Virus record (IMG/VR): IMGVR_UViG_3300050015_000276
Span: 32,001-96,000 of that record
DNA length: 64,000 nt
From: a virus
Reading direction: 5' to 3' (one strand)
In this document: piece after piece, positions 1 to 64,000 of the stretch
Layout of the letters: each line of letters begins with the position of its first letter
How positions within the stretch are numbered: position 1 is the first letter of the stretch
Notes under the pieces: generated by a model
What the model saw: only the letters and a program-made list of their open reading frames with translations
Told to the model about the DNA's origin: nothing
Databases searched by the model: none
Made by a program: the position numbers and the translations under genes

Positions 1-2
1 CA

Positions 3-3000
3 AACGGTACAACCGTAAAACTTTCAGCTACAGTTGATAAACAGGTGGCATCAGAAAAAACAAAAATATTACAAACACAAACATTAACTGTAAATATTCC
101 GGCTAGAGTTTTAAATCTTGGAAAAGCTGACATTTATGCTATTGATGGTGTATGGACAGGTTCTGACAATACTGGAACAAATATTACATCGTGGTTTGTT
201 TTAGATAATGGACAACGAGATAACCGTTATGATTTTGGCACATTGACATTATTACCGGGATATAGTTTACCTAGCACCATTTTTATTCAGTACAAATATT
301 TTTCTCACAGTTCTGGAGATTATTTTAGTGTTAATAGCTATTTAAATTTTGATGCGTCTTTACCTGGTTATATTTCTAGTGCGACCTATTATCCATTAAT
401 TCCATATTATAGTGGATCTAATGGTATACAATTTTCATTACGAGATTGTTATGATTTCCGTCCACGTGTGAATGATTCGGCAACGCCAACAAGTACGATT
501 GCTAATGCCGTAGTACAATCACCACCAATATATGTGACACCAGGAAAATTAGTAAAACCTAATGATGATATCATTTCAGATTTTTCTTATTATCTGGGGC
601 GTATTGACAAAATTTATTTGTCACAGGATGGTTATTTTGAAATAGTCAAAGGAACACCATCATTGACACCTTTGGCACCTCCAGATCCCTCATCGGGTAT
701 GGTTGTGGCCCTTATTGGATATCCACCTTACACATTTACCCCATCAAATGTTTCGGTTAAAACCATTCCCAATAAAGTTTATACAATGGCAAAAATCGGA
801 GATCTTGAAACTCGTATTGCTAATTTGGAATATTATACTGCATTGAATTTACTCGAACAACAAACCGCAAACATGCAAATTATTGATGCCACTACAGGAT
901 TGAATCGTTATCAATCTGGTTTTATAGTGGATAATTTTGTTGATAATTCCGTATCAGATTATACCAATTCGGATTGTAATTTTTCTTTAGATGCTTTAAA
1001 TAAAATTATGCGGCCGAGGTATGACACAAATTCTGTTGCCATGCAATTCGATTCGGGTTTGAGTTCAAATGTGGAACTCAATACACTAAAACCTAATAAT
1101 AACATTATTACTTTGCCGTATACAGAATCGCCAATTGTAACGCAAGACAAAGCATCACGCCAAGAAAATATAAATCCATATAATATTTTCAGTTTTGTTG
1201 GAACAATGACATTAACTCCGGCTACAGATACTTGGGTAAGTACTGTTTATTTGCCTGATATTACTATAACGGATAATACTTTATATGACGCTGCGGCTTC
1301 TCAATTAGCAGCCACAAATACTTTAGGTACTATTTGGGATGCGTGGACAACAGATTGGGTTGGAATACCAGTAACAACATTCAATGCGCCTAATACTAAT
1401 CCAAATAATTTAATAGATCAAAGCCTGGGTAGAACAGTTCAATCAAGAACAGGGACAACAAGATCAGTTATTGCAACAACTGATACCACAACATATCAAT
1501 CAAGAACAGGGACAACAACATCCATTATTAACGTACCGCAAACAACCGTGGCAGACGTATTAGTTAATACGGGGATGGTTCCTTATTGCCGCGGCAATAG
1601 TATTCAATTTACAGCCAAAGGACTTAAACCATTCACACAATTTTGGCCATTCTTTGATATAACACCAGTAAGTGCTTATTGTACACCTTCATCTTTAGTG
1701 AGTGATGCTAATGGTATGGTATCTGGAACATTTAATTTGCCAAATCCTTCAATTACTGGAGATCCTGCATTTAGAACAGGAACTAGAGTATTTAAACTTG
1801 TAAACGATATTAATAATACTATAGCTAATATTACATCATATTGTACAGCTAATTATGTGGCTTCTGGAGTTTTAAATACCGACCAAAACACCGTCACATC
1901 TGTTGGAGTAGCTGAAATACAAACACAATCAGTAACCGATATCAGATCTATTGACAATATAACAAGTGAGCTATATGTGCCACGCGAGCCAAGAACACGT
2001 AATTATTCAGATCCTTTAGCCCAATCATTTTTGGTAAGTACATTGCAAGGTGGATTTTGTGCCACAAGTGTAGATGTGTTTTTTGCAACTAAAGACGCCT
2101 CTATTCCAGTAACGTTACAAATTCGAGAAATGCAAAATGGAACACCAACACAATCGGTTGTTCCGTTTAGTACTGTAGTTTTAAATCCTAGCCAGATCAA
2201 TATTTCGGGTGATGGAAATACAAGTACCACATTTTCCTTTCCTTCGCCTGTGTATTTGCAACAGGGTTCAGAATACGCTATTGTCTTGATGTCCAATAGT
2301 AATAGTTATTTTGTGTGGACCGCATTGATGGGAGATTATGTTTTAAATACTGATGTGTTAATTTCTCAAGTGCCGTATACTGGGTTGTTATTTAAATCTC
2401 AGAATGCTAGTACTTGGGTACCGGCACCCGTACAAGCTTTAAAGTTTACCCTTCGCCGCGCAGTATTTAGTTATGGAGTTCTTGGAACTGCTGTAGTTGA
2501 GAATCCTGTTTTGCCATCAACAGTATTGCCAAATCTCTCATTGATAACTTATAATGGATTGAATGCTGTTAGAGTTAAAACACAAACAGCACATGGTATG
2601 CCTGATGGTAGTTTTGTTACAATTAGTATACCTCCAGGAACTAGTAATTCAAATTGGTCCGCATCTTATAATGGTATTCCAGTTACACAAATAGTTCCAA
2701 CAACTAGTGGTGATTTGAGAAATTCATCGTGGGCATCCGGAATTGCCGATACTACTATTGGTTCTCGAACATATATTGTTAGAAATCCTGAATTAGATAA
2801 TTATACTATTTTTATTATGGATGGTAGTGGTCATCCGGTAAATGCATCATCATCAGGATTTACTGGAGTTTCATTGAATGTAACACAAAATTATCCGTAT
2901 GATGTTATGATGCCAATTGTAACTGAATTGAATTTTTCAGGTACTAATACTAATTATTATGTGAGAGCGATTACAGGAAAGTCTCCCCAAGGAACAAGTT

Positions 3001-3701
3001 TGCAAATACCATATCTGAGAACTGTAGATGGTACACAATTTATTCCAAATCAAAATATGATTTTGACAAGTCCTCAATTAGTTGCATCAGATATTAATGA
3101 AAAGCATCTAATAACTAGTGATAGTACCAAGAGTTTAATATGGCAAATTAAGTTAACATCGACTGCGGATAATCTTTCGCCCATGATTGATAGTAGTAGA
3201 TTATCCGCATTACTGATATCAAATAGGATTGATTATAGAACAAATTTAACAATTCCAGCAACTTCACCTTCTGGTGCTGAGGCCGCGTGGGTTGCTGAAA
3301 CTTTACCATCTGGAGCAACAGATGCCGCCATTTACATTACTCGGCCGGTAGCATTGGTGAATGCTGCTAACAGTATTCATTTTTGGTTGAATATTATGTG
3401 GCCATATGGATCACAAGTAGATGTTTATTATAAGATTTTATCGACAAATACAAATTCTCAATTTGCGGATGGAAATTATGTTTTGATGCTTCCTGATCCT
3501 AATACAGATTTTTCACCAGCGCAAAATGCAAATGATTTTAGGGATTATTATTGGACAAGTACTCCTAATCCTAATCTTAGTAACTTAACTGATAATATTG
3601 GGGAATTTACACAGTTTTCAGTTAAAGTGGTAATGAGATCTACAAATAGTAGCGGCGTTCCGTTATGTCGTCAAATGCGTTGCATAGCTTTGGAGACGTA
3701 A
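3..3701 (+). CDS. Large virion structural protein, VrlC/DUF4815-like (5' partial; frame is open to the window edge)
   Basis: More than 1218 aa, Thr/Ser/Asn-rich. Motifs YYLGRIDKI, GFIVDNF, LTPATDTW, DPLAQSF and the C-terminal F..F.VK.VM.S.N...P.....R.IAL are typical of T4-like cyanophage VrlC-type proteins. Confidence 0.8.
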   Translation, partial: NGTTVKLSATVDKQVASEKTKILQTQTLTVNIPARVLNLGKADIYAIDGVWTGSDNTGTNITSWFVLDNGQRDNRYDFGTLTLLPGYSLPSTIFIQYKYFSHSSGDYFSVNSYLNFDASLPGYISSATYYPLIPYYSGSNGIQFSLRDCYDFRPRVNDSATPTSTIANAVVQSPPIYVTPGKLVKPNDDIISDFSYYLGRIDKIYLSQDGYFEIVKGTPSLTPLAPPDPSSGMVVALIGYPPYTFTPSNVSVKTIPNKVYTMAKIGDLETRIANLEYYTALNLLEQQTANMQIIDATTGLNRYQSGFIVDNFVDNSVSDYTNSDCNFSLDALNKIMRPRYDTNSVAMQFDSGLSSNVELNTLKPNNNIITLPYTESPIVTQDKASRQENINPYNIFSFVGTMTLTPATDTWVSTVYLPDITITDNTLYDAAASQLAATNTLGTIWDAWTTDWVGIPVTTFNAPNTNPNNLIDQSLGRTVQSRTGTTRSVIATTDTTTYQSRTGTTTSIINVPQTTVADVLVNTGMVPYCRGNSIQFTAKGLKPFTQFWPFFDITPVSAYCTPSSLVSDANGMVSGTFNLPNPSITGDPAFRTGTRVFKLVNDINNTIANITSYCTANYVASGVLNTDQNTVTSVGVAEIQTQSVTDIRSIDNITSELYVPREPRTRNYSDPLAQSFLVSTLQGGFCATSVDVFFATKDASIPVTLQIREMQNGTPTQSVVPFSTVVLNPSQINISGDGNTSTTFSFPSPVYLQQGSEYAIVLMSNSNSYFVWTALMGDYVLNTDVLISQVPYTGLLFKSQNASTWVPAPVQALKFTLRRAVFSYGVLGTAVVENPVLPSTVLPNLSLITYNGLNAVRVKTQTAHGMPDGSFVTISIPPGTSNSNWSASYNGIPVTQIVPTTSGDLRNSSWASGIADTTIGSRTYIVRNPELDNYTIFIMDGSGHPVNASSSGFTGVSLNVTQNYPYDVMMPIVTELNFSGTNTNYYVRAITGKSPQGTSLQIPYLRTVDGTQFIPNQNMILTSPQLVASDINEKHLITSDSTKSLIWQIKLTSTADNLSPMIDSSRLSALLISNRIDYRTNLTIPATSPSGAEAAWVAETLPSGATDAAIYITRPVALVNAANSIHFWLNIMWPYGSQVDVYYKILSTNTNSQFADGNYVLMLPDPNTDFSPAQNANDFRDYYWTSTPNPNLSNLTDNIGEFTQFSVKVVMRSTNSSGVPLCRQMRCIALET

Positions 3702-3913
3702 TGATAGTTCCGAATTATATAAAAATTGAAAACCGGCCGGGCTTGTGTAGGCATACCAAGAGTATGGGTGTTGTGAACCATGATAAACAAGCCCGGACAC
3801 AATATATAAACCAAAGAGAAAAGATCATTAATGATCAAAAAGTTATTGAACAATTGAAAACGGATGTTTTAGAATTGAAAAATTTAGTTCAACAACTATT
3901 AGATCATAAATAG
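3701..3913 (+). CDS. Conserved small T4-like protein usually found after VrlC-type genes
   Basis: ATG overlaps the upstream TAA. Y.KIE....L.R....GV.N followed by a C-terminal coiled coil (IEQLKTDVLELKNLVQQLL). Confidence 0.65.
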   Translation: MIVPNYIKIENRPGLCRHTKSMGVVNHDKQARTQYINQREKIINDQKVIEQLKTDVLELKNLVQQLLDHK

Positions 3914-3939
3914 TAATGTAAGGAAAAGGAAAAGGAAAT

Positions 3940-4323
3940 ATGAGTTTTATCACATCATTAGTTAACGAATTGAAAAAGATTTGGGCGTGGCTCGATAGTC
4001 CAAAAACACAAGCAGCATTACAACAAGCGGCGGCTTTAGCGTTAGAAGCAGCGCCAATTGTTGCTGAAATTTCATTATTGGTACCAAATAGTACATTTGC
4101 TGAAGTAGCAGCGGTTTATCAAAAATATGGAGTACCATTTGCTGCTACGGTAACTGCTGATCCAACACAAATTGGCAATTATTTACTTAATTTGGCAACT
4201 ATAGTGCTTCAGAAGAATTTACCAAAAACACAATCATCGGTTGCAGTAAGTCTTTTAAATACAGCCGTACAACTTGCAGTAACAGCATTGAAGGCTTCTG
4301 GTGGTGTTCCAGTAACCAAGTAA
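3940..4323 (+). CDS. Hypothetical Ala/Leu-rich, possibly membrane-associated late protein
   Basis: 127-aa ORF with an AGGA SD, preceded by CATAAATA (3905-3912) and followed by a terminator. Confidence 0.6.
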   Translation: MSFITSLVNELKKIWAWLDSPKTQAALQQAAALALEAAPIVAEISLLVPNSTFAEVAAVYQKYGVPFAATVTADPTQIGNYLLNLATIVLQKNLPKTQSSVAVSLLNTAVQLAVTALKASGGVPVTK

Positions 4324-4352
4324 GTTTAAACGAGAGATCTATTAGAACACTT

Positions 4353-4383
4353 AAAGCGGTACTCCATGAGTACCGCTTTTTTC
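4353..4383 (+). terminator. Intrinsic terminator ending the late block
   Basis: AAAGCGGTACTC-CAT-GAGTACCGCTTT followed by a T run. Confidence 0.85.
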
Positions 4384-4445
4384 GTTTATAAGAGGTTCTA
4401 TTAGAACACTTGACAACCATTTTGTTATGTGCTAACATGCTTGTT

Positions 4446-4582
4446 ATGCCTACTTTTCTATAGAATTTATTCAGAGACTTTCACCCAACGAAGTCATTCA
4501 ATTGACGAATTATTTTATCAATACTTATCCTGAAGATATTTTTGATGAAATATTAGAAAGGACCGGAGTAGATTATGAGTGA
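4446..4582 (+). pseudogene. Probable frameshifted small gene (MPTF/SIEFIQRLSPNE...)
   Basis: The leaderless ATG stops after 5 codons. The -1 frame past the T4 run at 4454-4457 is open to a TGA that overlaps the next gene. Confidence 0.4.
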
Positions 4583-4760
4583 TTACAAATATGAAATGCA
4601 AATGATTGCCGAACAAGTCGCATATGATGATTATGGCTGTGATTTTTTCGATTTGTCTTCTGAAACACAATATAATATTTTCCGAAAGGCTGAAGATACC
4701 TGGTCTGAAAATATGATGGCAGAAGCAGAATCTTTATCCGATAGATTGAAAGAACGATGA
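4575..4760 (+). CDS. Hypothetical acidic protein
   Basis: 61-aa ORF, GGAG SD, ATGA-coupled to the next gene. Confidence 0.7.
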   Translation: MSDYKYEMQMIAEQVAYDDYGCDFFDLSSETQYNIFRKAEDTWSENMMAEAESLSDRLKER

Positions 4761-5071
4761 CATATACCGAACGTCTTGAACAAGTAAAGAATGATCCCGA
4801 AAAACATGTTTCTTCGGAAAATATAAAAATGTTTTTGGATATTGGAGTTAAAGTAGAAAGTCAAGTGGTTGGCAAATTTGGTTATGTTTCTGGAATTTCT
4901 GACAATGGGTTAGTATTTATCAAACCGTCGAAATATTCTAAAATCAAATACGCCACAACATTCCAGCGAGGTGACCCGGTGGAACTTTGGATTTGTGGAA
5001 ATTATGTTCTTTTGAAAAATCCAAAATGGGTAATTGATGGAATGCTTCGGGGAAACGAAGATCTTGAATAA
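4757..5071 (+). CDS. Hypothetical protein
   Basis: 104-aa ORF with translational coupling. Confidence 0.7.
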   Translation: MTYTERLEQVKNDPEKHVSSENIKMFLDIGVKVESQVVGKFGYVSGISDNGLVFIKPSKYSKIKYATTFQRGDPVELWICGNYVLLKNPKWVIDGMLRGNEDLE

Positions 5072-5113
5072 ATAATATTTGACAAACCAATCTTTTTATG
5101 ATACTATGACCAA

Positions 5114-5323
5114 ATGACCAAACCGTACATTGAAATAACCAAGATAACCATATTACAAAATTTCGCAACTGATGAAATTTTGATGGAAACAACTCTTCCA
5201 TCAGGAATTTATCCATACAATGATAATTCCTATGTTAAAATGCAGGTGACTCATAATCAAGGTCCAAATTATTGCAAAATATATTTTCCGGAAATTATTC
5301 CGGAAATTATAAATATCAGGTAA
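5114..5323 (+). CDS. Hypothetical protein (leaderless)
   Basis: TTGACA at 5079, 17-nt spacer, TACTAT, ATG 6 nt later. Confidence 0.65.
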   Translation: MTKPYIEITKITILQNFATDEILMETTLPSGIYPYNDNSYVKMQVTHNQGPNYCKIYFPEIIPEIINIR

Positions 5324-5365
5324 ATAATACTTGACATCCGTAACATTTTATGAGATCATAAGAAT

Positions 5366-5725
5366 ATGATATTAACTTTAACAACGCCCGTAAAAAAGCT
5401 TCCCGTTGTATATCTTAGATCTAATTACAGTGGAAAATTACCAAGTTCTTAACCTAGATGTTTCTGAATAATAAAGATCTGTTTTCTTGGAAGTAAATTC
5501 CAAGCTAGAATGGAGGCCGAGGCAGGGTGATGCCGAGGTCTATAAACCTAATCTAGTCACCCGGACGGAATTGGTTTAATAGGGAATGGCATCTGATGTT
5601 GAAACAATACAAGGAAAAACTCCGTCAAATCGTCTGAGATGGAATCAGAAGGACGTAAATTTCAATTAAACCACAATAAAAGGACAAGGTAAGAGCCTCC
5701 AAATTAGGGCGCCTTGTCCTTTTGT
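5366..5725 (+). ncRNA. Candidate structured non-coding RNA
   Basis: Own promoter (TTGACA 5331 / GATCAT 5354) and only a 28-codon ORF. Many complementary segments are present, with a terminal 12-bp stem at 5678-5723. Confidence 0.45.
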
Positions 5726-5795
5726 TGTTTTGAAGGTTTTGTTATCATAACACATATTCTTGCTTTCCTCTTCTTTGTGTGCTACCTTAGATGAT

Positions 5796-6759
5796 ATGAA
5801 ATTAGAACAAATTGGTTTCTATACTCTTTCCGATCGACGGGCAGCTAATGCTAGTGAATTTTCCAACCTCTCACGGTGTGAAATTCTTTTGACTGGAAGA
5901 TGCAATTTCCATTGTCCATATTGTCGGAGCGTTGGTGGTCCAGATAAACCTTTCGAAGAAGTGGCCGCTATTGTTAGACTTTGGGCTTCTCAAGGATTAT
6001 ATGCTATCCGTTTTAGTGGCGGAGAACCTTTGATGTATCCTCGTTTGAAGGAATTAGTAGAAATAGCAAAAATTGAAGGAATTAAGAAAATTGCCATTTC
6101 TACTAATGGTTCATTTCCTCTTAATAAATATTTGGATCTTATTGCTGCCGGAGTTAATGATTTTTCTATTTCTTTGGACGCTTGTTGCGCCGAAGATGGT
6201 GATTTTATGGCCGGCGGTATCAGAGGAGCATTTGAACGGGTTACAGCAAATATAAAGGAGTTGTCTAAAGTAATATACATAACTGTTGGAGTGGTTTTGA
6301 CTACAACCAACGCGGCAAATGTTAGTAAAATTATTGAATTTGCCTCTAATCTTGGAGTTCAAGATATTAGAGTTATTCCGGCGGCCCAAGCTGGCGATAA
6401 ATTAGGTGAAATTGTTGTTTCTGAAGAACTCCTCAATAAATATCCTATTTTGAAATACCGTATCCAGAATTTGCATGACGGAAAACCCGTCCGTGGTATT
6501 CGTGATGGTGATAGCCGCAATTGTGGACTAGTTTTGGATGATATGGCTGTTTGTGGAAATCACCATTATCCTTGTATCATCTATCTTAGAGAAGGTGGTT
6601 CTCCAATAGGAAGTATGAACGATTCAAATATTCGAAGTGTCCGTGCTGAGTGGTATAGAACCCACAATACACATTCTGATCCAATTTGCCGAAAAAAACT
6701 GTTTAGATGTGTGCGTGGATTACAATAATTGTTATGAATCCTATAATATTCCATTTTAG
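5796..6759 (+). CDS. Radical SAM protein (MoaA/PqqE-like); C-terminus shifted by one extra A at 6692-6698
   Basis: CNFHCPYC (CxxxCxxC) and FSGGEP motifs. Removing one A gives ICRKNCLDVCVDYNN, ending at TAG 6757-6759. Confidence 0.85.
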
Positions 6760-7030
6760 TAGAATACAGGAATTAGATGGTACATTATTTGATTGGCTTA
6801 CGTGGCGTAATGGATCTCCATTAGATGTATTTGGAATCGAATGTCGTTCATATGATTTGGAAAGAAATGCTGATACTTTACGCCGCTATATAATTGGTTG
6901 GTGTTCGGCCGAGCAGGTATTGTGTCGTCCAAAAATTAAAAACATAGCCGTAATGTTTTTGAAAAATGACCATTATTTTTGGTTTCATTTCCGTAATCCT
7001 GAAGCGAAGAAAATATTTGACATCCATTAA
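6734..7030 (+). CDS. Hypothetical protein
   Basis: ORF starting at MNPIIF. Confidence 0.6.
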   Translation: MNPIIFHFSRIQELDGTLFDWLTWRNGSPLDVFGIECRSYDLERNADTLRRYIIGWCSAEQVLCRPKIKNIAVMFLKNDHYFWFHFRNPEAKKIFDIH

Positions 7031-7051
7031 CCTATTTGATAATATAAGTTC

Positions 7052-7276
7052 ATGAACACTTCATTAAACCGAGATAAGATTCAAAATTATGATACGGAAT
7101 ATGTGGTCGCTTGTTTTTCGCGCGGCCGTATTTTCTCCGAACATCGGACCACAAAAGGCGCTCAAAAGAAACTGGCCAAATATCCGGCTCTTGAAGAGGA
7201 CGATTATGCCATTTATTCTCGTAGAGAATGGAGTCTAGGATATGTGGAACCGCAATTGCATTCTATGTGGATTTGA
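7052..7276 (+). CDS. Hypothetical protein (leaderless)
   Basis: TTGACA 7017, TAATAT 7040, ATG 6 nt later. Confidence 0.65.
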   Translation: MNTSLNRDKIQNYDTEYVVACFSRGRIFSEHRTTKGAQKKLAKYPALEEDDYAIYSRREWSLGYVEPQLHSMWI

Positions 7277-7294
7277 CGCGGAGTAAAAATAATA

Positions 7295-7717
7295 ATGCAA
7301 CCACAATGGAAGTATCTTGATACCATAGGTGACAGAGATCCTATTACCAATTGGGGTGGATTTGTCTATGTTGACGAACTCGGAAACTATGACCCCGAAC
7401 TGGTATGGTTTGAGTCTGATTATAATGGCTCTTGTTACGAAATTACAAATGTAAGAATTTCTCGTATTATACTCGAAAGAAATTCTCTAGAGGAATGGTG
7501 GTACGATAAATTGCAAAGTGTTGCCGATTTTTCTGGTTGTCCTCTTGAAGAATTACAACAAATGGCAATTAGTAATGTTTATTTGGAAAAAGCTTTGTTG
7601 TATGCTTATCTTCTGAGTTATTTTGGAGCATACGAGTTCGACCAGGAACCAATCACACTCACCGAAGATGAGGCATACCGAAAGTATTCTTTGGAAATAA
7701 CAGGAAAGGAACTATAA
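7295..7717 (+). CDS. Hypothetical acidic phage protein
   Basis: 140-aa ORF. Confidence 0.7.
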   Translation: MQPQWKYLDTIGDRDPITNWGGFVYVDELGNYDPELVWFESDYNGSCYEITNVRISRIILERNSLEEWWYDKLQSVADFSGCPLEELQQMAISNVYLEKALLYAYLLSYFGAYEFDQEPITLTEDEAYRKYSLEITGKEL

Positions 7718-8127
7718 TGGAAAATAATTATGAACCTTTGACAGGACATACCAGTCCAGAGACCGCTTACTTGGTGGAAGATTATCCATATGGATTTAGG
7801 CTCCGATGCAAGATTAGATATTGGCTTGAATTCAAGTCTGGACAAGGTTTCCGTTTTGTATCACAGACCACAAATCCAAAGAGAACTGGTGAGTTTTGGA
7901 ACAAACCGAAAGCCAGCACTTATTCTATGCTCGGAATGATGGTAAAGAATATTACTCCAGGAGATAAATTTGGGCACATCACCTGGATCGGTGTAAATAT
8001 GTATCATTTTGAGGATTTGAAATCGTTCGGCGAAAAATACAGTTCTTCTTTTGACCAGAACCAACAGACCACGTTTGATCTGGCAACAAAGGCTTATAAG
8101 AAGTATATGGCTCGACAAGTATCCTAG
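7717..8127 (+). CDS. Hypothetical phage protein
   Basis: 136-aa ORF with AGGA SD and TAATG coupling. Contains YLVEDYPYGFRLRCKIRYW. Confidence 0.75.
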   Translation: MENNYEPLTGHTSPETAYLVEDYPYGFRLRCKIRYWLEFKSGQGFRFVSQTTNPKRTGEFWNKPKASTYSMLGMMVKNITPGDKFGHITWIGVNMYHFEDLKSFGEKYSSSFDQNQQTTFDLATKAYKKYMARQVS

Positions 8128-8171
8128 AAATAACACTTGACATCCAGACTTCGATATATTATCATAGTTTT

Positions 8172-8516
8172 ATGATGAAACGCAGCAGACACACCAAAGA
8201 AGATATGGCAATTAGGTATGAGTTCGCCTTGCAATATCTGGATGATAAATTTTTGAAGATTGATTTTCCATCAATCTATGTCCTTGTCGCTCGAAAAGGA
8301 GAAGGATTGAAAAAGAAACTTCGTTTTTTTATTTCCAGCAAGGGTGAAATTGAGGACATAACCGTGAAGGTTGCTGATATTACTGGCTTTCCTCTTTACG
8401 ATTGTTTTGATTATTTTGCCATCTATACTCACCGTACAAATAAGTTTGATATTGTCCAGAAGGTTTCGGAGAAACTCTTTGGAAATCCGAATGCCATAAC
8501 AATGGAAAAGCTTTAA
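8172..8516 (+). CDS. Hypothetical protein (leaderless)
   Basis: TTGACA 8137, TATCAT 8160, ATG 6 nt later. Confidence 0.7.
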   Translation: MMKRSRHTKEDMAIRYEFALQYLDDKFLKIDFPSIYVLVARKGEGLKKKLRFFISSKGEIEDITVKVADITGFPLYDCFDYFAIYTHRTNKFDIVQKVSEKLFGNPNAITMEKL

Positions 8517-8581
8517 TCGATTGACAATCCAATCAATCTGCGCTATACTGGTGAGTACGTTAATTCAAATAAAGGACAAAC

Positions 8582-9598
8582 ATGTCTGCAAAAAAGCCAT
8601 TTGCATTAGCTGTTGGAGATATTGTTGCTAAGTATGGAAAGATCATTTCCCGGCGAGACTTGATTGCTTACTGTCATGAGTTCCATATTATGCTGCCTGC
8701 AATTATCAGGCAGTATCGAGCCGGCCGAGGGTTTTTTAATTTGGAGCCATTACTGAATATGGCACAACAAACGAATAGCCAAATTTCAGATCCCGTTCCG
8801 CCTCCTCCAGAAATGACGGATGAAGAAATTGAAGTGGATATTAATTCTAGGTTTGCCAGCCTTGATCTGATGGCTTATGGGGTAGTTAATGGTGATTTCC
8901 GTTCTTTGATTGTTAGTGGTAATCCAGGTACAGGAAAGACTTTTACTCTCGAATCTATCATGGATGCCGCTGCGAATACTTCAAAGATCCTTTTTATTCC
9001 TGTCAGAGGATATGTTCGGGCAACTGGTCTTTATCGTTTGATGTATGAAGCCCGGCATAAGGAATGTGTCCTTCTCCTAGATGACAGTGACAGTATATTC
9101 CAAGATGAAATTTCCCTCAACCTCCTGAAAGCTGGTTTGGATACCACAAAACGCCGGCATATTTCCTGGCGTTCGGAAAAGAATTTTGTGAACGATGAAG
9201 ATGAGGATATTCCGAAGGAATTTGATTTTCTCGGAGCAATCGTCTTTATTTCCAATATAAACTTCCAACGTGAAATTGCGCGCGGAACTAAGATTGCTTG
9301 CCATTTGGACGCACTCATGAGTAGGTCGTATTACTTGGACTTGAATCTCCTGAGCACGCGGGAACTTATTGTCCGTATCAAGAGTGTTGTGGCACACACA
9401 AATATCCTTAGTGGTATGAAAATTAGTAAAAAGGACTCTGAAACAATTCTGGAATATATTACTACGAATAAGGATAAATTCCGTGAATTGAGTCTCCGGA
9501 CTGTGATTAAGCTTGGCACGATTTGGCGCGCCTCGGCCGGCGATGTTGATAAGTTCGAGAAAATGACTTCCGCGACGTGTTTGGTAAGAGGACGTTAA
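8582..9598 (+). CDS. AAA+ family ATPase
   Basis: Walker A GNPGTGKT, Walker B LLLDD, and a putative arginine finger in ALMSRS. Confidence 0.85.
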   Translation: MSAKKPFALAVGDIVAKYGKIISRRDLIAYCHEFHIMLPAIIRQYRAGRGFFNLEPLLNMAQQTNSQISDPVPPPPEMTDEEIEVDINSRFASLDLMAYGVVNGDFRSLIVSGNPGTGKTFTLESIMDAAANTSKILFIPVRGYVRATGLYRLMYEARHKECVLLLDDSDSIFQDEISLNLLKAGLDTTKRRHISWRSEKNFVNDEDEDIPKEFDFLGAIVFISNINFQREIARGTKIACHLDALMSRSYYLDLNLLSTRELIVRIKSVVAHTNILSGMKISKKDSETILEYITTNKDKFRELSLRTVIKLGTIWRASAGDVDKFEKMTSATCLVRGR

Positions 9599-9608
9599 AG
9601 GAATAATT

Positions 9609-9998
9609 ATGAGTAAACTGACATTGAATCGTAGTGATTGGAAACTGGTAGGCCACTTTGGTGTGGACGCCGGATTGTGTTGGATTGGTGACCCGTGTTA
9701 CATCCTTCACAAAGACAAGCCAGCTTACGAAGGCGCAACGCCGGAAGGTCTGCCGGAAAGTCTTGGCAAGGATTGGGGCGAGTTTTGCAATAAGTTGGAT
9801 CATAGCGGCCCTTTATTGCAGAGCTTTCCTTACGCAATGGGGCACGAAGGTTTGGGCATCTGTGTGTCCACCGGCTTCGGCGACGGCATGTATCCTGTCT
9901 ACGCTCACATCTCCGAAGAAGGTGATTGGGGAAAGCGTGTGAGTGCAATCTTCATTGACTTCCTGGGTGCGTTTGAGGATGAAAACGAAGAGGAATAA
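9609..9998 (+). CDS. DUF4241-like protein
   Basis: FGVDAG..WIGDPCY and STGFGDGMYPVY motifs. Confidence 0.6.
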   Translation: MSKLTLNRSDWKLVGHFGVDAGLCWIGDPCYILHKDKPAYEGATPEGLPESLGKDWGEFCNKLDHSGPLLQSFPYAMGHEGLGICVSTGFGDGMYPVYAHISEEGDWGKRVSAIFIDFLGAFEDENEEE

Positions 9999-10071
9999 TA
10001 TGGTTATTAAGAAACCCGGATGGTCCATGTTGTTTTGGATGAAATGATTGATAAGGGAGAAGGAGATTAGT

Positions 10072-10302
10072 ATGAAACGTGGAAACTTTGAAATCGTTCC
10101 GATTCTGGAACAACATTGTTCTGAAAAGGAACATTCTACCGGAGAAGTAATGGGTGTTAAATTTATTGATCCGAAAGGACAAGAAATTTGTGTTTATGTC
10201 AATTGTGGATCTCCAGATTATATTACTATCATCTCCAGTGATAGTATTGTTGTCCAACCGTGGTCAACCAACGTGGTACGGGTCCAACATTCCAAACTTT
10301 AA
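10072..10302 (+). CDS. Hypothetical protein
   Basis: GGAG SD followed by MKRGNFE. Confidence 0.65.
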   Translation: MKRGNFEIVPILEQHCSEKEHSTGEVMGVKFIDPKGQEICVYVNCGSPDYITIISSDSIVVQPWSTNVVRVQHSKL

Positions 10303-10339
10303 TATTTGATTTCCTAATTTCTTTGTGATACAATAAATT

Positions 10340-10519
10340 ATGCTAAAATATAAATGCCCTGAATGTGGAGGAAAAACAAAGAACCGCATTCAGGTTAAAG
10401 ATGGAAGTGAGAAAATCGCAGCACCTTGTGGTGGATGCCAGGTCAAAATATCCGAGAAGACCCACGAAATTATTGCCAAAATTTGTTTGGATTATGTAAA
10501 AAGGAATAATTACAAATGA
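10340..10519 (+). CDS. Small zinc-ribbon protein (not in ORF track)
   Basis: MLKYKCPECGG...PCGGC, 59 aa, leaderless after TTGATT/TACAAT. Confidence 0.6.
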   Translation: MLKYKCPECGGKTKNRIQVKDGSEKIAAPCGGCQVKISEKTHEIIAKICLDYVKRNNYK

Positions 10520-11133
10520 GATTACTATACACTCTGGCATTTTGTTTTCCTCTTATGGCTCAAAGCCATTTTTCTAACCTGAATAAGTTGGAAACCAGAA
10601 CCTCGCGGTTAATGCCGCAATCAACGGATTGTATAACCAAACCCTGCCAGAGTGTTGTTAATGTGGCTTGGGATTCTCAGGGTGTTCCTGATAGTAATCC
10701 TAATGTGTGGGGAAACGCCGGGTTTGTATTAGTTAATATTCCCTTTGTTAATGTTCCAGTTGGATATAGAGTTCGCATCATACGAATGTTTGGAGATTAT
10801 ATCGCATGGATCCATGGTATAGTCCAGCCGGCCACCCACACCGGGATTTTGTTTGGATTTATGCGGACACAAGATCTCCGAGAAAAAACCGGTCTTGGTT
10901 CCCTTAATATGTCATATGGTTCGGACCAGTGTTTTATGTACCATCAAGGCGCATTGTCTACTGGAGATTTCACCCAGTATTTTGACCACGATGTTTCGGC
11001 AGGAGGACTTCTCCAACCGGACAATACTATGTTGCTCCAAATTGCCGTGTTTGAAAATGAAACCGGTTCAAGTGTCCACCAAGAAGTAACATCTAACGTG
11101 GTGTATCAATTCGAGCCAAATAAAATAAATTGA
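10516..11133 (+). CDS. Secreted protein with Sec signal peptide
   Basis: MRLLYTLAFCFPLMA|Q followed by a beta-rich body. Confidence 0.7.
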   Translation: MRLLYTLAFCFPLMAQSHFSNLNKLETRTSRLMPQSTDCITKPCQSVVNVAWDSQGVPDSNPNVWGNAGFVLVNIPFVNVPVGYRVRIIRMFGDYIAWIHGIVQPATHTGILFGFMRTQDLREKTGLGSLNMSYGSDQCFMYHQGALSTGDFTQYFDHDVSAGGLLQPDNTMLLQIAVFENETGSSVHQEVTSNVVYQFEPNKIN

Positions 11134-11164
11134 CATCCGTTTGTAATTGTGATATTATGTAGTT

Positions 11165-11725
11165 ATGAATACTTTTCTAAGATTTCTAATTTCAATGGCA
11201 TTTGCACTTAGTTGCTTTGCCTCCACATTAACATTGATGAATGCTCCTACGGGCCAAACAGGACCTTATGATCTCCTGATAGATGGTACCAATGTCCAAG
11301 GTGTTTGTGTTACCTACAATATTGATATTCCTATTGGTTATACCTGGCAAGCCACCGAATACCAGGTGACTGATTTTGCAGATCCTGGAGTACAAGTCCA
11401 ATACTTCCAGGCTGAATGGCTAACACAGCAATTTGCTTCAAATCCAAATGACTATGCTGGAATCCATGATGCTATTTGGAATATTTTCGAACCCGGAACA
11501 TTCAGTGGTTTTAATGTTTCGGCATGGCAAACTTCTGCTGAACAAAATTACGGATCAGTTGATCCAAATTCCTTTAATATTTATGTGCCAAATCCAGTTA
11601 ATAGTTCACAAACTTTCCTCACTCAAAATTCTGGTGCTACTCCAGAACCGAGTTCTATTCTGCTAATTCCGGCCGGAATTGGTCTTATTGTACTCGGAAA
11701 ATTCAAACATAAGTCAGTAGTATAA
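11165..11725 (+). CDS. PEP-CTERM sorting-domain protein
   Basis: N-terminal signal peptide. C-terminal TPEPSS, hydrophobic helix ILLIPAGIGLIVLG, basic tail KFKHK. Confidence 0.85.
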   Translation: MNTFLRFLISMAFALSCFASTLTLMNAPTGQTGPYDLLIDGTNVQGVCVTYNIDIPIGYTWQATEYQVTDFADPGVQVQYFQAEWLTQQFASNPNDYAGIHDAIWNIFEPGTFSGFNVSAWQTSAEQNYGSVDPNSFNIYVPNPVNSSQTFLTQNSGATPEPSSILLIPAGIGLIVLGKFKHKSVV

Positions 11726-11736
11726 TTCCTATCCTT

Positions 11737-11766
11737 GGGGTGGCTAGACTTATGTTTGGCCACCTC
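11737..11766 (+). terminator. Hairpin, probable terminator
   Basis: GGGGTGGCTA...TGGCCACCTC after the PEP-CTERM gene. Confidence 0.5.
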
Positions 11767-11942
11767 CTCTCAAATAAATTTTAGGTTTAGTTGACATCCA
11801 ACAAAACATTTGATACACTTTTAATTATGCAATATACTAGCATGATGGTCAATTCGAATTGGAACCTACTACGGGCAGTTACCGCGCAGTTCCGGAATGC
11901 CGAGGAATTAAAGTGGTTATCTATAACGATTAGGAGAATTTT

Positions 11943-12203
11943 ATGAATAAACGAACTGTAAAAGAACGTGAACTGAAACCTGGAATGGTAATTCGTCCAT
12001 TAGATGTCACGTCTCAATTTGCCTTCTCGGATAATGTGGTTACCAAAGTAACGGATCGATTTATCACACTTGCTCGCCCATATGCCACCGGACATCTTTT
12101 GAATACGGCTTGTGGCACTTGTCTGATAGGGCTGGAAAAGTATGATGTTAATCCCAATAGTGATTGGGAATGGGAATTGTTGGAAGAAAATCGGTGGGTA
12201 TAG
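11943..12203 (+). CDS. Hypothetical protein
   Basis: AGGAG SD, 86 aa. Confidence 0.7.
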   Translation: MNKRTVKERELKPGMVIRPLDVTSQFAFSDNVVTKVTDRFITLARPYATGHLLNTACGTCLIGLEKYDVNPNSDWEWELLEENRWV

Positions 12204-12310
12204 TAAAATGGAAGAAAGTGTCATTCTGTTCTTTTATGGACTTTCGGCCATTTCCTTGTTTTCATCGTTAGTTGTCTTTGTTCGCCAAAATCTTCGAAGG
12301 ATAAATTAAA

Positions 12311-12544
12311 ATGACAACGATGATAAGGATAATTAAGATAGATGGAGTCAAATACAAATTCAATTCCACTAATTTGTGGAAATACTTGTGTGTTTATTAC
12401 TCTACCTCTTTCATATTGTATTTCCCAATTCATTATATTTTTCCGGTATGGACTTTATTTGCATTTTCTGTGATGTGTATTGTGAATGCCGCAGCATGGC
12501 CATATAAATTTCCGTGGTTGGTGGAAACTAAGGAAATTACATAA
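12311..12544 (+). CDS. Small membrane protein
   Basis: Two hydrophobic segments. Confidence 0.55.
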   Translation: MTTMIRIIKIDGVKYKFNSTNLWKYLCVYYSTSFILYFPIHYIFPVWTLFAFSVMCIVNAAAWPYKFPWLVETKEIT

Positions 12545-12548
12545 TGTT

Positions 12549-12570
12549 CTTCCCAGTAATTACTGGGAAG
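12549..12570. repeat. Perfect 22-bp palindrome
   Basis: CTTCCCAGTAA|TTACTGGGAAG. Confidence 0.9.
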
Positions 12571-12628
12571 GGTGCGTTATCATAAACAAAGACTTGACAT
12601 CCACCAAAGTATTTGATACCCTTGGTTC

Positions 12629-14221
12629 ATGAGCGCGATTACATATTCACCTCAACAGCAGGCAGTCTTGGATTTTACATCCAAGAATGGCCATGGCAAC
12701 TGCTTAATTACAGCCGTGGCCGGGTCTGGCAAGACTTTCACCCTTATGCAGGCAGTTCCTGGTTTAGAGGGATACATTGCCATTGCGGCTTACAATACAG
12801 CAATTGCCAACGAGATTGAAAGTAAACTCCAAGGAGTTCAGTTACAAGATGGAAGCCGTGTATATGTTGGAACAGTTCATCGGTTTGGACGCAAGGCTTT
12901 GTCTAAGGTTTATCCCAAGGGCAAATTACCTGCCCGTGGTGATAAGTCCAAGATTGACCAGATGATGGCATTGGTTTTCAATCCGAAAACCAAAGAAGTT
13001 GGCGTACCTCAGCATCTCCAGAGTTTTGCGAGGAAGTGTTACAATCTGGCACGTCAACAAGGCGCAGGTGTCTTACCTGAATTCCAGTTTTCCAATCAGG
13101 CAGCATGGCTTGATATGGTTGAACATTTTGATCTCCGTGATGATTTTGCCAATGCAGATGGCGATCTACCTCTGGATGTTGAACAGCTAGTCCGCGATGG
13201 CATTAACTGGGCTTGCCGTCTTATCAAATATGGCATTACAATCTTGGATAAACTTTGGGATTTCGAGGATATGATTTATGCTGTCCTCTACCAGAATCTC
13301 AGGATCGAACCAAACAATTGGGTCCTTGTGGACGAAGTTCAGGATATAAATCCTACTCGGAGAGCCTTGATTAAGAAGATGTTGGCGGTTGGTGGACGTG
13401 CAATCTTTGTTGGAGATCCAAAACAAGCAATATATGGATTTACTGGTGCCGATGCCAAATCATTCGAGAATATCCGAAAAGAATTTGATTGCACGGATTT
13501 GCCGCTCACGTGGTCATTCCGATGTGCAAAGACGATTGTTCGTTTTGTGCAGCAGTGGGTTTCCCATATTGAATCCCATCCTGATGCTCCTGAGGGAGAA
13601 GTGATTCAGACGGATGAACAGGGAATGTGGGAATTGAATCCAAATACAGATGATGCTATCCTTTGCCGCAATAATGCTCCTTTATGCCAGTTATTTTTTG
13701 AATTGTTGAAAAGAGGTATTCCATCTCATGTGGAAGGTAAGGACATTTCAGGAAAGCTACTTAAAATGGCCTCTCGCTGGCCTTCTTTGAAGTCCTTGGT
13801 TGCCCTTGGTGGAAAACTTGAAGAATATAAGGAACGTCAAATTCAAAAGGGATTACAATCTGGACGTGAAGATAAAGCGGAAGAAGTTGCTGATGTTGTG
13901 GATGCTATCCAGGCTGTGATTGCTGGTTTACCTTTTGGAAGCAAAGTTGAAGATCTGAAACGAGTTATCGCGGAAATGTTCGAAGATACCCAGGATGGAA
14001 AGAAACCAAAGAATTTAACACTTACAAGTATTCACCGTTCAAAGGGAAGAGAATGGAATCGTGTATTTTGGTATGGCCGCAATCGTTGGAACCCGAGCAG
14101 CTACGCTCGCCAAAAATGGCAAATGGAGCAAGAAACAAATCTACAATATGTCGCGGGAACTCGGGCGAAGATGACATTGGTGGATGTTAGTGTAGTTATT
14201 CCTCCAAAGAAAATGAGGTAA
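12629..14221 (+). CDS. UvrD/Rep-like SF1 DNA helicase
   Basis: AVAGSGKT, VLVDEVQD, VGDPKQAIYGF, SFRC, SIHRSKGREW and YVAGTRA motifs; leaderless start. Confidence 0.92.
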   Translation: MSAITYSPQQQAVLDFTSKNGHGNCLITAVAGSGKTFTLMQAVPGLEGYIAIAAYNTAIANEIESKLQGVQLQDGSRVYVGTVHRFGRKALSKVYPKGKLPARGDKSKIDQMMALVFNPKTKEVGVPQHLQSFARKCYNLARQQGAGVLPEFQFSNQAAWLDMVEHFDLRDDFANADGDLPLDVEQLVRDGINWACRLIKYGITILDKLWDFEDMIYAVLYQNLRIEPNNWVLVDEVQDINPTRRALIKKMLAVGGRAIFVGDPKQAIYGFTGADAKSFENIRKEFDCTDLPLTWSFRCAKTIVRFVQQWVSHIESHPDAPEGEVIQTDEQGMWELNPNTDDAILCRNNAPLCQLFFELLKRGIPSHVEGKDISGKLLKMASRWPSLKSLVALGGKLEEYKERQIQKGLQSGREDKAEEVADVVDAIQAVIAGLPFGSKVEDLKRVIAEMFEDTQDGKKPKNLTLTSIHRSKGREWNRVFWYGRNRWNPSSYARQKWQMEQETNLQYVAGTRAKMTLVDVSVVIPPKKMR

Positions 14222-14705
14222 GATATTCCGAGGCTCTTTTTAGGGTTTCGGAATTGTCTTTGAATTGCCCCAATCCTCTATTACAAGCATCACATAATAA
14301 TCCTCGGATTGTTCCGGATATATGATTGTGGTCTACGGCTAATTTTTTATGGTTTTGTGGTTTCAAACATATAGCACAGACACCATTTTGTTTGGAAAAC
14401 ATATTATCGTATTCCTCAATAGAAATACCAAACATATTCCTCAGATATTGGTTCCTTTTGGTTCTTTTGTATTTTGGAGTTTTTTCGTATTTCTGTTTAT
14501 AGGCTTTATGTTGCGGAGTTTTAGAATATTCTTTGCTGTATTCTCGTTTACTATCGGAGTTATTATATTCTTTCCGACAAGAGATGCATCCATAATCTCT
14601 GGTATTTTTTAGAGTTGTTCCACAATTTTTACAAGGTTTTCCGTTGTAGGTTTTGGCGCCGGCGGCTTTGGCTTCTTTTCTGGACGAATAAATAGTTTCA
14701 GACAT
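14196..14705 (-). CDS. Endonuclease VII-like (His-Me finger) free-standing homing endonuclease
   Basis: CAIC...LAVDHNH..G.IRGLLC..CN.GLG.FKDN. Start MSETIY has a GGAGGT SD, and a minus-strand TATAAATA lies at 14773-14780. Confidence 0.88.
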   Translation of the reverse strand: MSETIYSSRKEAKAAGAKTYNGKPCKNCGTTLKNTRDYGCISCRKEYNNSDSKREYSKEYSKTPQHKAYKQKYEKTPKYKRTKRNQYLRNMFGISIEEYDNMFSKQNGVCAICLKPQNHKKLAVDHNHISGTIRGLLCDACNRGLGQFKDNSETLKRASEYLTSFSLEE

Positions 14706-14825
14706 TCGCGGTACCTCCGTACCACATTGTTTAGAGGTCAAGTGATACGCAAATATCACTTGACCTCACATATATTTATACAACCTCTATTGACATTCCA
14801 AATAAAATGTGAGATACTTGGGAGT

Positions 14826-14915
14826 ATGTTAAATTTGATGTATGTCGCCGGTACGCGTGCGAAAACCACGTTAGTTGATGTTATAGTTCCTATACCGTTA
14901 AGGAGATACAAATGA
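14826..14915 (+). CDS. 29-aa diverged duplicate of the helicase C-terminus
   Basis: MLNLMYVAGTRAKTTLVDVIVPIPLRRYK versus helicase TNLQYVAGTRAKMTLVDVSVVIPPKKMR. It has its own promoter (TTGACA 14790). Confidence 0.7.
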   Translation: MLNLMYVAGTRAKTTLVDVIVPIPLRRYK

Positions 14916-15117
14916 TAGATGATTTAGAGAAGTTGAAATTGAAAATCCGGGCGATGGGAAAACCAAAATGATTCACGAAGTAGAATGGAAACGGTCACGC
15001 TGGCAAGATTTGATTCACCCCAAAGCGTGGAAATGTTTTGCGGATACTCATAAATCTAATCCGTGGGCAGGACCTTGGTATTGGCGAAGTGTTAAGATTC
15101 ATTAAAGGACAAGCATT

Positions 15118-15321
15118 ATGGCTGAAATTTCTGACGAACGGATTGATGAAATTCTTTATGCTCCTACTGAGGCCTGGATGTTGGTAGAGGATGTCCAGGT
15201 ACTTGCTTCCTCAGTAAAGCAATATAGAGAGTTTATGGAGCGAGAAAGATTAAGATTGGAAAAGGCATTTCAGTCTCTAATCGGAAGAAGGATAAAATAT
15301 GGCGATAATGGTACCCGATAA
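15118..15321 (+). CDS. Hypothetical protein, paralog A
   Basis: DERIDEILYAPTEAWML. Confidence 0.7.
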   Translation: MAEISDERIDEILYAPTEAWMLVEDVQVLASSVKQYREFMERERLRLEKAFQSLIGRRIKYGDNGTR

Positions 15322-15499
15322 ACGGATCGATGAAATTCTCCTTACACCTACTGAATTGTGGATGTTGGAGAAAGATGTCCGCTCACTTGCATTTGAAGTA
15401 AAACGTGATAGGAAGTTTATCCGTGAAATGTTGTTGGACGAAGCGTGCCGGACTACTGGTTTGTTTTCCAGCCGGCCGTCGGAGAATAAGGAGGAATAA
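15308..15499 (+). CDS. Hypothetical protein, paralog B
   Basis: DKRIDEILLTPTELWML. Confidence 0.65.
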   Translation: MVPDKRIDEILLTPTELWMLEKDVRSLAFEVKRDRKFIREMLLDEACRTTGLFSSRPSENKEE

Positions 15500-15519
15500 T
15501 ATGGTACTACGCCAAGATC

Positions 15520-15666
15520 ATGAAATTTTGTTCTGACTTTTCTTGGAATGTAATATATTACATATTGTTGCCATTTAAAGTGGTTACATTCTGGGGATCC
15601 ATAGCTTGTATTGGCTGGTTCCTTTATGCTCTTGGTATATGGATTTGGCCGATCCTTTGGAGTTAA
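15520..15666 (+). CDS. Small Trp-rich membrane protein (not in ORF track)
   Basis: MKFCSDFSWNVIYYILLPF...WIWPILWS, 48 aa. Confidence 0.5.
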   Translation: MKFCSDFSWNVIYYILLPFKVVTFWGSIACIGWFLYALGIWIWPILWS

Positions 15667-15667
15667 T

Positions 15668-15811
15668 ATGCAAAAAGAAATGACACTCTCCGAACATGCA
15701 GAAGCCTGGTGGAGTGACCAAGGTAATATAGTTCCGGAACCATATTCTGAAGAATGGGTGGCTATGTATGTGCAATGGCACACGTATGCCTTTAAGGATT
15801 TCCCAGATTAA
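15668..15811 (+). CDS. Hypothetical protein
   Basis: MQKEMTLSEHAEAWW. Confidence 0.6.
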   Translation: MQKEMTLSEHAEAWWSDQGNIVPEPYSEEWVAMYVQWHTYAFKDFPD

Positions 15812-15850
15812 GTCTTGACATCCATTAAAGTATTTGATACACTTGGGTAT

Positions 15851-16135
15851 ATGCGAGAAGAAATAACACCTGAAGAAATGGACTACTCTATCGAAAAAAT
15901 TCGGGAAATGAGAAAGCGGTGGGGCTTTGACGGTTTCACGGCGGACACATGTGGAAACTGCAAAGCAACCGTTAATGTGCTGAATGACATGCCTGGATGG
16001 TCTTGCCCATGCGGACATTACAATGTCCAGAGTTGGAGTAGTTGTCGGATTCCGCATGATACACCCATGTATGGTCCAAGCCGAGCGAAAATTTTAATGG
16101 CATATGGTGAGGAAATTCCTGGGTTCCGTTTGTGA
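15851..16135 (+). CDS. Hypothetical protein with Cys pairs (leaderless)
   Basis: TTGACA 15815, TACACT 15838. Contains CGNC and CPCG. Confidence 0.65.
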   Translation: MREEITPEEMDYSIEKIREMRKRWGFDGFTADTCGNCKATVNVLNDMPGWSCPCGHYNVQSWSSCRIPHDTPMYGPSRAKILMAYGEEIPGFRL

Positions 16136-16150
16136 TTTGAGGAGAAGACT

Positions 16151-16375
16151 ATGATATCTATTAACATTACCGCCACCGTAGAATGTTCCGATTGTGCAAT
16201 TGAAATGGAAGTGGAATTGACACGGCTGTTTTCCACTTCGAGCAATATGTGGGATGATCGGAATGTTGAGACTCAATTGGTGAAGGCTGGTTGGGAAGAA
16301 AGTGGGGATAGTTGGATTTGTGATTCTTGTGTCCGTTGTGGTGAGGAAGTCTGGGATGAGGATGAGGAAGAGTAA
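16151..16375 (+). CDS. Zn-finger-like acidic protein
   Basis: CSDC and CDSC; GGAG SD. Confidence 0.65.
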   Translation: MISINITATVECSDCAIEMEVELTRLFSTSSNMWDDRNVETQLVKAGWEESGDSWICDSCVRCGEEVWDEDEEE

Positions 16376-16446
16376 ATGACATTCATGTTCTTTCTTTTGT
16401 GCTTTTATTTTGGATTTAATATGGGCGAGATTTGTGAGAGGAACAA

Positions 16447-16782
16447 ATGAATATGACAGCATCATCCAAGGCACGTATTGAAGCGTGGTTTGACGAATTT
16501 ATCCGATCTGATTATGTGACGGGACTAACATCAGATAAGGACTCGGATTTGATTAATCACAGGGAACGTGCGGAAAGATGTTATAATGCCGCGGAATGTG
16601 GCGCCGATGGAAAGACACCTGCCGATTATATTGAGGATTGGCGTGAAGCATTACGTGCAATAATAAATGGACGTCCAGGCCATTATGTACCTGGACGATT
16701 TTTGGATGCTGTGGAAGACCATATTGATTCGGTGGAATCACAGCATGAATTTCAAGGATCTTTATTTCAGGAGATTGGATAA
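16447..16782 (+). CDS. Hypothetical protein
   Basis: 111-aa ORF, GAGG SD. Confidence 0.7.
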   Translation: MNMTASSKARIEAWFDEFIRSDYVTGLTSDKDSDLINHRERAERCYNAAECGADGKTPADYIEDWREALRAIINGRPGHYVPGRFLDAVEDHIDSVESQHEFQGSLFQEIG

Positions 16783-16855
16783 TATCCAGCCCTTCGGGGC
16801 TTGAGCGTGTTATGATAACACTTTCTTGAGTTCAGGTTCTCCAGACCCTCAATAA

Positions 16856-16950
16856 TCGCGTAGGACCGCTCTAGGTTGCATTTGTTAATACGGGCTGTGG
16901 GGTGATAAGGGGTCTACTGGAGTAATGCAACCTAGAGCGGTCCTACGCGA
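16856..16950. repeat. Perfect 27-bp inverted repeat with 41-nt spacer
   Basis: TCGCGTAGGACCGCTCTAGGTTGCATT (16856-16882) and its reverse complement at 16924-16950. Confidence 0.95.
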
Positions 16951-17140
16951 CCTTTGCGCATTTGAATTGTTTATGACGGGGCCTGTGGCCAGCAAATACT
17001 TCGGACATTGCAGATTGTGACAAATTATGGAGTTTACAAAATTGATTTAAGCCAGATATATTTTCTTGATGTCCATCTGGATTGGGTGGATTAACTACGG
17101 TATTTGTAATACGGTAAATATAATAAATATTGGTAGACAT
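16943..17140 (-). pseudogene. Internally deleted GIY-YIG homing endonuclease remnant
   Basis: N-terminal IYYIYRITN is joined directly to PDGH...FCK..L....M..V..G.R..HK.FKC, which matches the C-termini of the 46579 and 53557 endonucleases. Confidence 0.65.
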
Positions 17141-17229
17141 TTTGTGTTCCTTTGTAACACGGAATGTGGTATGTGGTTTATTAGTGTAAGCCACATACCT
17201 ATTTATAGGAAAATAAAGAGGAACAAAAT

Positions 17230-18466
17230 ATGCAACCTACCAGTAGGGAAACGTTTATACAATACTGTAAAGCGAATTTAGGAGATGGAATTATACACAT
17301 CGAACTAACAGACGCCCAGGCTAATAATTGTGTGGATGACGCGCTTACGATGTGGAGAGAATACAGTTATGAGGGAACGCAGCGGACGTACCTTAAGCAC
17401 CAAGTGACGGCTCAAGATATGATTAACCACTGGATACCGTGTGACGATTCCATTATGTCAGTGGTAAGAATAATTCAATGCAACGAGGGAAATTTAAATA
17501 TTTTTGATGTCCGGTATCAACTCCGTTACTGTGTAGCGGCTTAAGGAAGTAATTTCTTAAGCAAACTCCGTTAATTGCTGGAAACTCCTTTCATAGAGGA
17601 CAATCAGCAGCCAAGCCAAGGAAACTCTTGGAAGGTTCAACGACTATGGCAATTGCCAGTAGGGTTCAAGTGGACTCGAAATGCGGAGCATCCAACAATC
17701 ATTGGATGGTGATATAGTCTGATCTCCTAGGTAACTAGGAGAGGTTAAATGGCAACGATTTAACCGCAACATAAATGTTACAAGACTTTTATAATTTCTC
17801 TAACGTTTCCATAAATGTTTGTGGCTTTTTCGAGTAATCGGAAAATGAAAACTCTGTTAATTGCTGGAAACTCCTTTCATAAAGGACAATCAGCAGCCAA
17901 GCCAAGAAAGTAATTCTTGGAAGGTTCAACGACTAGGATTTAATCCGTAGGGAATAGTATTCCCGAAATGCAGAGCATCCAGATTTCCTGGATGGTGATA
18001 TAGTCTGATCTCCTAGGTAACTAGGAGAGATTAAACGGTAACGGTTTAATCGTAACATAAATGGCAACATTACGTCATTACCATGGAGAAACTCCGGCTC
18101 ATTGATTGGCTCATGAACCCGGAACCCACAATATCTTTTGAGCGTCTTGCCAATCGCATCTATGTTAATGCGGATTGGGGATACAGAGTAAAGCAAGGAG
18201 ACTTCTTTGTATTCGAAGTATACCAATGGCTTGATGAACTTTCATATCCACGTATTTGGACAGATAGATGGTTAAAATCATATGCCACCTGTTTGATGCG
18301 GAGAAATTGGGGTTCTAATTTAAAGAAATTTAATGGTATCCAAACCCTTGGTGGTGTCCAATTAAACGGACAACAAATCTATGACGAAGCGATGGATGAA
18401 AAGAAAGATTTAGAAGATATCCTTTATCGTGATTATCAGATACCACCTAGATTGTTTATTGGCTAA
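17230..18466 (+). CDS. gp13: Neck protein gp13; exons 17230-17526, 17778-17812, 18064-18466
   Basis: The spliced product reads NIFDVRYQLR|LQDFYNFSNVSM|QHYVITMEKL and continues to WLKSYAT...WGSNLKKF.G.Q..GGV.LNGQQIYDEA. Confidence 0.92.
17527..17777 (+). ncRNA. Group I intron 1 (ORF-less, IA-like), 251 nt
   Basis: The exon ends in U and the intron ends in G. Core elements: P AATTGCTGGAAA, Q AATCAGCAG, R GTTCAACGACTA, S GATATAGTC. P3 is CTCCGT/GCGGAG and P1 is CCGU/GCGG with a U-G wobble. Confidence 0.9.
17813..18063 (+). ncRNA. Group I intron 2 (ORF-less, IA-like), 251 nt
   Basis: Same P/Q/R/S core. P1 is CCAU/GUGG with a U-G wobble, the intron ends in G, and removal restores the frame (AT+G = Met). 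Confidence 0.9.
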
Positions 18467-18468
18467 TA

Positions 18469-18500
18469 TCTTCAGGACGGAATTAATTCCGTCCTGAAGA
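18469..18500. repeat. Perfect 32-bp palindrome after gp13
   Basis: TCTTCAGGACGGAATT|AATTCCGTCCTGAAGA. Confidence 0.9.
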
Positions 18501-18502
18501 AC

Positions 18503-18562
18503 CCGTTATCATAACGGTCGTTAATTGACATCCTCAATGTTCTTTGTTACCCTTGTTATATG
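18503..18562 (+). promoter_or_regulatory. Type example of the repeated regulatory unit: box, sigma70 promoter, leaderless ATG
   Basis: CCGTTATCATAACGG, then TTGACA at 18525, 17 nt, TACCCT at 18548, and ATG at 18560. Confidence 0.85.
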
Positions 18563-18820
18563 ATGAATAAATCACCCGAAACGAGAATTATTGCGGTCTC
18601 TCCAGGGCCACTTGGAAATTGGTCAAAAACTCGTAAGTTGTTTTGGAGTGGCGATCTTTTGCATATTGAGAGACCTGCCACACATCAAGAATTTATTAAT
18701 TCGCATCGGATTGATCCGGAAACCATTTTTTTGGCCCTAAATCAATTTGATTATTATCTTGTCCACTATGTTGGCAGGATAGATATCGTTGAATGGTTAA
18801 AATTGCGTGATGTATCATGA
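18560..18820 (+). CDS. Hypothetical protein (leaderless)
   Basis: 86-aa ORF. Confidence 0.65.
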   Translation: MMNKSPETRIIAVSPGPLGNWSKTRKLFWSGDLLHIERPATHQEFINSHRIDPETIFLALNQFDYYLVHYVGRIDIVEWLKLRDVS

Positions 18821-19000
18821 CGACCCAAGAACGCATTGCATCTAACAGAGCCATGGAGGCCCGGATAGCTCCTATACTCAAAGCTAAAGCGGCGAAGGAG
18901 AATTTTAATTGTATTAGGACAGAGGTAAAACGAGAAAAGCGTTTATCCCGAATTAATTTTTTGTCTTGACATCCGCAATGTTCTTTGCTATCATCATTAC

Positions 19001-19420
19001 ATGCTAAGCATTGACGCCGAGAAAATTGCCTGGGACCTGATACAACAATACGCTCCAGGCTGGTCATTTGAATTTGACCGAGGCACTCGCCGCTGCGGCT
19101 GTTGCAATTATCGGAAACTCCAGATATCGCTCAGCCTTCAATATGTCCAATTGAATTCCGAGGAATGTGTGCGGAATACCGTTCTGCATGAACTGGCTCA
19201 CGCCCTTGCTGGATTTGCGGCACACCACGGACCTGATTGGCAATGGTGGTGCCGCAAGTTAGGTGCTCGTCCAGAACGCCTGAATACGGAAGCGGTGGTG
19301 ATCTATAATGTATTCGCAGATTGCCAGTGTGGACCGAATACGCACAAGAAAATGCGGATGCCTAAGGGTACACGGATTTGCCTCAGATGCCGCCAAGAAT
19401 TGACTTGGAGAAGGATATAA
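19001..19420 (+). CDS. SprT-like zinc metalloprotease
   Basis: G.C.Y....I.LS, NTVLHELAHAL and HHGPDWQ motifs; leaderless. Confidence 0.85.
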   Translation: MLSIDAEKIAWDLIQQYAPGWSFEFDRGTRRCGCCNYRKLQISLSLQYVQLNSEECVRNTVLHELAHALAGFAAHHGPDWQWWCRKLGARPERLNTEAVVIYNVFADCQCGPNTHKKMRMPKGTRICLRCRQELTWRRI

Positions 19421-19422
19421 TC

Positions 19423-19770
19423 ATGATACAAGAACCGGTTGGTTATATTTTTACCACATGGGAACTTTCCACGTATGATGTTCTTGGGAACGCCCGTGAT
19501 GGATATGAAGTGAATGATTTTTATGCTGTGCATGTAGTGGAAATTAATATTCCACAAACTAGATACAATACTGGAACGAAATATGAATTTCTTGGTGCAG
19601 CTCCTACTGACCGGCAAATTAAAAAAGCTTTTGGTCTCCGATGCCAAATTCGTACCGAAGGAGATGACATGCAAATTTTTGTGGAACGTGAACGTGATGG
19701 ATATCCCATAGGACAAATGATTTGCATATCACATGAATCATTGAGTCCTGTCCGAAAGAAAAAGGCATAA
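19423..19770 (+). CDS. Hypothetical phage protein
   Basis: YDVLGNARDGYEVND motif. Confidence 0.7.
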   Translation: MIQEPVGYIFTTWELSTYDVLGNARDGYEVNDFYAVHVVEINIPQTRYNTGTKYEFLGAAPTDRQIKKAFGLRCQIRTEGDDMQIFVERERDGYPIGQMICISHESLSPVRKKKA

Positions 19771-19771
19771 C

Positions 19772-19969
19772 ATGCAGAGAAACCCAAATCGGTTAACTTC
19801 CAATCCTCTTAAGCTTCGTGAGGATATGGAATTTAAGGAAACTCACAAGACTCCAAACGGCCGGATTTTCAATTGTTGTAACAAAGTTGGTGCGCCAAAC
19901 GGTTGCAAACATGGCCGTTATTTTCTTCCGAAAGCCAGGTGGGACAAGTCTCTCAGAGATCACCGGTAA
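19772..19969 (+). CDS. Hypothetical protein
   Basis: 65-aa ORF abutting the previous gene. Confidence 0.45.
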   Translation: MQRNPNRLTSNPLKLREDMEFKETHKTPNGRIFNCCNKVGAPNGCKHGRYFLPKARWDKSLRDHR

Positions 19970-20051
19970 TCCTGGGCGGAAACGCCCAAGACATCGTTAT
20001 CATAAGTGATTCCTATTTGACATCCATGATTTACTGTGCTATAGTATAACT

Positions 20052-20207
20052 ATGAAAAGCTTACAACCTTTCAATAGTCAATATGACGCGATCCTGTGGT
20101 GTGTGGATAATGCGTGTGGTGAGTGTGTTGTCTTTCTTTCCGACTGGCGCCGGGCGGTTAGGCTAGCACCCATAGGCGGGAAATGGTATTGGGATTACGC
20201 GACATAG
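20052..20207 (+). CDS. Hypothetical protein (leaderless, not in ORF track)
   Basis: MKSLQPFNSQYDAILWC..., 51 aa, after TTGACA 20017 / TATAGT 20040. Confidence 0.6.
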   Translation: MKSLQPFNSQYDAILWCVDNACGECVVFLSDWRRAVRLAPIGGKWYWDYAT

Positions 20208-20216
20208 GAAAATCCG

Positions 20217-20432
20217 ATGATTAATAATCCAGAACGACCCCAGGCCACAATGGACATCGGTGAGTTTATGCTTTCCGTTGATGACCGGAAAGTAAAGCCT
20301 TTCCATTGTGAGAATTGTGGTGATACCTACGAGCCATGTGAACACTGGTCACAGGAAGAGAAATACGACCTGGAACATCCTGAATTTGATTTTTATGTGG
20401 ATCTTCAATATCCGGAAGAAGGAGAATGGTAA
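20217..20432 (+). CDS. Hypothetical protein with CENC...C.H motif
   Basis: 71-aa ORF. Confidence 0.6.
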   Translation: MINNPERPQATMDIGEFMLSVDDRKVKPFHCENCGDTYEPCEHWSQEEKYDLEHPEFDFYVDLQYPEEGEW

Positions 20433-20437
20433 GAGCC

Positions 20438-20842
20438 ATGACCTGTCTAATTTGTGGTCAAACAATCACGTTAACAGGCAACACCACCACTAACGGCCGA
20501 GCTATTGGTTCCTGCGGTGATGCTTTCCGGCATTTTTCCGCGCCGCGCGCCGGTGATGGTGCCACGATCAGTAGTGGTTCGGATGCCTATCCAGCAACCA
20601 TAACGGAAATAAGTAAAGGTGGAAAGATAATCACATTACTCCATGATGACTTCAAAGTGGTTAGTGGTAGTGTTCTTGATGGATCGGCCGAATATGAGTT
20701 CCGACCAGGGCCGTCTAATGGCCGGCAAGATGTTGCAACCTGGCGAGAGAAGGAACAAGGTTATCGCCTACAAGGATGTAAACGTGGTTATGGATGGGTA
20801 ACTATCGGCCGGCGAGTCAAGTATTACGATCCACATTTCTAA
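20438..20842 (+). CDS. Hypothetical phage protein
   Basis: GDGATI..GSDAYPATI...YYDPHF motif. Confidence 0.7.
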   Translation: MTCLICGQTITLTGNTTTNGRAIGSCGDAFRHFSAPRAGDGATISSGSDAYPATITEISKGGKIITLLHDDFKVVSGSVLDGSAEYEFRPGPSNGRQDVATWREKEQGYRLQGCKRGYGWVTIGRRVKYYDPHF

Positions 20843-21017
20843 AGATTGGCACAAGTAGTTTATAGTAAAACGTCCACCACTTATTCGTGGAAGATACCCT
20901 GTAAAGGTCTTGTGCCATAGAAAGGGAGAGCCGATCACTCTCCCTTTCCGCGATTCCTACGTATTATGATAACGCTTTCTTGTTGACATCCACTATAGTA
21001 TCTGTTATACTTTAAAT

Positions 21018-21242
21018 ATGAAACTTGATCGGCACGATAACCTGATCGTCCTCATCAACACATACAACGAGTCCAGTTCCCCGTCAGTTCCGCGAACCGA
21101 TGATGAACACTCCATCGAACGCAGCCGCGCGAAGATCGCCCTGGGCTCGATTCGGCGCAACTACACAGAGGGTGTGGATTACAAAGAGCTTTCGAACGGC
21201 GCATTGTGGCCGGTTTCCGCACCTGCGGGAAAGGTGGCGTAA
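21018..21242 (+). CDS. Hypothetical protein (leaderless)
   Basis: TTGACA 20983, TATACT 21006. Confidence 0.65.
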   Translation: MKLDRHDNLIVLINTYNESSSPSVPRTDDEHSIERSRAKIALGSIRRNYTEGVDYKELSNGALWPVSAPAGKVA

Positions 21243-21243
21243 G

Positions 21244-21513
21244 ATGCTACTATTAACTCCGGAAGTCAAGGAAGCCATCAGGGCGCATAATAACCGTGCT
21301 TCGGAACCATGCTACAACGAGCATTGGAACACGGCGAACCACACCGGCACAATGCGGGCACGGTACCTCGTAACGTGCGCCTTGACTCGGAAACACGGCA
21401 TTTGTTGTGGTTCGATGAAAGTCCGGAAGGCAACGTCGGCGCTTGTCGTAGACTACTTAGTTGGCAATTCCAAGGATCGAGAATGGGCTTTTACTCGGGT
21501 GGAGGTGGCGTAA
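21244..21513 (+). CDS. Hypothetical protein
   Basis: MLLLTPEVKEAIRAH, AGGTGG SD. Confidence 0.6.
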   Translation: MLLLTPEVKEAIRAHNNRASEPCYNEHWNTANHTGTMRARYLVTCALTRKHGICCGSMKVRKATSALVVDYLVGNSKDREWAFTRVEVA

Positions 21514-21592
21514 GATGCAAAACATACAACAGACGTGCGTGGAATGCAGTCATGTGGCAAACGTGCGGTCGGATTGAGCGTCCTGGGCGTGC

Positions 21593-21778
21593 ATGAACTG
21601 CGGAAAGGTCCATAAGGTCGAGAAATTCCAGTGGGTTCGGATGGCGAGCGGGGATTCGGCATCGAGTTTGGCGATGTATGAGCGGGATATGAAGGCGTCC
21701 GGGTTGCCGGTAAAGGTCGAAAAAGACGTGACTGGCCGCTTTGTAATCTACCAGTACATCGAAAACAGGCTTCTTTGA
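21593..21778 (+). CDS. Hypothetical protein
   Basis: 61-aa ORF. Confidence 0.55.
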   Translation: MNCGKVHKVEKFQWVRMASGDSASSLAMYERDMKASGLPVKVEKDVTGRFVIYQYIENRLL

Positions 21779-21860
21779 ATTGCAGACGGCGCAACCTTTG
21801 CGCCGTAATGCAGCGGGAATGGGCTTTTACTCGGGTGGAAGGAAACTAAAGGATAACCAA

Positions 21861-22253
21861 ATGAAATCTCATATTACAATGGAACAAAAACTCTGTGGTG
21901 TCTGTGGAAAAGGTCACGACACCGGCATACTTTTGTTAGACCGCCAACTCCGGCAACGTTTTGAATCACACACATTGACTTTAGGTTGGAGTATGTGTCC
22001 AGAATGTCAGGAACATTATGATTCGGGGTATGTGGCGTTAGTAGGAGTGGACGAAACCAAATCAGGAAAGACTCCTAATGGAAATATCAAACCGGAAGAG
22101 GCATACCGGACCGGTGAAGTAGTATACCTGAAATTTGAGGCATTTGATCGGGTTATGGCCGTTTCTGGATTTAACCCTCACGGTAAACGGTATCCTATGA
22201 TGTTCTGCGATCCGGAAGTAATTAAGGTCATAGTTGAAAGGAGTCAAAAATAA
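21861..22253 (+). CDS. Hypothetical Zn-binding phage protein
   Basis: CGVCGK and CPEC; AGGA SD. Confidence 0.7.
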   Translation: MKSHITMEQKLCGVCGKGHDTGILLLDRQLRQRFESHTLTLGWSMCPECQEHYDSGYVALVGVDETKSGKTPNGNIKPEEAYRTGEVVYLKFEAFDRVMAVSGFNPHGKRYPMMFCDPEVIKVIVERSQK

Positions 22254-22322
22254 GATTTGACATCCCTACAACCGTGTGCTATTATTAAGCATACTCGAAG
22301 CGTTACAGGAGAAATAAACAAT

Positions 22323-22628
22323 ATGAAAACTTATGATTATTTTGGCAACCTCGATTCTCCCTGGACTAACGGAAAGGCAACCGGTATGTTCCAGAAGGAA
22401 AAGATTGATCCTACTCTTTTCAAGATTAATGCCATCAAGGCACTCCGCGAGTGGGGAGAAACCACTCTTACCGTTAACATCGGACTGAAAGAGGCGAAGG
22501 ATTTTATCGAAGTCCTGATCGAACGCCAACGCAAGGAACGGCTTACGGAAACTGTCCGTAAAGCCTTGGTTGATTCGGGAGTTTCATTTATCGAGTATTC
22601 GGAAGTCAAGGACACGATTTGCTGGTAG
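22323..22628 (+). CDS. Protein with ribosomal bL12 C-terminal-domain-like motif
   Basis: KINAIKALRE...GLKEAKDFIE; AGGAG SD. Confidence 0.65.
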   Translation: MKTYDYFGNLDSPWTNGKATGMFQKEKIDPTLFKINAIKALREWGETTLTVNIGLKEAKDFIEVLIERQRKERLTETVRKALVDSGVSFIEYSEVKDTICW

Positions 22629-22742
22629 TCCATCACAAGTTTGGGCCATTGCTGCCATTACACGACCACCGAGTCGGACGGCTGCCTTGGCCCAATTTCC
22701 ATTTAAGGAAAGTATGGAACACAAGAAATAAGGAGAACGAAA

Positions 22743-22952
22743 TTGTCCTACGTTGATCCAAACTACAAATCCAAGAAGGAATTCGTCGCGGCCGTAAAGG
22801 CTGGGACAAAACATCAAACCTACAACCCTTCCGGAATGTTTCCTACCACTCGGAATGGCTCGGATGTAATTGAAGGACCGCACTATCCTCAACCGCATAA
22901 GTGGTATGCTTCGGTCATTGTCCAGGATGGTGTGGTTGTGAAAGCCAAGTAA
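22743..22952 (+). CDS. Hypothetical phage protein (TTG start)
   Basis: AGGAG SD; EGPHYPQPHKWYA motif. Confidence 0.7.
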   Translation: MSYVDPNYKSKKEFVAAVKAGTKHQTYNPSGMFPTTRNGSDVIEGPHYPQPHKWYASVIVQDGVVVKAK

Positions 22953-22962
22953 GGAGAATTAA

Positions 22963-23169
22963 ATGAAATTTCTAATTGAGATCGTAGGCGATACACAACC
23001 GGAATTACTCCGTAGTCTGGAAGAATGTAGTAAAAGGCTCCGGTCAGGTGGATGTTATCTGTATCGTGGTTCTGTTACGATGGAGCCGTCCAGTTATATA
23101 ACAGAAGATGAATTCCATCAGCAACACGCCGCATCGCATCCGCAACGAACAATGCCATGGATTGATTAA
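22963..23169 (+). CDS. Hypothetical protein
   Basis: AAGGAG SD. Confidence 0.65.
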   Translation: MKFLIEIVGDTQPELLRSLEECSKRLRSGGCYLYRGSVTMEPSSYITEDEFHQQHAASHPQRTMPWID

Positions 23170-23181
23170 AAAGGAAAACAT

Positions 23182-23438
23182 ATGAAAGCATCATATGTTG
23201 AAATTAAGACAGTACACAAACAAAAAACTTGGGAGTTATTTATGGATCTATGATTCCCAATGGTGAGATTTTTACTGGGGTAATTGCCAATTGTGCCAAT
23301 CGACTTTTTGTCAAACTGGAAAATATAATTTATCCTTTGGATAGGGAGGTTTATTCGGTTACAGCTAGGTGGACTGAACCGTGTATTAGGAGTTACAAAC
23401 CGGTTAGAAGCCTTACCGTCACGGTAGAAACAGACTAA
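23182..23438 (+). pseudogene. Frameshifted paralog of the 26027 gene
   Basis: MKASYVEIK... stops after 23 codons. The -1 frame past the A6 run at 23222-23227 continues with IPNGEIF...NRLFVKLE...SYKPV. Confidence 0.65.
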
Positions 23439-23442
23439 CAAA

Positions 23443-23470
23443 AAAGGAAATGTGGATCCACATTTCCTTT
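23443..23470. repeat. Perfect 28-bp palindrome
   Basis: AAAGGAAATGTGGA|TCCACATTTCCTTT. Confidence 0.9.
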
Positions 23471-23535
23471 ATAAACTATTGTTATGATAACAATTTCTAG
23501 TTGACATCCAGGCTCGATAATGTTACATTGGTAAC

Positions 23536-23868
23536 ATGATGAAACACACGCCGAAGCAAGAAAAGAGATTTGCGGCCCTTGCCACCAAGATGGGCATTGA
23601 TGTTGTGGATGCCGAAAGCATTTGCCGATGTGCCTCTGGTATTTGGGATTACATTGGCTTTGATTGCCTCGAAGCCAATGGAGGTAAGGACATGCGTCGA
23701 TCCGAGGTCATTGAGGTTGTTATGGATGCAAGTCACATGACCACGGGTGATAGCAGGAAGCGGCTCACCGCGCCGGCCTTGGCACTTCTTCAGTCATATC
23801 AGCATTCCGATGACATCGCCGCACTCCTCAAGGAATTCGAATTCACCCACGCATTATACGGTATGTAA
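23536..23868 (+). CDS. Hypothetical protein (leaderless)
   Basis: Box 23481, TTGACA 23501, TACATT 23524. Confidence 0.7.
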   Translation: MMKHTPKQEKRFAALATKMGIDVVDAESICRCASGIWDYIGFDCLEANGGKDMRRSEVIEVVMDASHMTTGDSRKRLTAPALALLQSYQHSDDIAALLKEFEFTHALYGM

Positions 23869-23880
23869 AAGGAAAACATC

Positions 23881-24240
23881 ATGGAAAATAATTTTGACGC
23901 GAAAGAACTCAAGGACCTAGGTATTTTGCCAGTCGGAGAAACTGTCCACTTCAATATGCCATGTGGCACGTTCTTGTCTGTCTGCCGAGTCGACCGTGGA
24001 TTCTTGGTTGCTGTGACCGATAAGGAAAACCTGGTACTCCCGGGAGTTTATAAGCCTCTATACGGAACTGGGTTTAAACAAAACGCCAAGCAGGTCAATT
24101 TGAATTTGATTGACATGTGGATCGAAACGTGGTCCGATGTGACCAACAATTTTGTGTTTTATGTGGAATGTAAGGCTATTCCGATGCTCCGGATGCTGTT
24201 GGCCCACATGTCCAAGAATCCGGATAGGGATCGTTTTTAA
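23881..24240 (+). CDS. Hypothetical protein
   Basis: AAGGA SD, 119 aa. Confidence 0.7.
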   Translation: MENNFDAKELKDLGILPVGETVHFNMPCGTFLSVCRVDRGFLVAVTDKENLVLPGVYKPLYGTGFKQNAKQVNLNLIDMWIETWSDVTNNFVFYVECKAIPMLRMLLAHMSKNPDRDRF

Positions 24241-24364
24241 GAGAAACCACATGGTGGAAACGAGTCAGAGGTTCCCCAATGGGTGCGCTTCAAGACGTTG
24301 GTGTGATGGAACTAGATCGTCGGAGAGATCGTAGTATAGTATAACCATTATAAACCAACATACA

Positions 24365-24392
24365 ATACCGGAGAGGTCTGCCTCTCCGGTAT
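24365..24392 (+). terminator. Hairpin before the box and promoter
   Basis: ATACCGGAGAGG-TCTG-CCTCTCCGGTAT. Confidence 0.7.
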
Positions 24393-24468
24393 TTCCGGCC
24401 GCAAGAATACGTTATCATAACACAATCCACATTGACATCCATTATTCACTATGCTATACTTGTATTGT

Positions 24469-24672
24469 ATGAAACAAAAAGACCCGTTATATGAAATTCT
24501 GATCCAGTTTGTGAGTCTGAACCTGAATACACTTACCGGATTGGAACAGAAGATTATGGACATTGCCTGCGTGCGTGGTGAGTATCTCATGCCGACCAAT
24601 TGCCATGCAGAGTTTATGCCGCCGGTCAAAATTGATCCAATTTACAGGAGCAAAGCTCCATGCAAGAATTAA
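24469..24672 (+). CDS. Hypothetical protein (leaderless)
   Basis: TTGACA 24432, TATACT 24455. Confidence 0.6.
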   Translation: MKQKDPLYEILIQFVSLNLNTLTGLEQKIMDIACVRGEYLMPTNCHAEFMPPVKIDPIYRSKAPCKN

Positions 24673-24914
24673 AAAAGCTTATGACACCACCAGTGCCGAA
24701 GCCTGTCCTTTATCTGGTCCATTTTTGCGACCAGTGCTATCTTTCCACCTGGGATGGCAAGAGTAGTCGGGATGATCTGCGTCCTTATTACCGGTCGGGG
24801 AATTCGGAACTCTGCGAGCGGGGTCCGACTCGGTTCGATACCGTGGAAGAAGCATACAAGTCAGTACGCCTTGATGGCGATCATTTTGAAATAAAGGAAA
24901 GGGTAAAGGTATGA
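24660..24914 (+). CDS. Hypothetical protein
   Basis: AGGAG SD. Confidence 0.65.
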   Translation: MQELKKLMTPPVPKPVLYLVHFCDQCYLSTWDGKSSRDDLRPYYRSGNSELCERGPTRFDTVEEAYKSVRLDGDHFEIKERVKV

Positions 24915-25132
24915 CAACGCAATATGGAGAGATTGTTTTTGATGAAAACGGCTACGCGGCGGGGGCTATTTGGATTCCTTCGTGCACGAAGCGGACATTG
25001 ACTCAGAATTGGCGAGTAAAGTCTTTTACAAGCCGTCCTGGAGAGTCCAACACAACGTTGGTCAAGACTGAAAGCGAAGCACGGGAATCTGTCCTTGCCA
25101 CTGGATGTTTCGAGGTTGAAAATGCCAATTAA
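24911..25132 (+). CDS. Hypothetical protein
   Basis: ATGA coupling. Confidence 0.65.
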   Translation: MTTQYGEIVFDENGYAAGAIWIPSCTKRTLTQNWRVKSFTSRPGESNTTLVKTESEARESVLATGCFEVENAN

Positions 25133-25460
25133 CACGCAAGATTACATAAACGCCACGTCCGGAATCGGTCCACTCGCAAAGGAGTGGACCGATAAGCCGC
25201 ACAGGCTCGTATACGACCTAGTCCGGGAACTCCTTGCAGTCCAAAGGGTTCTCGATACACAAACTCCAAAGACAGTACTTGTATTTGGCGATTGCTCCAG
25301 CGGCCGCTTTTATTTGGTATTGAAAGACAGGAGTGACGGAAATGCGCGCATTTATTATCGTTCCGGTTCTCAGATATTACATGATACTTGGCCCACCTGG
25401 TTCTCTTCCAGAGAAGCGGCCGAGAAGGATATAAAAGACTCCGAGATCTTTGCGATCTAA
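25122..25460 (+). CDS. Hypothetical protein
   Basis: MPINTQDY, GAGGT SD. Confidence 0.65.
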   Translation: MPINTQDYINATSGIGPLAKEWTDKPHRLVYDLVRELLAVQRVLDTQTPKTVLVFGDCSSGRFYLVLKDRSDGNARIYYRSGSQILHDTWPTWFSSREAAEKDIKDSEIFAI

Positions 25461-25601
25461 TAGACCATAGGCCAATATACCATACCATGTTGTTGGAAGA
25501 ATAACCATATGGAGTTTCATATAACATGGTATGGTATACGAAAAGCGATATAACAATATCATTGTGCGTTGCAACGGATGTATTTGTTATTAGGAGAATA
25601 A

Positions 25602-25790
25602 ATGAGAAAAGCCGATTCCGGTAGGCCTCACGGTAATTATGATGGTAAGGATAAAGAACAGTGTTGTTCCTGTGGTAAGGAGACCAACTATCTAATGGAA
25701 AATGGTGAATGTATGAGGTGTTGGAGTTCCTATGCAAGTATATTCCAATTCAGTGGAATAAAGGATAGTTATATTAAAAAGGAACAATGA
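25602..25790 (+). CDS. Small Zn-finger-like protein
   Basis: CSC and CMRC; AGGAG SD. Confidence 0.6.
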   Translation: MRKADSGRPHGNYDGKDKEQCCSCGKETNYLMENGECMRCWSSYASIFQFSGIKDSYIKKEQ

Positions 25791-26026
25791 GTTCTAGAGT
25801 TCTAGAGTTCTGGAGAGTTCCAAGCTGTGGCGGTATCTGTCCGTATCTGTCCTTCAAACCCACAATCCATCGGAGAAACACAAAGACCTCCGTGTCCTTG
25901 CAAGGCCTCATTATCATAACGGCCTCCGTATCCTCTGTTATCATAACGTCCTCTTCCATTTCATACTCACGTTATGATAAACGAATCTTGTTGACATCCA
26001 CCCTACAATTTGATACACTTATGAAT

Positions 26027-26299
26027 ATGCAAGCACGCAAAAATTACGTACACTTCGAAGATCGGGTTGATTTGAAGGAGACTCCAAACAAGGATATTCC
26101 ACTCAATCAGATGTTCGCCGGGTCCATCGGGTCCATCGGCTCCTATGAGGACCGGCTCTTTATCAAATTGGAAGCCGACGCCGGCCGTTCCTGGATCTAT
26201 TGCGTCGATGCCCCGCTTGGCGCCACCGGCGAATACAGGACAGATCAACCGGACGTTACCAATTACAGGCCCGTGATTTCCCTGACCGCCAAGATTTGA
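26027..26299 (+). CDS. Hypothetical protein (leaderless), intact paralog of 23182
   Basis: TTGACA 25991, TACACT 26014; contains DRLFIKLE. Confidence 0.7.
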   Translation: MQARKNYVHFEDRVDLKETPNKDIPLNQMFAGSIGSIGSYEDRLFIKLEADAGRSWIYCVDAPLGATGEYRTDQPDVTNYRPVISLTAKI

Positions 26300-26340
26300 A
26301 AGGCCTTGACATCCACCACAACGTGTGAGACAATATACCT

Positions 26341-26733
26341 ATGATACTCACTATCAATGCAATGAAAGAAGCCGGCCGGGACATCGTTCTGGATGACCTG
26401 ACCATCCGGGTGACAGATGTTCCGCTGGACCGGACCAGCGATGTGGAATACTATCGCAATAAGTATTTGACGCAGGTGGAGGAAGTGTCCAAAGTCAATG
26501 CCGAACTCCGCAGTGTCCAGGATATGCTGACCGCCGAACGGAACGCCAATGCCGGAACCGTATCGCTGGCCCTTGTCCGGGATTGGCTCAATACCGTCCG
26601 GGATGGCGCCGTGTATTCCGCGGTGGAACGGATCAACCTCATCAAGGCTGTCCGGTTGCTCACCTACATGGGCCTGAAAGAATCCAAGGATCTGGTGGAA
26701 TCGTTTATTACCGTCAACTATAACCACTCCTAA
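26341..26733 (+). CDS. Coiled-coil protein with C-terminal ribosomal bL12 CTD-like motif
   Basis: RINLIKAVRLLTYMGLKESKDLVES; leaderless. Confidence 0.75.
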   Translation: MILTINAMKEAGRDIVLDDLTIRVTDVPLDRTSDVEYYRNKYLTQVEEVSKVNAELRSVQDMLTAERNANAGTVSLALVRDWLNTVRDGAVYSAVERINLIKAVRLLTYMGLKESKDLVESFITVNYNHS

Positions 26734-26746
26734 TCATCCATTCCGT

Positions 26747-26778
26747 ACCGGAGGCCTCTCACGCAGGAGGCCTCCGGT
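26747..26778 (+). terminator. GC-rich hairpin
   Basis: ACCGGAGGCCTC-8 nt-GAGGCCTCCGGT. Confidence 0.7.
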
Positions 26779-26888
26779 TTCCTCTATTACCTACGTTATG
26801 ATAACGCAAGCTTGGTTTCTGTTATGATAACGCGGCCTTCCACCATTATTTTCTTGCATTCCATAGAATACTCTGTTACCCTTATAAC

Positions 26889-27164
26889 ATGATGAAAAAG
26901 ACGACCGACCCAGCCCTCAAAGCCGCGTTGAAGCTGATTGCCAAGGCCCTCACGGATGCAGAGCCGTATTCCGCCTACCGCATTCGGAACGTCCGCTACA
27001 ACCTGCTACGGGCCCGTGGGATTGCAGCCAATCGGACTTACGAACGCACCAATCCGGAAATCGAGAAGTTCGTCCATGTCCGGCCCGTGACCGTTCGCCA
27101 CATCAACCGCATGTCCTCCGGGAACAAGGGCCGCACGGCCTTGTCCATGGCGCTTGCTGCGTAG
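26889..27164 (+). CDS. Basic hypothetical protein (leaderless)
   Basis: TTGCAT 26854, TACCCT 26877. Confidence 0.7.
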   Translation: MMKKTTDPALKAALKLIAKALTDAEPYSAYRIRNVRYNLLRARGIAANRTYERTNPEIEKFVHVRPVTVRHINRMSSGNKGRTALSMALAA

Positions 27165-27231
27165 AGATCACACGGCATCACCGGGGTCCGTAGTGGACCC
27201 CGGCAACCCAGCGGCGTCAATTGGAGGTGCT

Positions 27232-27534
27232 ATGCAAAGACTACGAATCAAGAAGGCCGTGCTAGTGTACCAAGCTGGCATAGCTAACGTGTTCACAGTA
27301 CGGAGCTTTAATATGGCAGACTTTGGACGGGATGGCGAGCGCATTCTGCAAGGGGACTTTCGAACATGCGAATGTTTCGCCCGTGGTCTAGTGGCTGCCG
27401 GTGTCCATGTGACTAGCGCCCACTGCAACCAAGCGGGTGATATTGCTAGTGCGCACTGGCTTGAGGGCTTGGAGAGTGCCCCATTCTTTGAGTCAATGGT
27501 CCCAGTGTATGGGATGACAGACAGAGTTAAGTAG
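27232..27534 (+). CDS. Hypothetical phage protein
   Basis: GGAGGT SD; VLVYQAGIANVF. Confidence 0.7.
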   Translation: MQRLRIKKAVLVYQAGIANVFTVRSFNMADFGRDGERILQGDFRTCECFARGLVAAGVHVTSAHCNQAGDIASAHWLEGLESAPFFESMVPVYGMTDRVK

Positions 27535-27571
27535 AGGCTCCAGCTAAGCGGCAGTCCGAGCTAAGATTCCT

Positions 27572-27766
27572 ATGCGCCCAACACATCATATCCTTCATCC
27601 CGCTGTTGGATGCAATAAGTCAGGCGAGGTGCGTTATCCTCGCCTGACTTCCGTAATGGTAGAGCCATTTGGAAATAGTATGGTTCAGCTTACATTTCCT
27701 GGTGGTGAATCCATTGCAGTGTGGGATGCCGCCATTGCAGTAAAAGAACTAAGGAGAATCAAATGA
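27572..27766 (+). CDS. Hypothetical protein
   Basis: 64-aa ORF. Confidence 0.55.
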   Translation: MRPTHHILHPAVGCNKSGEVRYPRLTSVMVEPFGNSMVQLTFPGGESIAVWDAAIAVKELRRIK

Positions 27767-27939
27767 AAGAACGATTACGGAAGATCCTACCGGATACACC
27801 TCTCCAAGGACCTGGTTGGTCCCTGAACTTCTGGCCTTTGATTGGATTGGTATCCATGGCCATTCCATGGGCCTTAACAATCTTGATAATTTTCCTTGTG
27901 TTGCATATCCTGGCCAATGTTCCATTCGTGGTTCTCTGA
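27763..27939 (+). CDS. Small membrane protein
   Basis: AAGGAG SD and a long hydrophobic segment. Confidence 0.6.
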   Translation: MKERLRKILPDTPLQGPGWSLNFWPLIGLVSMAIPWALTILIIFLVLHILANVPFVVL

Positions 27940-27953
27940 TACCGTTTTGGTAA

Positions 27954-28310
27954 TTATGAATTATTTCTGAGATAGTGAATGGCTTTTTCTAAGAGTTCAA
28001 TACTATCATTGAAGCTTCCAAGTGCCATGTTACACTTCTGGCAAAGTAAAGAACGAATTTTTCCTGTGATGTGATCGTGGTCCACAGCTAGTTTTTTGAC
28101 TTTTCCTTTCCATGTAACTGTTTCGAGATTTCCACAAATAGCACATAAAGAATTTTGTTTTTTCATTAGAGAGTCAAACTCAGTTGGGGAGATTCCAAAA
28201 CGTCTTTGGCGGCCAAGTGCCACTGCACGACCAGGATGTTTTATGTTGTAACGATCTCTTCGTTCTTTTCCTAGTCTTTTTATGTTGGAGAGTTCTTCAA
28301 GTGTTATCAT
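27954..28310 (-). CDS. Endonuclease VII-like homing endonuclease
   Basis: CAICG...LAVDHDH.TG.IR.LLC..CN.ALG.F.D; minus-strand CTAAATA at 28320-28326. Confidence 0.88.
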   Translation of the reverse strand: MITLEELSNIKRLGKERRDRYNIKHPGRAVALGRQRRFGISPTEFDSLMKKQNSLCAICGNLETVTWKGKVKKLAVDHDHITGKIRSLLCQKCNMALGSFNDSIELLEKAIHYLRNNS

Positions 28311-28526
28311 TCGTTATTCTATTTAGCGCATTTGGGAATCGCGAATAGCGAATGGAGTTTTATCCTCAAGGGCACGTTATTATAAGTGGTTCTTGCCTTT
28401 AAATGCGCGTTTAATGAGTGGGGCCCTTGTTACCCCCTTACCCCCGCTCACAAATGCAACCTACCCCTGTAGGATCGTCAAGAAACAGCTATTGACAAAC
28501 GATCATGAACACTGTAATATGGTCCT

Positions 28527-28733
28527 ATGATGAAAAACGTGATAGAACCGATGAGCCCCATGATAAAACAGTGCATTACTGTTAGCCGATCCTTTGTAAA
28601 GGAGAGTATCTGTCGGCTTTTGGTCCGCCTCCTTGGGCTTAAGCCGATACCTTATACTGCCTGGGAAGTTCTCGGTGAAGGTGGCCGGGATCATGAGTCT
28701 TTTAATAGGTCGCGCCAGGAGGAGAGTCTATGA
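28527..28733 (+). CDS. Hypothetical protein (leaderless)
   Basis: TTGACA 28492, TAATAT 28515. Confidence 0.5.
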   Translation: MMKNVIEPMSPMIKQCITVSRSFVKESICRLLVRLLGLKPIPYTAWEVLGEGGRDHESFNRSRQEESL

Positions 28734-29011
28734 GCCCCACAATGAAGAAACAGGATGCCTCCTCTGCCATCGCGTTGTCCTTGGCCGCGGAGGTAGTAGA
28801 TCAAATAACAATCATCCTTTCCAGTGTTGATGATGCCATGTCATCCACAGATTTGGCAGCATCACACCCGGCCCGCATCAATTTGCTGGATATCAAGGCT
28901 GCGGCACTCAGGATATCGAGCCGTTGTAACCAGACCAATTCGGTGTTCCAGCGTACTGGTATCCGATTGGGCCGTGGTTCCTTCGATGCCATCTGCGATA
29001 ACATGTATTAA
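28730..29011 (+). CDS. Hypothetical helical protein
   Basis: AGGAG SD, ATGA coupling. Confidence 0.65.
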   Translation: MSPTMKKQDASSAIALSLAAEVVDQITIILSSVDDAMSSTDLAASHPARINLLDIKAAALRISSRCNQTNSVFQRTGIRLGRGSFDAICDNMY

Positions 29012-29141
29012 AGCCTCCAATTGGAGGCCATACACCAGTTATGATAAGCGATTCTTGTTGACATCCACGATGAAGCGTTCGCCGACAGGTTTGGCTATCT
29101 CCGAGTTGTAGTTTGCTCCGTATCGGTCCAATAGCAGAGAG

Positions 29142-29165
29142 CCGGAGGCCTTGCAAGGCCTCCGG
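29142..29165. repeat. Perfect 24-bp palindrome
   Basis: CCGGAGGCCTTG|CAAGGCCTCCGG. Confidence 0.9.
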
Positions 29166-29336
29166 TTTTCCTCAAGGCCCGTGTTATCATAACAGAAGCT
29201 TGACACGATCCCAGCGATCCTCCAGAGGGGCCCTGCTACCCTATCAACCCTAGTGGCAGGATCGATCCTAGAGCGAACCTGCGCGATTATTTTGACAGTT
29301 GACAAAGGCCCCGCGACACTGCTATCATGAGGTTGT

Positions 29337-29531
29337 ATGAAACCCAAGAAACTGAAATACTTCACAACCCGTAAGTATATGGGAGATGATGCCTACTCCT
29401 GGGCTGTGTTCCGCAAGGGTGTTAGCAACCCGATCTGTTCTGGCTGTTCCAAAAACGAGGCCCGGTACCATGCGGGAGAGATCGAGAAGAATTACATCCA
29501 GATGTTGACTGACCAGGGTGCCAAAGTATGA
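29337..29531 (+). CDS. Hypothetical protein
   Basis: Follows TTGACA 29299 / TATCAT 29323. Confidence 0.7.
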   Translation: MKPKKLKYFTTRKYMGDDAYSWAVFRKGVSNPICSGCSKNEARYHAGEIEKNYIQMLTDQGAKV

Positions 29532-29776
29532 CAATCACCGAACTGGCGTCCTCCGTTAACAAGGCAGTGTACTTTGTGGCCGGAGATCTCAAATTCACCT
29601 GCATGGTCACGGATGCCCGTATGTCATGGGGTAAGCCACAATTCCAGATCAGACCAGTGACCGGGTTGGGTACTCGGTGGGTCGAGTTCTCCTCAATCGA
29701 ACCCGTCGAATCCATTCCACAGATCAAAAAACCCTTGACAACCGTTTCATACTCTGCTAAACTGGTCCTACGATGA
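29528..29776 (+). CDS. Hypothetical protein
   Basis: ATGA coupling. Confidence 0.65.
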   Translation: MTITELASSVNKAVYFVAGDLKFTCMVTDARMSWGKPQFQIRPVTGLGTRWVEFSSIEPVESIPQIKKPLTTVSYSAKLVLR

Positions 29777-30044
29777 AACGTGAAAGCTACCGACACACAA
29801 CGAACGCCTATTATGAAAACCGGGCCGCAAGCCGACCCCGCCAAGTGTGGAAGAAAGCCAAGATAGATGGACAGCCCAGCCGGCGCTTTGCCGCAGCCAA
29901 TGGTGAGATCGGCGCCATTCCGGTCCATGTGAATCCTCGGGTCGTGTAGTCCAACAAGTTTGGGGCCGATAACGCCGTGCCGTTGCCGCAAGAGCCGTCC
30001 ACGGAAGGTCCGGCCCCAATTCGTACACCAATAAGGAGAATGTC

Positions 30045-30191
30045 ATGAAGAATACAAACGATTTCGCCGTCAGGCGCGGCCGGACCTTCACCACGTTTTC
30101 GACTTCCATAGCCGCCGCGGCCTACCAGAATGTTACGCTCGGATAGGTCCTGATGGTCCGGACCGCATCGGGTTGGAAGAACCTGTTCTAG
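30045..30191 (+). pseudogene. Small gene with a possible in-frame amber stop at 30144
   Basis: AAGGAG upstream. Reads MKNTNDFAVRRG...VTLG*VLMVRTASGWKNLF*. Confidence 0.4.
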
Positions 30192-30377
30192 AAGTCCAAG
30201 TTTGTGGTTGCCGGGAGGTAGACATCCATAGTGAATGGAGGCTGGCTCTGAACCCCAGCCTCCATTTTCCGGTCTATAACTCACTTATCATAACGGGACC
30301 TTGGCGATCTAATAGCCAACGATCTAATAGCATGTATACTACTTGACAATCCATATACATTCTGATACACTTACCCT

Positions 30378-30581
30378 ATGATCGACATGCAGAATTTCAT
30401 GAAAAGGCCAGACTCCTTCGACATGAAGATTGCTATGGTCAATGGAAGTCCGGTCTGTATATTCCGGGATTGCCATTTGGACAAGCCAGGTATGGAGATG
30501 GTTTTCCCGAATGCTCCAGTTGTCACGTCTCCATTGGATGCCTGGGACCTGGCACTCCGTGAAGATGAGGATAAGTATTAG
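30378..30581 (+). CDS. Hypothetical protein (leaderless); last plus-strand gene of the array
   Basis: TTGACA 30343, TACACT 30366. Confidence 0.7.
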   Translation: MIDMQNFMKRPDSFDMKIAMVNGSPVCIFRDCHLDKPGMEMVFPNAPVVTSPLDAWDLALREDEDKY

Positions 30582-30915
30582 CCATGGAGCGAAAATACTA
30601 TATTCCGTTTGTCATGGAGGTGACAGTGGTATCCAGGCCTCCAATGCCTTGGGCTTTGCTCTATGATGGAAAAGAATCCACCAATCTGGAAATCTTACCT
30701 GGAGGCCTGTTTCTAATAGGCCTATTGGTCTCCGTATGGATATCATCTCCATAAGGAGATGGAAGGATGCGTTATGATAAGAGTATCTAATAGAATGGAA
30801 GGATCTGTTATGGTAACAAATGGAACTAATAGCCACATGCTTTGCTTATGATAACGCGACCTTGAACCAAAGGAAACGCCCGGGCCTCGGAGGCCCGGGC
30901 GTCGGTCGGAGTGGA

Positions 30916-31356
30916 TTACTCGGTGACGGTCAGGTCGGCGACGGTCTCGGGAGCAGGCCCCTCGATCAGCTTCGGTTCGGTATTGACGGGCGGAGCGGTG
31001 CGCTTGGACTTCGCTTCGCGCTTCGGTTTCGCTTCCTTCTTGGCTTTCGGCTCGACAACGGCGACGGCAGCCTTGGAGGCAGACGCGGCGAGCTTGAACA
31101 CGGACAGGTTGTAGATGCCCGGGGTGTTTTTGACTTTCGCCGACAGGTTGCGCCCGATGAAATACGGCATATATTTCTTGCCCCGGAGGGACTGGTTGGC
31201 GGTGATCAATTGCTTGGAGGACAGCTTGGTCTCGCCCTTGTGGAACGCGATGATATCCTGAATGATCTTGAACTGGTCGGTGGATAGCGCGTACCCGCGG
31301 AATAGCGTGTGCGGAGTCCCCTTCTCAGTCGTCCCGTCGATAATCTTGAAAGACAT
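30916..31356 (-). CDS. Basic protein with Lys/Ala/Pro-rich histone-like tail
   Basis: GAGGAG SD, GC3-rich codons, tail KAKKEAKPKREAKSKR. Confidence 0.75.
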   Translation of the reverse strand: MSFKIIDGTTEKGTPHTLFRGYALSTDQFKIIQDIIAFHKGETKLSSKQLITANQSLRGKKYMPYFIGRNLSAKVKNTPGIYNLSVFKLAASASKAAVAVVEPKAKKEAKPKREAKSKRTAPPVNTEPKLIEGPAPETVADLTVTE

Positions 31357-31496
31357 GTGTTTAATTCTCCTCTGTTTTCGTTTGTACTGTTTCAGTACTC
31401 TATAAGTGTATCAAATGCGGGGACGTGGTCAAGCGTTTTTGGTAAGAAAAAGGCGAAGCCGAAGCGAAAGCCGCATTAAAGTATTTTAATGTTAAA

Positions 31497-31616
31497 AAGC
31501 TTGACATTCCATCGGTTCTATTGCGCAAGCTTGCGTTATCTGTTTCCTTTTCCAAGCTTGCGTTATCATAAGCGAAGCTTGCGCTGCCAAGGTCACGTTA
31601 TCATAAGCGAAGCTTG
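31497..31616. repeat. Cluster of short direct repeats containing AAGCTT and GTTATCATAAG boxes
   Basis: CAAGCTTGCGTTATC twice and CGTTATCATAAGCGAAGCTTG twice (31561, 31596). Confidence 0.8.
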
Positions 31617-31667
31617 GAACCAAAGGAAAGGGGGATCCTTTTGATCCCCCGATCCGTTTCTATTAGG

Positions 31668-31853
31668 TCAGGCGTCCTTGAGACCCCAATACCACTCCCG
31701 ATCTATTAGTTCCTTGCGGAGTGTAACCAGCCGCGCTATTAGAGCGGCCCGCGTTTCAGGGTCCGTGACACTCTGCAAGCGGTACTCGGTCAGGCAGATA
31801 TCGCTTTTGATCCCCGAGGTTCGAACCTCATTGATTGAATCCAAAAAACTCAT
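31668..31853 (-). CDS. Hypothetical protein
   Basis: CAGGAGG SD, MSFLDSINEV. Confidence 0.65.
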   Translation of the reverse strand: MSFLDSINEVRTSGIKSDICLTEYRLQSVTDPETRAALIARLVTLRKELIDREWYWGLKDA

Positions 31854-32105
31854 GAGGCCCTCCTGATTACTGCGGGTTCTATTGACCGGACCAGAACTGC
31901 GGGTCCATGGATGGGCCGCGCGGGCAGGTGCACCCAGAAGCATAGCAGTACTATTAGAACCTGCACTTTTCACCTCCAAAGACCACTGATATTAGCAGCC
32001 CAATAGCCAACACACCAAGGACGAGGACTTGCGTATTCATTGGTTTCTCCCGACACTATCGTGTTTCGGCTGGGGACCACCCAGCCTCATCGGGGGAGGC
32101 GGCCC

Positions 32106-32474
32106 CTATCGGGCCGCTTCTAGCTGCGCTTTCGCCTTCGCTTCGATCATGCGGACTAGCTGTTTACGGTATTTCCCGATTGTTATCACGGGGGTCTTCC
32201 CGCGATGCCAAGGACGGCGGGCCTCTGCAAGCTGGTCTACTGAGAGGTGAGTCCCACTCATGATTTGACGCGCATATTGCCCGAATAGCTTAGCATCGGC
32301 TTGTTGCATTCCCTTGTCATTGTCATCGATAGTGACGCCCGCTGCGCGTTCTAGTTCAGTCTGGCGCTTGTAGAGTGCAACAATGCTTTGTTCGACCCAC
32401 GAATCAGATGTTTCGAGCATATACAGGACCTTGTCGGGGGTCCAGTCTGTCAGTTTGTTGTAGTTGACGTACAT
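32106..32474 (-). CDS. Conserved hypothetical large-phage protein
   Basis: AAGGAG SD; VE.SIVALYKRQT..E......DNDKG...AD...LS..QL..AR motif. Confidence 0.75.
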   Translation of the reverse strand: MYVNYNKLTDWTPDKVLYMLETSDSWVEQSIVALYKRQTELERAAGVTIDDNDKGMQQADAKLFGQYARQIMSGTHLSVDQLAEARRPWHRGKTPVITIGKYRKQLVRMIEAKAKAQLEAAR

Positions 32475-32486
32475 TGTGTTCTCTCC

Positions 32487-32597
32487 TTACTCGCACACTT
32501 CAAGAGAATTGTCATTCAAAAATTCAATGACGTAACCGGCCAATGCGATATCATCGAGTACATTATCGGCTGTGTGTTCGAGCATGAATTGTTTCAT
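32487..32597 (-). CDS. Small acidic protein (not in ORF track)
   Basis: MKQFMLEHTADNVLDD..., 36 aa, downstream of a minus-strand TTGACA/TAGAAT promoter. Confidence 0.5.
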   Translation of the reverse strand: MKQFMLEHTADNVLDDIALAGYVIEFLNDNSLEVCE

Positions 32598-33786
32598 GTG
32601 ACTAGAACAATTCTAGCACAAGCTCGCGTTATGTCAACACATTTTTCACTTTATTTGACAAAGTGGAAAATAAAAGCGAACAAAAAGCGAAACTAGTGTT
32701 TGCTGCGATTTGTAGACGTTTTAACACGTATTTAAGCTTTTTGCGCTATGACGTACTAGCTCGTTCTGGGCGATCGATCCTAGACGTGTTTCTGCGCGAT
32801 TAACGAGCATTTGTAGCAGCGTACGCGTACGTGTGTTTTGAGAGTCTGCAAGAGTATAGTATACACTTGTTACGGGGTGTATGGGGTGTATAATGGCAGT
32901 GTTATGCATATATTGCATTTTGCGATGTGGGGCGTTAACGGCATAATATGCATAATATACCCCCGTCAAATACGTCCTGGCGACTTTAGATACTATCAGT
33001 AAACTTCAAGTACAGTAGTACGTGTTATCGGACTTTCATATCCAAAAAATTTTTCTGGGTTTTAATCATCTATCGAGGCCTCGAATTAAGAACACTACAA
33101 TAATTACAATAAAAAGTATTACCATAATTTTCTTATCTGAAAAATTTTTGGAACCAAAAAGCTCTAAAACAAGGCCAATATTTACCTTTACTACCTTTAA
33201 AGTCCCATCCAGGATTAATGGCAATCATTAACAATAAAGGTATACAATTTAAAATAAAAATAAAGTTTTTCATATTAGGAAAATAAAATTTTAATAATTG
33301 AGAGCACTATTATTAAAAAACACAATACAAATAAAATATCAAACATATATTCCATTAAAACCAGTTTGGAAATTTTTTTCCCAATATCGATTTTCTATTA
33401 GCTTTTTAGCATCACAGAAATAAGGACTGAGTTCCATACCAGATGCGTCGAACCAACACTCACCTAGATTCTGTATACCGAAACCACCCAACACATCGAA
33501 TCAACTTCAACTCCATTTACTACAAAATAATTAATACCACCATCTGTTATCCATTCATAATTCATTTGCTTTACCTTTTCGTATCTTCATAATAGCATCA
33601 AGACAATAAAATAGCTATCATACAGAATCCTTTTAATATGTCATCGAATGCCATTCATCAATTTCCTGTAAAAGAGATGCAATCTTTCCAATCAAATCTC
33701 TACCTGTGTACTTACCAAGAATTTGGCGGCCGACTCGGCATACTCTTCTGGAATATCTACCCAGACAGTTCCATCTTTTAGAAACA

Positions 33787-33999
33787 TCATAGAACACCAA
33801 AACTCGTACAACCAGTAGTACATAGATAACGTGGCCACTCTATCAATTCCATCTCGTCATCCGTCTTTTCTGAAATATCATCCGTACGATGGATTTCAAC
33901 ACAAGGTTCATCAGTTGTAAACGTAACCTCAATTTCTAGATCTCTTGCAGCGGCGTTTGCGCGCCGTAAAAATTCGTCATAACGTTCTTGTATGCTCAT
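33787..33999 (-). CDS. Hypothetical protein
   Basis: Coupled to the upstream minus-strand gene. Confidence 0.6.
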   Translation of the reverse strand: MSIQERYDEFLRRANAAARDLEIEVTFTTDEPCVEIHRTDDISEKTDDEMELIEWPRYLCTTGCTSFGVL

Positions 34000-34433
34000 T
34001 ATTCCTCCATTAATATGTCTAGTTGCCGAACCAAAAGGTCCTGAACCAGTTTCATGTCTTCTACAGCCTTCACTAATGTTTCAAATTCGGCCACGGTAAT
34101 GAATTTACTCTTTCTATACTTTTCTGCACTATCAGTTTTGTCCTTTTCAAGTCTTTCATCTGCTATTTTCTGTAATCCGGGAGATAATGGACGCCAAAGT
34201 AACACCTTACTAAATTCTCCTGTAAACTTAATACCACTTACTGCACTCCATGACGTGTCCCATTTACCAATAACAAAGAGAGGATAATGTTGGTAATTCA
34301 TTAATGATTCTACAAAATCAACATTCCATTCACGTATACCGGTAAATATATTTTCTCTACCAAACCGGTCTGGATATACAACAGTTGCTTCTGTACCATC
34401 CATCATTACTATTGTAAAATTCGTATCCATCAT
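33999..34433 (-). CDS. Hypothetical protein
   Basis: 144-aa ORF. Confidence 0.7.
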   Translation of the reverse strand: MMDTNFTIVMMDGTEATVVYPDRFGRENIFTGIREWNVDFVESLMNYQHYPLFVIGKWDTSWSAVSGIKFTGEFSKVLLWRPLSPGLQKIADERLEKDKTDSAEKYRKSKFITVAEFETLVKAVEDMKLVQDLLVRQLDILMEE

Positions 34434-34434
34434 A

Positions 34435-34824
34435 TTACCAACTCACCTGAAAAATCCATTCCGTATAAGCATCACGGCTATAGGCGAAACCGTCATCGAC
34501 TGATCCGGAATAGGCATCATGGTAAATTACTTCTGTTGGAGATGTCCAAAATCCTCTTCCAACAAGAATATTTTTGACTAAATTGGAAGTAATTTGGGAA
34601 ACAGTTGTTGAAATTTTACATGAACGTTTATTTTGATTAATCGCTTTTGGTAACCATTCATCGTTAAATTGTTTCGTTATAAAAATAACAGCATCTACTC
34701 TAATATATCTTTTGTGTTTTTCTTTTTCAATACGCTCTTTTTCGGCGGCAAGTTCTTTTTTATTTTTATTTTTCAAAGCCACTTTGTCAGATAATTCTTT
34801 CGCTTCTATTGCTGTCATGATCAT
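34435..34824 (-). CDS. Hypothetical protein
   Basis: AGGAG SD, 129 aa. Confidence 0.7.
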   Translation of the reverse strand: MIMTAIEAKELSDKVALKNKNKKELAAEKERIEKEKHKRYIRVDAVIFITKQFNDEWLPKAINQNKRSCKISTTVSQITSNLVKNILVGRGFWTSPTEVIYHDAYSGSVDDGFAYSRDAYTEWIFQVSW

Positions 34825-35190
34825 ATTAATCTCCTAATAAATCCTTTCAAAATAAATTTAGTTATTTTCTGAATTTCTTTGATGGTCATCATTTCAGACC
34901 TATTCTATCATAGACAAATACTGTTTGTCAATACAAAAGACCCATAAATATTAATATGATTTATGAACAACTGTGGTTACCATTTGATTTGCCACAAAGT
35001 GAGGCATTTCGAAAACAAGATAATGTTAGTACTCCTAAGGAGGTGATCTATTCTCTGGATGATATCCAGTATACGTGTCCGCGTAATGTAGAAACCACTT
35101 ATAAGGAGGACAGGTGCTAGTAAGTTAAAAATGCTAAATAGTGTTGTATGTCCAAAGATATTGGAATACTAATTTAGAAAGGATCTAAAT

Positions 35191-35454
35191 ATGTTCAGGT
35201 TTCATATAAAGCAGTACGGCCTAAAAGGCGACGGTAGTGGACCCACAGGTACACTTCCTTATCAATTGATCTTGCGTGTTGTCGGAGTTACAGAAGCCAG
35301 TCCTAAAAATGTCTGGATGAAAGACTATGACACCGTTGCAGATGCAAAAGTCGGCGCGGCCGCATTATTTGCCACAGGCACAGTTACACCTTGGGTAGAT
35401 AGTGGTAGTCCAGTTGTGGAAAGCCTAAGCGCAATTTTCACACCAACATTCTAA
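35191..35454 (+). CDS. Small, probably late or virion protein
   Basis: Preceded by CTAAATA and followed by the hairpin GGGGCGGCTAATTAACCGCCTC. Confidence 0.7.
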   Translation: MFRFHIKQYGLKGDGSGPTGTLPYQLILRVVGVTEASPKNVWMKDYDTVADAKVGAAALFATGTVTPWVDSGSPVVESLSAIFTPTF

Positions 35455-35484
35455 TTGCTTCATAGGGGCGGCTAATTAACCGCC

Positions 35485-35841
35485 TCACCTCCCCCTCCCA
35501 TAAGAACCTTTATTTTTCCTCATACGTATTAGTATGTCATTAGAAAGTCCTGGACAAAGTTCTTTTGGTTCTCCCCACCAGTCTGGAAGTAATGCTCTCT
35601 TATACCAATAATCTGTATTGTAAATATTAAAATTTGTCCGTAATCGATTTACAAAAGCATTATAATTGACCTGAATTTCATGTTTCTTAAACGGATGTAA
35701 TCTATGTTTACAAACTGGTCCAATCATCCTATATCTAGAATCAAAAGAATATCCATTATCACGAGTATAATTTTCTTCCCAACAATATAGACATTCTCCA
35801 AATTTGGGATGTTTTGTATTAATCGGGCCCATACTTGACAT
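35485..35841 (-). CDS. Hypothetical protein
   Basis: 118-aa ORF. Confidence 0.6.
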   Translation of the reverse strand: MSSMGPINTKHPKFGECLYCWEENYTRDNGYSFDSRYRMIGPVCKHRLHPFKKHEIQVNYNAFVNRLRTNFNIYNTDYWYKRALLPDWWGEPKELCPGLSNDILIRMRKNKGSYGRGR

Positions 35842-35842
35842 A

Positions 35843-36205
35843 TTAATATACCTGGTTAGTTATCAATGCTCGAATTGATTCGGCATTATGTGGCAAATCA
35901 ATACTTAAATATTTCACTGCCGCTTTTTCTACTAATTCATACTGAATTTCTGGAAACAATGCAATAGACGATGACCGTGCAATTTCTTCGAGTTGGGCGG
36001 CCTCATTTAAAATCTTCCAATACTCTTTTTCATTTTTGGTTCGGTATTCAGTATTACTCTTTCCGAGTTGATAAAATTCAAAAGAAGTTGTAACAAACAA
36101 TAAAAGTCCCCAAATGGGTGTCAACATACCAACTTGAACGGCCGACCAGATAACTACAATCGCTAGTAAAATACCAGATAATAGTGTAAGTCTAAATTTA
36201 AACAT
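35843..36205 (-). CDS. Membrane protein with two N-terminal TM helices
   Basis: Hydrophobic N-terminus; AGGAG SD. Confidence 0.7.
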   Translation of the reverse strand: MFKFRLTLLSGILLAIVVIWSAVQVGMLTPIWGLLLFVTTSFEFYQLGKSNTEYRTKNEKEYWKILNEAAQLEEIARSSSIALFPEIQYELVEKAAVKYLSIDLPHNAESIRALITNQVY

Positions 36206-36207
36206 CT

Positions 36208-36426
36208 TTAATCTCCTTCTTCAATTGTGCGTTCAATGTCCTCTTCTAGAATTTCATGGTATCTCTCCAAAGTCACTTCGTATTCTTGGAGAAGATCATT
36301 TAGACTATGATTGAACAAATCAATATTATCTTCGGAAAAATTATCATCCATCAAATTATAAAGATATTCAATTTCTTTTATTAGACAGCTTTCATTAAAG
36401 ATTTCAAAAAATGTATCTTCAAACAT
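36208..36426 (-). CDS. Highly acidic small protein
   Basis: 72 aa, rich in Asp and Glu. Confidence 0.65.
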   Translation of the reverse strand: MFEDTFFEIFNESCLIKEIEYLYNLMDDNFSEDNIDLFNHSLNDLLQEYEVTLERYHEILEEDIERTIEEGD

Positions 36427-36599
36427 TAAATTTTCCTAAAATTATATACCATTCCGTGTCCATCAGCAGATTGCATGGTACTCATATCAATTTTAATATA
36501 TCCTAGATTCTTGGGTTTGGGAGTCTTTGGAAGTTTTACTTTCTTCGTAACCTTCTTTTTATTCAAGACTTTTTCGATTTTTTTGGTTGTTTTTGACAT
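36426..36599 (-). CDS. Lys-rich small protein (not in ORF track)
   Basis: MSKTTKKIEKVLNKKKVTKKVKLPKTPKPK..., 57 aa, directly after a minus-strand TTGACATCC-TACAAT promoter (-35 at 36632-36637). Confidence 0.65.
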   Translation of the reverse strand: MSKTTKKIEKVLNKKKVTKKVKLPKTPKPKNLGYIKIDMSTMQSADGHGMVYNFRKI

Positions 36600-36663
36600 T
36601 ACAAATCAATTGTATCATATTCGTGAATGGATGTCAACCCTAAATATTTGTGAGTTTTCTTTT

Positions 36664-37494
36664 ATGTTTTTAGACAATAAATATACCAAAACCTATTACC
36701 GAATCATACATCGTGCCAAAGCCAGGACTAAACCTGAAGGATATACCGAGAAACACCATATCATTCCAAAATGTAAACCTTTATGTGGTCCTAATACTCG
36801 GGAGAATTTAGTAGCACTTACATTTAAGGAGCACTGGGTTTGCCACCATTTATTGCTTAAGATGGTTGAAGGAATTCTAAAATCTAAAATGTATTGTGCT
36901 TTTAAACGTATGGGTCAAACTAATGGAAAACAAGATAAAGTAATAAATTCCAAAATGTTTGAGAGAATAAAAACCGCAAATAGAGCATTATGTTCTGGTA
37001 AAAATAATCCTAGATATGGCAAACATCACTCAGAAGAATCGAAACGAAAAATTAGTGAATCTAATAAAGGGAATAAACCTACAGAAGAACAGAGAAAAAA
37101 ATTAATAGAATCCCATAAAGGTTATGTTCCGTCAGAAGAATCAAAACGAAAAAATAGTGAATCTAATAAAGGCAAACATAATATAAAACGAACTGAAGAA
37201 GGCAAAAGGAATATGTCTTTAGCTCATAAAGGTCTAGATAATCATCAAACTGGAAGAAAACGCTCAGAAGAAACTAAACAAAAATTAATTTTAGCTTGGA
37301 AAAAAAGAAAATTAAAAGGAGAAATTCCTTGGAATAAAGGTGGTAAAAATCTATATTCGGATGAAATCCGAAAGAAAATGTCCGATTCGCATAAAGGAAA
37401 AAAATTATCGGAAGAACAAAAAAAGAAAATATCATTATCTTTATTAGGAAATAAAAGAGCTTTATCCCAGGAAAATAAGAATAAATTATGCTAA
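36664..37494 (+). CDS. HNH homing endonuclease (MobD/MobE-like) with NUMOD3 repeats
   Basis: EKHHIIPKC...N...NLVALT.KEHW.CH motif and HSEESKRKISES repeats; CTAAATA at 36640. Confidence 0.88.
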   Translation: MFLDNKYTKTYYRIIHRAKARTKPEGYTEKHHIIPKCKPLCGPNTRENLVALTFKEHWVCHHLLLKMVEGILKSKMYCAFKRMGQTNGKQDKVINSKMFERIKTANRALCSGKNNPRYGKHHSEESKRKISESNKGNKPTEEQRKKLIESHKGYVPSEESKRKNSESNKGKHNIKRTEEGKRNMSLAHKGLDNHQTGRKRSEETKQKLILAWKKRKLKGEIPWNKGGKNLYSDEIRKKMSDSHKGKKLSEEQKKKISLSLLGNKRALSQENKNKLC

Positions 37495-38519
37495 ATCAAA
37501 ATTTTAATTTCCAAACTAGATTTTCTGAACAAGATCTCTATGAAAATTTAATTATTGAGAGTGTACAAACATATGGAATGGATATACAATATTGTCCCAA
37601 AACTCTCGTTAATTTTGATGCTCTACTGGGTGAGGATAACCAGCGAGCCTTTTTAAAATCCATCACTATAGAAGCTTACCAGGAAAATTTAGATGGATTT
37701 TTTGGCGATAAGAATTTCTTAAATAAACTAGGCCTCAACATTGACAAGGAAGCATCTTTTATTATTGCAAAACGCCGGTTTGATGAAGTTGTTCTTGGAT
37801 TAAATTGGCGGGATTTTTGGAAAGAAACAAATACCTATTCAGTTAATGATGCTGTTCATTATCAAGGTAAGGTGTATACTAATATTTCCGCGGTCCACAA
37901 CTTACAATTTACTTTAAGTGGTGTTTCTGGTATTTTTACTCAATTCGATCCTATTATAGGGTTGACTAGCGGTGCAACCGGTTTAGTTAGTAGTTTCGAT
38001 CCACTAACAAATATTCTAATATTGACTGACGTGGTAGGAACTTTTGTTGTTTCTGAAACAATAAACGATACATTTGGAAGTTTTCCTTCTCCAGAATCAA
38101 TTATAACAGACAGTTCGATTAATTTTATATTTCCTGGTACAGGAATAATAAATACAATCACAACCGGAACAAATATTTCACCTTTGAGCGATACAACACA
38201 TTGGAAAGTAATGCAACAGGTTCGTCCAATGGAAGGTGATTTGATTTATTTACCTATCACTGGAGATATATTTGAAATTTTATTTGCAGATCATGAAGAA
38301 GTATTTTATCAATTAGGTAAAATATATGTTTGGAAAATTACCGCAGAGAAATTCCGTTATTCACATGAAACTCTTGATACTGGTATTGATGCGATAGATG
38401 AAATAGCTACTCAATTAGAAAATGATGATAGTCTTATTAACGATCCTCTCGCGGACAATGATAATATTAGTGATTCTGTTGAAGCCTTTCTGAATTTGGA
38501 CAATAATCGACCCTTTTAA
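37488..38519 (+). CDS. gp14: Neck protein gp14 with internal domain insertion
   Basis: EQDLYENLIIESVQTYG.D..Y.P, KRRFDE, RPMEGDLIYLP and FYQLGK..V..I..E.F.YS.E..DTG motifs. Confidence 0.9.
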   Translation: MLNQNFNFQTRFSEQDLYENLIIESVQTYGMDIQYCPKTLVNFDALLGEDNQRAFLKSITIEAYQENLDGFFGDKNFLNKLGLNIDKEASFIIAKRRFDEVVLGLNWRDFWKETNTYSVNDAVHYQGKVYTNISAVHNLQFTLSGVSGIFTQFDPIIGLTSGATGLVSSFDPLTNILILTDVVGTFVVSETINDTFGSFPSPESIITDSSINFIFPGTGIINTITTGTNISPLSDTTHWKVMQQVRPMEGDLIYLPITGDIFEILFADHEEVFYQLGKIYVWKITAEKFRYSHETLDTGIDAIDEIATQLENDDSLINDPLADNDNISDSVEAFLNLDNNRPF

Positions 38520-38528
38520 AGGAAATAT

Positions 38529-39452
38529 ATGCTAGGTCAAAATATCTGGAACTTTCATACTATTGAGCGTATCACACGCGCATTCGGATATATTTTTGAA
38601 GATATTTCTATTCAAAGAATTAATCCTACAACATCTGCGGTACAGACCATAAAAATTCCTATAAGCCTGGCATCAAAAGATAAATGGGTAATACGAGCGG
38701 CCGAGGATCCTTCGGCCGGTGACGAAACCAAACAACGTCATGTACAAATTGTCCTTCCAAGGTTGGCATACGATTTGACAAATATTCGGTATGATTCTAA
38801 ACGAAAATTATCTACTATCAATTATCGTGCAAACTTATCAGGTGACGGCATCTTATCTCCGATGTTCCAATTAAATCCGGTACCGATGATTTTTGATTTT
38901 TCTTTGTATATGCAAGCTAGAACTTTAAGCGATTCGTATGCCATTCTTGAACAAATTCTAGCATTTTTCCGGCCAGATTATACAGTTCCCATTATGGATA
39001 TTCCCGAGATGAATATCAAACGTGATATCATTATAACATTAATGAATCAATCTCATAGTGATTCATATGAAGGATCATTTTTCGATAAAAGAGTTATTGA
39101 ATGGCAATTAGATTTTCAAGCACAAGGTCATATTTATCCTCCGGTAAAGACTAAACCGCTTATCAATACTGCTACCATTACAGATGGATATGGGGATACA
39201 CTTCTTACTGTTACCAATGCAACTCTTCCAATAAATTATACTTATTATGTTGATCCTCTGACAGGAAATGACTCTAATTCAGGTTTATCTATTGATAGTG
39301 CGTGGGCCACAACAACACCAGCAGATGCAGTTACTTTAACAATATCTCAGTCAATAGGGTATAAACTTAATGGTGTATGGTACTTATATCGAGCACTAGG
39401 AATGACAGCCGATTTAAATTTATTAAGTGCTGATATTGTGTCGGTACCATAA
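38529..39452 (+). CDS. gp15: Tail sheath stabilizer/completion protein gp15
   Basis: AFG.IF.DI.I.R, IKIPISLASKDKW, LPRLAY, QILAFFRPDY, DSYEG.F..KRVIEW.L.F motifs. Confidence 0.92.
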   Translation: MLGQNIWNFHTIERITRAFGYIFEDISIQRINPTTSAVQTIKIPISLASKDKWVIRAAEDPSAGDETKQRHVQIVLPRLAYDLTNIRYDSKRKLSTINYRANLSGDGILSPMFQLNPVPMIFDFSLYMQARTLSDSYAILEQILAFFRPDYTVPIMDIPEMNIKRDIIITLMNQSHSDSYEGSFFDKRVIEWQLDFQAQGHIYPPVKTKPLINTATITDGYGDTLLTVTNATLPINYTYYVDPLTGNDSNSGLSIDSAWATTTPADAVTLTISQSIGYKLNGVWYLYRALGMTADLNLLSADIVSVP

Positions 39453-39481
39453 AATAGTTTCTAAATGTTCTAAATATTACT

Positions 39482-40015
39482 ATGGCACAACGTGGAAGAC
39501 CAAAAAAACAACCTATAGACCAACGGATCTCTTCGAGTTTAGATATTGCTCAAAAAGAAGTGGATTCACTATTACCTGCTGTTATACAAAATGAAATCAT
39601 TCCTAAAATTGAATCACCAGAAGTTTTAAAAGCTAATCTTCCCATTCTTTCACAAGATGTATTTGATGATTATGAATTTGCAAGGAATAATCTACATAGT
39701 CTTTTAGAACGCGGGAATACTATATTAGATGGAATTGTCGCATTATCTGAAGATAGCGATCAACCCCGAACTTTTGAAGTTGCTGGTAATGTCCTTAAAG
39801 TATTATTAGAAGGAACCAGAGAACTTATGACACTTCAAAAGGATATTAGAGAGGTTGAAAAGAAAAGTAATAGTGAAATGTCTACTCCTGTAAATATTGA
39901 AAATGCCACAGGAGTAACAAACAACACCATGGTTATTGAAGGAACTACACTTGAAATGCTAGAAATGCTCCAAAAAATGAAACAACAGAAATTAGAACAA
40001 CAAAATAAAGATTAG
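39482..40015 (+). CDS. gp16: Terminase small subunit gp16
   Basis: DYEFARNNL..L..G, PRTFEVAG..LK and GTT.E.L motifs; position before gp17. Confidence 0.85.
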   Translation: MAQRGRPKKQPIDQRISSSLDIAQKEVDSLLPAVIQNEIIPKIESPEVLKANLPILSQDVFDDYEFARNNLHSLLERGNTILDGIVALSEDSDQPRTFEVAGNVLKVLLEGTRELMTLQKDIREVEKKSNSEMSTPVNIENATGVTNNTMVIEGTTLEMLEMLQKMKQQKLEQQNKD

Positions 40016-40021
40016 AGTGAT

Positions 40022-40942
40022 ATGAATTCCTACCTCGGCAATCCGGCATTAAAAGACGCTAACGTAAAGGTGGTTTGGACTCCTAAACGTTTAGAAGAAC
40101 TCCAAAAGTGTCAAGAGGATCCGGTTTACTTCATTACTCATTATATTCAGGTAGTAACATTAGATGAAGGTGTTACTAATTTCAAATTGTGGGATTTTCA
40201 AGCTAAATTAATTAAGAATGTACACGAAAATCGGTATGTTATTACCGTTATGCCGAGACAGTCTGGGAAATCAACAACCATGATTGCCTACTTTCTTCAT
40301 TTTATTTTATTCAACAAGTATAAAAGTGTTGCAATTCTTGCCAATAAACGCGATACTGCGGTTGAATTGTTGTCACGTCTTCAACTTGCTTTCGAATTAT
40401 TACCGATGTGGCTTCAACAAGGTGTTAAAGTTTGGAATAAAACGAGGATTGAACTTGAAAATGGTTGTATTATAACGGCTCATGCTACATCAAGCGCATC
40501 AGTTCGTGGACAGACATACAATATCATTTTCTTAGATGAATTCGCACATATTGATCCTAAATTGGCAGATAAGTTCTGGACTTCGACTTACCCCGTAATT
40601 TCTTCTGGTAAAACGTCAAAGGTTATTATTGTTTCAACGCCCAATGGAATGAATTTATTTTACGAGATGTGGGTGAAAGCAAATTTAGCTCACGATCATA
40701 AAGATTGGAATCAATTCATACCTCTTGAAGTTCATTATACTGAGGTACCCGGGAGAGAAGATCATGCCTGGGCAGATAAAATTATTTCTATAATTGGACA
40801 GGACCGATTCGATCAGGAATTTGGTCCGTGCGTACTAAAAACCCCTATATACTTATATGATACCATTTTACAAAAATGTGTTATAATACCTATAGGACAA
40901 TTATATGAAAGATTATGCGAACCTGAATTACTGGATAAATGA
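40022..40942 (+). CDS. gp17: Terminase large subunit N-fragment (aa 1-268) fused to a 38-aa N-intein
   Basis: MPRQSGKST, IFLDEFAH and VSTPNGMNLFY motifs. Ends QEFG|PCVLKTPI...IGQLYERL. Confidence 0.92.
   Translation: MNSYLGNPALKDANVKVVWTPKRLEELQKCQEDPVYFITHYIQVVTLDEGVTNFKLWDFQAKLIKNVHENRYVITVMPRQSGKSTTMIAYFLHFILFNKYKSVAILANKRDTAVELLSRLQLAFELLPMWLQQGVKVWNKTRIELENGCIITAHATSSASVRGQTYNIIFLDEFAHIDPKLADKFWTSTYPVISSGKTSKVIIVSTPNGMNLFYEMWVKANLAHDHKDWNQFIPLEVHYTEVPGREDHAWADKIISIIGQDRFDQEFGPCVLKTPIYLYDTILQKCVIIPIGQLYERLCEPELLDK
40826..40942 (+). mobile_element. Split intein N-half (IntN, 38 aa)
   Basis: Starts exactly at the QEFx/CEF junction; block-A-like PCVLKT (Thr6) and I..LYE.L. Confidence 0.8.
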
Positions 40943-41991
40943 ACGTGGTTTAAATGAAACTGAAGCCCAACAACGAATAGAACAATATTTACAACGCCAA
41001 CATGATTCTGCAATACTTAATTCCGAAGACTTTTGGATTAACAAAAGAAATTTTAGAAAACGATTATAAAGAACTAAAATCTAAATACCAAGTTAAATTA
41101 AAATATGGAATTTCATTACATGTAATACAGAGATGGTTTAAAGAATTTGGAATAGAAACTACCTATTACAAGAAAATTGATAAAGTAAAAATGAAGGAAC
41201 TTTGTATTTCCGGAGAACCTGTTATTTATGCCGCAGACCAATTAGGTTGTCCAATTCATTATTATACAACAGAACGCAATAGATTAGGTTGGGTTTCAGA
41301 GCCAAAATTATTTGATTTTGAAACAACCAAAAAATTATGTGAAGAAATTGTAGGAATTTATTCGCAAGGAATAGACAAGGCTTTTCTTGCCGATCCAAAT
41401 TTAAGACACAGTGTAGAACATTACACTAAAGACCATTTTTTGGAATCGGATAAATTTACCGAAAGAGTATATCGAATAATACATAATTATAAACCAGATC
41501 AAAAAGATAAATGTAAAGTTACTGATGAACCTTTAAAATTCTATACAATCGTAAAAGGATATGGAGAATCTGAATTAAAAATTTCTAAACGAGGATCATT
41601 ATATTGTAAGTCTGCTGTTTCACAAAAAATGTTCAATGAAATTCACAAAAAACTTCCAAAAAAATTGCAAAAGAAGTGTAAGTTTTCTTCATTGAATAAA
41701 GAAGGACAAGTAAAAATAAATAAAAAAGATCAAAAACTTCCAGGAATGAATAAATTTCATTATCAATTAGATTTTTGTCTTGATAAACATAATATTGAAT
41801 TTGATGGAACTTATTGGCACTCCAACCGAAAAAACCAAGATAGTACAAGAGATAAATACTTACAAGGAAAAGGATATAAAATTCTTAGGATTACAGAATC
41901 CGAATATAATAAATACCCAAAAATTACCGTACAAAAATGTCTACAATTCTTGAAGGACTCCAACAAAATAACGGCCGCTACAAAATCTTAA
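40905..41991 (+). CDS. Vsr/DUF559-like free-standing endonuclease between the intein halves (ATG 40905 plus a +1 shift at 41031-41034, or ATG 41002)
   Basis: Y.LDF......IEFDGTYWHS......RD.YL...GYKILRITE.EY motif and an HTH-like N-terminal part. Confidence 0.8.
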
Positions 41992-42293
41992 CACCAAATG
42001 GATATGAAGATTTTTCTGGTATAAGAAAATTAAAAAAAGATAAAGTTATTCATATCACTTTCATGGATGGTAGTTCAATTTCTTCCGCAGAAAATCATAT
42101 TTTTGTACTTTGGAATACAAAACTCATTTTTGCTGGAACATTAAAAGTTGGAGATGCTTTATACGCCAAAGATAGTATTCAATATATTTCCTCTATTGTT
42201 ATCGAAGAAAAAGAAACTGATTTTTATTGTGTTGTGAATTCTGGAAAAGATCAAGTTTATTTTAATGGAGAAAACAAAGTACTTTCCCACAAT
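41937..42293 (+). mobile_element. Split intein C-half (IntC, 119 aa)
   Basis: YKILTPNG..DF.GI, block B AENH, LKVGD, block F FYCV, block G LSHN followed by Cys+1. Confidence 0.88.
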
Positions 42294-43226
42294 TGTGAGT
42301 TCCTTGGTTCTGGAGCTACATTAATTAATGGAAGATTTTTAAAAGCGATGGTTATTCTACCTCCAAAATATTCACAAAATGGTTTGGATGTATATAAAGA
42401 TCCCGGAAGAACTTTAAATGAACCTCGAATTTATGTTATTGCAGTTGATACCGCAAGAGGTAGACAACTGGATTATTCAGCATTTACTATCATCGACGTG
42501 ACGGAATCTCCTTATGAAGTAGTGGCTAAATATAGAAGTAATACCATTCCACCTGTTTTATTTGCTGATGTAATTGTTCCAATTGCTCAAAAATATAATA
42601 ATGCTTATATTATGATGGAAAATGATGGACCGGGATATCAAGTAGCAGATGATTTACATCACATACATGAATATCCTAATATTTTAATGGTTGCAACAAA
42701 AGGTCGGTCAGGACAAATATTAGCAACTGGATTTGGAAATACAGGTAAGAATGTTCAACGTGGTGTTAAAATGAGTACTCCGGTCCGTCGGACTGGTTGT
42801 ACCAATTTAAAAACACTTATCGAAACAAAACGATTAATTATCTATGATAATGACATAAAAGGTGAATTAGCCTCATTCGAATTGAAAGGTGATAAGTATC
42901 AGGCAGCCGAAAATCATCATGACGATTTGGTAATGACTCTGGTAACTTTTAGTTGGCTGACAACCCAAAAGCATTTTAGAGATATGGTTGAGGCCGCATT
43001 ACGTGAAGATTTACAAGAAGAATATACCCCGCAATTTGACCACGATTTAACCCCTTATGGATGGATTGAAACACACCATGATGTTGAAGAAGTTATACTT
43101 ACCGACAGAGATATTTGGAAAAGTGCTCAAAACGATGTTTGGGAACATTATGCCGAACAAGAACGGATAAAAGCTACCATTGATATGGTGAAATTAAAGC
43201 GATTGCAAGAAGTTGGTTGGGGTTAA
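41937..43226 (+). CDS. gp17: C-intein fused to the terminase large subunit C-terminal nuclease fragment
   Basis: HN|CEFLGS, VDTARG..LDYSAF, YNNAY..MEND and HHDDLVM motifs. Confidence 0.92.
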   Translation: MSTILEGLQQNNGRYKILTPNGYEDFSGIRKLKKDKVIHITFMDGSSISSAENHIFVLWNTKLIFAGTLKVGDALYAKDSIQYISSIVIEEKETDFYCVVNSGKDQVYFNGENKVLSHNCEFLGSGATLINGRFLKAMVILPPKYSQNGLDVYKDPGRTLNEPRIYVIAVDTARGRQLDYSAFTIIDVTESPYEVVAKYRSNTIPPVLFADVIVPIAQKYNNAYIMMENDGPGYQVADDLHHIHEYPNILMVATKGRSGQILATGFGNTGKNVQRGVKMSTPVRRTGCTNLKTLIETKRLIIYDNDIKGELASFELKGDKYQAAENHHDDLVMTLVTFSWLTTQKHFRDMVEAALREDLQEEYTPQFDHDLTPYGWIETHHDVEEVILTDRDIWKSAQNDVWEHYAEQERIKATIDMVKLKRLQEVGWG

Positions 43227-43250
43227 ATGAAATTTCAAAAATTGTGGAAA

Positions 43251-43258
43251 TATAAATA
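43251..43258 (+). promoter_or_regulatory. T4-type late promoter TATAAATA
   Basis: Upstream of gp18. Further copies at 46521, 49638, 51970 and 56688, and on the minus strand at 14773 and 17200. Confidence 0.8.
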
Positions 43259-43320
43259 TCTTCGAAGCAAAGATTAAGAAATAATCAAAGTTAGAGATTA
43301 TAAAATAAGGAGATACATAA

Positions 43321-45906
43321 ATGGCATTTCAATTATTGAGTCCGGGTGTTCAAACCACCGAAATTGATCTATCAACCGTTGTGACCAGTCTTGCCACAAC
43401 TGGTGGTGTTATTGCCGGTCCTCTACCATGGGGCCCAGGTGGTGTAAAAACATTAGTTGATAGTGAAATTACCTTGGTTAATACTTTCGGAAAACCTGAT
43501 AATGATTCCGCCAATGTTTTTTTCTCAGCAGCTTCGTTTTTGCAATATGGAAATAACTTAAATGTTGTCCGTGTATTGCCAAAGAATGCTCGAAATGCTG
43601 CGGAAATTAACGATGGCGTAACATTCATCACAATTACAGTTCCTGGTGTGGGATACGTACACACACCAACATTAACATTTTCTAGTGGTTCAGCAACCGC
43701 AACCGCCTCGGTAGCAAATGGTGAAATCGTTGCGGTAACGGTCACTGCTCCTGGTTCGGGATATTCAGTAGAACATCCTCCAACTATTACAGTCACACCT
43801 AATGGTGGAGATACAATTACACAAGCGGCGAGTTTGACGCCAAGAGTTGGCGTACAAATCGCAAATGATACAGATTATACCTTCAATTATGCTGGTGGTA
43901 CTGAAGGTGTTGGACAATTTGCTGCCAAATATGCTGGTGAATTAGGAAATGGATTACAAGTTTTTATTTGTGACAATCCTAGTCAGTATGCTTCGTGGAC
44001 TTATAAAAATCAATTTACTAGTGCTCCGGGAACATCAGATTATGTTGCTAATTTGGGTGGTAGTAATGATGAACTTCATATCGTAGTAGTTGATACGGTT
44101 GGTATCATTACCGGTACTGCTGGTGATGTTGTTGAAAAATTCGGTTTTGTGTCTAAAGCATCAGATGCCAAGAATGCACAAGGACAAAGTATTTATTATC
44201 CGCAGGTGCTAACAACCCAATCTCAATGGATTCGATGGATGAATTTTCCTTCAACTGTTTATAATTGGGGAACACCTTCAAGAAATACAGTATATGATGG
44301 TTACTTCGTGAATGGTGCGGCCGCGTATTTAACTGTTGGCGCGACAAATTCAGGTATTCGTTATGCCTCTAAAGTTCCTGGAACTGGTGGAAATGCGATT
44401 ACAGTTCAATATACAAATCCTGGAGTAAACAGTGCATTATCAGTTGCCGTTAATGGTACAGCAATCAATGTGACTTTAGCATATGCAACTGGTGCAGTTA
44501 CTTCAACTGCAAAAAACGTGCGTGATGCTATTTTAGCCTATCCTGCTGCCGCAGCTTTAGTTTCTGCTGAGTATGTGGTTGGTGGAAATGGTGCAGATCT
44601 TGTTGTTGCTTCTGGACCAACCAATTTGACCGGCGGTGTCAATGGTCCTGGAAATAAAGCAGTTCTTGACGTTTTTAGTGGAAATAAAGGAATAACATAC
44701 ACCGCAGTTAATTATGGTGCGAATGGTAACCTTGTCACTATAACCTATACTGATCCGGGTGGGGTCTCTGCAACACTAGGAGTGACCGTAACTGGAACAG
44801 CAATTAATGTAAATTTGGGCCGCGCTACGAGTGCAATTAATACAACGGCTGCTAATTTACAGACTCTATTAGCTGCCACTCCTGCTGTAACAGCTTTAGT
44901 AACAGCAACTCTTAATGGTGATGGTTCGTCATTATTGACAGCATCTAGTACAACTCCATTAGCAAATGGTGCCGATCCTGCCGTATATTCTGTATTGTTA
45001 GAGGGTGGACAATCTGTAGGATCTGAAGTAACTGATGGTGAAATTATCCTTGGTTATGACAAGTTCTTAGATGAAGAATTCCAATTTGCATTATTGATTA
45101 CGGCAGACCATAGTCCTACTGTTGTTCAGTATTGTATTTCTAATATCTCCGAATTTCGTAGAGATAACGTAACTTTCATTTCGCCACAGTATTCGTCTGT
45201 TGTGAACAATATTGGTAATGAATCAACAGATGTTATCACTGATCGTAATGTTTATGGCAGTTCAAGTTATGCCTTTATGGATGGCAATTGGCTTCAAATT
45301 TACGATAAATATAATGATTTGTACCGTTGGGTTCCAGCAAATGGTAGTGTAGCTGGACTCTGCGTGCGAACTGATTATACACGCGATCCATGGTTCTCAC
45401 CTGCTGGTTTGAATAGAGGAAACATCAAGAATGTGACCGGTTTGGCGTGGAATCCTCGCCAAGCATACCGCGATGTACTATATCAAGCGGGCGTAAACCC
45501 AATTGTTTCCTTCCCTGGTCAAGGTGCTGTATTATTTGGCGATAAGACCATGCAAGTGAAACCATCAGCATTTGACCGTATTAACGTTCGTAGGTTATTC
45601 ATTGTAATTGAACAAGCAATTGCCAAAGCAGCAAAATATGTTTTGTTCGAATTCAACGATGATGTTACCAGAACGCAGTTCCGTGGTTTGATCGATCCAT
45701 TCTTACGAGATATTCAAGGCCGTCGTGGTCTTTATGCTTATAAGATCGTTTGTGATTCTTCAAATAATACACCACAAATGATTGATACAAATCGATTCCA
45801 AGGTGATATTTATTTGCAGCCAGCGAGATCGATTAACTTTATTCAATTGAATTTCATCGCCACGCGTACAGGTGTTGATTTCAATACTATTGTCGGACAA
45901 TTCTAA
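43321..45906 (+). CDS. gp18: Tail sheath protein gp18
   Basis: LLSPGVQTTEID, SSYAFMDGNW..YDKYND..RWVP and PWFSPAG.NRG...RINVRRLF motifs. Confidence 0.95.
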   Translation: MAFQLLSPGVQTTEIDLSTVVTSLATTGGVIAGPLPWGPGGVKTLVDSEITLVNTFGKPDNDSANVFFSAASFLQYGNNLNVVRVLPKNARNAAEINDGVTFITITVPGVGYVHTPTLTFSSGSATATASVANGEIVAVTVTAPGSGYSVEHPPTITVTPNGGDTITQAASLTPRVGVQIANDTDYTFNYAGGTEGVGQFAAKYAGELGNGLQVFICDNPSQYASWTYKNQFTSAPGTSDYVANLGGSNDELHIVVVDTVGIITGTAGDVVEKFGFVSKASDAKNAQGQSIYYPQVLTTQSQWIRWMNFPSTVYNWGTPSRNTVYDGYFVNGAAAYLTVGATNSGIRYASKVPGTGGNAITVQYTNPGVNSALSVAVNGTAINVTLAYATGAVTSTAKNVRDAILAYPAAAALVSAEYVVGGNGADLVVASGPTNLTGGVNGPGNKAVLDVFSGNKGITYTAVNYGANGNLVTITYTDPGGVSATLGVTVTGTAINVNLGRATSAINTTAANLQTLLAATPAVTALVTATLNGDGSSLLTASSTTPLANGADPAVYSVLLEGGQSVGSEVTDGEIILGYDKFLDEEFQFALLITADHSPTVVQYCISNISEFRRDNVTFISPQYSSVVNNIGNESTDVITDRNVYGSSSYAFMDGNWLQIYDKYNDLYRWVPANGSVAGLCVRTDYTRDPWFSPAGLNRGNIKNVTGLAWNPRQAYRDVLYQAGVNPIVSFPGQGAVLFGDKTMQVKPSAFDRINVRRLFIVIEQAIAKAAKYVLFEFNDDVTRTQFRGLIDPFLRDIQGRRGLYAYKIVCDSSNNTPQMIDTNRFQGDIYLQPARSINFIQLNFIATRTGVDFNTIVGQF

Positions 45907-45924
45907 AAGTAAGGAGAATATTTA

Positions 45925-46509
45925 ATGCCAAGAAGTATTACGGGGTTTCGCTCGCAATTAGTTGGAAGCGGCGCAAGACCTAATTTATTCCAAATTTCCA
46001 TGACCTTTCCCTTGCTTGTTCCGATTGCTTCGGCAGCCGGGTTAGTCACATTCATGGCAGAATCTACATCGATTCCAGCAGATAAATTAGGTGAAATCGA
46101 AGTTCCCTACATGGGACGTAAGATTTATTACCCAGGTGATCGTGAATTTGATCCTTGGACAATTACAGTAATGAATGATGAAAACTTTGCTATCCGCGAT
46201 GCATTCGAATTATGGATGTCATCCCTGAATCAACACGAAGGTAATATCCGAGATTCAGCCGCGGCCGTTCCTGCGGGATATACAACCAATGCGATTGTGC
46301 AACAGTTCTCTAAGTTAGATTTACCACCATTAAAGCAATATGAGATGGTGTCTTTCTTCCCAACAGAATTGGGTGCAATTGAATTGGATTGGGGAACAAA
46401 CAACACCATTGAGAAATTTCAAGTAACTCTGCGTTATCAGTGGTGGAATGCTATTGGGCAATTTGGTCCTACAACTGATGGTGGGGCCGGAATATCATTG
46501 AATCCATAA
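45925..46509 (+). CDS. gp19: Tail tube protein gp19
   Basis: GARPNLF, VPYMGR....GDR.F..WTITV.NDE.F.IR..FE.W and IE.F.VT motifs. Confidence 0.95.
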   Translation: MPRSITGFRSQLVGSGARPNLFQISMTFPLLVPIASAAGLVTFMAESTSIPADKLGEIEVPYMGRKIYYPGDREFDPWTITVMNDENFAIRDAFELWMSSLNQHEGNIRDSAAAVPAGYTTNAIVQQFSKLDLPPLKQYEMVSFFPTELGAIELDWGTNNTIEKFQVTLRYQWWNAIGQFGPTTDGGAGISLNP

Positions 46510-46578
46510 TCCAAAACTCATATAAATATTATCGCGCAATGAGGAGCTTCGGCTCCTCTATTCGCGGTTAGGAATATA

Positions 46579-47286
46579 ATGGAATATTATACGTATATTT
46601 GGTATCGAACAGATAAAGAAAAACCTGAACCATTTTATGTTGGAAAAGGTAAAGGAAAGAGATTCGAGAAATACCACAATAAACATTTTGACAATATTGT
46701 GAAGAAACATGAAAAATTAGGAATTAAACCTCTTGTAGGTTTTTATTATAAAGGTCCGTCGGAAGAAATGGCATATAAAAACGAAATGGCATTAATTGCA
46801 AAATTCGGAAGAAAATGTTTGGGTACTGGGCCTTTAATTAATTTAACTGAAGGAGGAGAAGGTGGTTGTCCTTCAGGTGATCAACATTGGAATTATGGTA
46901 AAAAAGCTTCTAAGGAAATGCGAAAAAAATTAAGTTTGGCGCATCTAGGTATTAAACCTTCTGAAGATTCAAAGAAAAAGAATAGTGAATCTAATAAAGG
47001 CAAACATAATTTTAAACACACTAAAGAATCTATAGAAAAAATGAGCCGAAACCGAAAGGGTATTGAAGCTTGGAATAAAGGTAAAACCTCTGAAGTTATT
47101 TCTAATGTTAAATCTCAAAATTGGGTAGTTATTTTTCCTGATAGTCACGAAGAACAAATTAAAAATCTAACAAAATTTTGTAAAGAATATAAATTAAATC
47201 AAGGAAAAATGAGTTCAGTTGCTTCAGGAAAAAGAAAGCAACATAAAGGATTTAAATGCAAAAAACTTGAGGTGATCGATGCCTAA
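46579..47286 (+). CDS. GIY-YIG (Seg-like) homing endonuclease with NUMOD3
   Basis: YYTYIW...PFYVGKG, G.L.NLT.GGEG motifs; late promoter at 46521. Confidence 0.88.
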   Translation: MEYYTYIWYRTDKEKPEPFYVGKGKGKRFEKYHNKHFDNIVKKHEKLGIKPLVGFYYKGPSEEMAYKNEMALIAKFGRKCLGTGPLINLTEGGEGGCPSGDQHWNYGKKASKEMRKKLSLAHLGIKPSEDSKKKNSESNKGKHNFKHTKESIEKMSRNRKGIEAWNKGKTSEVISNVKSQNWVVIFPDSHEEQIKNLTKFCKEYKLNQGKMSSVASGKRKQHKGFKCKKLEVIDA

Positions 47287-48862
47287 TAAATTTTTAACTG
47301 AGGCCTTTAAATTACTCGGGTTCCAAATAGGCGATAAGGATCCTGTCCAAAAGTTTAAATCATTTGCCATACCTGCTAATCTCGATGGTGCAAGTCAGAT
47401 TGCATCCGGCGGAATTTATGGAACTTATGTGGATTTAGAGGGCACGGCAAAGAATGAAGCTGAACTTATTACCAGATACCGTGATATGGCAATGCAGCCT
47501 GAATGCGAACAGGCTATTGAAGATATCATAACTGATGCCATCGTACAAGAAGATAATCGTCCAGCAGTCCAAGTAAACCTCGAACAACTTGATGAACCTG
47601 AATCCATTAAAACCGACATTCGGGAATCTTTTGATGAAATTCAAAAACTTTTAAATTTTTCTGAAGATGCAATGGAAATATTTCGGCGCTGGTATGTTGA
47701 TGGACGATTATTCTACCATATTATGGTAGATGAAGAATCTCCGAGCGACGGTATTAAAGAACTTCGTTATTTAGATCCTCGTAGAGTCCGTAAAATTCGA
47801 GAAATTAAAAAGAAACTTGGAGAAGGTGGTGTTGAAGTTATTGATGCCATTCTCGAATATTATCTCTACAATGAACGTGGAATTGTAAACGTAGAATCCA
47901 CAACAGCCGTTGGTGTTAAAATTGCACCAGATTCTATTTGCTATGTACATTCTGGACAAATTGATAGTACAAGAAATATGGTTGTTAGCTACTTACACAA
48001 AGCTATTAAACCCCTAAATCAATTACGTGCGATGGAAGATGCTCATGTAATTTATCGTCTTAGCCGTGCCGCAGAACGCCGCGTATTTTATATCGATGTT
48101 GGTAATATGCCAACCAATCGCGCGGAACAATATATTAAAATGATTATGAATGATTTTAGAAATAAACTCGTTTATGATTCAAATACTGGTGAAGTTCGAG
48201 ACGATAAGAAATTCCTTTCAATGCAAGAGGACTTTTTCCTACCAAGACGTGAAGGTGGCAAAGGAACTGAAGTAACAACATTACCAGCCGGAACAAATCT
48301 CGGCCAAATTGAAGATATTATGTACTTCCAAGAACGGTTGTACAAAGCGTTGCATGTTCCGACATCAAGATTAAAATCTGATGGTGGTCTTGGTATGGGT
48401 CGAGAAGCTGAAATTTCACGCGACGAAGTTAAATTCTCCAGATTTATTACAAAACTTCGTAAGAGATTTGACCACGTATTCAAAGAATTATTGAAGATTC
48501 AGTTGATATTGAAACAAGTAATCGTCCTTGATGATTGGGATAGATTCCGTGAAAATATAACATTTGATTATGCCAAAGATTCAGTATTTACGGAAGCCAA
48601 ACAACAACAAATTTGGATGACTCGTTTGCAATTATTGCAGATGTTTGATCCAAATACTGAACCTGTGGGAACTTATGTTTCTAGAGAATGGGTAAAGAAA
48701 AATGTGCTTTCTCAAACTGACGAAGAAATTGAATTGATGGAAAAGCAAATGAAAGTAGAAGCCCCCGCAATCGAGGATGAAAAAGAAAAAGCCGCGGCTC
48801 TAGAAACCGGCACATTCTTTGAACCACCTGAACCAAAAAAGAAATCAGGAGATAAAAAATAA
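47279..48862 (+). CDS. gp20: Portal protein gp20
   Basis: FRRWYVDGRLFYH, SYLHKAIKPLNQLR.MED and QEDFFLPRREGGKGTEVTTLP motifs. Confidence 0.96.
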   Translation: MPNKFLTEAFKLLGFQIGDKDPVQKFKSFAIPANLDGASQIASGGIYGTYVDLEGTAKNEAELITRYRDMAMQPECEQAIEDIITDAIVQEDNRPAVQVNLEQLDEPESIKTDIRESFDEIQKLLNFSEDAMEIFRRWYVDGRLFYHIMVDEESPSDGIKELRYLDPRRVRKIREIKKKLGEGGVEVIDAILEYYLYNERGIVNVESTTAVGVKIAPDSICYVHSGQIDSTRNMVVSYLHKAIKPLNQLRAMEDAHVIYRLSRAAERRVFYIDVGNMPTNRAEQYIKMIMNDFRNKLVYDSNTGEVRDDKKFLSMQEDFFLPRREGGKGTEVTTLPAGTNLGQIEDIMYFQERLYKALHVPTSRLKSDGGLGMGREAEISRDEVKFSRFITKLRKRFDHVFKELLKIQLILKQVIVLDDWDRFRENITFDYAKDSVFTEAKQQQIWMTRLQLLQMFDPNTEPVGTYVSREWVKKNVLSQTDEEIELMEKQMKVEAPAIEDEKEKAAALETGTFFEPPEPKKKSGDKK

Positions 48863-49032
48863 TGCCTATTAAAGTTTATGGAGCTACCGCAGCGCACGTT
48901 TTAAAAAATCAGCCTGTGAGGCCCACACCAATACCTAAAGTACCAGCATTAAAGGCTGGAATTGTAGAATTGAAACAAGAAATTGAAATCCCAGTTTTGG
49001 AGTCTGAAAATGTCAAACCAAAGAGTAAATAA
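48862..49032 (+). CDS. Small protein (not in ORF track)
   Basis: MPIKVYGATAAH..., 56 aa, TAATG-coupled to gp20. Confidence 0.5.
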   Translation: MPIKVYGATAAHVLKNQPVRPTPIPKVPALKAGIVELKQEIEIPVLESENVKPKSK

Positions 49033-49642
49033 AATTGTTCTATCTTGTGAAAGTAGAGATCCAGAACAATTAGTAAAATCTGTAAATTTAGCATTAACTG
49101 AAAAAGTTATTGGCGCTTTACAGAATAAAAAAGCTACTATTGGTAAAAGTTTATTGGAGCATACAGGCTGCAAATCGGAAACTGATAATTACGAATCTTA
49201 TGAGCCTAAGGTCCAAGAAGCTATAGACTATGTTGTAGAAAGTATTCTAGAAAGTGAATTGGAATTAGAAAATACTATCTGTATAGCCTCAAAGCAATAT
49301 GCCGTTAAAGAAGAATCATTACGAGAATATTTTGATAGTTTATTAGAATCTGGAAGAACAGAGACACAAGTAGTTAGTACATCTTCCGACGACCACGATG
49401 AAAAAGGTGGAGTGAGAGATGACGAAGACACAAACAAACGTGTCCGATATGAATCGGCTACTCTCACATTTAAAGATGGCAAAACAATGGTAATTAAAGA
49501 AGGATTTTGGGAAAATAATATTGATCCAGTAATGCAACAATTATCAAAAGAAAATAAAAATTCTCTTATGGCATTATTGACTAGTAATAAAGCTGGTTTT
49601 ATGAAAGCTGTAGAATACTGTCATAAAGTTGCTTTAGTATAA
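49010..49642 (+). CDS. Putative prohead core protein
   Basis: Acidic and helical, located between gp20 and gp21. Confidence 0.5.
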   Translation: MSNQRVNKIVLSCESRDPEQLVKSVNLALTEKVIGALQNKKATIGKSLLEHTGCKSETDNYESYEPKVQEAIDYVVESILESELELENTICIASKQYAVKEESLREYFDSLLESGRTETQVVSTSSDDHDEKGGVRDDEDTNKRVRYESATLTFKDGKTMVIKEGFWENNIDPVMQQLSKENKNSLMALLTSNKAGFMKAVEYCHKVALV

Positions 49643-49659
49643 ATATAAATGGAGACACC

Positions 49660-49896
49660 ATGCCACTAAGAAATATTGTCAATGCTATCGAACATAAGCA
49701 ATCTTTACAGGCCACAGAACTTTTAGAAAAAACTCTTTATATTAAAGCTGGTGTTTTTCTTGAAGAAAAGAAAAAACAAGTGGCCGCCAAAACTTGGCCT
49801 GCTCATAATATTAATGAATCTTCCGATAAATTAAAAACAAAAGCCGAACGCCGTAAAGAATTTGCAGAAAAATTAAAAAAGAAAACAAAGAAGTAA
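49660..49896 (+). CDS. Putative prohead core protein (gp67/68-like)
   Basis: Synteny, late promoter at 49638, GGAG SD. Confidence 0.5.
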   Translation: MPLRNIVNAIEHKQSLQATELLEKTLYIKAGVFLEEKKKQVAAKTWPAHNINESSDKLKTKAERRKEFAEKLKKKTKK

Positions 49897-49900
49897 ATCT

Positions 49901-50587
49901 ATGACAACATTCAATGGCGAAAAAGCAGAAATACTAATCGAATCTTGTGAAAATTTCAATTTTTTAACTGAAGAGTTAAATGGTAAGAAATATCATATGG
50001 TTGAAGGTGTGTTTTTGCAACAGGAAATTCCTAACAAAAACCGTCGTAAGTATACGAAGGATGTTATGGAACCAGAAGTAAATCGCTATATCAATGAAAT
50101 GGTTGGAAGAAACCGGGCCGTAGGTGAATTAGGGCATCCTGAAGGACCAACTATTAATCCCGAGCGTGTATCCCATAAAATTATTTCATTAATTCAAGAT
50201 GGTAATAATTATATTGGTAGAGCGAGAGTTTCAAATTCACCATTTGGTAAAATTGTTCAGAATTTTTTGGATGAAGAAATTCAATTCGGTGTTTCTTCTC
50301 GTGGCATCGGCACTTTAAGGCGAGTTAGTGGTATTGACATGGTTCAAAAAGATTTTAGACTTGCCACTGCTGCTGATATAGTTTTAGATCCATCTGCTCC
50401 AGATGCGTTTGTAAGAGGTGTGACAGAAAATAAAGAATATATTTTTGCTGATGGATTAATTCAAGAAGAGAATTTGGAAATGTGGAAAAAAGCAATTAAA
50501 TCTGCTTCTAGTAATAATTTACACGAAACGATATTAAACTCTTACCACGAATTTCTGAATCAACTAGATTTGCAGTTTAAATTCTAA
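49901..50587 (+). CDS. gp21: Prohead protease gp21
   Basis: EGVFLQ....N.NRR.Y, RAVGELGHP, GVSSRG.G and ADIVLDPSAPDAFV motifs. Confidence 0.95.
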   Translation: MTTFNGEKAEILIESCENFNFLTEELNGKKYHMVEGVFLQQEIPNKNRRKYTKDVMEPEVNRYINEMVGRNRAVGELGHPEGPTINPERVSHKIISLIQDGNNYIGRARVSNSPFGKIVQNFLDEEIQFGVSSRGIGTLRRVSGIDMVQKDFRLATAADIVLDPSAPDAFVRGVTENKEYIFADGLIQEENLEMWKKAIKSASSNNLHETILNSYHEFLNQLDLQFKF

Positions 50588-50625
50588 TATTTACTAAATA
50601 TGGATAAGAGATAATAAGGAGAAAT

Positions 50626-51957
50626 ATGACTTTTCAAGAGAAATTAGAAAGGATCCTCAGCGAAGATAAAAAGTCTGTACTAAAAGAGTCCGAAGAAGCT
50701 TATGGCACTCATAGTCCTACTCAGGTTAAACCTGAAAAGGGCCAGGAAGTTACCTCAAGTTTGGATGGTACAGGTAAAATCGACGCCACAGGTCCAATAC
50801 CAACTGGTGCAGAAGCGACATTGAAGACCACACCTGGCGTCTCGGCGTCTGAGGGTCCAACAGGTCATATTCCGCAAAATTCTGATCTTCCACGTAAACA
50901 ATTGGATGGTTTGGGAACTGATAATAAGGCCGCCGGTAAAAATAGTTTACCTCCAACTCCAAAAGTCTATGGACTTCATGAGGAAGAAGATGATGAAAAG
51001 AAAGAAGTAAAAGAAGAGAAGAAAGAACTTCCTCCTTTTATGAAGAAGAAAGAAGTAAAAGAGGAAACTGATGCTGCGAAAACTCTAAAGTCTCCTCCTT
51101 CTGGTGCTGGTGAAAAAGCTGAAAAGTTACAAGTAAAAGAAGAAACAGATCAAGAAGAAGGCGATAAAACCAAATCCAGTATTAAAGAAGAAGAAAAAGA
51201 GCCAGATGATGACAAAGACGACAAAAAAGCGGTAAAAGAAGCCACGGCCGCACTATTTGCCGGTGAAATGATTTCAGAAGTTTTGAGAGAGAAAACTTCA
51301 GTTATTTTTGAAGCTACTTTATCAGCCCGCATTAAAGATATTCGTGAAAAATTAACCCAACGATTTACCAAACAACTTAATGAACGTGTTGAAAAAATCC
51401 GCGAAGATTTAACAGAAGCCGTTAGTGGTCACCTTGATTTAGTAGTTGAGCATTGGGTAAAAGAAAATGAAGTTCCATTAGAGAGAGCAATTAAATCGGA
51501 ACTAGTAGAAGAATTTATTAGTGGTTTAAAAACTCTTTTCGAAGAAAACTACATTGAATTGCCTCAGGAAAAAGTTGATGTTGTTTCCGAAATGGTAACT
51601 CGCATTACTAAACTTGAAACAAGACTCAATGAGCAAATTGAAACAAACGTACAATTAAAGAATGCTGTAAAACTTCATGAGCGTTCGGATGTGTTCGAGA
51701 AAGTAACAAAGGGAATGGTAAGTACTAAAGCTGAAAAGTTAAGAAACTTATCAGAAAGCGTGGAATACAAAAATGCGAAACAATTTGAAACCGCGTTGAC
51801 CACTTTGAAAGAAAGTGTCGATAATTCCACACAAAAGACTGCACCGGCAAAGCAAACTTTGTCAGAGCAAACATTAGAGCAAAGTCCAGATCCTGTAGCT
51901 TCTAATATGATGAGTTCATTGAAAGCAACAGCGGCTCGAATGAAGGAAAATCGGTAA
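50626..51957 (+). CDS. gp22: Prohead scaffold protein gp22
   Basis: IFEA.L, LD.VVE.W..EN...E..IKSEL.E.F..GLK.LF.E.YI motifs. Confidence 0.9.
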   Translation: MTFQEKLERILSEDKKSVLKESEEAYGTHSPTQVKPEKGQEVTSSLDGTGKIDATGPIPTGAEATLKTTPGVSASEGPTGHIPQNSDLPRKQLDGLGTDNKAAGKNSLPPTPKVYGLHEEEDDEKKEVKEEKKELPPFMKKKEVKEETDAAKTLKSPPSGAGEKAEKLQVKEETDQEEGDKTKSSIKEEEKEPDDDKDDKKAVKEATAALFAGEMISEVLREKTSVIFEATLSARIKDIREKLTQRFTKQLNERVEKIREDLTEAVSGHLDLVVEHWVKENEVPLERAIKSELVEEFISGLKTLFEENYIELPQEKVDVVSEMVTRITKLETRLNEQIETNVQLKNAVKLHERSDVFEKVTKGMVSTKAEKLRNLSESVEYKNAKQFETALTTLKESVDNSTQKTAPAKQTLSEQTLEQSPDPVASNMMSSLKATAARMKENR

Positions 51958-52028
51958 AAATTAAGGAAATATAAATAACTCCTGAAGAGTTAAATATATT
52001 ATCCATTTAGAGAATTTAAGGAGAATAC

Positions 52029-53381
52029 ATGATTACCACAGATAAGCTCGTTGACAAATGGGCCGAGGTTCTTGACGACGAAAATTTTGGCAAATTGACT
52101 AATCGCCACAAACGCCGTGTAGTTGCGACGGTTATGGAGAATCAGCAAGTTGAGTTTGAAAAGACTCGCCAAATTCTTTCAGAGTCCGCTCCAACCCTTA
52201 GTACAGGTGCTGGAATTGCAAACTTTGACCCCATTCTAATTTCATTGGTACGCCGGGCTATGCCCAACTTGATTGCTTATGATGTTTGCGGTGTTCAACC
52301 AATGGTTGGACCAACCGGACTCATTTTCGCAATGAAATCGCGTTATCAATCCAAACAAGGTACAGAAGCTCTATTCAATGAAGCGAATACCGCTTTCACT
52401 GGACAAGATCCTAATGGACCTTATGGCCAAACTTGGGGTGCGCCAAATTCAACCGGTGCAACACAAACATTCTCAGGTGCAACACCTCATGCCGGTACTG
52501 ATCCTGTAGCAACTGGATTTCCTCCAACCGCTTCTGGTTATACAACTGGCCGTGCGATGCGTACTCAAGAAGCCGAAGCATTAGGCGATGGTGTGGGAGC
52601 AGACTTTAATCAAATGGCATTCAGCATTGATAAAATTTCTGTCGAAGCAAAGACCCGTGCATTAAAAGCTGAGTATTCTGTAGAAGTTGCTCAAGACTTA
52701 AAAGCTATCCATGGTCTTGATGCCGAAACCGAATTAGCTAATATTCTTTCCGCTGAAATCTTAACCGAAATCAATAGAGAGATTATCCGCACAATCTATT
52801 ATATTGCTGTCCCTGGCGCCGCACAAACTACAAATCCTGGTGTGTTTGACTTGGATGTAGATGCAAATGGTCGTTGGTCAGTTGAGAAGTTTAAGGGTTT
52901 GATGTTCCAAGTGGAACGCGAAGCCAATGCGATTGCGAAGGCTACACGTAGAGGCCGTGGGAATGTTATCATCTGTTCTAGTGACGTGGCAAGCGCATTA
53001 GTAATGGCTGGTAAATTAGATTATACTCCTGCGCTTCAGAATGATTTAACTGTTGACGATACTGGCAATACCTTTGCTGGTGTATTAAATGGTAGATTCC
53101 GCGTATATATCGATCCTTACTTCGGTAATGGTGGTGTTAATGAGGAATTCTTATTGGTAGGATATAAGGGCGCCAATGCATACGACGCGGGCCTTTTTTA
53201 TTGTCCGTATGTACCCCTACAATTATTCCGCGCTCAGGATCCACACAGCTTCCAGCCAAAAATTGCATTCAAAACCCGTTACGCAGTTGCTCCAAATCCA
53301 TTCTGGTCGGATGCTAATGCCACTCTTCAAGCTAATAGTTCCGCTTATTATAGAATGATCCGAATTATAAATCTTCTATAA
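52029..53381 (+). CDS. gp23: Major capsid protein gp23
   Basis: ISLVRRAMPNLIAYDVCGVQPM.GPTGLIFAM, LKAEYS.E.AQDLKAIHG and FYCPYVPL motifs. Confidence 0.97.
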   Translation: MITTDKLVDKWAEVLDDENFGKLTNRHKRRVVATVMENQQVEFEKTRQILSESAPTLSTGAGIANFDPILISLVRRAMPNLIAYDVCGVQPMVGPTGLIFAMKSRYQSKQGTEALFNEANTAFTGQDPNGPYGQTWGAPNSTGATQTFSGATPHAGTDPVATGFPPTASGYTTGRAMRTQEAEALGDGVGADFNQMAFSIDKISVEAKTRALKAEYSVEVAQDLKAIHGLDAETELANILSAEILTEINREIIRTIYYIAVPGAAQTTNPGVFDLDVDANGRWSVEKFKGLMFQVEREANAIAKATRRGRGNVIICSSDVASALVMAGKLDYTPALQNDLTVDDTGNTFAGVLNGRFRVYIDPYFGNGGVNEEFLLVGYKGANAYDAGLFYCPYVPLQLFRAQDPHSFQPKIAFKTRYAVAPNPFWSDANATLQANSSAYYRMIRIINLL

Positions 53382-53408
53382 TCAGTAACTTACAGATATT
53401 TCTTTCGA

Positions 53409-53440
53409 AAGGGGAAACCTTTTGGTTTCCCCTTCTTTTT
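53409..53440 (+). terminator. Intrinsic terminator after gp23
   Basis: AAGGGGAAACC-TTTT-GGTTTCCCCTT followed by a T run. Confidence 0.85.
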
Positions 53441-53556
53441 GATTAATATCAATTGAAGTCAAACATACAAAACCAACATAAAATCAAGTTCTTTTTGAAT
53501 TTTCTTGTTATTCATCCCACGATATGCTATAATCTAAATATGAGTAACACAATCAA

Positions 53557-54207
53557 ATGCAACCAAACATACAAAACTCATTCTTAAATAACAAATACAC
53601 TAAAACTTACATTCGTATCACAGAACGTGCCAAGGACAGGATAATTCCTTTTGGTTACACCGAAAAACATCATATAATTCCAAAATGTAAACCATTTTGT
53701 GGACCAAACACAAAAGAAAATCTGGTCTCCTTATCATTCAAAGAACATTTGGTCTGTCATCATCTGTTACTGAAAATGTGTAAAACAAAATTAGAGAAAA
53801 TGAAAATGTATTATGCATTTAACCGAATGGGGCAAACAAGTTCAAATAATAAAAGGATTATTAATCTTAAATCTTATGACAGAATTAAGACTTATTATTA
53901 TGAATTAGGTTTAGGACGAATACCTTGGAATAAAGGTAAAAAAGGTAATAACCTTAAAAAAGAAACATGTATAAAAATGTCTTTGAGCAGAATTGGAAAT
54001 AAAAATAATTTAGGAAATTTTTGGTCTAAAGAAACTTATAACAAAAATTGTTGCAATTATAAAATAACTTTTCCCGACGGACACACCGAAATTGTAAATA
54101 ATTTGAGGCAGTTTTGTAAATATAATAATTTAAATTCAGGAAATATGAATCAAGTAGCTTTAGGTAATTTTAAACAACATAAAGGTTTTAAAGCCACCAA
54201 ATTATGA
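53557..54207 (+). CDS. HNH homing endonuclease (paralog of 36664)
   Basis: EKHHIIPKCKP.CGPNT.ENLV.L.FKEH.VCHHLL motif. Confidence 0.88.
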   Translation: MQPNIQNSFLNNKYTKTYIRITERAKDRIIPFGYTEKHHIIPKCKPFCGPNTKENLVSLSFKEHLVCHHLLLKMCKTKLEKMKMYYAFNRMGQTSSNNKRIINLKSYDRIKTYYYELGLGRIPWNKGKKGNNLKKETCIKMSLSRIGNKNNLGNFWSKETYNKNCCNYKITFPDGHTEIVNNLRQFCKYNNLNSGNMNQVALGNFKQHKGFKATKL

Positions 54208-55568
54208 GAAGAAAAACAACCCAAGAATTTATTGAACAAGCAGAAAAATTATATCCGGGAAAATATTCTTATAAGAACACCGTTTATATAAAAAATTCTT
54301 CTTTAGTTAAAATACATTGTAACCTACATAATCTAGATTTTGAACAATCACCAGCAAATCATTTAAATTTTGAAGGATGTCCGGAATGTTTTTCTAACGC
54401 TCAACGAATAAAATTTTCCAAAACATCAGAACAATTTATAAAAGACGCTCAGGAAATTCATGGAAATAAATACGACTATTCTAAAACCAAATATAAATCT
54501 ATTTTAGAAAAAGTAGAAGTTATTTGTCCCGAACATGGTTCTTTTTTTGTATATCCGACAAATCATTTGAGAGGATGTGATTGTCAAAAGTGTGGTTATA
54601 ATAAAATTGCCGGAGGTTATTTTAATAAGTTTTTCCAAAAATATCCAGAAAAGAAAAATGAACCCGCAGTTATATATTTTTATAAATTTGAAAGACTAGA
54701 TGGAACTTATTTTTATAAATTAGGTATATCTACAAAAATTAAATATAGATATTCGGATAAACAATACAAAGCATTTAAAATTTCTATTATTTGGGAAGAA
54801 AATATGTCTTTATTCCAAACCTGGAATTATGAAAATATTTTAACTAAACTGTGGGAAAACTATCATTATACTCCACCAGAATCATTTAATGGAAAAACAG
54901 AATGTTATTCTAAAGAATTTTCTAAACCAAATTTTATTAATATATTTGATCATGAGTGGGAAAAGAAGAAAGAAATTATAATATCCAGATTTAATATCAA
55001 AAATCAAATAAACCAAAATATTATTCAAAAAATTCCTGCCAGAAAAACCACAATAAAAATAATTAATAAGACTGAGGCTTATAATTTTTTAGAACAAACA
55101 CATATTCAAGGATCTGTTAATTGTTCTATAGCTATAGGATTATATTTTAAAGAAAAATTAGTTTCTATAATGACTTTTGGTAAACCAAGATATTCTAAAT
55201 ATGACTGGGAATTATTACGTTTTTCGTCTGCACTAAATACTATTGTTGTTGGTGGTGCTTCTAGATTATTTCATTTTTTTACAAACGAATTTCATCCAAA
55301 AAATGTCATTTCGTATTCAGATAACAGATGGAATAAAGGAAATATATACGAAACTATTGGAATGAAATTTCTTCATAATTCTGATCCGAATTATTGGTAT
55401 ATTAAAGACGATAAGATATACTCAAGAATAAAATGTCAAAAACATAAATTACCAAAATTATTGGAAAATTTCAATCCAAACCAAACAGAATTACAAAACA
55501 TGACAAATAATGGTTTTAAAAAGGTAATTGATAATGGTAATAGTGTCTTCTTATTTGAAAATTCTTAA
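54204..55568 (+). CDS. Multi-domain putative homing endonuclease
   Basis: Two DUF723-like C..H...F...P.NHL..GC..C repeats, a central Y.Y...YKLGIS segment and a C-terminal Hef-like region (PARK..., ELLRF...VGGASRLF, SYSD.RW). Confidence 0.7.
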   Translation: MRRKTTQEFIEQAEKLYPGKYSYKNTVYIKNSSLVKIHCNLHNLDFEQSPANHLNFEGCPECFSNAQRIKFSKTSEQFIKDAQEIHGNKYDYSKTKYKSILEKVEVICPEHGSFFVYPTNHLRGCDCQKCGYNKIAGGYFNKFFQKYPEKKNEPAVIYFYKFERLDGTYFYKLGISTKIKYRYSDKQYKAFKISIIWEENMSLFQTWNYENILTKLWENYHYTPPESFNGKTECYSKEFSKPNFINIFDHEWEKKKEIIISRFNIKNQINQNIIQKIPARKTTIKIINKTEAYNFLEQTHIQGSVNCSIAIGLYFKEKLVSIMTFGKPRYSKYDWELLRFSSALNTIVVGGASRLFHFFTNEFHPKNVISYSDNRWNKGNIYETIGMKFLHNSDPNYWYIKDDKIYSRIKCQKHKLPKLLENFNPNQTELQNMTNNGFKKVIDNGNSVFLFENS

Positions 55569-55611
55569 ATTTAAAATAACTCTAAATATTCTCAGAGGTT
55601 CGCCAAGTCAA

Positions 55612-56676
55612 ATGTTCAAAAAGATCTGGTATAAAATGTTGAAAAAACCTTTACCTAAAATTCCAAAAGTCTTAATAACTTTCAAACATCCAAAAACCGA
55701 TTTACCTACAGCTTGTCACGAAGGATTAGGAGTAACAGCATTACACCTAACAATGTCATTAAGAGAAATAAATGTTAATGTTGATTGTTTTCCTATTTCT
55801 AATGGCGAATTTCTCTGGAAAAAATTATTAAAAGAGTGGGCCTCATATACTCATGTTGTTATGTGCGCTCCTTTTATAGATTCTGTTTTCATAGAGAAGC
55901 TAGTATCTAATTTTCCTTCAATAAATTTCACTATCGTTTATCATTCTAATTTAGGATTCTTAAGCCAAGATCGTTTTGCAGTTTCTTCTTTACTTCCATT
56001 TTTTGAAATCGAATCAAAATATCCAAATTTTAGAGTAGGAACAAATTCAGAAGAATTCTCAAATGCTATTGAGCAGGCGTCAAATCGGAAATTCCTTTAT
56101 TTGCCAAATCTTATTCATTTGCCTTATGGTGTAAGGCGCCAACGCCCCAAAAACAAATCAAATGTAATTCATGTTGGTTTATTTGGAGCTTCTAGAGTAT
56201 TAAAAAATTGGTTAACGGCAACTGTGGCTGTTATGATTATTGCCAATAAAACAAAGAAACAAATAGTATTTCATGTATCTAGTAAACGAGATGAAGGTGC
56301 ACTCCATACTCGGTCAAATATGACAGATTTATTAAAATTGAATACTCATGTTAGTTTGGTAGATGTTCCTTGGTTAGATCATGATGATTTCATTCGTTAT
56401 TTATATTCAATGGATCTTTTATTACAGCCTAGTTTTACTGAAACATTCAATAATGTGACGGCCGAAGGATGTCTTTGTGGTGTGCCCAGTGTGGTTTCTG
56501 AAGCTATATTTTGGGTTCCTGATACTTGGAAAACAAATGCTGATAGTGCGGTAGATATTGCAAATGTAGGTATAAAATTACTAAACGACAAATCAGCTAA
56601 TTTAGATGGTTGGAAAGCATTAAATAATTACAATAAAAAATCTGAAAAGCAATGGTTAACCTGGATTAATTCTTAA
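55612..56676 (+). CDS. GT-B fold glycosyltransferase (GT4-like)
   Basis: DLLLQPSFTETFNNVTAE (EX7E motif) followed by GVPSVVS. Confidence 0.8.
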   Translation: MFKKIWYKMLKKPLPKIPKVLITFKHPKTDLPTACHEGLGVTALHLTMSLREINVNVDCFPISNGEFLWKKLLKEWASYTHVVMCAPFIDSVFIEKLVSNFPSINFTIVYHSNLGFLSQDRFAVSSLLPFFEIESKYPNFRVGTNSEEFSNAIEQASNRKFLYLPNLIHLPYGVRRQRPKNKSNVIHVGLFGASRVLKNWLTATVAVMIIANKTKKQIVFHVSSKRDEGALHTRSNMTDLLKLNTHVSLVDVPWLDHDDFIRYLYSMDLLLQPSFTETFNNVTAEGCLCGVPSVVSEAIFWVPDTWKTNADSAVDIANVGIKLLNDKSANLDGWKALNNYNKKSEKQWLTWINS

Positions 56677-56700
56677 GTTTTAATTCATATAAATACCTTT

Positions 56701-56916
56701 ATGACCTTAAATATACTTCATGGAACAGGATACCGAGTGGGTGAATCTGACAGAGTAATTGGATCCTCTATACCCAATCAACCTGATGGATTTATAGTTA
56801 TTAACCAACAAAATGGAAAAATATTCATATACTCTGGTGGTGTATGGACTGATGGTGGTACTTTTCCAAATGCATTTTTTACTCAAGACAATTTAGATTT
56901 GTGGATTTTAAGTTAA
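56701..56916 (+). CDS. Small late protein, paralog A
   Basis: YRVGESDR.....PDGFIV.N......SGGVW; late promoter at 56688. Confidence 0.65.
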   Translation: MTLNILHGTGYRVGESDRVIGSSIPNQPDGFIVINQQNGKIFIYSGGVWTDGGTFPNAFFTQDNLDLWILS

Positions 56917-56918
56917 AT

Positions 56919-57203
56919 ATGTCTGTTGCTGCTTATCACACACCCAAATATCGCGTAGGAAATTCATCAAGAACATTAGGAGATTCTACTAATGATCCTG
57001 AAGGATTCATTGTGCTCAATTTAAGTACATTGCAATGTTTTCAGGTTTCTGGTGGTGTTTGGATTAATTTTGGGCTTGTACCTTTGGCTTTAGTTACTGT
57101 GTGGAATTTACCTGCTAGTTTGGCTAATCTTTCTTGGAGCGGTATAACCGAATCACAATGGGCTAATATGACATCTGACCAATGGTCTTCAATAAAAGAA
57201 TAA
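56919..57203 (+). CDS. Small late protein, paralog B
   Basis: YRVGNSSR.....PEGFIV.N......SGGVW. Confidence 0.65.
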
Positions 57204-57210
57204 GGAACAC

Positions 57211-58104
57211 ATGAAAATACTCTTACTTTTAATGGCTGCATCAGGTATTATGTGGGGACAATGCCCCACAATACCGGCCACACAATATTCAGCATTAAAT
57301 ACTTTTATTAGTTCCAAAATATGTGGACTTTCTGGAACAGTTGCACCAACAGCATCGTGGTGTACAACTGCATTAGTAGGACTTGCAACATATACAAATA
57401 CAACTACAAGTATAATTTATGATTGTACTGCAAATCTTACATGGACACCTCGATCCATACCAGTATCAATTATTAATCAGAGAGGAATATTTAATTCTAG
57501 TACAATATATTCTACTGGCGATGAAGTAGGATATGGTACTCCAACAACACTTTTCATTTCATTAATTGATAATAATAGTGGAAATACACCTTCCGGTAAT
57601 TCTATATACTGGGCAATTCCAGGTCCTCAAGGTCCTGTTGGAGCTACTGGACCTCAAGGGGATACTGGACCTCAAGGTCCTGTTGGAGCTACTGGACCTC
57701 AAGGAACTACAGGAGCTACTGGCCTTACTGGTCCACAAGGACCTACAGGAAATACCGGCCCACAAGGTGCCACTGGTCCTCAAGGTCCTGTTGGAGTTAC
57801 TGGATCTCAAGGGTCTACTGGACCTCAAGGAACTACAGGAGCTACAGGGCCTCAAGGAGCTACTGGCCTTACTGGTCCACAAGGACCTACAGGAAATACC
57901 GGCCCACAAGGTGCCACTGGTCCTCAAGGATCTACAGGGCTTGGATGGATAATAAATCATGGTATTGGTGTACCAAATAGTGTATGTTCTGCTTCTGCTC
58001 AATATTGGGACATTAGTGTAACTCCACAAACATTGTGGATTTGTTCTTACGGTACAACAGGAAATAATGGTGTTTGGCAACTTATAAATACAACAGTTCC
58101 TTAG
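57211..58104 (+). CDS. Collagen-like protein with signal peptide and CBM-like motif
   Basis: [16 protein letters not shown]|Q, Y..GD.V.Y...W motif and about 36 Gly-X-Y triplets. Confidence 0.85.
57711..57929 (+). repeat. Exact 75-nt direct repeat in the collagen region (period 144 nt)
   Basis: 57711-57785 equals 57855-57929. Confidence 0.85.
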
Positions 58105-58112
58105 GATTTAAT

Positions 58113-58880
58113 ATGAAATATATTTTTATATTACTTCTAATACCTTTTTCTTTATTGAGTCAACAATTGCGCACATGTGGTTATAGGGCATCAGATAAAC
58201 CAGGAGATTGTCTTGGTTGGGTTACTCAGGGATTAACAATAACACAAGTAACCAACCTACCTAAAGTTTCAATAATGTCGCCATTTTATGATGTGATTGA
58301 TGGTATATCTGAAACAGATTGTACTATAGGAAATAATGGTACACCATTGTATCACGTACTTTGTGGACCTAATTCTACCGGAACTTCTTGGGTAGCATAT
58401 GGTGGAAGTGGTGGAAGTGGTACTATGTCTTGGCCGAACAATATTGGTATTGCATTATATGGTGGTAATAATACATGGGGAAATTCTCTTGGATTAGTTA
58501 CTAACATAAATATTTTAGGGTCGGATAATAATATCCCAAGTGAAAAGGCTGTCCGTACAGCTATTGATGAAATTTCTTCGCCGCATTATTCTATTGTGGG
58601 GTGGTCAGCAACTCCCACAATAGATATGGCAATTGCTAAAAGTTTTAAAATTACATTAACTGGAGATGTAACCACCTTATCATTTCCTACAATAACGGCA
58701 GGTATCGGAGTTACCATTATTATTTGTCAAGATTCAACTGGAGGCCATTTTCTAACATGGCCAAGTACAATACATGGAGGAATTGTGATTGGATATCAAA
58801 AAAATAAATGTTCTGTACAAGATTTTATAAGTGATGGAGTAAACTTGTACGCTAGAACATTAGGAGTGATCGATCAATGA
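58113..58880 (+). CDS. Signal-peptide fibre/adhesin-like protein
   Basis: MKYIFILLLIPFSLLS|Q; C-terminal TLTG.VT...CQD.TGG..L.WP module. Confidence 0.75.
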   Translation: MKYIFILLLIPFSLLSQQLRTCGYRASDKPGDCLGWVTQGLTITQVTNLPKVSIMSPFYDVIDGISETDCTIGNNGTPLYHVLCGPNSTGTSWVAYGGSGGSGTMSWPNNIGIALYGGNNTWGNSLGLVTNINILGSDNNIPSEKAVRTAIDEISSPHYSIVGWSATPTIDMAIAKSFKITLTGDVTTLSFPTITAGIGVTIIICQDSTGGHFLTWPSTIHGGIVIGYQKNKCSVQDFISDGVNLYARTLGVIDQ

Positions 58881-60139
58881 CGAAACAACTAACTAAATTA
58901 CTTATTTTTGGACTTTTAGGATTTTCTCTATATGGCCAAACTATTAACGGAGTACCTGTATCTAGCACTGGCATCGAACTTACAGCAAATAAAGATGCCG
59001 CGAGTGGATATGCCGGACTAACAGCGGGAACTCTTCTGAAAACGGCGGAGATGCCCGCGTTTACTGGTGATGCTACAACTGTAGCTGGTAACGTGGCGAT
59101 CACCGTAGCTAAGGTCAACGGGACTACAGTTCCGGTAAACTCGGCTGCCGACCAAGTGCTTCTAACGACAGCCTCGGCTACTGGGTCGTGGGGATCGATT
59201 GGTTCCTGTTCGGGGACCGGGCAGGCTTTGCAGTACAACACATCGACCCACGTTTTTGCCTGTGTGACTTTGGGCGTGGATGGATCAGGAACGGCGTCTC
59301 ACTTAGCCTACTATGCGGCAACAGGCTCAACCATTGCAGACGCTGGAGCCGATTTCACTTACGACGGGACGCACACGTGGTCCATGGGGGCATCTGGCAT
59401 CTTGGACTTACATGCTGCCGCTGTAGCCAACGTCAAGTTGCCGGGGGCGAGTACCACTGGGCTAGTGCGCGTGACAACCACAACAGGAGCCATAGGTAGC
59501 GCAGAGTTAAGTGGGGATGCTACGACCAATGCTTCTAATGCGGTTACGGTTGCTAAGATAAATGGAACATCTGTCCCAACTAATTCCGCTGCTGATCAGT
59601 TCCTTGGGACTACGGCGTCGGCAACTGGCGCGTGGGCATCTATAACAAATTGCCTAGACTCGGCTGGAAACCACTTAAATTACAACACCAGCACACATAC
59701 TTTTTCATGCGGTACTACTTCATCTGCGGCAGGCACAGTTACTTCGGTATCTGGAACTGCAAACCAGATAACCTCCAGCGGAACTTCTACTCCTACATTA
59801 TCTTTACCAGCTACAGTATTATTTCCCGGTATTTATCAGGATAAAGTTAATGCTGTTAGTTTCTCTGCTACTCCTGCCTTTGATCTGTCGGCAGGAAATA
59901 CAATCACTATTACTTTAACGGGTAATGTTACCGCTTCTACAATTACCAATCATGTTTCGGGCGAAAGAGTTAATTTCTTGGTTTGTCAAAATGGTACTGG
60001 TGGATATACATTTGCATGGCCCACAACTGTTAAAGGTGCGCCAACAGTAGGTACCACTTTAAGTACTTGTACTTCTGCTTCTTTTATTGATAATGGTACA
60101 AATCTTTATGCCACAGGTATCGGCAACGTCAACATGTAA
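58877..60139 (+). CDS. Signal-peptide fibre-like protein with internal repeat
   Basis: MTKQLTKLLIFGLLGFSLYG|Q; two GDATT...VAK.NGT.VP.NSAADQ repeats. Confidence 0.78.
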   Translation: MTKQLTKLLIFGLLGFSLYGQTINGVPVSSTGIELTANKDAASGYAGLTAGTLLKTAEMPAFTGDATTVAGNVAITVAKVNGTTVPVNSAADQVLLTTASATGSWGSIGSCSGTGQALQYNTSTHVFACVTLGVDGSGTASHLAYYAATGSTIADAGADFTYDGTHTWSMGASGILDLHAAAVANVKLPGASTTGLVRVTTTTGAIGSAELSGDATTNASNAVTVAKINGTSVPTNSAADQFLGTTASATGAWASITNCLDSAGNHLNYNTSTHTFSCGTTSSAAGTVTSVSGTANQITSSGTSTPTLSLPATVLFPGIYQDKVNAVSFSATPAFDLSAGNTITITLTGNVTASTITNHVSGERVNFLVCQNGTGGYTFAWPTTVKGAPTVGTTLSTCTSASFIDNGTNLYATGIGNVNM

Positions 60140-60148
60140 GAGCTAAAT

Positions 60149-60499
60149 ATGAATATGAAGATAATTTATACAATAATTTGCGTGATATTACTGTTTTCCC
60201 CGGTATTAGCACAAGCACAAAATAAACCTACAGAAGTAAAAACTACAGTGCCAAATATTAGTGAAGCGAAGCAAGTTAGTTATTGGTCAGCTAGAGCAGT
60301 AATGATGGATTCTAGGCTTCAATTGGCTAATTTACAACTATTAGGGGGTTCTGGAAAAGATTGGCAAACTGTTAATACTGATTTAAAAAATAGAGAAAGC
60401 AAATTTAATGAGATTGTAAAATCTATTGAAAATATTTGTACTATTGATATAAAATCTCTAAATTTGGGAGTATTAAAGTGCCAGGATACAACTCCATAA
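60149..60499 (+). CDS. Small secreted helical protein
   Basis: Signal peptide ending VLA|Q; a Cys pair near the C-terminus. Confidence 0.7.
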   Translation: MNMKIIYTIICVILLFSPVLAQAQNKPTEVKTTVPNISEAKQVSYWSARAVMMDSRLQLANLQLLGGSGKDWQTVNTDLKNRESKFNEIVKSIENICTIDIKSLNLGVLKCQDTTP

Positions 60500-61443
60500 A
60501 GGTAGTATTAATATTAATATTATTAAGTGTTAGTTTGTATGGCCAGACCGTTAACGGGGTTCCAGTTATTATAACTGGAACCACGACCGTTAACGGTCAA
60601 ACCTGTAATTTAGGGTCATCATGCACCATTACTGCCAGTCCATCAGGTATTGTATCTGAAGCCTTAGGTGGAACTGGAACAAATAATACACCAGGGGCCG
60701 CCGGCCATATACTTCGTAGTAATGGCAGCCATTATATTGATTCGGCAATCCAGTCGGCCGATGTTCCTCCTATAATTGCTTATACTGTAACTACGGATTC
60801 TTCTACGGCCCGTACATTATCTGCAAATGATAATGCGACAATCATTTTATTTACATCTTCATCAACAATAACTGTAACTGTACCTGCAGGATTGGGTGCA
60901 GGATATAATGTTATTATAGAACAAGGTGGAACCGGAGTAATAAATTTTACAGGTTCGGGTACCACATTACATCAACTCATTGGATTTCCTAGTACTAATG
61001 GTCAATGGGCTAAAGTTCTCCTAACTTCTGATTCAGATACATCATGGGGATTAAGTGGTAATTTATTAGGAACCGTTACTCGTACCATAGGATGCGCTGT
61101 TGGAGATCCGGCTGGTTCAGCACTTGCTACGGGAATATTATGTTATGTTCCTGTACCGACAAGTTGCACGATTTCTTCCTGGGATATAAAAGTTGATTCT
61201 GGTACAGCAACAGTTGATATTTGGCAAACAGGATCAAGTACAACTTTGCCCACAATATCAAATACAATTACGGCTTCAGCTATACCAGCAATTGCAAGTA
61301 ATACAATGATAAATAGTACAACAACAACCGGTTGGGCAACTTCAAATGGTGGCCTTATATTATTAGCCAAAGATACTTTAGCTTTTAATTTGAAAACTAC
61401 CTCTGGACCGAAATACGTATACGCCGGTATACGTTGTGAATAA
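60478..61443 (+). CDS. Signal-peptide fibre-like protein
   Basis: KVVLILILLSVSLYG|Q; modules shared with the 61464 protein. Confidence 0.75.
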   Translation: MPGYNSIKVVLILILLSVSLYGQTVNGVPVIITGTTTVNGQTCNLGSSCTITASPSGIVSEALGGTGTNNTPGAAGHILRSNGSHYIDSAIQSADVPPIIAYTVTTDSSTARTLSANDNATIILFTSSSTITVTVPAGLGAGYNVIIEQGGTGVINFTGSGTTLHQLIGFPSTNGQWAKVLLTSDSDTSWGLSGNLLGTVTRTIGCAVGDPAGSALATGILCYVPVPTSCTISSWDIKVDSGTATVDIWQTGSSTTLPTISNTITASAIPAIASNTMINSTTTTGWATSNGGLILLAKDTLAFNLKTTSGPKYVYAGIRCE

Positions 61444-61463
61444 ATATGATTAGGAGATAATAA

Positions 61464-63995
61464 ATGAAATCGTTTCTATTAATATTTTGTGCCTTTTCTT
61501 TATGGGGACAAATTGTTGATCTACCGAACAATATACCCGTTAAGAATATACCTGCGGCAGTCAATCATAATATAACTGCTTTAAGAAATGCCGTTCCACA
61601 AAAATTCTTTGGAACTATAGCACCTGGTACAATTATTGGAAATCTTCCAGGAGATTGGTATTATGATACTTCGGCTCATAATGTTTATAAATGTGGCGCA
61701 CCTGCCAACACTGCCGCACCAGCATGTACTTCTGTAGATGTTGGAGGTTGGGAACAAATTGGTGCTGGAAGTGGAAATATAACTTATCCTGGTGCTGGTA
61801 TCCCACAATCTGTTGGTGGAACATCATGGGGCACGTCACTTGGTCTAGTAACTACAGTTGGTTCTCCTGGAACAGATACACATATAGCAACAGAAAAGGC
61901 AATTGCATCCGCTTTAAGTGGTAAGGCAAATGTGGGTTCTTACGCTCCTGCTACTAGTGGTTCGTCAATATTAAAAGGTAACGGTTCTGGAGGAACAGCA
62001 TCAGCAACTTATTCGGATATTGTTGGTTTATTCGCATCTGGATCTTGCAGCGGCTACCTAAAAAATGATGGAACATGCGGTTCTGGAGGAAGTGGGATGA
62101 CTTGGCCTACTGGATCTGGTATTGCGGTCTATAATGGAAGTGCATGGGGAACTTCACTTACAGCGCCGTCTAGTGCTTTAGTAGGCACTACCGACACACA
62201 AACACTTAGCAACAAAACAATAGATGGCGTGTCACCCACAACTTTAGCCTATGTAGACGCAACTTCAAGCGTCCAGACACAACTTAATAGCAAACAGGCA
62301 ACCATTAGCGGGGCCCCCAGCACGTGGCCCTCGCTAGGCACGGCCGCATCGCACGCAGTGGCCGATTTCGAGGCCGCACTTGGCAACCCCAGCGTAACGG
62401 GGTACATTCTGTCCTCCACCACGGGCGGGTCGCGCTCCTGGATTGCACCTGCTGCGGGCGGTGGAAGTATGACCTGGCCGGCGGCTGCCGGCGTCGCGGT
62501 GTATGGCGGCAGCAGCGCCTGGGGCTCATCGCTCCCAGTGGGCACGGGAGCCAATAATCTGGTGCAGCTTGATACGAGCGCGCACCTGCCAGCGGTCGAT
62601 GGATCGGCGCTTACGGGAGTAGTGGCGTCGGGTGTAGCTGGCCCTTCCGGTACCGCAGTCCTCGTAGAGGGCGCGGAGGGAGCGAAGCCCACAGCACCGG
62701 CCAGCGGCAGCGGGAATATCTGGTTCGATTCGACTAATCACCTCCCGCAGTACCAGGGAAGCGCGGGAACAATAATCGGCACGATGGTGGTTCCGGCAGC
62801 CGCGCGAACGGTGCATCAGTTCGCTACGCACATTCCGTCTACGGGGAGTGCGGGGACGGCGGCCATCGACAATTCCGATTTGCCAACCGCGGCGCTCAGT
62901 GGCGTGCTGATATACACCGCTGGCGTCCCGGCCGCTATCGGAACCTCGGCTACCAACTGCGTGCATGAGGATGGGAGCAGCGGCGGATGTGTGGCGTCGG
63001 TACCGGTGGCCTATACGGTTACGACGGACACCACCACGGCGCGCACGCTATCGAGCGGTGACAACGCCAGCGTGATCTCGTTCACGTCATCGTCACCCAT
63101 CACGCTGACCGTTCCCAGCGGACTCGGCGCGGGGTTCAACGCCATCGTGGAGCAGGCGGGCGCTGGCGTGGTGAGTCTGACGGGATCTGGCGCCACGCTA
63201 CACCAGCTTGCGGGAAGCGCCGCCACGGCGGGGCAGTGGGCCAAGGTGGGGATATATGCCACTACTGATACGAGTTGGCAACTGACCGGCGAGCTGGCGG
63301 GGACTTCCGGATTCGCCAATCCCATGACCGGAGTCGGTGATATGATTCGCGGCGGCGCATCGGGAGCGCCCACCGCGCTAGCCGCCGACACCAGCAATAC
63401 TCGCAAGTTCCTGCGGGAGCAATCGACCGGAGGAAGCCCCAACGCCCCGGCGTGGGACACGCTGCAATCTGGAGACATCCCGAATAATGCCGCCAATACG
63501 AGCGGTACAGCGGCCGACCTGTCCGCGACGCTCTCTATCGCCCACGGCGGTACGGCGCAGACCTCCGTGCCGGGTAGCAGTGGCAATTACGTCTACAACA
63601 ACGGGGGAGCGTACGGGGCGAAGGCGCTTACGCAGACCCACGCCATCGGGTGCGGCGTTGGAGATCCGCCGGGATCGGCGCTCGCTACCGGCGTGCTCTG
63701 TTATGTGGTGGCTGCCGCGGCCTGCACAATCCAATCCTGGGACATCCTGGTAGATGCGGGGACGGCGACGGTGGACGTCTGGAAAGTGGCCAGCGGCACG
63801 GCCGTACCCACGGTGAGTAATAGCATCGTGTCATCGGCGGCTCCAGCCATCAGCACGGGGACTTCGCTGCATTCGACCACGCTGACCGGCTGGACGACTG
63901 CCGTGGAGCAGTATGACCGGATCGGGTTCAACCTGACGACAACCTCGGGTCCTAAATATATTTACGTGGGGGTAAACTGCGATGAGAGTAAGTAA
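61464..63995 (+). CDS. Large signal-peptide fibre-like mosaic protein
   Basis: MKSFLLIFCAFSLWG|Q; Gly/Ser/Thr-rich repeats (MTWP...G.AVY.G..WG.SL). Confidence 0.78.
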   Translation: MKSFLLIFCAFSLWGQIVDLPNNIPVKNIPAAVNHNITALRNAVPQKFFGTIAPGTIIGNLPGDWYYDTSAHNVYKCGAPANTAAPACTSVDVGGWEQIGAGSGNITYPGAGIPQSVGGTSWGTSLGLVTTVGSPGTDTHIATEKAIASALSGKANVGSYAPATSGSSILKGNGSGGTASATYSDIVGLFASGSCSGYLKNDGTCGSGGSGMTWPTGSGIAVYNGSAWGTSLTAPSSALVGTTDTQTLSNKTIDGVSPTTLAYVDATSSVQTQLNSKQATISGAPSTWPSLGTAASHAVADFEAALGNPSVTGYILSSTTGGSRSWIAPAAGGGSMTWPAAAGVAVYGGSSAWGSSLPVGTGANNLVQLDTSAHLPAVDGSALTGVVASGVAGPSGTAVLVEGAEGAKPTAPASGSGNIWFDSTNHLPQYQGSAGTIIGTMVVPAAARTVHQFATHIPSTGSAGTAAIDNSDLPTAALSGVLIYTAGVPAAIGTSATNCVHEDGSSGGCVASVPVAYTVTTDTTTARTLSSGDNASVISFTSSSPITLTVPSGLGAGFNAIVEQAGAGVVSLTGSGATLHQLAGSAATAGQWAKVGIYATTDTSWQLTGELAGTSGFANPMTGVGDMIRGGASGAPTALAADTSNTRKFLREQSTGGSPNAPAWDTLQSGDIPNNAANTSGTAADLSATLSIAHGGTAQTSVPGSSGNYVYNNGGAYGAKALTQTHAIGCGVGDPPGSALATGVLCYVVAAAACTIQSWDILVDAGTATVDVWKVASGTAVPTVSNSIVSSAAPAISTGTSLHSTTLTGWTTAVEQYDRIGFNLTTTSGPKYIYVGVNCDESK

Positions 63996-64000
63996 ACCGA

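Follow-up and report, generated by a model that had tools for sequence, protein, structure and literature searches.

The gene for the neck protein gp13, the head-tail adaptor, of an uncultivated T4-like phage (genome ~180 kb) is interrupted by two related ORF-less group I introns that lie 35 bases apart. Phage group I introns are known mostly from DNA-metabolism genes. The stretch of DNA that was analysed, referred to as the window, has 64,000 nucleotides and corresponds to bases 32001-96000 of a virus record that is complete, with repeats at its ends, and has 179,687 bp. Our reading is that gp13 is split by two IA group I ribozymes which are both spliced, and that the introns belong to one family that was most likely spread by trans-homing; we assign a probability of about 0.85 to this reading. 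We note that the actual splicing, the target of the endonuclease and the origin of new intron sites are inferred from sequence comparisons.

A preliminary description of this DNA had assigned the gene to gp13, and the homology searches agree with it. Exons 1 and 3 match PHROG 211 (head-tail adaptor Ad2) at profile positions 723-812 and 844-964, respectively, and they are about 35-42% identical to the annotated gp13 neck proteins of T4-like phages; for exon 3, tblastn found matches to gp13 of many such phages. A Pfam search of the exons taken separately gave nothing above the cut-off; PF26809 is precomputed for all relatives. Compared with the gp13 of an intronless relative, L052, exon 1 is 84% identical to residues 1-100 and exon 3 is 87% identical to residues 110-244. 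The positions of the exons, introns and neighbouring features are collected in Table 1.

Table 1. Features of the gp13 locus. Positions are counted from the first base of the window.
Feature	Position	Strand	Remarks
Endonuclease remnant, 83 aa	16943..17194	-	36 nt upstream of gp13, opposite strand
gp13 exon 1	17230..17526	+	99 codons; final U at the 5' splice site; PHROG 211 E 7e-13; tblastn matches to gp13 neck proteins
Group I intron 1 (site 1)	17527..17777	+	251 nt, ORF-less; RF00028 match 17517-17741, 103.5 bits, E 1e-25; fold z -5.3; covariation
Intron 1 guide GCGG	17536..17539	+	pairs with exon CCGU, 17523-17526
Intron 1 P7 strands	17642..17646, 17715..17719	+	terminal G of the intron at 17777
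10-nt repeat, copy 1	17770..17779	+	spans the intron 1/exon 2 junction
Micro-exon (exon 2)	17778..17812	+	35 nt; 11 codons plus two bases of a Met codon
10-nt repeat, copy 2	17810..17819	+	spans the exon 2/intron 2 junction; part of intron 2 P1
Group I intron 2 (site 2)	17813..18063	+	251 nt, ORF-less; RF00028 match 17803-18027, 95.9 bits, E 2e-23; fold z -5.7; covariation
Intron 2 guide GUGG	17821..17824	+	pairs with exon CCAU, 17809-17812
Intron 2 P7 strands	17931..17935, 18001..18005	+	terminal G of the intron at 18063
gp13 exon 3	18064..18466	+	first base completes the Met codon, then 133 codons and stop; PHROG 211 E 1e-16

When the three exons are joined, a continuous frame of 735 nt results which encodes a gp13 of 244 aa. 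The product aligns without gaps to the intronless 244-aa gp13 genes at 80-87% identity (87% for L052), i.e. the junctions restore the gp13 frame. The micro-exon had been described as coding for LQDFYNFSNVS; these 11 residues were recovered, together with two bases of a Met codon, and the protein sequence is identical to the uninterrupted stretch in the intronless alleles. In Melnitz gp13 the two matched parts are separated by 13 residues, which is exactly the contribution of the micro-exon plus the split Met codon. Another intronless allele, L047, runs uninterrupted through both insertion points with the same residues and with DNA differences that are synonymous only, and this comparison confirms both predicted splice junctions to the nucleotide level. 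At the DNA level the boundary of intron 2 is unique and that of intron 1 can be slid by one base; because group I introns end in G, the end of intron 1 was set at 17777.

A six-frame search of the genome with the L052 gp13 returned two pieces only (residues 1-100 and 110-244), and therefore there is no second gp13 and the 9-residue gap corresponds to the micro-exon. In six-frame searching gp14 also gave the appearance of a split gene; it is a single uninterrupted reading frame of 343 aa that contains an inserted domain in frame and shows no sign of an intron. Translation of the alternative products indicates that two splicing events are required, as had been proposed: removing one intron alone leads to early stops, and skipping of the micro-exon shifts the frame and reaches a stop 13 codons on.

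The search with group I models that the preliminary description had suggested matched both introns over their full length (RF00028, model positions 1-253, gathering score 50), and these two are the only RF00028 matches in the whole 179,687-bp genome. The equal length of the introns is correct, and the three long blocks quoted as identical were found to be so in the pairwise alignment. The largest ORFs inside the introns have 45 and 32 aa, therefore neither intron encodes a protein. An in-frame TAA occurs 5 codons into intron 1 and 8 codons into intron 2; an early in-frame stop past the 5' splice site is usual in phage introns. The separate internal guides proposed for the two introns could be confirmed as pairings with their own exons, and so could the U...G rule, i.e. 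the last base of each 5' exon is a U that faces G, and the last base of each intron is G.

Single-sequence folding of both introns gave P1, P2, P3-P6, two hairpins at the P7.1/P7.2 position, P8, P9 and P9.1. Seven introns from five phages were then aligned. Standard pairs occupy 97.7% of the cells in this alignment, as compared to 30-43% when the partners are slid by 1-3 columns, and double changes are seen in 34 of 69 pairs vs. 3-14 in the slid controls. No measure was reached by any of 500 shuffles (0/500), and RNAalifold counted 36 compensatory pairs out of 70. The double changes are present in P3, P5, P6, P8, P9 and P9.1. P4 and P7 are invariant and complementary, and invariant pairs are neutral as evidence for structure. 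The P1 helix is 94% paired; one of the guide pairs is G-C in four introns and A-U in three, and this same compensated pair separates the two guides of the window. All introns compared at their ends (8 of 8) are preceded by U and terminated by G. On this comparative evidence both intervals are group I catalytic introns with a P1 U-G wobble, a terminal G and a P3-P9 core.

The two hairpins at the P7.1/P7.2 position lie between P7 and P3' in both folds and are located in an insertion of the Rfam model. From these predicted hairpins and the similarity to phage introns, we judge that the introns belong to subgroup IA, an assignment that leaves IA2 undivided from IA1/IA3. RF00028 picked up all members of the gp13 intron family.

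According to this model, gp13 would be transcribed as a precursor carrying two ORF-less IA-type ribozymes with P7.1/P7.2. Each guide would pair with the four bases that end the exon upstream of its intron, with the U-G wobble at the cut, and each intron would be released by two guanosine-initiated transesterifications. Both introns would have to splice, and the 35-nt micro-exon would have to be kept, to yield the predicted 244-aa protein. The contrary view is that splicing has been lost and the introns persist as decayed relics, gp13 being a pseudogene or produced in another way. The decay of the neighbouring endonuclease gene (see below) speaks for such a view, but gp13 is single-copy in a complete 180-kb genome and its exons are intact, at 84-87% identity to those of the intronless L052. 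Moreover, the Rfam scores are high and full-length, the differences between the introns are compensatory in the stems, and each intron has an early in-frame stop as in working phage introns. We consider it highly improbable that the introns are relics.

Related alleles show how the introns are distributed. In every intron-bearing relative the gene callers report gp13 as two or three separate 'hypothetical' ORFs, and because of this splitting the ORF of exon 3 was used as the query. Relatives were sought with it among proteins of similar length, which gave C-terminal fragments of 65-79% identity, and by a scan of metagenomes. The introns occupy four sites. No intron is present in L047, L049, L050/51, L052 and L053. 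Site 1 alone is occupied in L039/L040/L057 and in L054, and site 2 alone in L048. L044/45/46 carry an intron at site 3, 7 nt past site 2. L041/42/43 carry introns at site 0, which is 12 nt before site 1, and at site 1, so that a 12-nt micro-exon is enclosed. The window has introns at sites 1 and 2. Across all alleles the predicted gp13 products have 244-245 aa.

All four sites lie in a 54-nt segment of the longest stretch of gp13 in which the protein is invariant. Seven further intronless protein clusters were full-length (63-79% identity), and more than half of the related gp13 alleles are intronless. Intron-bearing and empty alleles are each found in both gp13 sub-clades. The introns are confined to the closer clade that was reached by the split-ORF protein searches: RF00028 gave no match in 28 more distant IMG/VR gp13 loci (33-57% identity). 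For near-identical introns elsewhere, an exact pattern of 31 nt from the intron core had no match in IMG/VR.

The patchy distribution bears on the idea that the introns were co-opted as a gate tying the supply of neck protein, and with it the joining of head and tail, to the GTP level or the translation state. A 'molecular switch' has already been proposed for phage introns (PMC11878797), and two obligatory splicing events would sharpen such control. However, a gate is dispensable, since more than half of the related alleles are intronless, and patchiness fits selfish elements. A regulatory role of this kind is improbable in our view, and we return to the introns as mobile elements of one family.

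The kinship of the two introns can be judged from the same alleles. The twins are 78% identical overall, and this value is unevenly distributed along the sequence: P3-P6 is 92% and P7'-P9 is 100% identical, and the corresponding values are 51% for P1-P2 and 32% for P7.1-P7.2. The differences lie in P1, P2, P7.1-7.2 and P9.1. The preliminary description held that one intron was duplicated to a site 35 nt away and then re-tuned its guide. The conserved core, the exact length of 251 nt in both introns and the single compensated pair that separates the two guides are in accordance with such a duplication in place, and so is a derived T in the 3' tail that the twins have in common and that is C in all six other introns. 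On the other hand, P1-P2 and P7.1-P7.2 are poorly conserved between the twins, and the P7.1-P7.2 segments are 77-86% identical to those of introns at other sites in other phages. The cassette of intron 1 is of the type seen in the L041, L054 and L048 introns (sites 0, 1 and 2), and that of intron 2 is of the type seen in the L039 and L044 introns (sites 1 and 3). Overall, too, each twin is nearer to an intron of another phage: intron 1 is closest to the site-2 intron of L048 (85%) and intron 2 to the site-1 intron of L039 (81%). In addition, single-site alleles are known for both site 1 and site 2.

In other words, the gp13 introns do not cluster by site and the family is, by alignment of its segments, a mosaic, which argues against a simple local duplication; we regard duplication in place as unlikely. 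Separate acquisition, or recombination of a site-1 and a site-2 allele, followed by partial homogenisation of the core, appears to fit better. What stands of the earlier proposal is that the introns are of one family and that the guide was re-tuned, a change that the alternation of the P1 pair (G-C in four, A-U in three) places in the family as a whole; the copying in place is supported only in part. The pair in the window was thus probably assembled from two family members, and its catalytic core was then partly homogenised.

A possible vehicle for the family is found immediately upstream of gp13. The 83-aa ORF on the opposite strand (Table 1) matches the HNH-endonuclease PHROG 2081 (E 8e-6) via its C-terminal 40 residues; a Pfam search of this ORF gave no significant match. 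Its C-terminal 44 aa are 48% identical to the end of an endonuclease of L041 (E 4e-14), and the 18 residues at its N-terminus match the start of a GIY-YIG endonuclease of L057, the upstream part of the L039-type phage, at 72% identity (E 2e-7). From these two matches it follows that the ORF is an internally deleted GIY-YIG-type endonuclease, i.e. the GIY-YIG-type N-terminal start and the C-terminal DNA-binding module are retained and the middle is deleted. The corresponding position is occupied in L041 by an intact homing endonuclease of 253 aa and of the HNH type (PHROG 655, E 4e-22), and in L057 by an intact 219-aa GIY-YIG/NUMOD3 endonuclease. In L054 an HNH homologue reads in two frames, and L044-46 have a decayed remnant like that of the window. 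Two catalytic families, HNH and GIY-YIG, alternate in one upstream slot. Elsewhere in the genome, a PHROG scan placed an endonuclease VII-like ORF directly next to the helicase, in keeping with heavy colonisation of this genome by homing elements.

An endonuclease or its remnant lies upstream in all five intron-bearing allele types for which upstream sequence is available, whereas no upstream endonuclease match was found in the five intronless alleles with such sequence (1.4-2.1 kb in L049, L050 and L052, 574 nt in L059 and 290 nt in L058). This comparison of five with five is a small sample of allele types that are phylogenetically non-independent. The intronless L059 has an HNH-like fragment directly downstream of gp13. 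No relationship is seen between the upstream ORFs of the window and those of L049, and the upstream intergenic DNA of the window aligns poorly to that of intronless relatives, so that no insertion boundary can be defined for the endonuclease. The association of endonuclease and intron fits trans-homing, as in phage T4 where the nrdB intron is moved in trans by the adjacent mobE (PMC2790892); collaborative homing of this kind is reviewed in PMC3984707.

The exon flanks tend in the same direction. Over a hot spot of 75 nt in which the protein does not change, 18 positions separate the window from L052 and L049, its closest protein relatives, but only 9-10 separate it from L047 and L039, as is typical of co-conversion. 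All site-1 alleles have the same 17 nt around the junction, and empty alleles vary there at synonymous positions. Such shared flanks fit co-conversion during break repair, although constraints from P1 and P10 explain part of the pattern.

Taken together, one intron family occupies four positions in a 54-nt stretch across a clade of uncultivated phages. The introns would most likely be carried between phages by double-strand-break repair and, because they have no endonuclease of their own, the break would be made in trans. The candidate for this cut is the free-standing endonuclease just upstream of gp13 (trans or collaborative homing), which in this genome has decayed to the 83-aa remnant.

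In homing by break repair the copied intron ends up at the equivalent site, which leaves the origin of the four sites unexplained. One suggestion is that new sites arise by reverse splicing into gp13 mRNA at guide matches of 4-6 bases, followed by reverse transcription and recombination, a route which is compatible with endonuclease-driven spread at a given site. Sites 0 and 1 both come directly after the five bases UCCGU, and the introns there share the guide GCGG. Site 2 follows UCCAU, which is one base different, and the guide is compensated; site 3 follows ACAU and has the guide GUGU. Reverse splicing requires only 4-6 complementary bases (PMC3984707), and the lack of sorting by site is what it would lead one to expect. 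However, the match between guide and exon is not evidence of the route, because any working intron must match its exon. The route also depends on a reverse transcriptase, its support in the literature is circumstantial and none of it is directly experimental (PMC3984707), and illegitimate repair after endonuclease cuts could also shift introns by a few bases. We therefore treat reverse splicing as a tentative explanation for the new sites.

It is equally tentative to regard the 54-nt stretch as the putative recognition region of the alternating HNH and GIY-YIG endonucleases, within which introns of one family hop among guide-compatible positions. Insertions there would be favoured because they ride on break repair and confer immunity to cutting. 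If this is true, sites 0 and 1 would be a natural record of intron site-switching, possibly through reverse splicing. To our knowledge, direct evidence for such site-switching in a protein-coding phage gene is lacking so far.

The tandem arrangement carries hazards of its own. The 10-nt direct repeat that had been reported at the borders of the micro-exon, CATAAATGTT, indeed occurs in exactly two copies in the 64 kb (17770 and 17810; expected 0.36), and at least two copies anywhere, with no requirement for the 40-nt spacing, were seen in 6 of 100 shuffles. The repeat sets a copy of the final eight bases of intron 1 at the start of intron 2, and it could misdirect the choice of the 3' site of intron 1, as the decoy 3' site of the preliminary description would, or that of the 5' site of intron 2. 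The identical blocks of the two introns reach about 40 nt and lie 286 nt apart; recombination between them could leave one hybrid intron, with the micro-exon deleted and the frame shifted. One difference in the core between the twins is a compensated P3 pair, C-G vs. U-A; if the 5' half of intron 1 were combined with the 3' half of intron 2, the resulting hybrid ribozyme would be mismatched at this pair. In Tetrahymena introns engineered as tandems, the middle exon is skipped unless P1, P10 and the peripheral elements have been made different (PMC10136302). The combination of the same core with differing guides and periphery may thus be the pattern expected from selection against lethal skipping.

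The allele series makes three questions testable with cloned fragments. The first is which route takes ORF-less introns to new sites, reverse splicing or repair linked to the endonuclease, and the second is whether the introns shield gp13 from the adjoining endonuclease. The third is whether diversification of guides and periphery in tandem ribozymes prevents lethal exon skipping; prevention by differentiation has been shown only for the engineered Tetrahymena pairs (PMC10136302).

Several known systems can be set beside the gp13 locus. It is established that phage genes can have multiple introns, and a structural gene with two similar IA2 introns is among them. Introns in Vequintavirus terminase genes and in Twortvirinae, Bacillus and Campylobacter phages share about 75-77% identity with the window cores. 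For classic, similar twin introns around a tiny exon we know of one case, orf142 of phage Twort. As described in PMC10136302 and PMC11878797, this tail tube gene has several ORF-less IA2-type introns, and the similar introns I2 and I3 flank a 23-nt exon; exon skipping is allowed there because the flanking introns are similar and the exon is very short. The likeness to gp13 is a virion-structural gene with highly similar ORF-less introns around a very short exon. The differences are that the host gene here is the gp13 neck gene of a T4-like phage and not the tail tube gene of a herellevirus, that the micro-exon has 35 nt instead of 23 nt and its skipping shifts the frame, that the gp13 twins diverge in P1, P2, P7.1-7.2 and P9.1, and that a four-site population series and an adjacent free-standing endonuclease are found here. 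In blastn searches the intron cores of the window match Twortvirinae phages at about 76%, and in phage JS1 the match sits just past the genes for the tail sheath and a virion structural protein.

In Coxiella burnetii 23S rRNA an exon of 34 nt lies between two group I introns, and its skipping was observed (PMC10136302). That case is a bacterial rRNA gene with an IB2 and an IA3 intron, whereas the gp13 twins are of one family. Two or three group I introns per essential gene are known from the DNA polymerase and terminase genes of Bastillevirinae and from the Vequintavirus terminase, and exon skipping occurs in SIOphi (PMC11878797). The terminase of RudolfGeigy has a three-piece annotation, and the identity of its intron core with that of the window is 76%. 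The introns of those multi-intron genes average about 800 nt and mostly have endonuclease ORFs, in contrast to the ORF-less 251-nt introns of the window, and their hosts are genes of DNA metabolism or packaging, in contrast to a neck gene. For the published multi-intron phage genes we found no description of a cluster of four sites within 54 nt.

With respect to mobility, the closest parallel is T4 mobE/nrdB, in that the gene for a free-standing HNH or GIY-YIG endonuclease adjoins a gene whose intron cannot move by itself and is passed on by break repair set off in trans (PMC2790892, PMC3984707). Unlike in mobE/nrdB, the slot next to gp13 alternates between two catalytic families and the cleavage role is putative here, and the single fixed site of nrdB is replaced by intron positions that vary over 54 nt. 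The gp13 locus is new in its host gene, in the phage lineage and in the polymorphic series of four sites with a neighbouring endonuclease at varied stages of decay.

The virion-gene region of the window carries three more free-standing homing endonuclease genes, besides the decayed remnant upstream of the neck protein gene gp13. The intact HNH-type endonuclease encoded just upstream of gp13 in the metagenome relative L041 resembles all three by sequence comparison, and its C-terminal DNA-binding module is common to the GIY-YIG-like gene, the HNH gene at 53557-54207 and the gp13-upstream remnant.

Traces of endonucleases were also seen at the gp13 loci of other relatives. L059 is intronless and has an HNH-like match at its gp13, i.e. 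endonuclease fragments are not limited to intron-bearing alleles. In L054, which has an intron at site 1, the homologue upstream of gp13 is read in two frames, which could be the result of a frameshift or of an assembly error. An endonuclease VII-like ORF of the window overlaps the end of the helicase gene (12629-14221).

Coordinates of gp14, endonuclease-related features and the L041 micro-exon
Feature	Location	Strand	Remarks
gp14	window 37488-38519	+	343 aa, single uninterrupted ORF
Homing endonuclease, HNH+NUMOD3	window 36475-37494	+	immediately 5' of gp14
Homing endonuclease, GIY-YIG-like	window 46579-47286	+	virion-gene region
Homing endonuclease, HNH	window 53557-54207	+	3' of ORF 52029-53381
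Endonuclease VII-like ORF	window 14196-14759	-	PHROG 307, E 1e-31
HNH-like match	L059 1260-1457	+	67 residues, E 1e-5; overlaps gp13 end and continues past it
HNH endonuclease homologue	L054 1200-1795	-	upstream of gp13; two reading frames, overlapping near residue 101
Micro-exon	L041 2783-2794		12 nt, four codons; a group I intron on either side (sites 0 and 1)

Skipping of the L041 micro-exon would mean the in-frame loss of 4 residues, unlike skipping of the 35-nt exon of the window.

An invariant ATAAATA motif that resembles the T4 late promoter was found in the window (17122-17129) and in the intronless relatives L049, L050 and L052. In these three relatives the motif is located just before the gp13 start codon, within ~10 nt of it; in the window it is ~100 nt upstream of the start, within the endonuclease remnant.

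Relative to its counterpart in phage Melnitz, the window gp14 contains an in-frame insertion of ~138 residues. A six-frame search gave gp14 the appearance of a split gene, which was ruled out, as there is neither a stop nor an intron signal.

The window gp13 is 20 kb away from gp14 and is located between a UvrD-like helicase and an SprT-like gene (region 12629-19420). The displaced position is common to relatives (L045, L047 and L057), whereas gp13 adjoins gp14 in T4-like phages, Melnitz and P-SSM7 among them.

Follow-up and report, generated by a model that had tools for sequence, protein, structure and literature searches.

The closest described relatives of the element considered here are the atypically split inteins of the AceL/GOS/Cat-TerL family, which combine a short IntN with a long IntC (25/104 aa in AceL-TerL, 37/115 aa in GOS-TerL), carry Cys1 or Ser1 together with Asp at position 4 of block F (F4), and are reported to be of class 1 (PMC11766414). 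The intein found in the window, i.e. the whole stretch of 64,000 nucleotides that was analysed, shares with them the host gene, the insertion site (..EF-x/CEFLGS), the short-IntN/long-IntC layout (38/119 aa, with about 25–47/105–120 aa in the family) and the Cys+1, penultimate His and terminal Asn that are common to all. It differs from them in having Pro1, Cys2, Ala-B7 and Cys-F4, i.e. it lacks the Cys1/Ser1 plus Asp-F4 combination of class 1 chemistry. The sequence comparison was made with the Cat consensus (PDB), and GOS-TerL was set apart by the description given in a review (PMC11766414).

Concerning class 3 inteins, which are recognized by the lack of a Cys, Ser or Thr nucleophile at position 1 and by Cys at position 4 of block F (C2), together with Trp-B12, Thr-G5 and Ser or Thr at +1, the window intein has the first two features and departs from the other three (Phe56, Ser117 and Cys+1). 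Deviation at G5 occurs in 4.6% of class 3 inteins (PMC7891396). The MP-Be DnaB intein of mycobacteriophage Bethlehem, which is the prototype of class 3, has in common with the window intein Pro1, Cys-F4, His-B10, the terminal Asn and a phage ATPase as host (PMC2807308), but it is a cis-splicing intein of 341 aa with a LAGLIDADG domain, the full WCT triplet and Thr+1, and no shared descent with the TerL family is detectable beyond the HINT fold. A naturally split class 3 intein is already known, the only reported one being AceL NrdHF, which also lies in a fractured gene with a free-standing homing endonuclease gene (HEG), on a phage-like metagenome contig, and also has a non-nucleophilic residue 1 and Cys-F4; its WCT triplet is deviant (Met at B12), yet it was found experimentally to be of class 3 (PMC7891396). 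It differs in its canonical split site (98/48), which places the initiating Cys and residue 1 on other fragments than in the window intein, and in its Ala1, its Ser+1, its GIY-YIG HEG and its lack of a penultimate His. The Bvi IcmO intein resembles the window intein in that class 3 chemistry is combined with Cys+1, both branched intermediates being thioesters (PMC5222942), but it is a bacterial cis-splicing mini-intein with the full WCT triplet. Finally, in the fractured genes surveyed by Dassa et al. (2009), one gp17 terminase locus among them, the intein halves likewise flank a free-standing Vsr-like HEG with overlapping ends (PMC2677866); no Pro1/Cys-F4 intein is described there, and a frameshifted HEG distinguishes the window. 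The sequence-only reading knew of no described case combining these properties, and the literature, likewise, gave no atypically split intein with the Pro1/Cys-F4 signature.

Organization of the terL locus

The window intein interrupts the sole terL gene of a complete T4-like phage genome of 179.7 kb, in which the gene is broken into three parts. This genome, which is complete and carries direct terminal repeats (DTR), contains a single Terminase_6N match and no second terL, so that an essential gene is present here as a single copy. The features of the locus, all on the + strand, are as follows.

40022..40825, +, TerL N-extein, the ATPase part, ending in ...FDQEFG (Gly-1); 268 aa; Terminase_6N, E 4e-21
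40826..40942, +, IntN; 38 aa plus stop; Pro1 at 40826-40828, Cys2 at 40829-40831, Thr6 at 40841-40843
40905..41069, +, out-of-frame 5′ piece of the HEG; 54 codons; overlaps the end of IntN
41002..41991, +, free-standing Vsr-like homing endonuclease, main ORF; 329 aa; its end overlaps the start of IntC
41937..42293, +, IntC; 119 aa; homologous to CatC (6DSL) and gp41-1
42087-42104, +, IntC block B, Ala51-x-x-His54-x-Phe56
42228..42230, +, Cys98 codon (TGT), block F position 4, within FYCV; proposed branch-point nucleophile
42285-42293, +, IntC block G, Ser117-His118-Asn119
42294..43226, +, TerL C-extein from Cys+1 (42294-42296) in CEFLGS; 310 aa plus stop; Terminase_6C, E 1e-12

The ORF listing agrees with the earlier description of gp17 as two ORFs. 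The N-ORF (40022-40942, 306 aa) continues after ...QEFG with a 38-aa tail, PCVLKT...LLDK, and a stop codon, while the C-ORF (41937-43226) begins with 119 intein-like residues up to VLSHN, followed by CEFLGS. In Pfam, Terminase_6N matched the N-ORF, Terminase_6C the C-ORF, and DUF559 and MTES_1575 (Vsr-like) the middle ORF, the last two in its C-terminal part (E 2e-7 and 1.5e-7, respectively). The arrangement is thus that of a fractured gene, with intein halves on separate ORFs and a HEG between them. No T4-type late promoter (TATAAATA) was found between the terL halves, the nearest one being at 43251, ahead of the sheath gene.

The HEG is present in a single copy in the genome. In three related loci (L006, L004 and L086) it is one unbroken ORF of 356–357 aa starting at the equivalent ATG, whereas in the window one extra base near 41040 puts the first ~45 codons out of frame. 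This frameshift could be real decay, could be bypassed by an internal restart at 41002, or could be an assembly error.

Borders of the intein and identity of residue 1

The borders were located by comparison with uninterrupted genes. The TerLs of HTVC008M and Melnitz, with both of which the window N-extein aligns, read EFE-CEFLGS, and an intein-free allele (P0003), with ~90% identity to the window N-extein up to Gly and 88% identity to the C-extein from Cys268 on, has the junction QEFG-CEFLGS. Since these sequences show the empty site, the inserted segment is exactly that from Pro to Asn. When 28 IntN tails were aligned, the first 18 columns, which hold 7 residues of the extein and positions 1–11 of the intein, were free of gaps; in this register every tail has Cys or Ser at position 1 except those of the window and of L006, which have Pro, and the window Thr falls at position 6. 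The allele junction and the gapless register together identify Pro as intein residue 1, in agreement with the proposals that excision begins at Pro (40826) and not at the next Cys, and that Thr occupies position 6 when counting from Pro. The Gly-Pro-Cys junction recurs in an independent contig from another sample (L006/L087), which is 78% identical and has CCT as the Pro1 codon instead of the CCG of the window (40826-40828). Two contigs with synonymous codons indicate that Pro1 is real and kept, and more than chance or a sequencing error.

The neighbouring residue deserves attention, as position 2 is Cys in the two Pro1 lineages only, being V, F, I, L or T in all the other tails. Splicing could accordingly follow a shifted class 1 route, in which Cys2 attacks at the Pro1-Cys2 bond, Pro becomes the last N-extein residue and the product reads QEFGP-CEFLGS. 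As L004 and L006 have GTACAAAAA in common, but out of frame, the DNA suggests a compensated frameshift that remodelled residues 1–5 jointly, and this remodelling could have re-created the nucleophile one position later. As Pro1 is always accompanied by Cys2, the two candidate nucleophiles are inseparable by comparison. On the other hand, the extra residue of such a product is absent from the intein-free allele and from all uninterrupted relatives, and with Cys as residue 1 neither Thr6 nor the hydrophobic alternation along strand 1 keeps to the register of the family. Furthermore, the side chain of residue 2 in a beta-strand faces away from the residue-1 pocket, and in the family position 2 is hydrophobic and belongs to the core. 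In the inteins studied, the N-S acyl shift is disfavoured by Pro at −1, and the shifted route leaves unexplained both the clade-specific Cys-F4 and the loss of Thr-B7. Considering all this, splicing from Cys2 is judged quite unlikely.

The block F cysteine and its distribution in the TerL intein family

IntC is homologous to CatC of the consensus TerL intein (PDB 6DSL; E 1.2e-15) and to gp41-1 (E 1e-5 to 1e-6). The residues facing Cys98 in these alignments are the F4 Asp in CatC and in gp41-1 and the engineered F4 Cys in gp41-1_WCT (6RIZ), which bears out the assignment of the Cys of FYCV (codon 42228) to F4. The CatC homology, with the same layout and site, likewise upholds the recognition of a short-IntN atypical split, and from its sequence the element is a member of the AceL/GOS/Cat-TerL family, agreeing with it in insertion site, split position and IntC homology. 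IntC relatives amount to 486 in IMG/VR and, at E<=1e-3, to 526 among cluster representatives (search of 1.84 billion); the insertion site is identical in 80 IMG/VR loci.

Among the distinct IntN/IntC pairs, the residues at positions 1/F4/+1 were S/D/C in 22, C/D/C in 13, S/C/C in 2, P/C/C in 2 and C/E/C in 1. F4 Cys is confined to a clade of five members; Asp, with a single Glu, occupies F4 in the other family loci, about 50 distinct loci outside the clade have Asp or another non-Cys residue there, and no F4 Cys was found outside the clade in the best 150 matches from the search of 1.84 billion cluster representatives. Two apparent additional cases (P0069 and P0101) were rejected, because their F4 residue is Asp and the Cys came from a misaligned Y-D-C. 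In IMG/VR, a degenerate DNA pattern encoding [YF]-C-[IV]-[IV]-N-S-G-K-D matched only L005 and L006; a scan of metagenomes for clade members gave four loci, which are duplicates of L006, L004 and L084 plus a short fragment (L090), and a further protein search added solely a near-copy of the N-half of L004. The contigs of L084/L085 stop before the N-half, so L084 enters the clade by its IntC only, with no position 1.

The other residues named in the sequence-only reading (Ala51, His54, Phe56, Ser117 and Asn119, in IntC numbering) are all in place. However, the view of Phe56 and Ser117 as replacements of the W and T of the WCT motif does not hold: B12 is F, L or I across the whole TerL intein family, and Ser at G5 is invariant in this family, which is otherwise of class 1. 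The replacement of the block B Thr by Ala did stand, and was further found to be specific to the two Pro1 lineages.

Clade, covariation and selection

The F4-Cys clade is supported at 100/100 in the IntC tree, with a stem of 0.96, and Cys-F4 is, on this tree, a derived, clade-specific state. The nearest relatives of the window intein, L004 and L005, combine Cys-F4 with Ser1. So, of the signature read as class 3, the residues Pro1 and Cys-F4 are confirmed but not the tie between them, and a class 3 pathway cannot be read from Cys-F4 by itself. The Ser1 codon is TCA in one of these two loci and AGT in the other, which suggests that this residue is still under selection there. B7 is Thr in the IntC of L004, L005 and L084, and Ala in both Pro1 members, a covariation with Pro1 that fits an altered chemistry at the N-junction, although it rests on one evolutionary event only. 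The same applies to the pairing of Pro1 with Cys-F4 (2/2 of the Pro1 pairs, against 4/40 of all pairs), which stems from one evolutionary event and hence gives no valid statistic. In the IntC tree the window intein and then L006 branch off as successive basal lineages, and an AU test did not reject their union in one clade (p 0.36). Taken literally, the tree would make Pro1 ancestral; this option was dropped in view of the AU test and of the outgroup state, which is Ser or Cys.

The IntC sequences of the clade show no variation at M1, H54, C98, S117, H118 and N119. Between the two Pro1 lineages dN/dS was 0.215 for IntC and 0.27 for IntN, and a ratio of about 0.2 indicates that the Pro1 intein is maintained under purifying selection. 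Divergence is much greater in the exteins of the two TerL backgrounds (dS about 2.0) than in the intein (dS 0.5–0.8), which suggests that the Pro1 form spread and was viable.

These data bear on whether the element splices at all, as IntN and IntC might merely hold the TerL halves together non-covalently, or the phage lineage might be defective. In support of this, the intein has no nucleophile at position 1, has lost Thr-B7 and possesses only part of the WCT triplet; the frameshift in the adjoining HEG of the window may be read as a sign that the element is decaying; and a dN/dS of about 0.2 is also expected if selection acts on folding and association only. Nevertheless, the remaining catalytic residues (His54, Cys98, His118, Asn119 and Cys+1) are retained in both Pro1 lineages, the Pro1 form is found with two TerL backgrounds between which the exteins have diverged much more than the intein, the complete genome offers no other terL, and the split falls within the ATPase region of an essential motor. 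A non-splicing element is therefore considered unlikely, while keeping an appreciable chance.

Splicing mechanism

Returning to the class 3-like reading, we propose that the element is a functional, mobile split intein in which the position-1 nucleophile has been lost and Cys-F4 most likely initiates splicing, a proposal based on sequence comparison for which the balance stands about even. In it, the 38-aa IntN tail is predicted to dock on the 119-aa IntC, completing the HINT fold. Cys98 (F4), aided by His54 (B10), would attack the Gly268-Pro1 peptide bond to form a branched thioester; the N-extein would be transferred to Cys+1, with a precedent in the class 3 intein Bvi IcmO, which also has Cys+1; and Asn119 would cyclise, leaving the exteins joined as QEFG-CEFLGS, which is the sequence of the intein-free allele. 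A caution comes from the grafting of Trp, Cys and Thr, plus the C1A mutation, onto the class 1 intein gp41-1, after which C-cleavage predominated and real splicing was not obtained (PMC7664689); for this reason, the residues alone do not prove a class 3 mechanism.

A non-nucleophilic residue 1 with Cys+1 is also the pairing of the KlbA class 2 inteins (PMC2807308), so Cys+1 might attack the Gly-Pro amide directly, with Cys-F4 only assisting. But KlbA activates Cys+1 by an Asp at F4 (PMC2807308), and here that Asp is replaced by Cys, so that only residue 1 and +1 fit class 2; moreover, in Bvi IcmO, where Cys-F4 and Cys+1 coexist, Cys+1 could not substitute for Cys-F4 (PMC5222942). A class 2-like start is thus highly improbable.

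In the class 3-like reading, the order of changes within the class 1 family would have been from Cys1/Ser1 with Asp-F4, through Ser1 with Cys-F4, to Pro1 with Cys-F4 and Ala-B7. It is tentatively suggested, as an idea that may well prove wrong, that there was a second, independent origin of class 3 chemistry, within a class 1 family, with living intermediates preserved in this series and, as the end form, the first atypically split class 3 intein.

Significance of the series

The origin of class 3 is debated, and one group argued, from the failure of the WCT graft onto a class 1 intein, that class 3 has not simply diverged from class 1 (PMC7664689). Within one homologous family, the clade forms a natural series whose stages differ by few substitutions and are each represented by intact relatives, and in which the evolution of one known splicing chemistry out of another may be visible. 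Exchanging residues 1, B7 and F4 among the window intein, L004/L005 and a Cat-like member would thus put the origin of class 3 to a direct test.

If the class 3-like reading is true, the 38-aa IntN would carry no catalytic nucleophile, all the reactive groups being on IntC. Split inteins with a short IntN are valued in the labelling of proteins with synthetic peptides, and an IntN free of the need for an N-terminal Cys or Ser would put both nucleophiles on the recombinant IntC piece, an advantage already noted for the artificially split DnaBi1 (PMC10559147). If the intein were inactive, the case would be that of an essential motor whose two pieces work together non-covalently, and this would be of value as well.

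Predicted binding of IntN to IntC

In structure prediction IntN is predicted to bind IntC. The complex reached an ipSAE of 0.76, the best control giving 0.00, a mark met by 58/80 solved complexes and by 2/110 mismatched pairs, although the pass may reflect likeness only, because a like complex (6DSL) has already been solved. The runs shared at least 88% of contacts, with a partner pLDDT of at least 69.

The split terminase gene and its intein family

The source virus record, of 179,687 bp, has direct terminal repeats and an estimated completeness of 100%. It contributes to the window a T4-like late-gene block, and Terminase_6N has one match in the whole genome, the large terminase (TerL) encoded in two ORFs. 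The locus is composed of:

40022-40942, N-half ORF of TerL (Terminase_6N), ending in a 38-aa intein tail (IntN)
41002-41991, middle ORF of 329 aa, the C-terminal part of which matches DUF559 and MTES_1575, i.e. a Vsr-like nuclease fold
41937-43226, C-half ORF of TerL (Terminase_6C), starting with 119 intein residues (IntC)

The closest cultured relatives by DNA all belong to the Kyanoviridae: Pelagibacter phage HTVC008M, the Methylophilales Melnitz phages and cyanomyoviruses. In these, TerL has no interruption, and ..EFE-CEFLGS stands where the window gene breaks.

IntC matched CatC, a consensus engineered TerL intein (PDB 6DSL), with E 1.2e-15, and more weakly the gp41-1 intein. Relatives numbered 486 in IMG/VR, where 80 loci were retained for analysis, and 526 at E<=1e-3 in 1.84 billion cluster representatives. 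Nearly all retained IMG/VR loci share one layout: the N-half carries a 28-47-residue tail, an endonuclease gene frequently comes next, and the C-half starts with 105-120 intein residues ending SHN followed by Cys. The window element belongs to the family of AceL-TerL, GOS-TerL and Cat, reviewed as atypically split TerL inteins (PMC11766414). The split terminase architecture is in itself ordinary, because this family is known and Dassa et al. (2009) had described the "fractured gene" arrangement, listing one gp17 locus and defining the Vsr-like homing endonucleases (PMC2677866). The window element is one of the atypically split TerL inteins by insertion site, split architecture and homology, but lacks their class 1 catalytic features.

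Unsplit members of the same family, with N-extein, mini-intein and C-extein in one ORF, were also found (locus L007:3063-6236 and protein P0012), so the family includes cis-splicing forms as well as split forms with and without a homing-endonuclease gene (HEG). Three metagenomic TerL entries (P0069, P0083 and P0095) carry two or three family intein pieces per polypeptide or gene fragment.

Concerning the fit of the two intein pieces, the ESMFold2 placement of the N tail (45 residues) on IntC had an ipSAE of 0.76 (best control, 0.00); 58 of 80 solved complexes attain this mark, as do 2 of 110 mismatched pairs. Contact agreement between runs was at least 88%, partner pLDDT was at least 69, and the predicted contacts join IntN residues 2-14 to IntC in its blocks B (48-51) and F (94-99). 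Since a similar complex has already been solved, this predicted fit shows likeness and is not proof of binding.

The intein's first residue

The sequence-only reading had described the locus correctly, including the codons of Pro (40826) and Cys98 of IntC (42228), and had placed Pro, not the next Cys, at intein position 1. Three independent lines agree with that placement. First, the metagenomic TerL P0003, about 90% identical to the window exteins, is continuous and reads FDQEFG-CEFLGSGATLINGRFLK, so that the inserted segment is exactly Pro...Asn. Second, when 28 IntN tails were aligned with MAFFT, no gaps fell in columns 1 to 18, which cover 7 extein residues and intein positions 1-11; directly behind the extein, 26 of the 28 rows have Cys or Ser and the other two, the window and L006, have Pro, with Thr at position 6 and alternating hydrophobic positions 8 and 10 in register. 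Third, in the nearest Ser1 relatives (L004, L005 and L086) the N-extein QEFG is identical and Ser follows directly. Pro1 is no assembly slip, because L006/L087, from a different sample and 78% identical in protein, keeps Gly-Pro-Cys with other codons (GGA CCT TGC vs GGT CCG TGC in the window).

A shifted class 1 mechanism, with Cys2 as the nucleophile and an extra Pro left in TerL, could be proposed from the confinement of Cys2 to the Pro1 lineages. It is rather improbable, considering the intein-free allele P0003, the family register of the IntN alignment and the core-facing orientation of position 2.

Cysteine at block F4 and covarying positions

Cys98 had been assigned to block position F4, and its alignment partners were indeed Asp at F4 in CatC and gp41-1, and the Cys engineered at F4 in gp41-1_WCT (6RIZ). 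The states of distinct paired loci are tallied below.

Table. Residues at intein position 1 / F4 / +1 (first C-extein residue) in distinct paired loci
S / D / C: 22 pairs
C / D / C: 13 pairs
S / C / C: 2 pairs
P / C / C: 2 pairs
C / E / C: 1 pair

The five IntC sequences with Cys-F4 (the window, L006, L004, L005 and L084) group as a single clade (support 100/100), whose long stem, of 0.96 changes per column, lies among Asp-F4 sequences. In a degenerate DNA scan of IMG/VR, Cys-F4 occurred only in members of this clade; no independent case was found among the 150 best representatives, with Asp in 147 of the 172 sequences examined; and a metagenome scan for further members gave only duplicates and one fragment. 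All members fall in one 50%-identity cluster (P0005) among ~15 billion proteins. In the sequence collections searched, the Pro1/Cys-F4 form is rare. Two representatives with apparent Cys-F4 (P0069 and P0101) were discarded as Y-D-C misalignments.

The pairing of Pro1 with Cys-F4, pointed out previously, is present, but Cys-F4 is not tied to Pro1: in L004 and L005 it occurs with Ser1, so Cys-F4 is to be read as the older of the two. Similarly, Phe56 and Ser117 do stand in place of the Trp and Thr of the class 3 triplet WCT (Trp-B12, Cys-F4, Thr-G5), but they do not distinguish the clade, as B12 is F, L or I and G5 is invariant Ser throughout the family. The replacement of the block B Thr by Ala is more specific, in a covariation invisible from the window alone: B7 is Thr in L004, L005 and L084 and Ala in both Pro1 members. 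The clade is represented by five sequences of IntC and five distinct ones of IntN, so that all covariation derives from one or two events. Thr-B7 normally helps to activate the N-terminal scissile bond. The clade shows no variation at His54, Cys98, Ser117, His118, Asn119 or Cys+1.

In all four paired clade members a Cys occupies position 2 or 3 of the intein (Cys2 in the window, 40829-40831; position 3 in L004 and L005). Other family members seldom have one there; L015 has Cys3 with Asp-F4. It is conceivable that a disulfide between the clade's Cys2 or Cys3 and Cys-F4 gates splicing by redox state.

Splicing chemistry

The best explanation of these residues, with about an even chance of being right, is class-3-like trans-splicing yielding QEFG-CEFLGS. 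It was preferred because Pro1 and Cys-F4 are those of the class 3 prototype, MP-Be DnaB, and the deviations have precedents. In the prototype, the F4 Cys attacks the N-terminal amide, forming a branched thioester that is transferred to +1 (PMC2807308). The window intein has the two core sequence features of class 3 and lacks the Trp, the Thr and Ser/Thr+1. Each deviation has a working precedent: AceL NrdHF, the only naturally split class 3 intein reported, has Met at B12 (PMC7891396), and Bvi IcmO has Cys at +1 (PMC5222942). PMC7891396 defines class 3 operationally by Cys at C2:4 and the lack of Cys at position 1, a definition that would take in the whole Cys-F4 clade. On the other hand, signature residues alone do not establish the chemistry, since class 1 gp41-1 given Trp, Cys and Thr together with C1A did not splice (PMC7664689).

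A class 2-like direct attack by Cys+1 is highly improbable, as the F4 Asp is lost and, in Bvi IcmO, Cys+1 was unable to replace Cys-F4.

The first reading knew of no described case of the combination, and a literature search for an atypically split class 3 intein found none. It gave only AceL NrdHF, which has the canonical split site, and DnaBi1, which is artificially split. If the chemistry were confirmed, this one family would show how class 3 could be reached from class 1 by natural steps, and would supply a short nucleophile-free IntN for protein ligation.

Evolution of the element and its endonuclease gene

Table. Divergence between the two Pro1 lineages
IntC: dN/dS 0.215; dS 0.81
IntN: dN/dS 0.27; dS 0.54
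N-extein: dN/dS 0.088; dS about 2.0

By these ratios, purifying selection has acted on the intein ever since the two Pro1 lineages separated. Its synonymous divergence, below that of the N-extein, suggests transfer between TerL backgrounds, which the close intein-free allele P0003 fits; together, the low intein dS (window 40022-42293 vs L006) and P0003 point to an element that recently moved horizontally or was lost.

In the IntC tree, the window and then L006 are successive basal branches, and a single Pro1 clade was not rejected (AU p 0.36). Pro1 is probably derived, once, because the outgroup state is Ser or Cys. The first intein codons are TCA TTT TGT ACA AAA ACT in L004 vs CCT TGC GTA CAA AAA ACA in L006, and GTACAAAAA is common to L004:2653-2670 and L006:3416-3433 one base out of frame (window equivalent, 40826-40843). 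This suggests that SFCTK became PCVQK by a compensated frameshift in one region-wide event, which would comprise loss of one base, then insertion of one base in the A run, and three or four substitutions besides; the alternative, with ten substitutions over six codons, is less economical. From these two sequences, Pro1 and Cys2 probably arose jointly. Among the Cys-F4 relatives, Ser1 is encoded by TCA in L004 and by AGT in L005 and L086, a difference suggesting that Ser1 is still selected there.

The HEG is a single intact ORF of 356-357 aa in L006, L004 and L086, starting from an ATG inside the end of IntN. In the window (40905-41069 plus 41002-41991) it is frameshifted by an extra base near 41040, in or adjoining a T run, with the first ~45 codons out of frame; the HEG may be decaying or may restart at ATG 41002, or the extra base may be an assembly error. 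The frameshift, together with the missing Thr-B7 and the incomplete WCT triplet, could be expected of a non-splicing intein that merely tethers the TerL halves. Such a role has a small but real chance; against it, every other catalytic residue is retained and the Pro1 form has apparently spread.

The Ser1/Cys-F4 locus L005:3047-6296 has no endonuclease gene between the halves (gap ~50 bp), and its N-half, of 634 aa, contains upstream, in the ATPase domain, a second, LAGLIDADG-containing insert that is probably a cis-splicing intein. Other genes of these viruses also hold inteins or intein-like matches: the portal gene of L084 bears an intein, and other genes of the window's own genome, outside the window, contain two intein-like matches to Intein_splicing (Pfam), at G000:C1:165290-165871 and 107299-107550.

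Follow-up and report, generated by a model that had tools for sequence, protein, structure and literature searches.

Why should late genes of a tailed phage that encode tail-fibre-like proteins begin with signal peptides? The question is raised by a T4-like phage from peat (IMG/VR record IMGVR_UViG_3300050015_000276, a complete genome of 180 kb with 283 ORFs), of which a window of 64,000 nucleotides, positions 32,001 to 96,000 of the record, was analysed. A sequence-only reading of this window had described six consecutive genes with signal peptides cleaved before Gln. The six genes are present and their quoted N-termini are all in the sequence as written; the run, however, comprises eight contiguous late genes, P1 to P8 (57211 to 67598 in window coordinates), with P7 and P8 past the window end. 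Spaced by -22 to +20 nt and located after gp23, outside the baseplate operon, they encode tail-fibre-like proteins, the small helical-looking P4, P7, and P8 with a glycanase fold (Table 1).

Table 1. Features of the block and its surroundings (window coordinates; slash, predicted cleavage site)
Feature	Position	Strand	Description
TATAAATA, T4-type late-promoter-like, head of unit	56688-56695	+	5 nt before the ORF at 56701
Two small paralogous ORFs, 71 and 100 aa	56701-57203	+	without signal peptides; 45% identity to each other
P1, 297 aa	57211-58104	+	signal peptide 57211-57258; Cys-paired N-domain; small C-terminal tip
Second TATAAATA	58083-58090	+	within P1 3' end, 22 nt ahead of P2 start
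P2, 255 aa	58113-58880	+	signal peptide 58113-58160; one shaft repeat; C-terminal domain C 58596-58874
P3, 420 aa	58877-60139	+	signal peptide 58877-58936; repeated shaft modules; domain C 59855-60133
P4, 116 aa	60149-60499	+	signal peptide 60149-60211; small body helical-looking by composition; one Cys pair
P5, 321 aa, GTG start	60478-61443	+	signal peptide 60478-60543; domain A 60775-60993; jelly-roll domain B 61072-61440
P6, 843 aa	61464-63995	+	signal peptide 61464-61508; three shaft repeats; domain A 62994-63305; domain B 63630-63992
Recombination junction inside P6	62274-62304	+	GC3 0.21 upstream, 0.72 downstream
P7, 253 aa	63982-64743 (genome 95982-96743)	+	...CMCSVS/QG
P8, 952 aa	64740-67598 (genome 96740-99598)	+	...AIVTWA/QT

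Export signals of the block proteins

The late-promoter-like octamer that had been placed ahead of the unit is there. Since the window contains 10 copies versus 6.5 expected, a single match is weak evidence, but the octamer is likewise found ahead of gp23 (at 51970) and ahead of the 861-aa ORF that begins at 43321 (at 43251). The two small ORFs between the first octamer and P1 have no family match in Pfam or PHROG searches; by eye, their G-F-I-V-x-N...G-G-V-W motif resembles the C-terminal tip of P1. The gene upstream of the unit, formerly read as a glycosyltransferase, does match glycosyltransferase families, albeit just under the Pfam cut-off (26.7 vs 27 bits).

Signal peptides were called not with SignalP but with our own rule-based scan (n/h/c-region and -3/-1 rules), which looks for a positive n-region, an uncharged hydrophobic h-region of ~8-15 residues, small residues at -3/-1 and cleavage within ~15-30 residues. 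Sec/signal peptidase I-type signal peptides were found in 8/8 block proteins, with the cleavage sites (P1 to P8) MWG/Q, LLS/Q, LYG/Q, VLA/Q, LYG/Q, LWG/Q, SVS/Q and TWA/Q. In the whole genome 25 of the 283 ORFs are signal-peptide-like, and the eight block genes among them are adjacent; at p = 0.06 per gene the expected number of such eight-gene runs is ~6e-8. Around gp23 in 80 related T4-like loci, 8 of 813 ORFs are signal-peptide-like, with no runs.

AGGA, GGAG or AGGAG lies 5-14 nt ahead of most of the starts that include the signal peptide, that of P4 being weak (AGAG). P2 starts at ATG 58113, rather than as a longer TTG ORF, and P5 at GTG 60478. The database gene call of P5 begins at codon 20, dropping the signal peptide, and P1 has further in-frame ATGs at codons 8 and 14; both facts speak for ordinary cytoplasmic tail fibres, the hydrophobic N-termini of which would not be used for export but would form a helix that helps the protein to trimerise or to insert into the baseplate, or would be skipped by translation from internal starts. 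To our knowledge, all known tailed-phage fibres assemble in the cytoplasm, which counts for the same reading. Nevertheless, we consider it improbable: in P3 and P6 the signal-peptide-including start is the sole in-frame one within the first 30 codons; the N-termini match the host's own signal peptides, Gln at +1 included; across hundreds of homologues the signal peptides vary freely in sequence while the n/h/c architecture is kept; conservation among the P8 relatives starts exactly at the predicted cleavage site; and co-varying Cys pairs (see below) point to an oxidising compartment. The family of the P5/P6 C-terminal jelly-roll domain comprises ~3,800 clusters, and a survey of the same modules, proposed beforehand as a check, found signal peptides in 119 of the 160 best P5-family representatives (~75%), 95 of them followed by Gln and 24 of another kind. 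The signal peptides look genuine and are conserved as a property, not as a sequence, and Sec export of all eight proteins is well supported.

As all eight proteins carry signal peptides, they would probably fold outside the cytoplasm, the compartment where phage particles are built. In the literature searched, a signal peptide is taken as the sign of a bacterial and not of a phage protein (PMC6199706), and no description of export signals on tailed-phage fibre genes was found there. Extracytoplasmic folding of fibre-like proteins is not described for tailed phages in that literature, with which the earlier suggestion of an undescribed system agrees.

Fibre modules, cysteine pairs and a glycanase-like fold

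P1 contains collagen triple-helix repeats (~57595-57939; Pfam PF01391, 5e-16, 58.6 bits vs a cut-off of 27.2) and matches PHROG tail-fibre families at 1e-30 to 1e-35; its six mature Cys form three local pairs, and its GC3 is 0.13. P2, also with six mature Cys, matches a PHROG tail fibre at 1.5e-4, its domain C shares 37% identity with the C-terminus of P3 and its shaft repeat matches P6 three times. P3 has six Cys in three pairs, and domain C matches the C-terminus of gp36 of the cultured Arthrobacter phage Jinkies, a protein without signal peptide encoded by the last gene after the baseplate J gene. P4 has no family match in Pfam, PHROG or NCBIfam; small signal-peptide proteins, with no P4 homology detected, are encoded directly upstream of the domain-B fibre in two other contigs (L003, L131). 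P6 has ten mature Cys in five pairs.

In the AF2 model of P5, domains A and B both have a pLDDT of ~90, and a structure search of BFVD gave 315 matches at E<=1e-3, among them collagen-like proteins as well as fibres and spikes. Domain B resembles the tail-fibre tip of Agrobacterium phage 7-7-1 (Z 8.2, Foldseek E 1.4e-4) as well as discoidin and CBM folds. Its top structural matches are YomS (Z 8.3) and XepA (Z 8.2) (PDB 6i56, 6i5o; PMC6834076), over ~100 residues with 6-7% identity and at a Z that, according to the tool, unrelated folds commonly reach. Both proteins are pentameric and come from the lytic cassettes of PBSX (XepA) and SPbeta (YomS) of the Gram-positive Bacillus subtilis. The PDB entry of the former is entitled 'PBSX exported protein XepA', and XepA is discussed in a paper on non-classical, signal-peptide-independent secretion (PMC1266369).

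P8 has no Pfam match. The TIM barrel of its AF2 model (pLDDT 83, pTM 0.82) matches GH168 endo-fucanases best (Z 15.1, rmsd 3.9, 323 aligned residues). Against the GH168 endo-1,3-fucanases and related TIM-barrel glycanases (PDB 9jos, 9jof, 9nhf), ~320 residues align at Z 14-15 with an identity of 9-13%; P8 differs from these in its large inserted beta-domains; the one at 101-319 is similar to a component of a phage tail, namely a chain from the LME-1 phage portal-tail complex (9efk_M, Z 16.6). D394, E470, D498, D517 and D577 are the invariant Asp/Glu residues of the family alignment, and nearly all P8 homologues have a signal peptide followed immediately by the conserved mature N-terminus Q-x-P-A-H-T-x-H-Y-P. 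The GH168-like fold suggests that P8 is a glycoside-hydrolase-like enzyme, a putative glycanase, and not a fibre. P7 homologues are found after domain-B fibres (L012, L142, L156), its nearest Atlas clusters are >90% viral, and one protein (P0169) is a fusion of P7-like and P8-like parts; we propose that P7 and P8 are a pair of a beta-sandwich protein and a putative glycanase.

PHROG, Pfam Collagen and fold matches bear out the tail-fibre- or collagen-like bodies read from the sequence; these bodies are true tail-fibre modules, common to classical fibres without signal peptide. The classical tail fibres and spikes (T4 gp34-37 and gp12, P2 gpH, the PBR31 spike, Jinkies gp36) have the same modular build of shaft repeats, collagen-like stretches, beta-sandwich tips and glycanase domains, their distal modules are likewise swapped by recombination, and numerous viral proteins of the fibre, spike or collagen-like kind contain domains A and B. 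Classical fibres, however, lack signal peptides and assemble in the cytoplasm, whereas every member of the block, which follows gp23 instead of lying in the baseplate operon, has a signal peptide and the Cys pattern of exported proteins.

This pattern is one of pairing, not of amount. The 'many Cys' noticed at first are average, Cys frequency being 1.42% in the mature block proteins vs 1.41% in the rest of the proteome. The mature counts (6, 6, 6, 2, 6, 10, 2 and 9 for P1 to P8) are even in 7/8, and the residues form local pairs. In the domain-B alignment, 20 sequences have Cys206 together with Cys222, 91 have neither, and a single one departs from this rule; Cys230/Cys320 co-vary in the same manner. 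Disulfides are therefore indicated by the near-perfect co-variation of two pairs, which backs the disulfide bonding proposed earlier for the block proteins.

Likely host and mobility of the block

In all eight proteins the predicted cleavage site has a small residue at -1 and is followed by Gln. This Gln, noticed at first in six, stands in 8/8, but is not special to these genes, being the norm of the likely host lineage, the Acidobacteriota. In 400 kb of a Bryobacterales genome, Gln occupies +1 in 42 of 154 signal-peptide-like N-termini (27% vs 3.8% background). Ten of the 11 domain-B genomic homologues come from MAGs of Bryobacteraceae, Bryobacterales or Terriglobia, the one record labelled 'Bacteroidetes' being a 7-kb contig, and those examined at the N-terminus all start with a signal peptide and Gln. 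Glu_cyclase_2 (PF05096) is encoded in 1/3 candidate host-lineage genomes, namely the Bryobacterales genome, and was not found in the phage itself. The host is thus likely to be an acidobacterium of Terriglobia or Bryobacterales type, and Gln at +1 a likely signature of its lineage. In Bacteroidetes, Sec/signal peptidase I substrates with Gln at +1, cyclised to pyroglutamate, constitute a Q-rule that has been described as specific to that phylum (PMC5837995; PMC10653852). The block resembles these substrates in its cleavage sites, as does one candidate host genome in having a glutaminyl cyclase family protein; unlike them, its homologues and the Gln-biased host-like genome belong to Acidobacteriota.

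Porphyromonas gingivalis prophages also carry phage genes in the signal-peptide style of their host, the Q-rule proteins of which have been proposed to remodel the host envelope (PMC10367356). There, the phages are temperate and the genes, five in number, have no known function, as opposed to eight adjacent late genes in a lytic-type T4-like phage, the bodies of which are recognisable as fibre and glycanase. By analogy with lysogenic-conversion proteins and morons, the block proteins could likewise be exported to alter the infected cell surface, by masking receptors against superinfection, as decoys, or in adhesion and aggregation. Chromosomal copies in Acidobacteriota would suit such a role, as would a separate gene of the same phage, unrelated to the block, which encodes a signal-peptide PEP-CTERM protein (window 11165-11725). 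We regard this as the least probable of the readings. Late-promoter-like motifs head the unit, while exclusion functions usually act early, and exclusion would hardly need eight genes over 10 kb. Cys at +1, the lipoprotein signal, occurs in 0/8 block proteins (P1 begins Q-C), a genome-wide regex with a strict pattern found no lipobox, and P1-P6 have no NCBIfam match to a T9SS/PEP-CTERM C-terminal sorting domain at E<=1; neither these tests on P1-P6 nor inspection of P7 and P8 by eye revealed a membrane anchor, lipobox or sorting signal.

The closest relative (84% gp23 identity) has no such block after gp23, hence the block is an accessory island. The maximum-likelihood GC3 change point is at codon 275 of P6 (window 62289), from where high GC3 continues through P7 and P8 to 67598. 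Blastn against a high-GC phage contig (L003) gave 75% identity over 410 nt, and the last 162 aa of P6 share 76% identity with a protein of the same contig (P0002). The last 5.3 kb of the block were recently acquired from a high-GC donor, and P6 combines a native low-GC N-terminal part with a distal part of foreign origin, as is usual when fibres evolve.

Action on the particle or apart from it

An exported, disulfide-bonded fibre set, as originally conceived, agrees with the signal peptides, fibre-like bodies and Cys pairs, except that one member is an enzyme and the island is accessory and partly imported. Tentatively, we favour a horizontally mobile host-recognition kit that is exported, with fibre-like members that dock on the particle at lysis. 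The link to the virion is indirect. Genomic homologues are nearly all in Acidobacteriota (pro)phages, often at the tail-fibre position: signal-peptide homologues follow a J-like tail protein in a prophage (L002), Baseplate_J and DUF2612 genes (L147), and an RcGTA-type host-specificity protein (L153). In a P22-like podovirus contig a beta-helix protein with signal peptide and Gln follows the ejection proteins, and behind its signal peptide a stretch is 45% identical to residues 26-91 of the Xanthomonas phage PBR31 tail spike, which is without signal peptide in the same gene order. These homologues, the PBR31-like stretch, the module swap in P6 and the late-promoter-like motifs suggest the link. 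A paper on cultured Acidobacteriota phages has no virion protein analysis and no mention of signal peptides (PMC11924767).

Several observations stand against docking. The island is accessory, other large structural proteins of the same phage (e.g. a 1,873-aa protein) are without signal peptides, and beta-helix proteins lacking them occur as well in two related podovirus-like contigs. Mature P3 and P5 open directly with a shaft repeat and the P8 barrel opens at the mature N-terminus, thus an anchor domain is not apparent. In three genomes of Terriglobia or Bryobacteraceae (L006-L008), signal-peptide-bearing domain-B cassettes lie away from any phage genes, therefore the family can work without a particle.

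A possible, if less probable, reading is that the proteins are exported and never enter the particle, being free glycan-binding and glycan-cutting factors encoded by auxiliary genes of tail-fibre ancestry, which would strip or occupy host exopolysaccharide or receptors near the lysing cell and so leave progeny untrapped and neighbours exposed. The accessory island, the coexisting beta-helix proteins, the phage-free chromosomal cassettes and the glycoside-hydrolase-type barrel that begins at the mature N-terminus of P8 all fit it, as do the pectate-lyase-like relatives with signal peptides and the P5 family, in which the signal peptide occupies the place of the N-terminal attachment region of classical relatives (P0101, P0014 vs signal-peptide members). 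It is opposed by the signal-peptide proteins at the fibre position in relatives of three tail types, one of which keeps a tail-spike N-terminal region behind the signal peptide. Five fibre-like paralogues with continued module swapping would be a large investment for free lectins, and action before lysis requires crossing of the outer membrane, with no T9SS or PEP-CTERM signal found on P1-P6.

The kit that we favour would consist of five glycan binders of fibre-like build, a small partner protein and the beta-sandwich plus glycanase pair. It would be synthesised late, alongside the particle; the Sec pathway of the acidobacterial host would export every member, signal peptidase I would cleave before Gln, as in the host's own secreted proteins, and the proteins would then fold and form disulfide bonds in the periplasm, all of these export steps having strong support. 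In T4 the fibres are the last parts to attach, and their addition to fibre-less particles is possible in vitro. The kit would meet the cytoplasmic fibre-less particles only once the holin opens the inner membrane, at which point the fibre-like members would dock on them, and the P7-P8 pair may act on the polysaccharide coat of the host, either on the particle or free.

Eight adjacent genes with predicted signal peptides

The window covers bases 32001-96000 of a complete virus record (179,687 bp, with direct terminal repeats). The phage is T4-like, its gp23 reaching no more than 58% identity to any cultured-phage counterpart (top matches: marine cyanophages, pelagiphages and Methylophilales phages). 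The order of genes downstream of gp23, ending in the tightly packed run P1-P8, is listed in the table below; the two small ORFs directly upstream of P1 contain a motif similar to that protein's C-terminal tip. A sequence-only reading had described six consecutive, mostly fibre-like genes with signal peptides cleaved before Gln. The six N-termini it gave all agree with the sequence, but the run was incomplete, as P7 and P8, which extend past the end of the window, bring it to eight.

Features of the phage and of a related chromosomal cassette (window coordinates unless marked)
Feature	Position	Strand	Remarks
205-aa protein	10516-11133	+	signal peptide ending PLMA, cut before Gln
186-aa protein	11165-11725	+	N-terminal signal peptide, C-terminal PEP-CTERM sorting signal
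Stretch of short ORFs	~14000-34000		20 kb, all ORFs <=202 aa
gp23	52029-53381		
Two ORFs without identification			next after gp23; first at 53557-54207, HNH-like signature read by eye
HNH-like ORF	within 53557-55568	+	at island edge
HNH-like ORFs	genome 141615-142247 and 178913-179680	-	
Probable glycosyltransferase			between the two ORFs 3' of gp23 and the TATAAATA motif
TATAAATA motif	56688		between glycosyltransferase and small ORFs
Two small paralogous ORFs	56701-57203	+	71 and 100 aa, 45% identical, no signal peptides; directly behind TATAAATA
P1-P8	57211-67598	+	10.4 kb, after the two small ORFs
P5 signal peptide clipped in public gene call	60478-60537		
GC3 step in P6	~62289		codon 275
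Cassette in L006, L007 and L008	~6850-14740 of the loci		Terriglobia/Bryobacteraceae; domain-B protein with signal peptide and Gln (453-500 aa), then either a single large signal-peptide protein (2,140 aa) or a pair (386 and 1,441 aa)

Signal peptides, called by heuristic n-, h- and c-region and -3/-1 rules, were flagged in 25 of the 283 ORFs of the genome, P1-P8 lying contiguously among them; the expected number of such contiguous runs is ~6e-8. Among the 813 ORFs that surround gp23 in 80 related T4-like loci, 8 were flagged, no two of them adjacent. Ribosome-binding motifs are found upstream of the starts that include the signal peptides, and neither P3 nor P6 has an alternative start. The strongest argument that the signal peptides are real comes from comparing homologous sequences, in which the property is kept but the sequence is not: among the best 160 representatives of the P5 family (proteins related to P5), 95 have a signal peptide followed by Gln and 24 another signal peptide, and in the relatives of P8 the conserved sequence starts exactly at the predicted cleavage site (Q-x-P-A-H-T-x-H-Y-P). 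Export of P1-P8 is thus very probable. In the public gene call of P5 (P0001, 302 aa) the start is placed at TTG codon 20, so that the signal peptide is lost; automated annotation and gene callers can hide such signal peptides.

Protein bodies, cysteines and the history of the block

P1 is collagen-like. P2 and P3 have a C-terminal domain in common with gp36 of Arthrobacter phage Jinkies; unlike them, that protein lacks a signal peptide, and its gene comes last, behind baseplate J. Two domains are common to P5 and P6, both at about pLDDT 90 in an AF2 model of P5, and the C-terminal one (domain B) is predicted to be a jelly roll. Its top structural matches (the phage tail-fibre tip 9rkv, XepA, YomS and carbohydrate-binding folds) all score near Z 8 and therefore indicate fold class only; the resemblance to XepA and YomS was set aside as too weak. 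A comparison of P5 with predicted viral structures gave 315 matches, including fibres, spikes and collagen-like proteins. The model of P8 (pLDDT 83) shows a GH168-like TIM barrel, for which the endo-fucanases of GH168 are the nearest matches (Z 15.1); an inserted domain resembles one chain from the portal-tail complex of phage LME-1 (Z 16.6). The family of P7 is mostly viral, and elsewhere its members come after domain-B fibres. A 1,238-aa metagenomic protein (P0169) joins a P7-like N-terminal part and a P8-like part under a single signal peptide, a fusion suggesting that P7 and P8 act jointly.

No match was obtained in Pfam, PHROGs or NCBIfam (the last without P7 and P8) for P4, P7, P8, the small ORFs or the 205-aa protein, nor by tblastn of P5 and P2 against ~50,000 cultured-phage records, in which the matches of P3 and of the P6 N-terminal part were all short and weak. 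Homology of P4 to small signal-peptide proteins 5' of fibres in other contigs was not found by phmmer. An i-spanin role for P4 was considered but given up, since a search for a lipoprotein partner found none and the c-region of P4 appears cleavable.

The many Cys attributed to these proteins from sequence alone proved to be an ordinary Cys frequency; what stands out is their arrangement. The mature proteins P1-P8 have 6, 6, 6, 2, 6, 10, 2 and 9 Cys, arranged as local pairs, and across 112 aligned homologues each Cys pair of domain B is jointly present or jointly absent, with one exception per pair. This co-occurrence, as expected of disulfide partners, fits periplasmic folding, and export with folding in the periplasm is well supported.

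In the closest relative (84% gp23 identity), gp23 is directly followed by a homologue of the gene 3' of P8, and the entire 14-kb block is therefore an island. Within P6, GC3 rises from 0.21 to 0.72 and stays high through the end of P8. Distally, P6 shares 76% (protein) and 75% (DNA) identity with a fibre encoded on a phage contig of 59% GC; there, as here, signal-peptide genes of ~240 and ~1,000 aa come after the fibre. P1-P5 have been resident long enough to acquire the low GC of the phage; the signal-peptide fibres have therefore long been kept while distal modules are still imported, the donors presumably being high-GC phages of the same hosts. The window provides a T4-like example of signal-peptide fibres, its run being the largest observed, together with a dated import event. 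By eye, the ORF after gp23 and two other ORFs of the genome share an HNH-like start (...NKYTKTY.RI..RAK...EKHHI.PK), and the three look like paralogous homing-endonuclease-like genes. The stretch of short ORFs has a GC of 0.42-0.51, compared with ~36% for the phage.

Gln at +1 and the host lineage

Of 11 species-representative genomes found to encode domain B, ten are MAGs assigned to Bryobacteraceae, Bryobacterales or Terriglobia, several of these from peat. In one Bryobacterales MAG (G001, contig C10, L018-L037; 400 kb sampled), Gln occupies the predicted +1 position in 42 of 154 signal-peptide-like N-termini (27% versus a background of 3.8%, every other residue being at or below 8%). The +1 Gln is therefore a habit of the host lineage and not peculiar to P1-P8. 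A Glu_cyclase_2 gene (L017) is present in the same genome; no glutaminyl cyclase was found in the phage genome. Since the Q-rule has been published as Bacteroidetes-specific (PMC5837995), the bias in Acidobacteriota appears to be a separate or previously missed instance. The 186-aa phage protein has a textbook PEP-CTERM signal (P-E-P, hydrophobic stretch, basic tail; NCBIfam TIGR02595, 17.6 bits, cut-off 16), which would require a host exosortase. Gln, homologues and this protein point to an acidobacterial host, which is well supported, and the +1 Gln with acidobacterial homologues offers a pointer to host phylum for an uncultured phage.

Attachment at lysis or free factors

The P5 family comprises 3,804 representatives (E<=1e-3). 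Signal peptides are present in 28 of the 38 domain-B genes of 39 viral contigs (GC 0.50-0.64), and these genes usually come first in a series of 2-5 signal-peptide genes that closes the tail module. Relatives lie 3' of a J-like protein in a prophage, of Baseplate_J and DUF2612 genes, or of an RcGTA-type host-specificity protein. In a P22-like podovirus relative, a beta-helix protein with a signal peptide sits after the ejection proteins, and behind its signal peptide it retains a region with 45% identity to the N-terminal part of a classical tail spike that lies in the same gene order. The tail-module positions and this retained tail-spike region argue for docking of the exported proteins onto particles at lysis, a tentative reading, itself below an even chance, that we slightly favour, and against P1-P8 being lectins and glycanases that act free and never enter the particle. 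The latter is only slightly less likely: beta-helix proteins without signal peptides are encoded in both podovirus-like contigs examined, so that the signal-peptide proteins failed as sole spike candidates there, and a conserved cassette with a domain-B protein occupies the same locus in three acidobacterial chromosomes with no phage genes near. One idea is a 'split fibre', in which a short adaptor lacking a signal peptide precedes an exported distal part (L147, L153, L145, L146); Pfam gave no match for the short proteins.

Tailed-phage particles are held to be built wholly in the cytoplasm. A missing signal peptide is even taken to indicate phage origin (PMC6199706). Searches of the literature on signal-peptide fibres, on DsbA-dependent fibres and on virion proteins of Acidobacteriota phages gave no precedent. 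We cautiously propose that in phages of Acidobacteriota, this T4-like one among them, receptor-binding fibres and spikes may pass through Sec, fold oxidatively in the periplasm with a putatively pyroglutamate-capped N-terminus, and attach to cytoplasm-built particles only once the holin has opened the inner membrane. If true, tailed-phage morphogenesis would have an extracytoplasmic branch.

Here a whole host-recognition kit is very probably sent through the host secretion pathway, and the same routing applies to a family of ~3,800 protein clusters from the myo-, sipho- and podovirus-like phages that infect one dominant phylum of soil. In host prediction, filters that drop signal-peptide proteins would lose receptor-binding proteins. 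Should the proteins join the virion, the route of assembly would be new and would explain fibre disulfides suited to acidic peat; should they act free, Acidobacteria phages would secrete tail-fibre-derived lectins and glycanases, with a bearing on the movement of soil viruses through exopolysaccharide and on carbon turnover.
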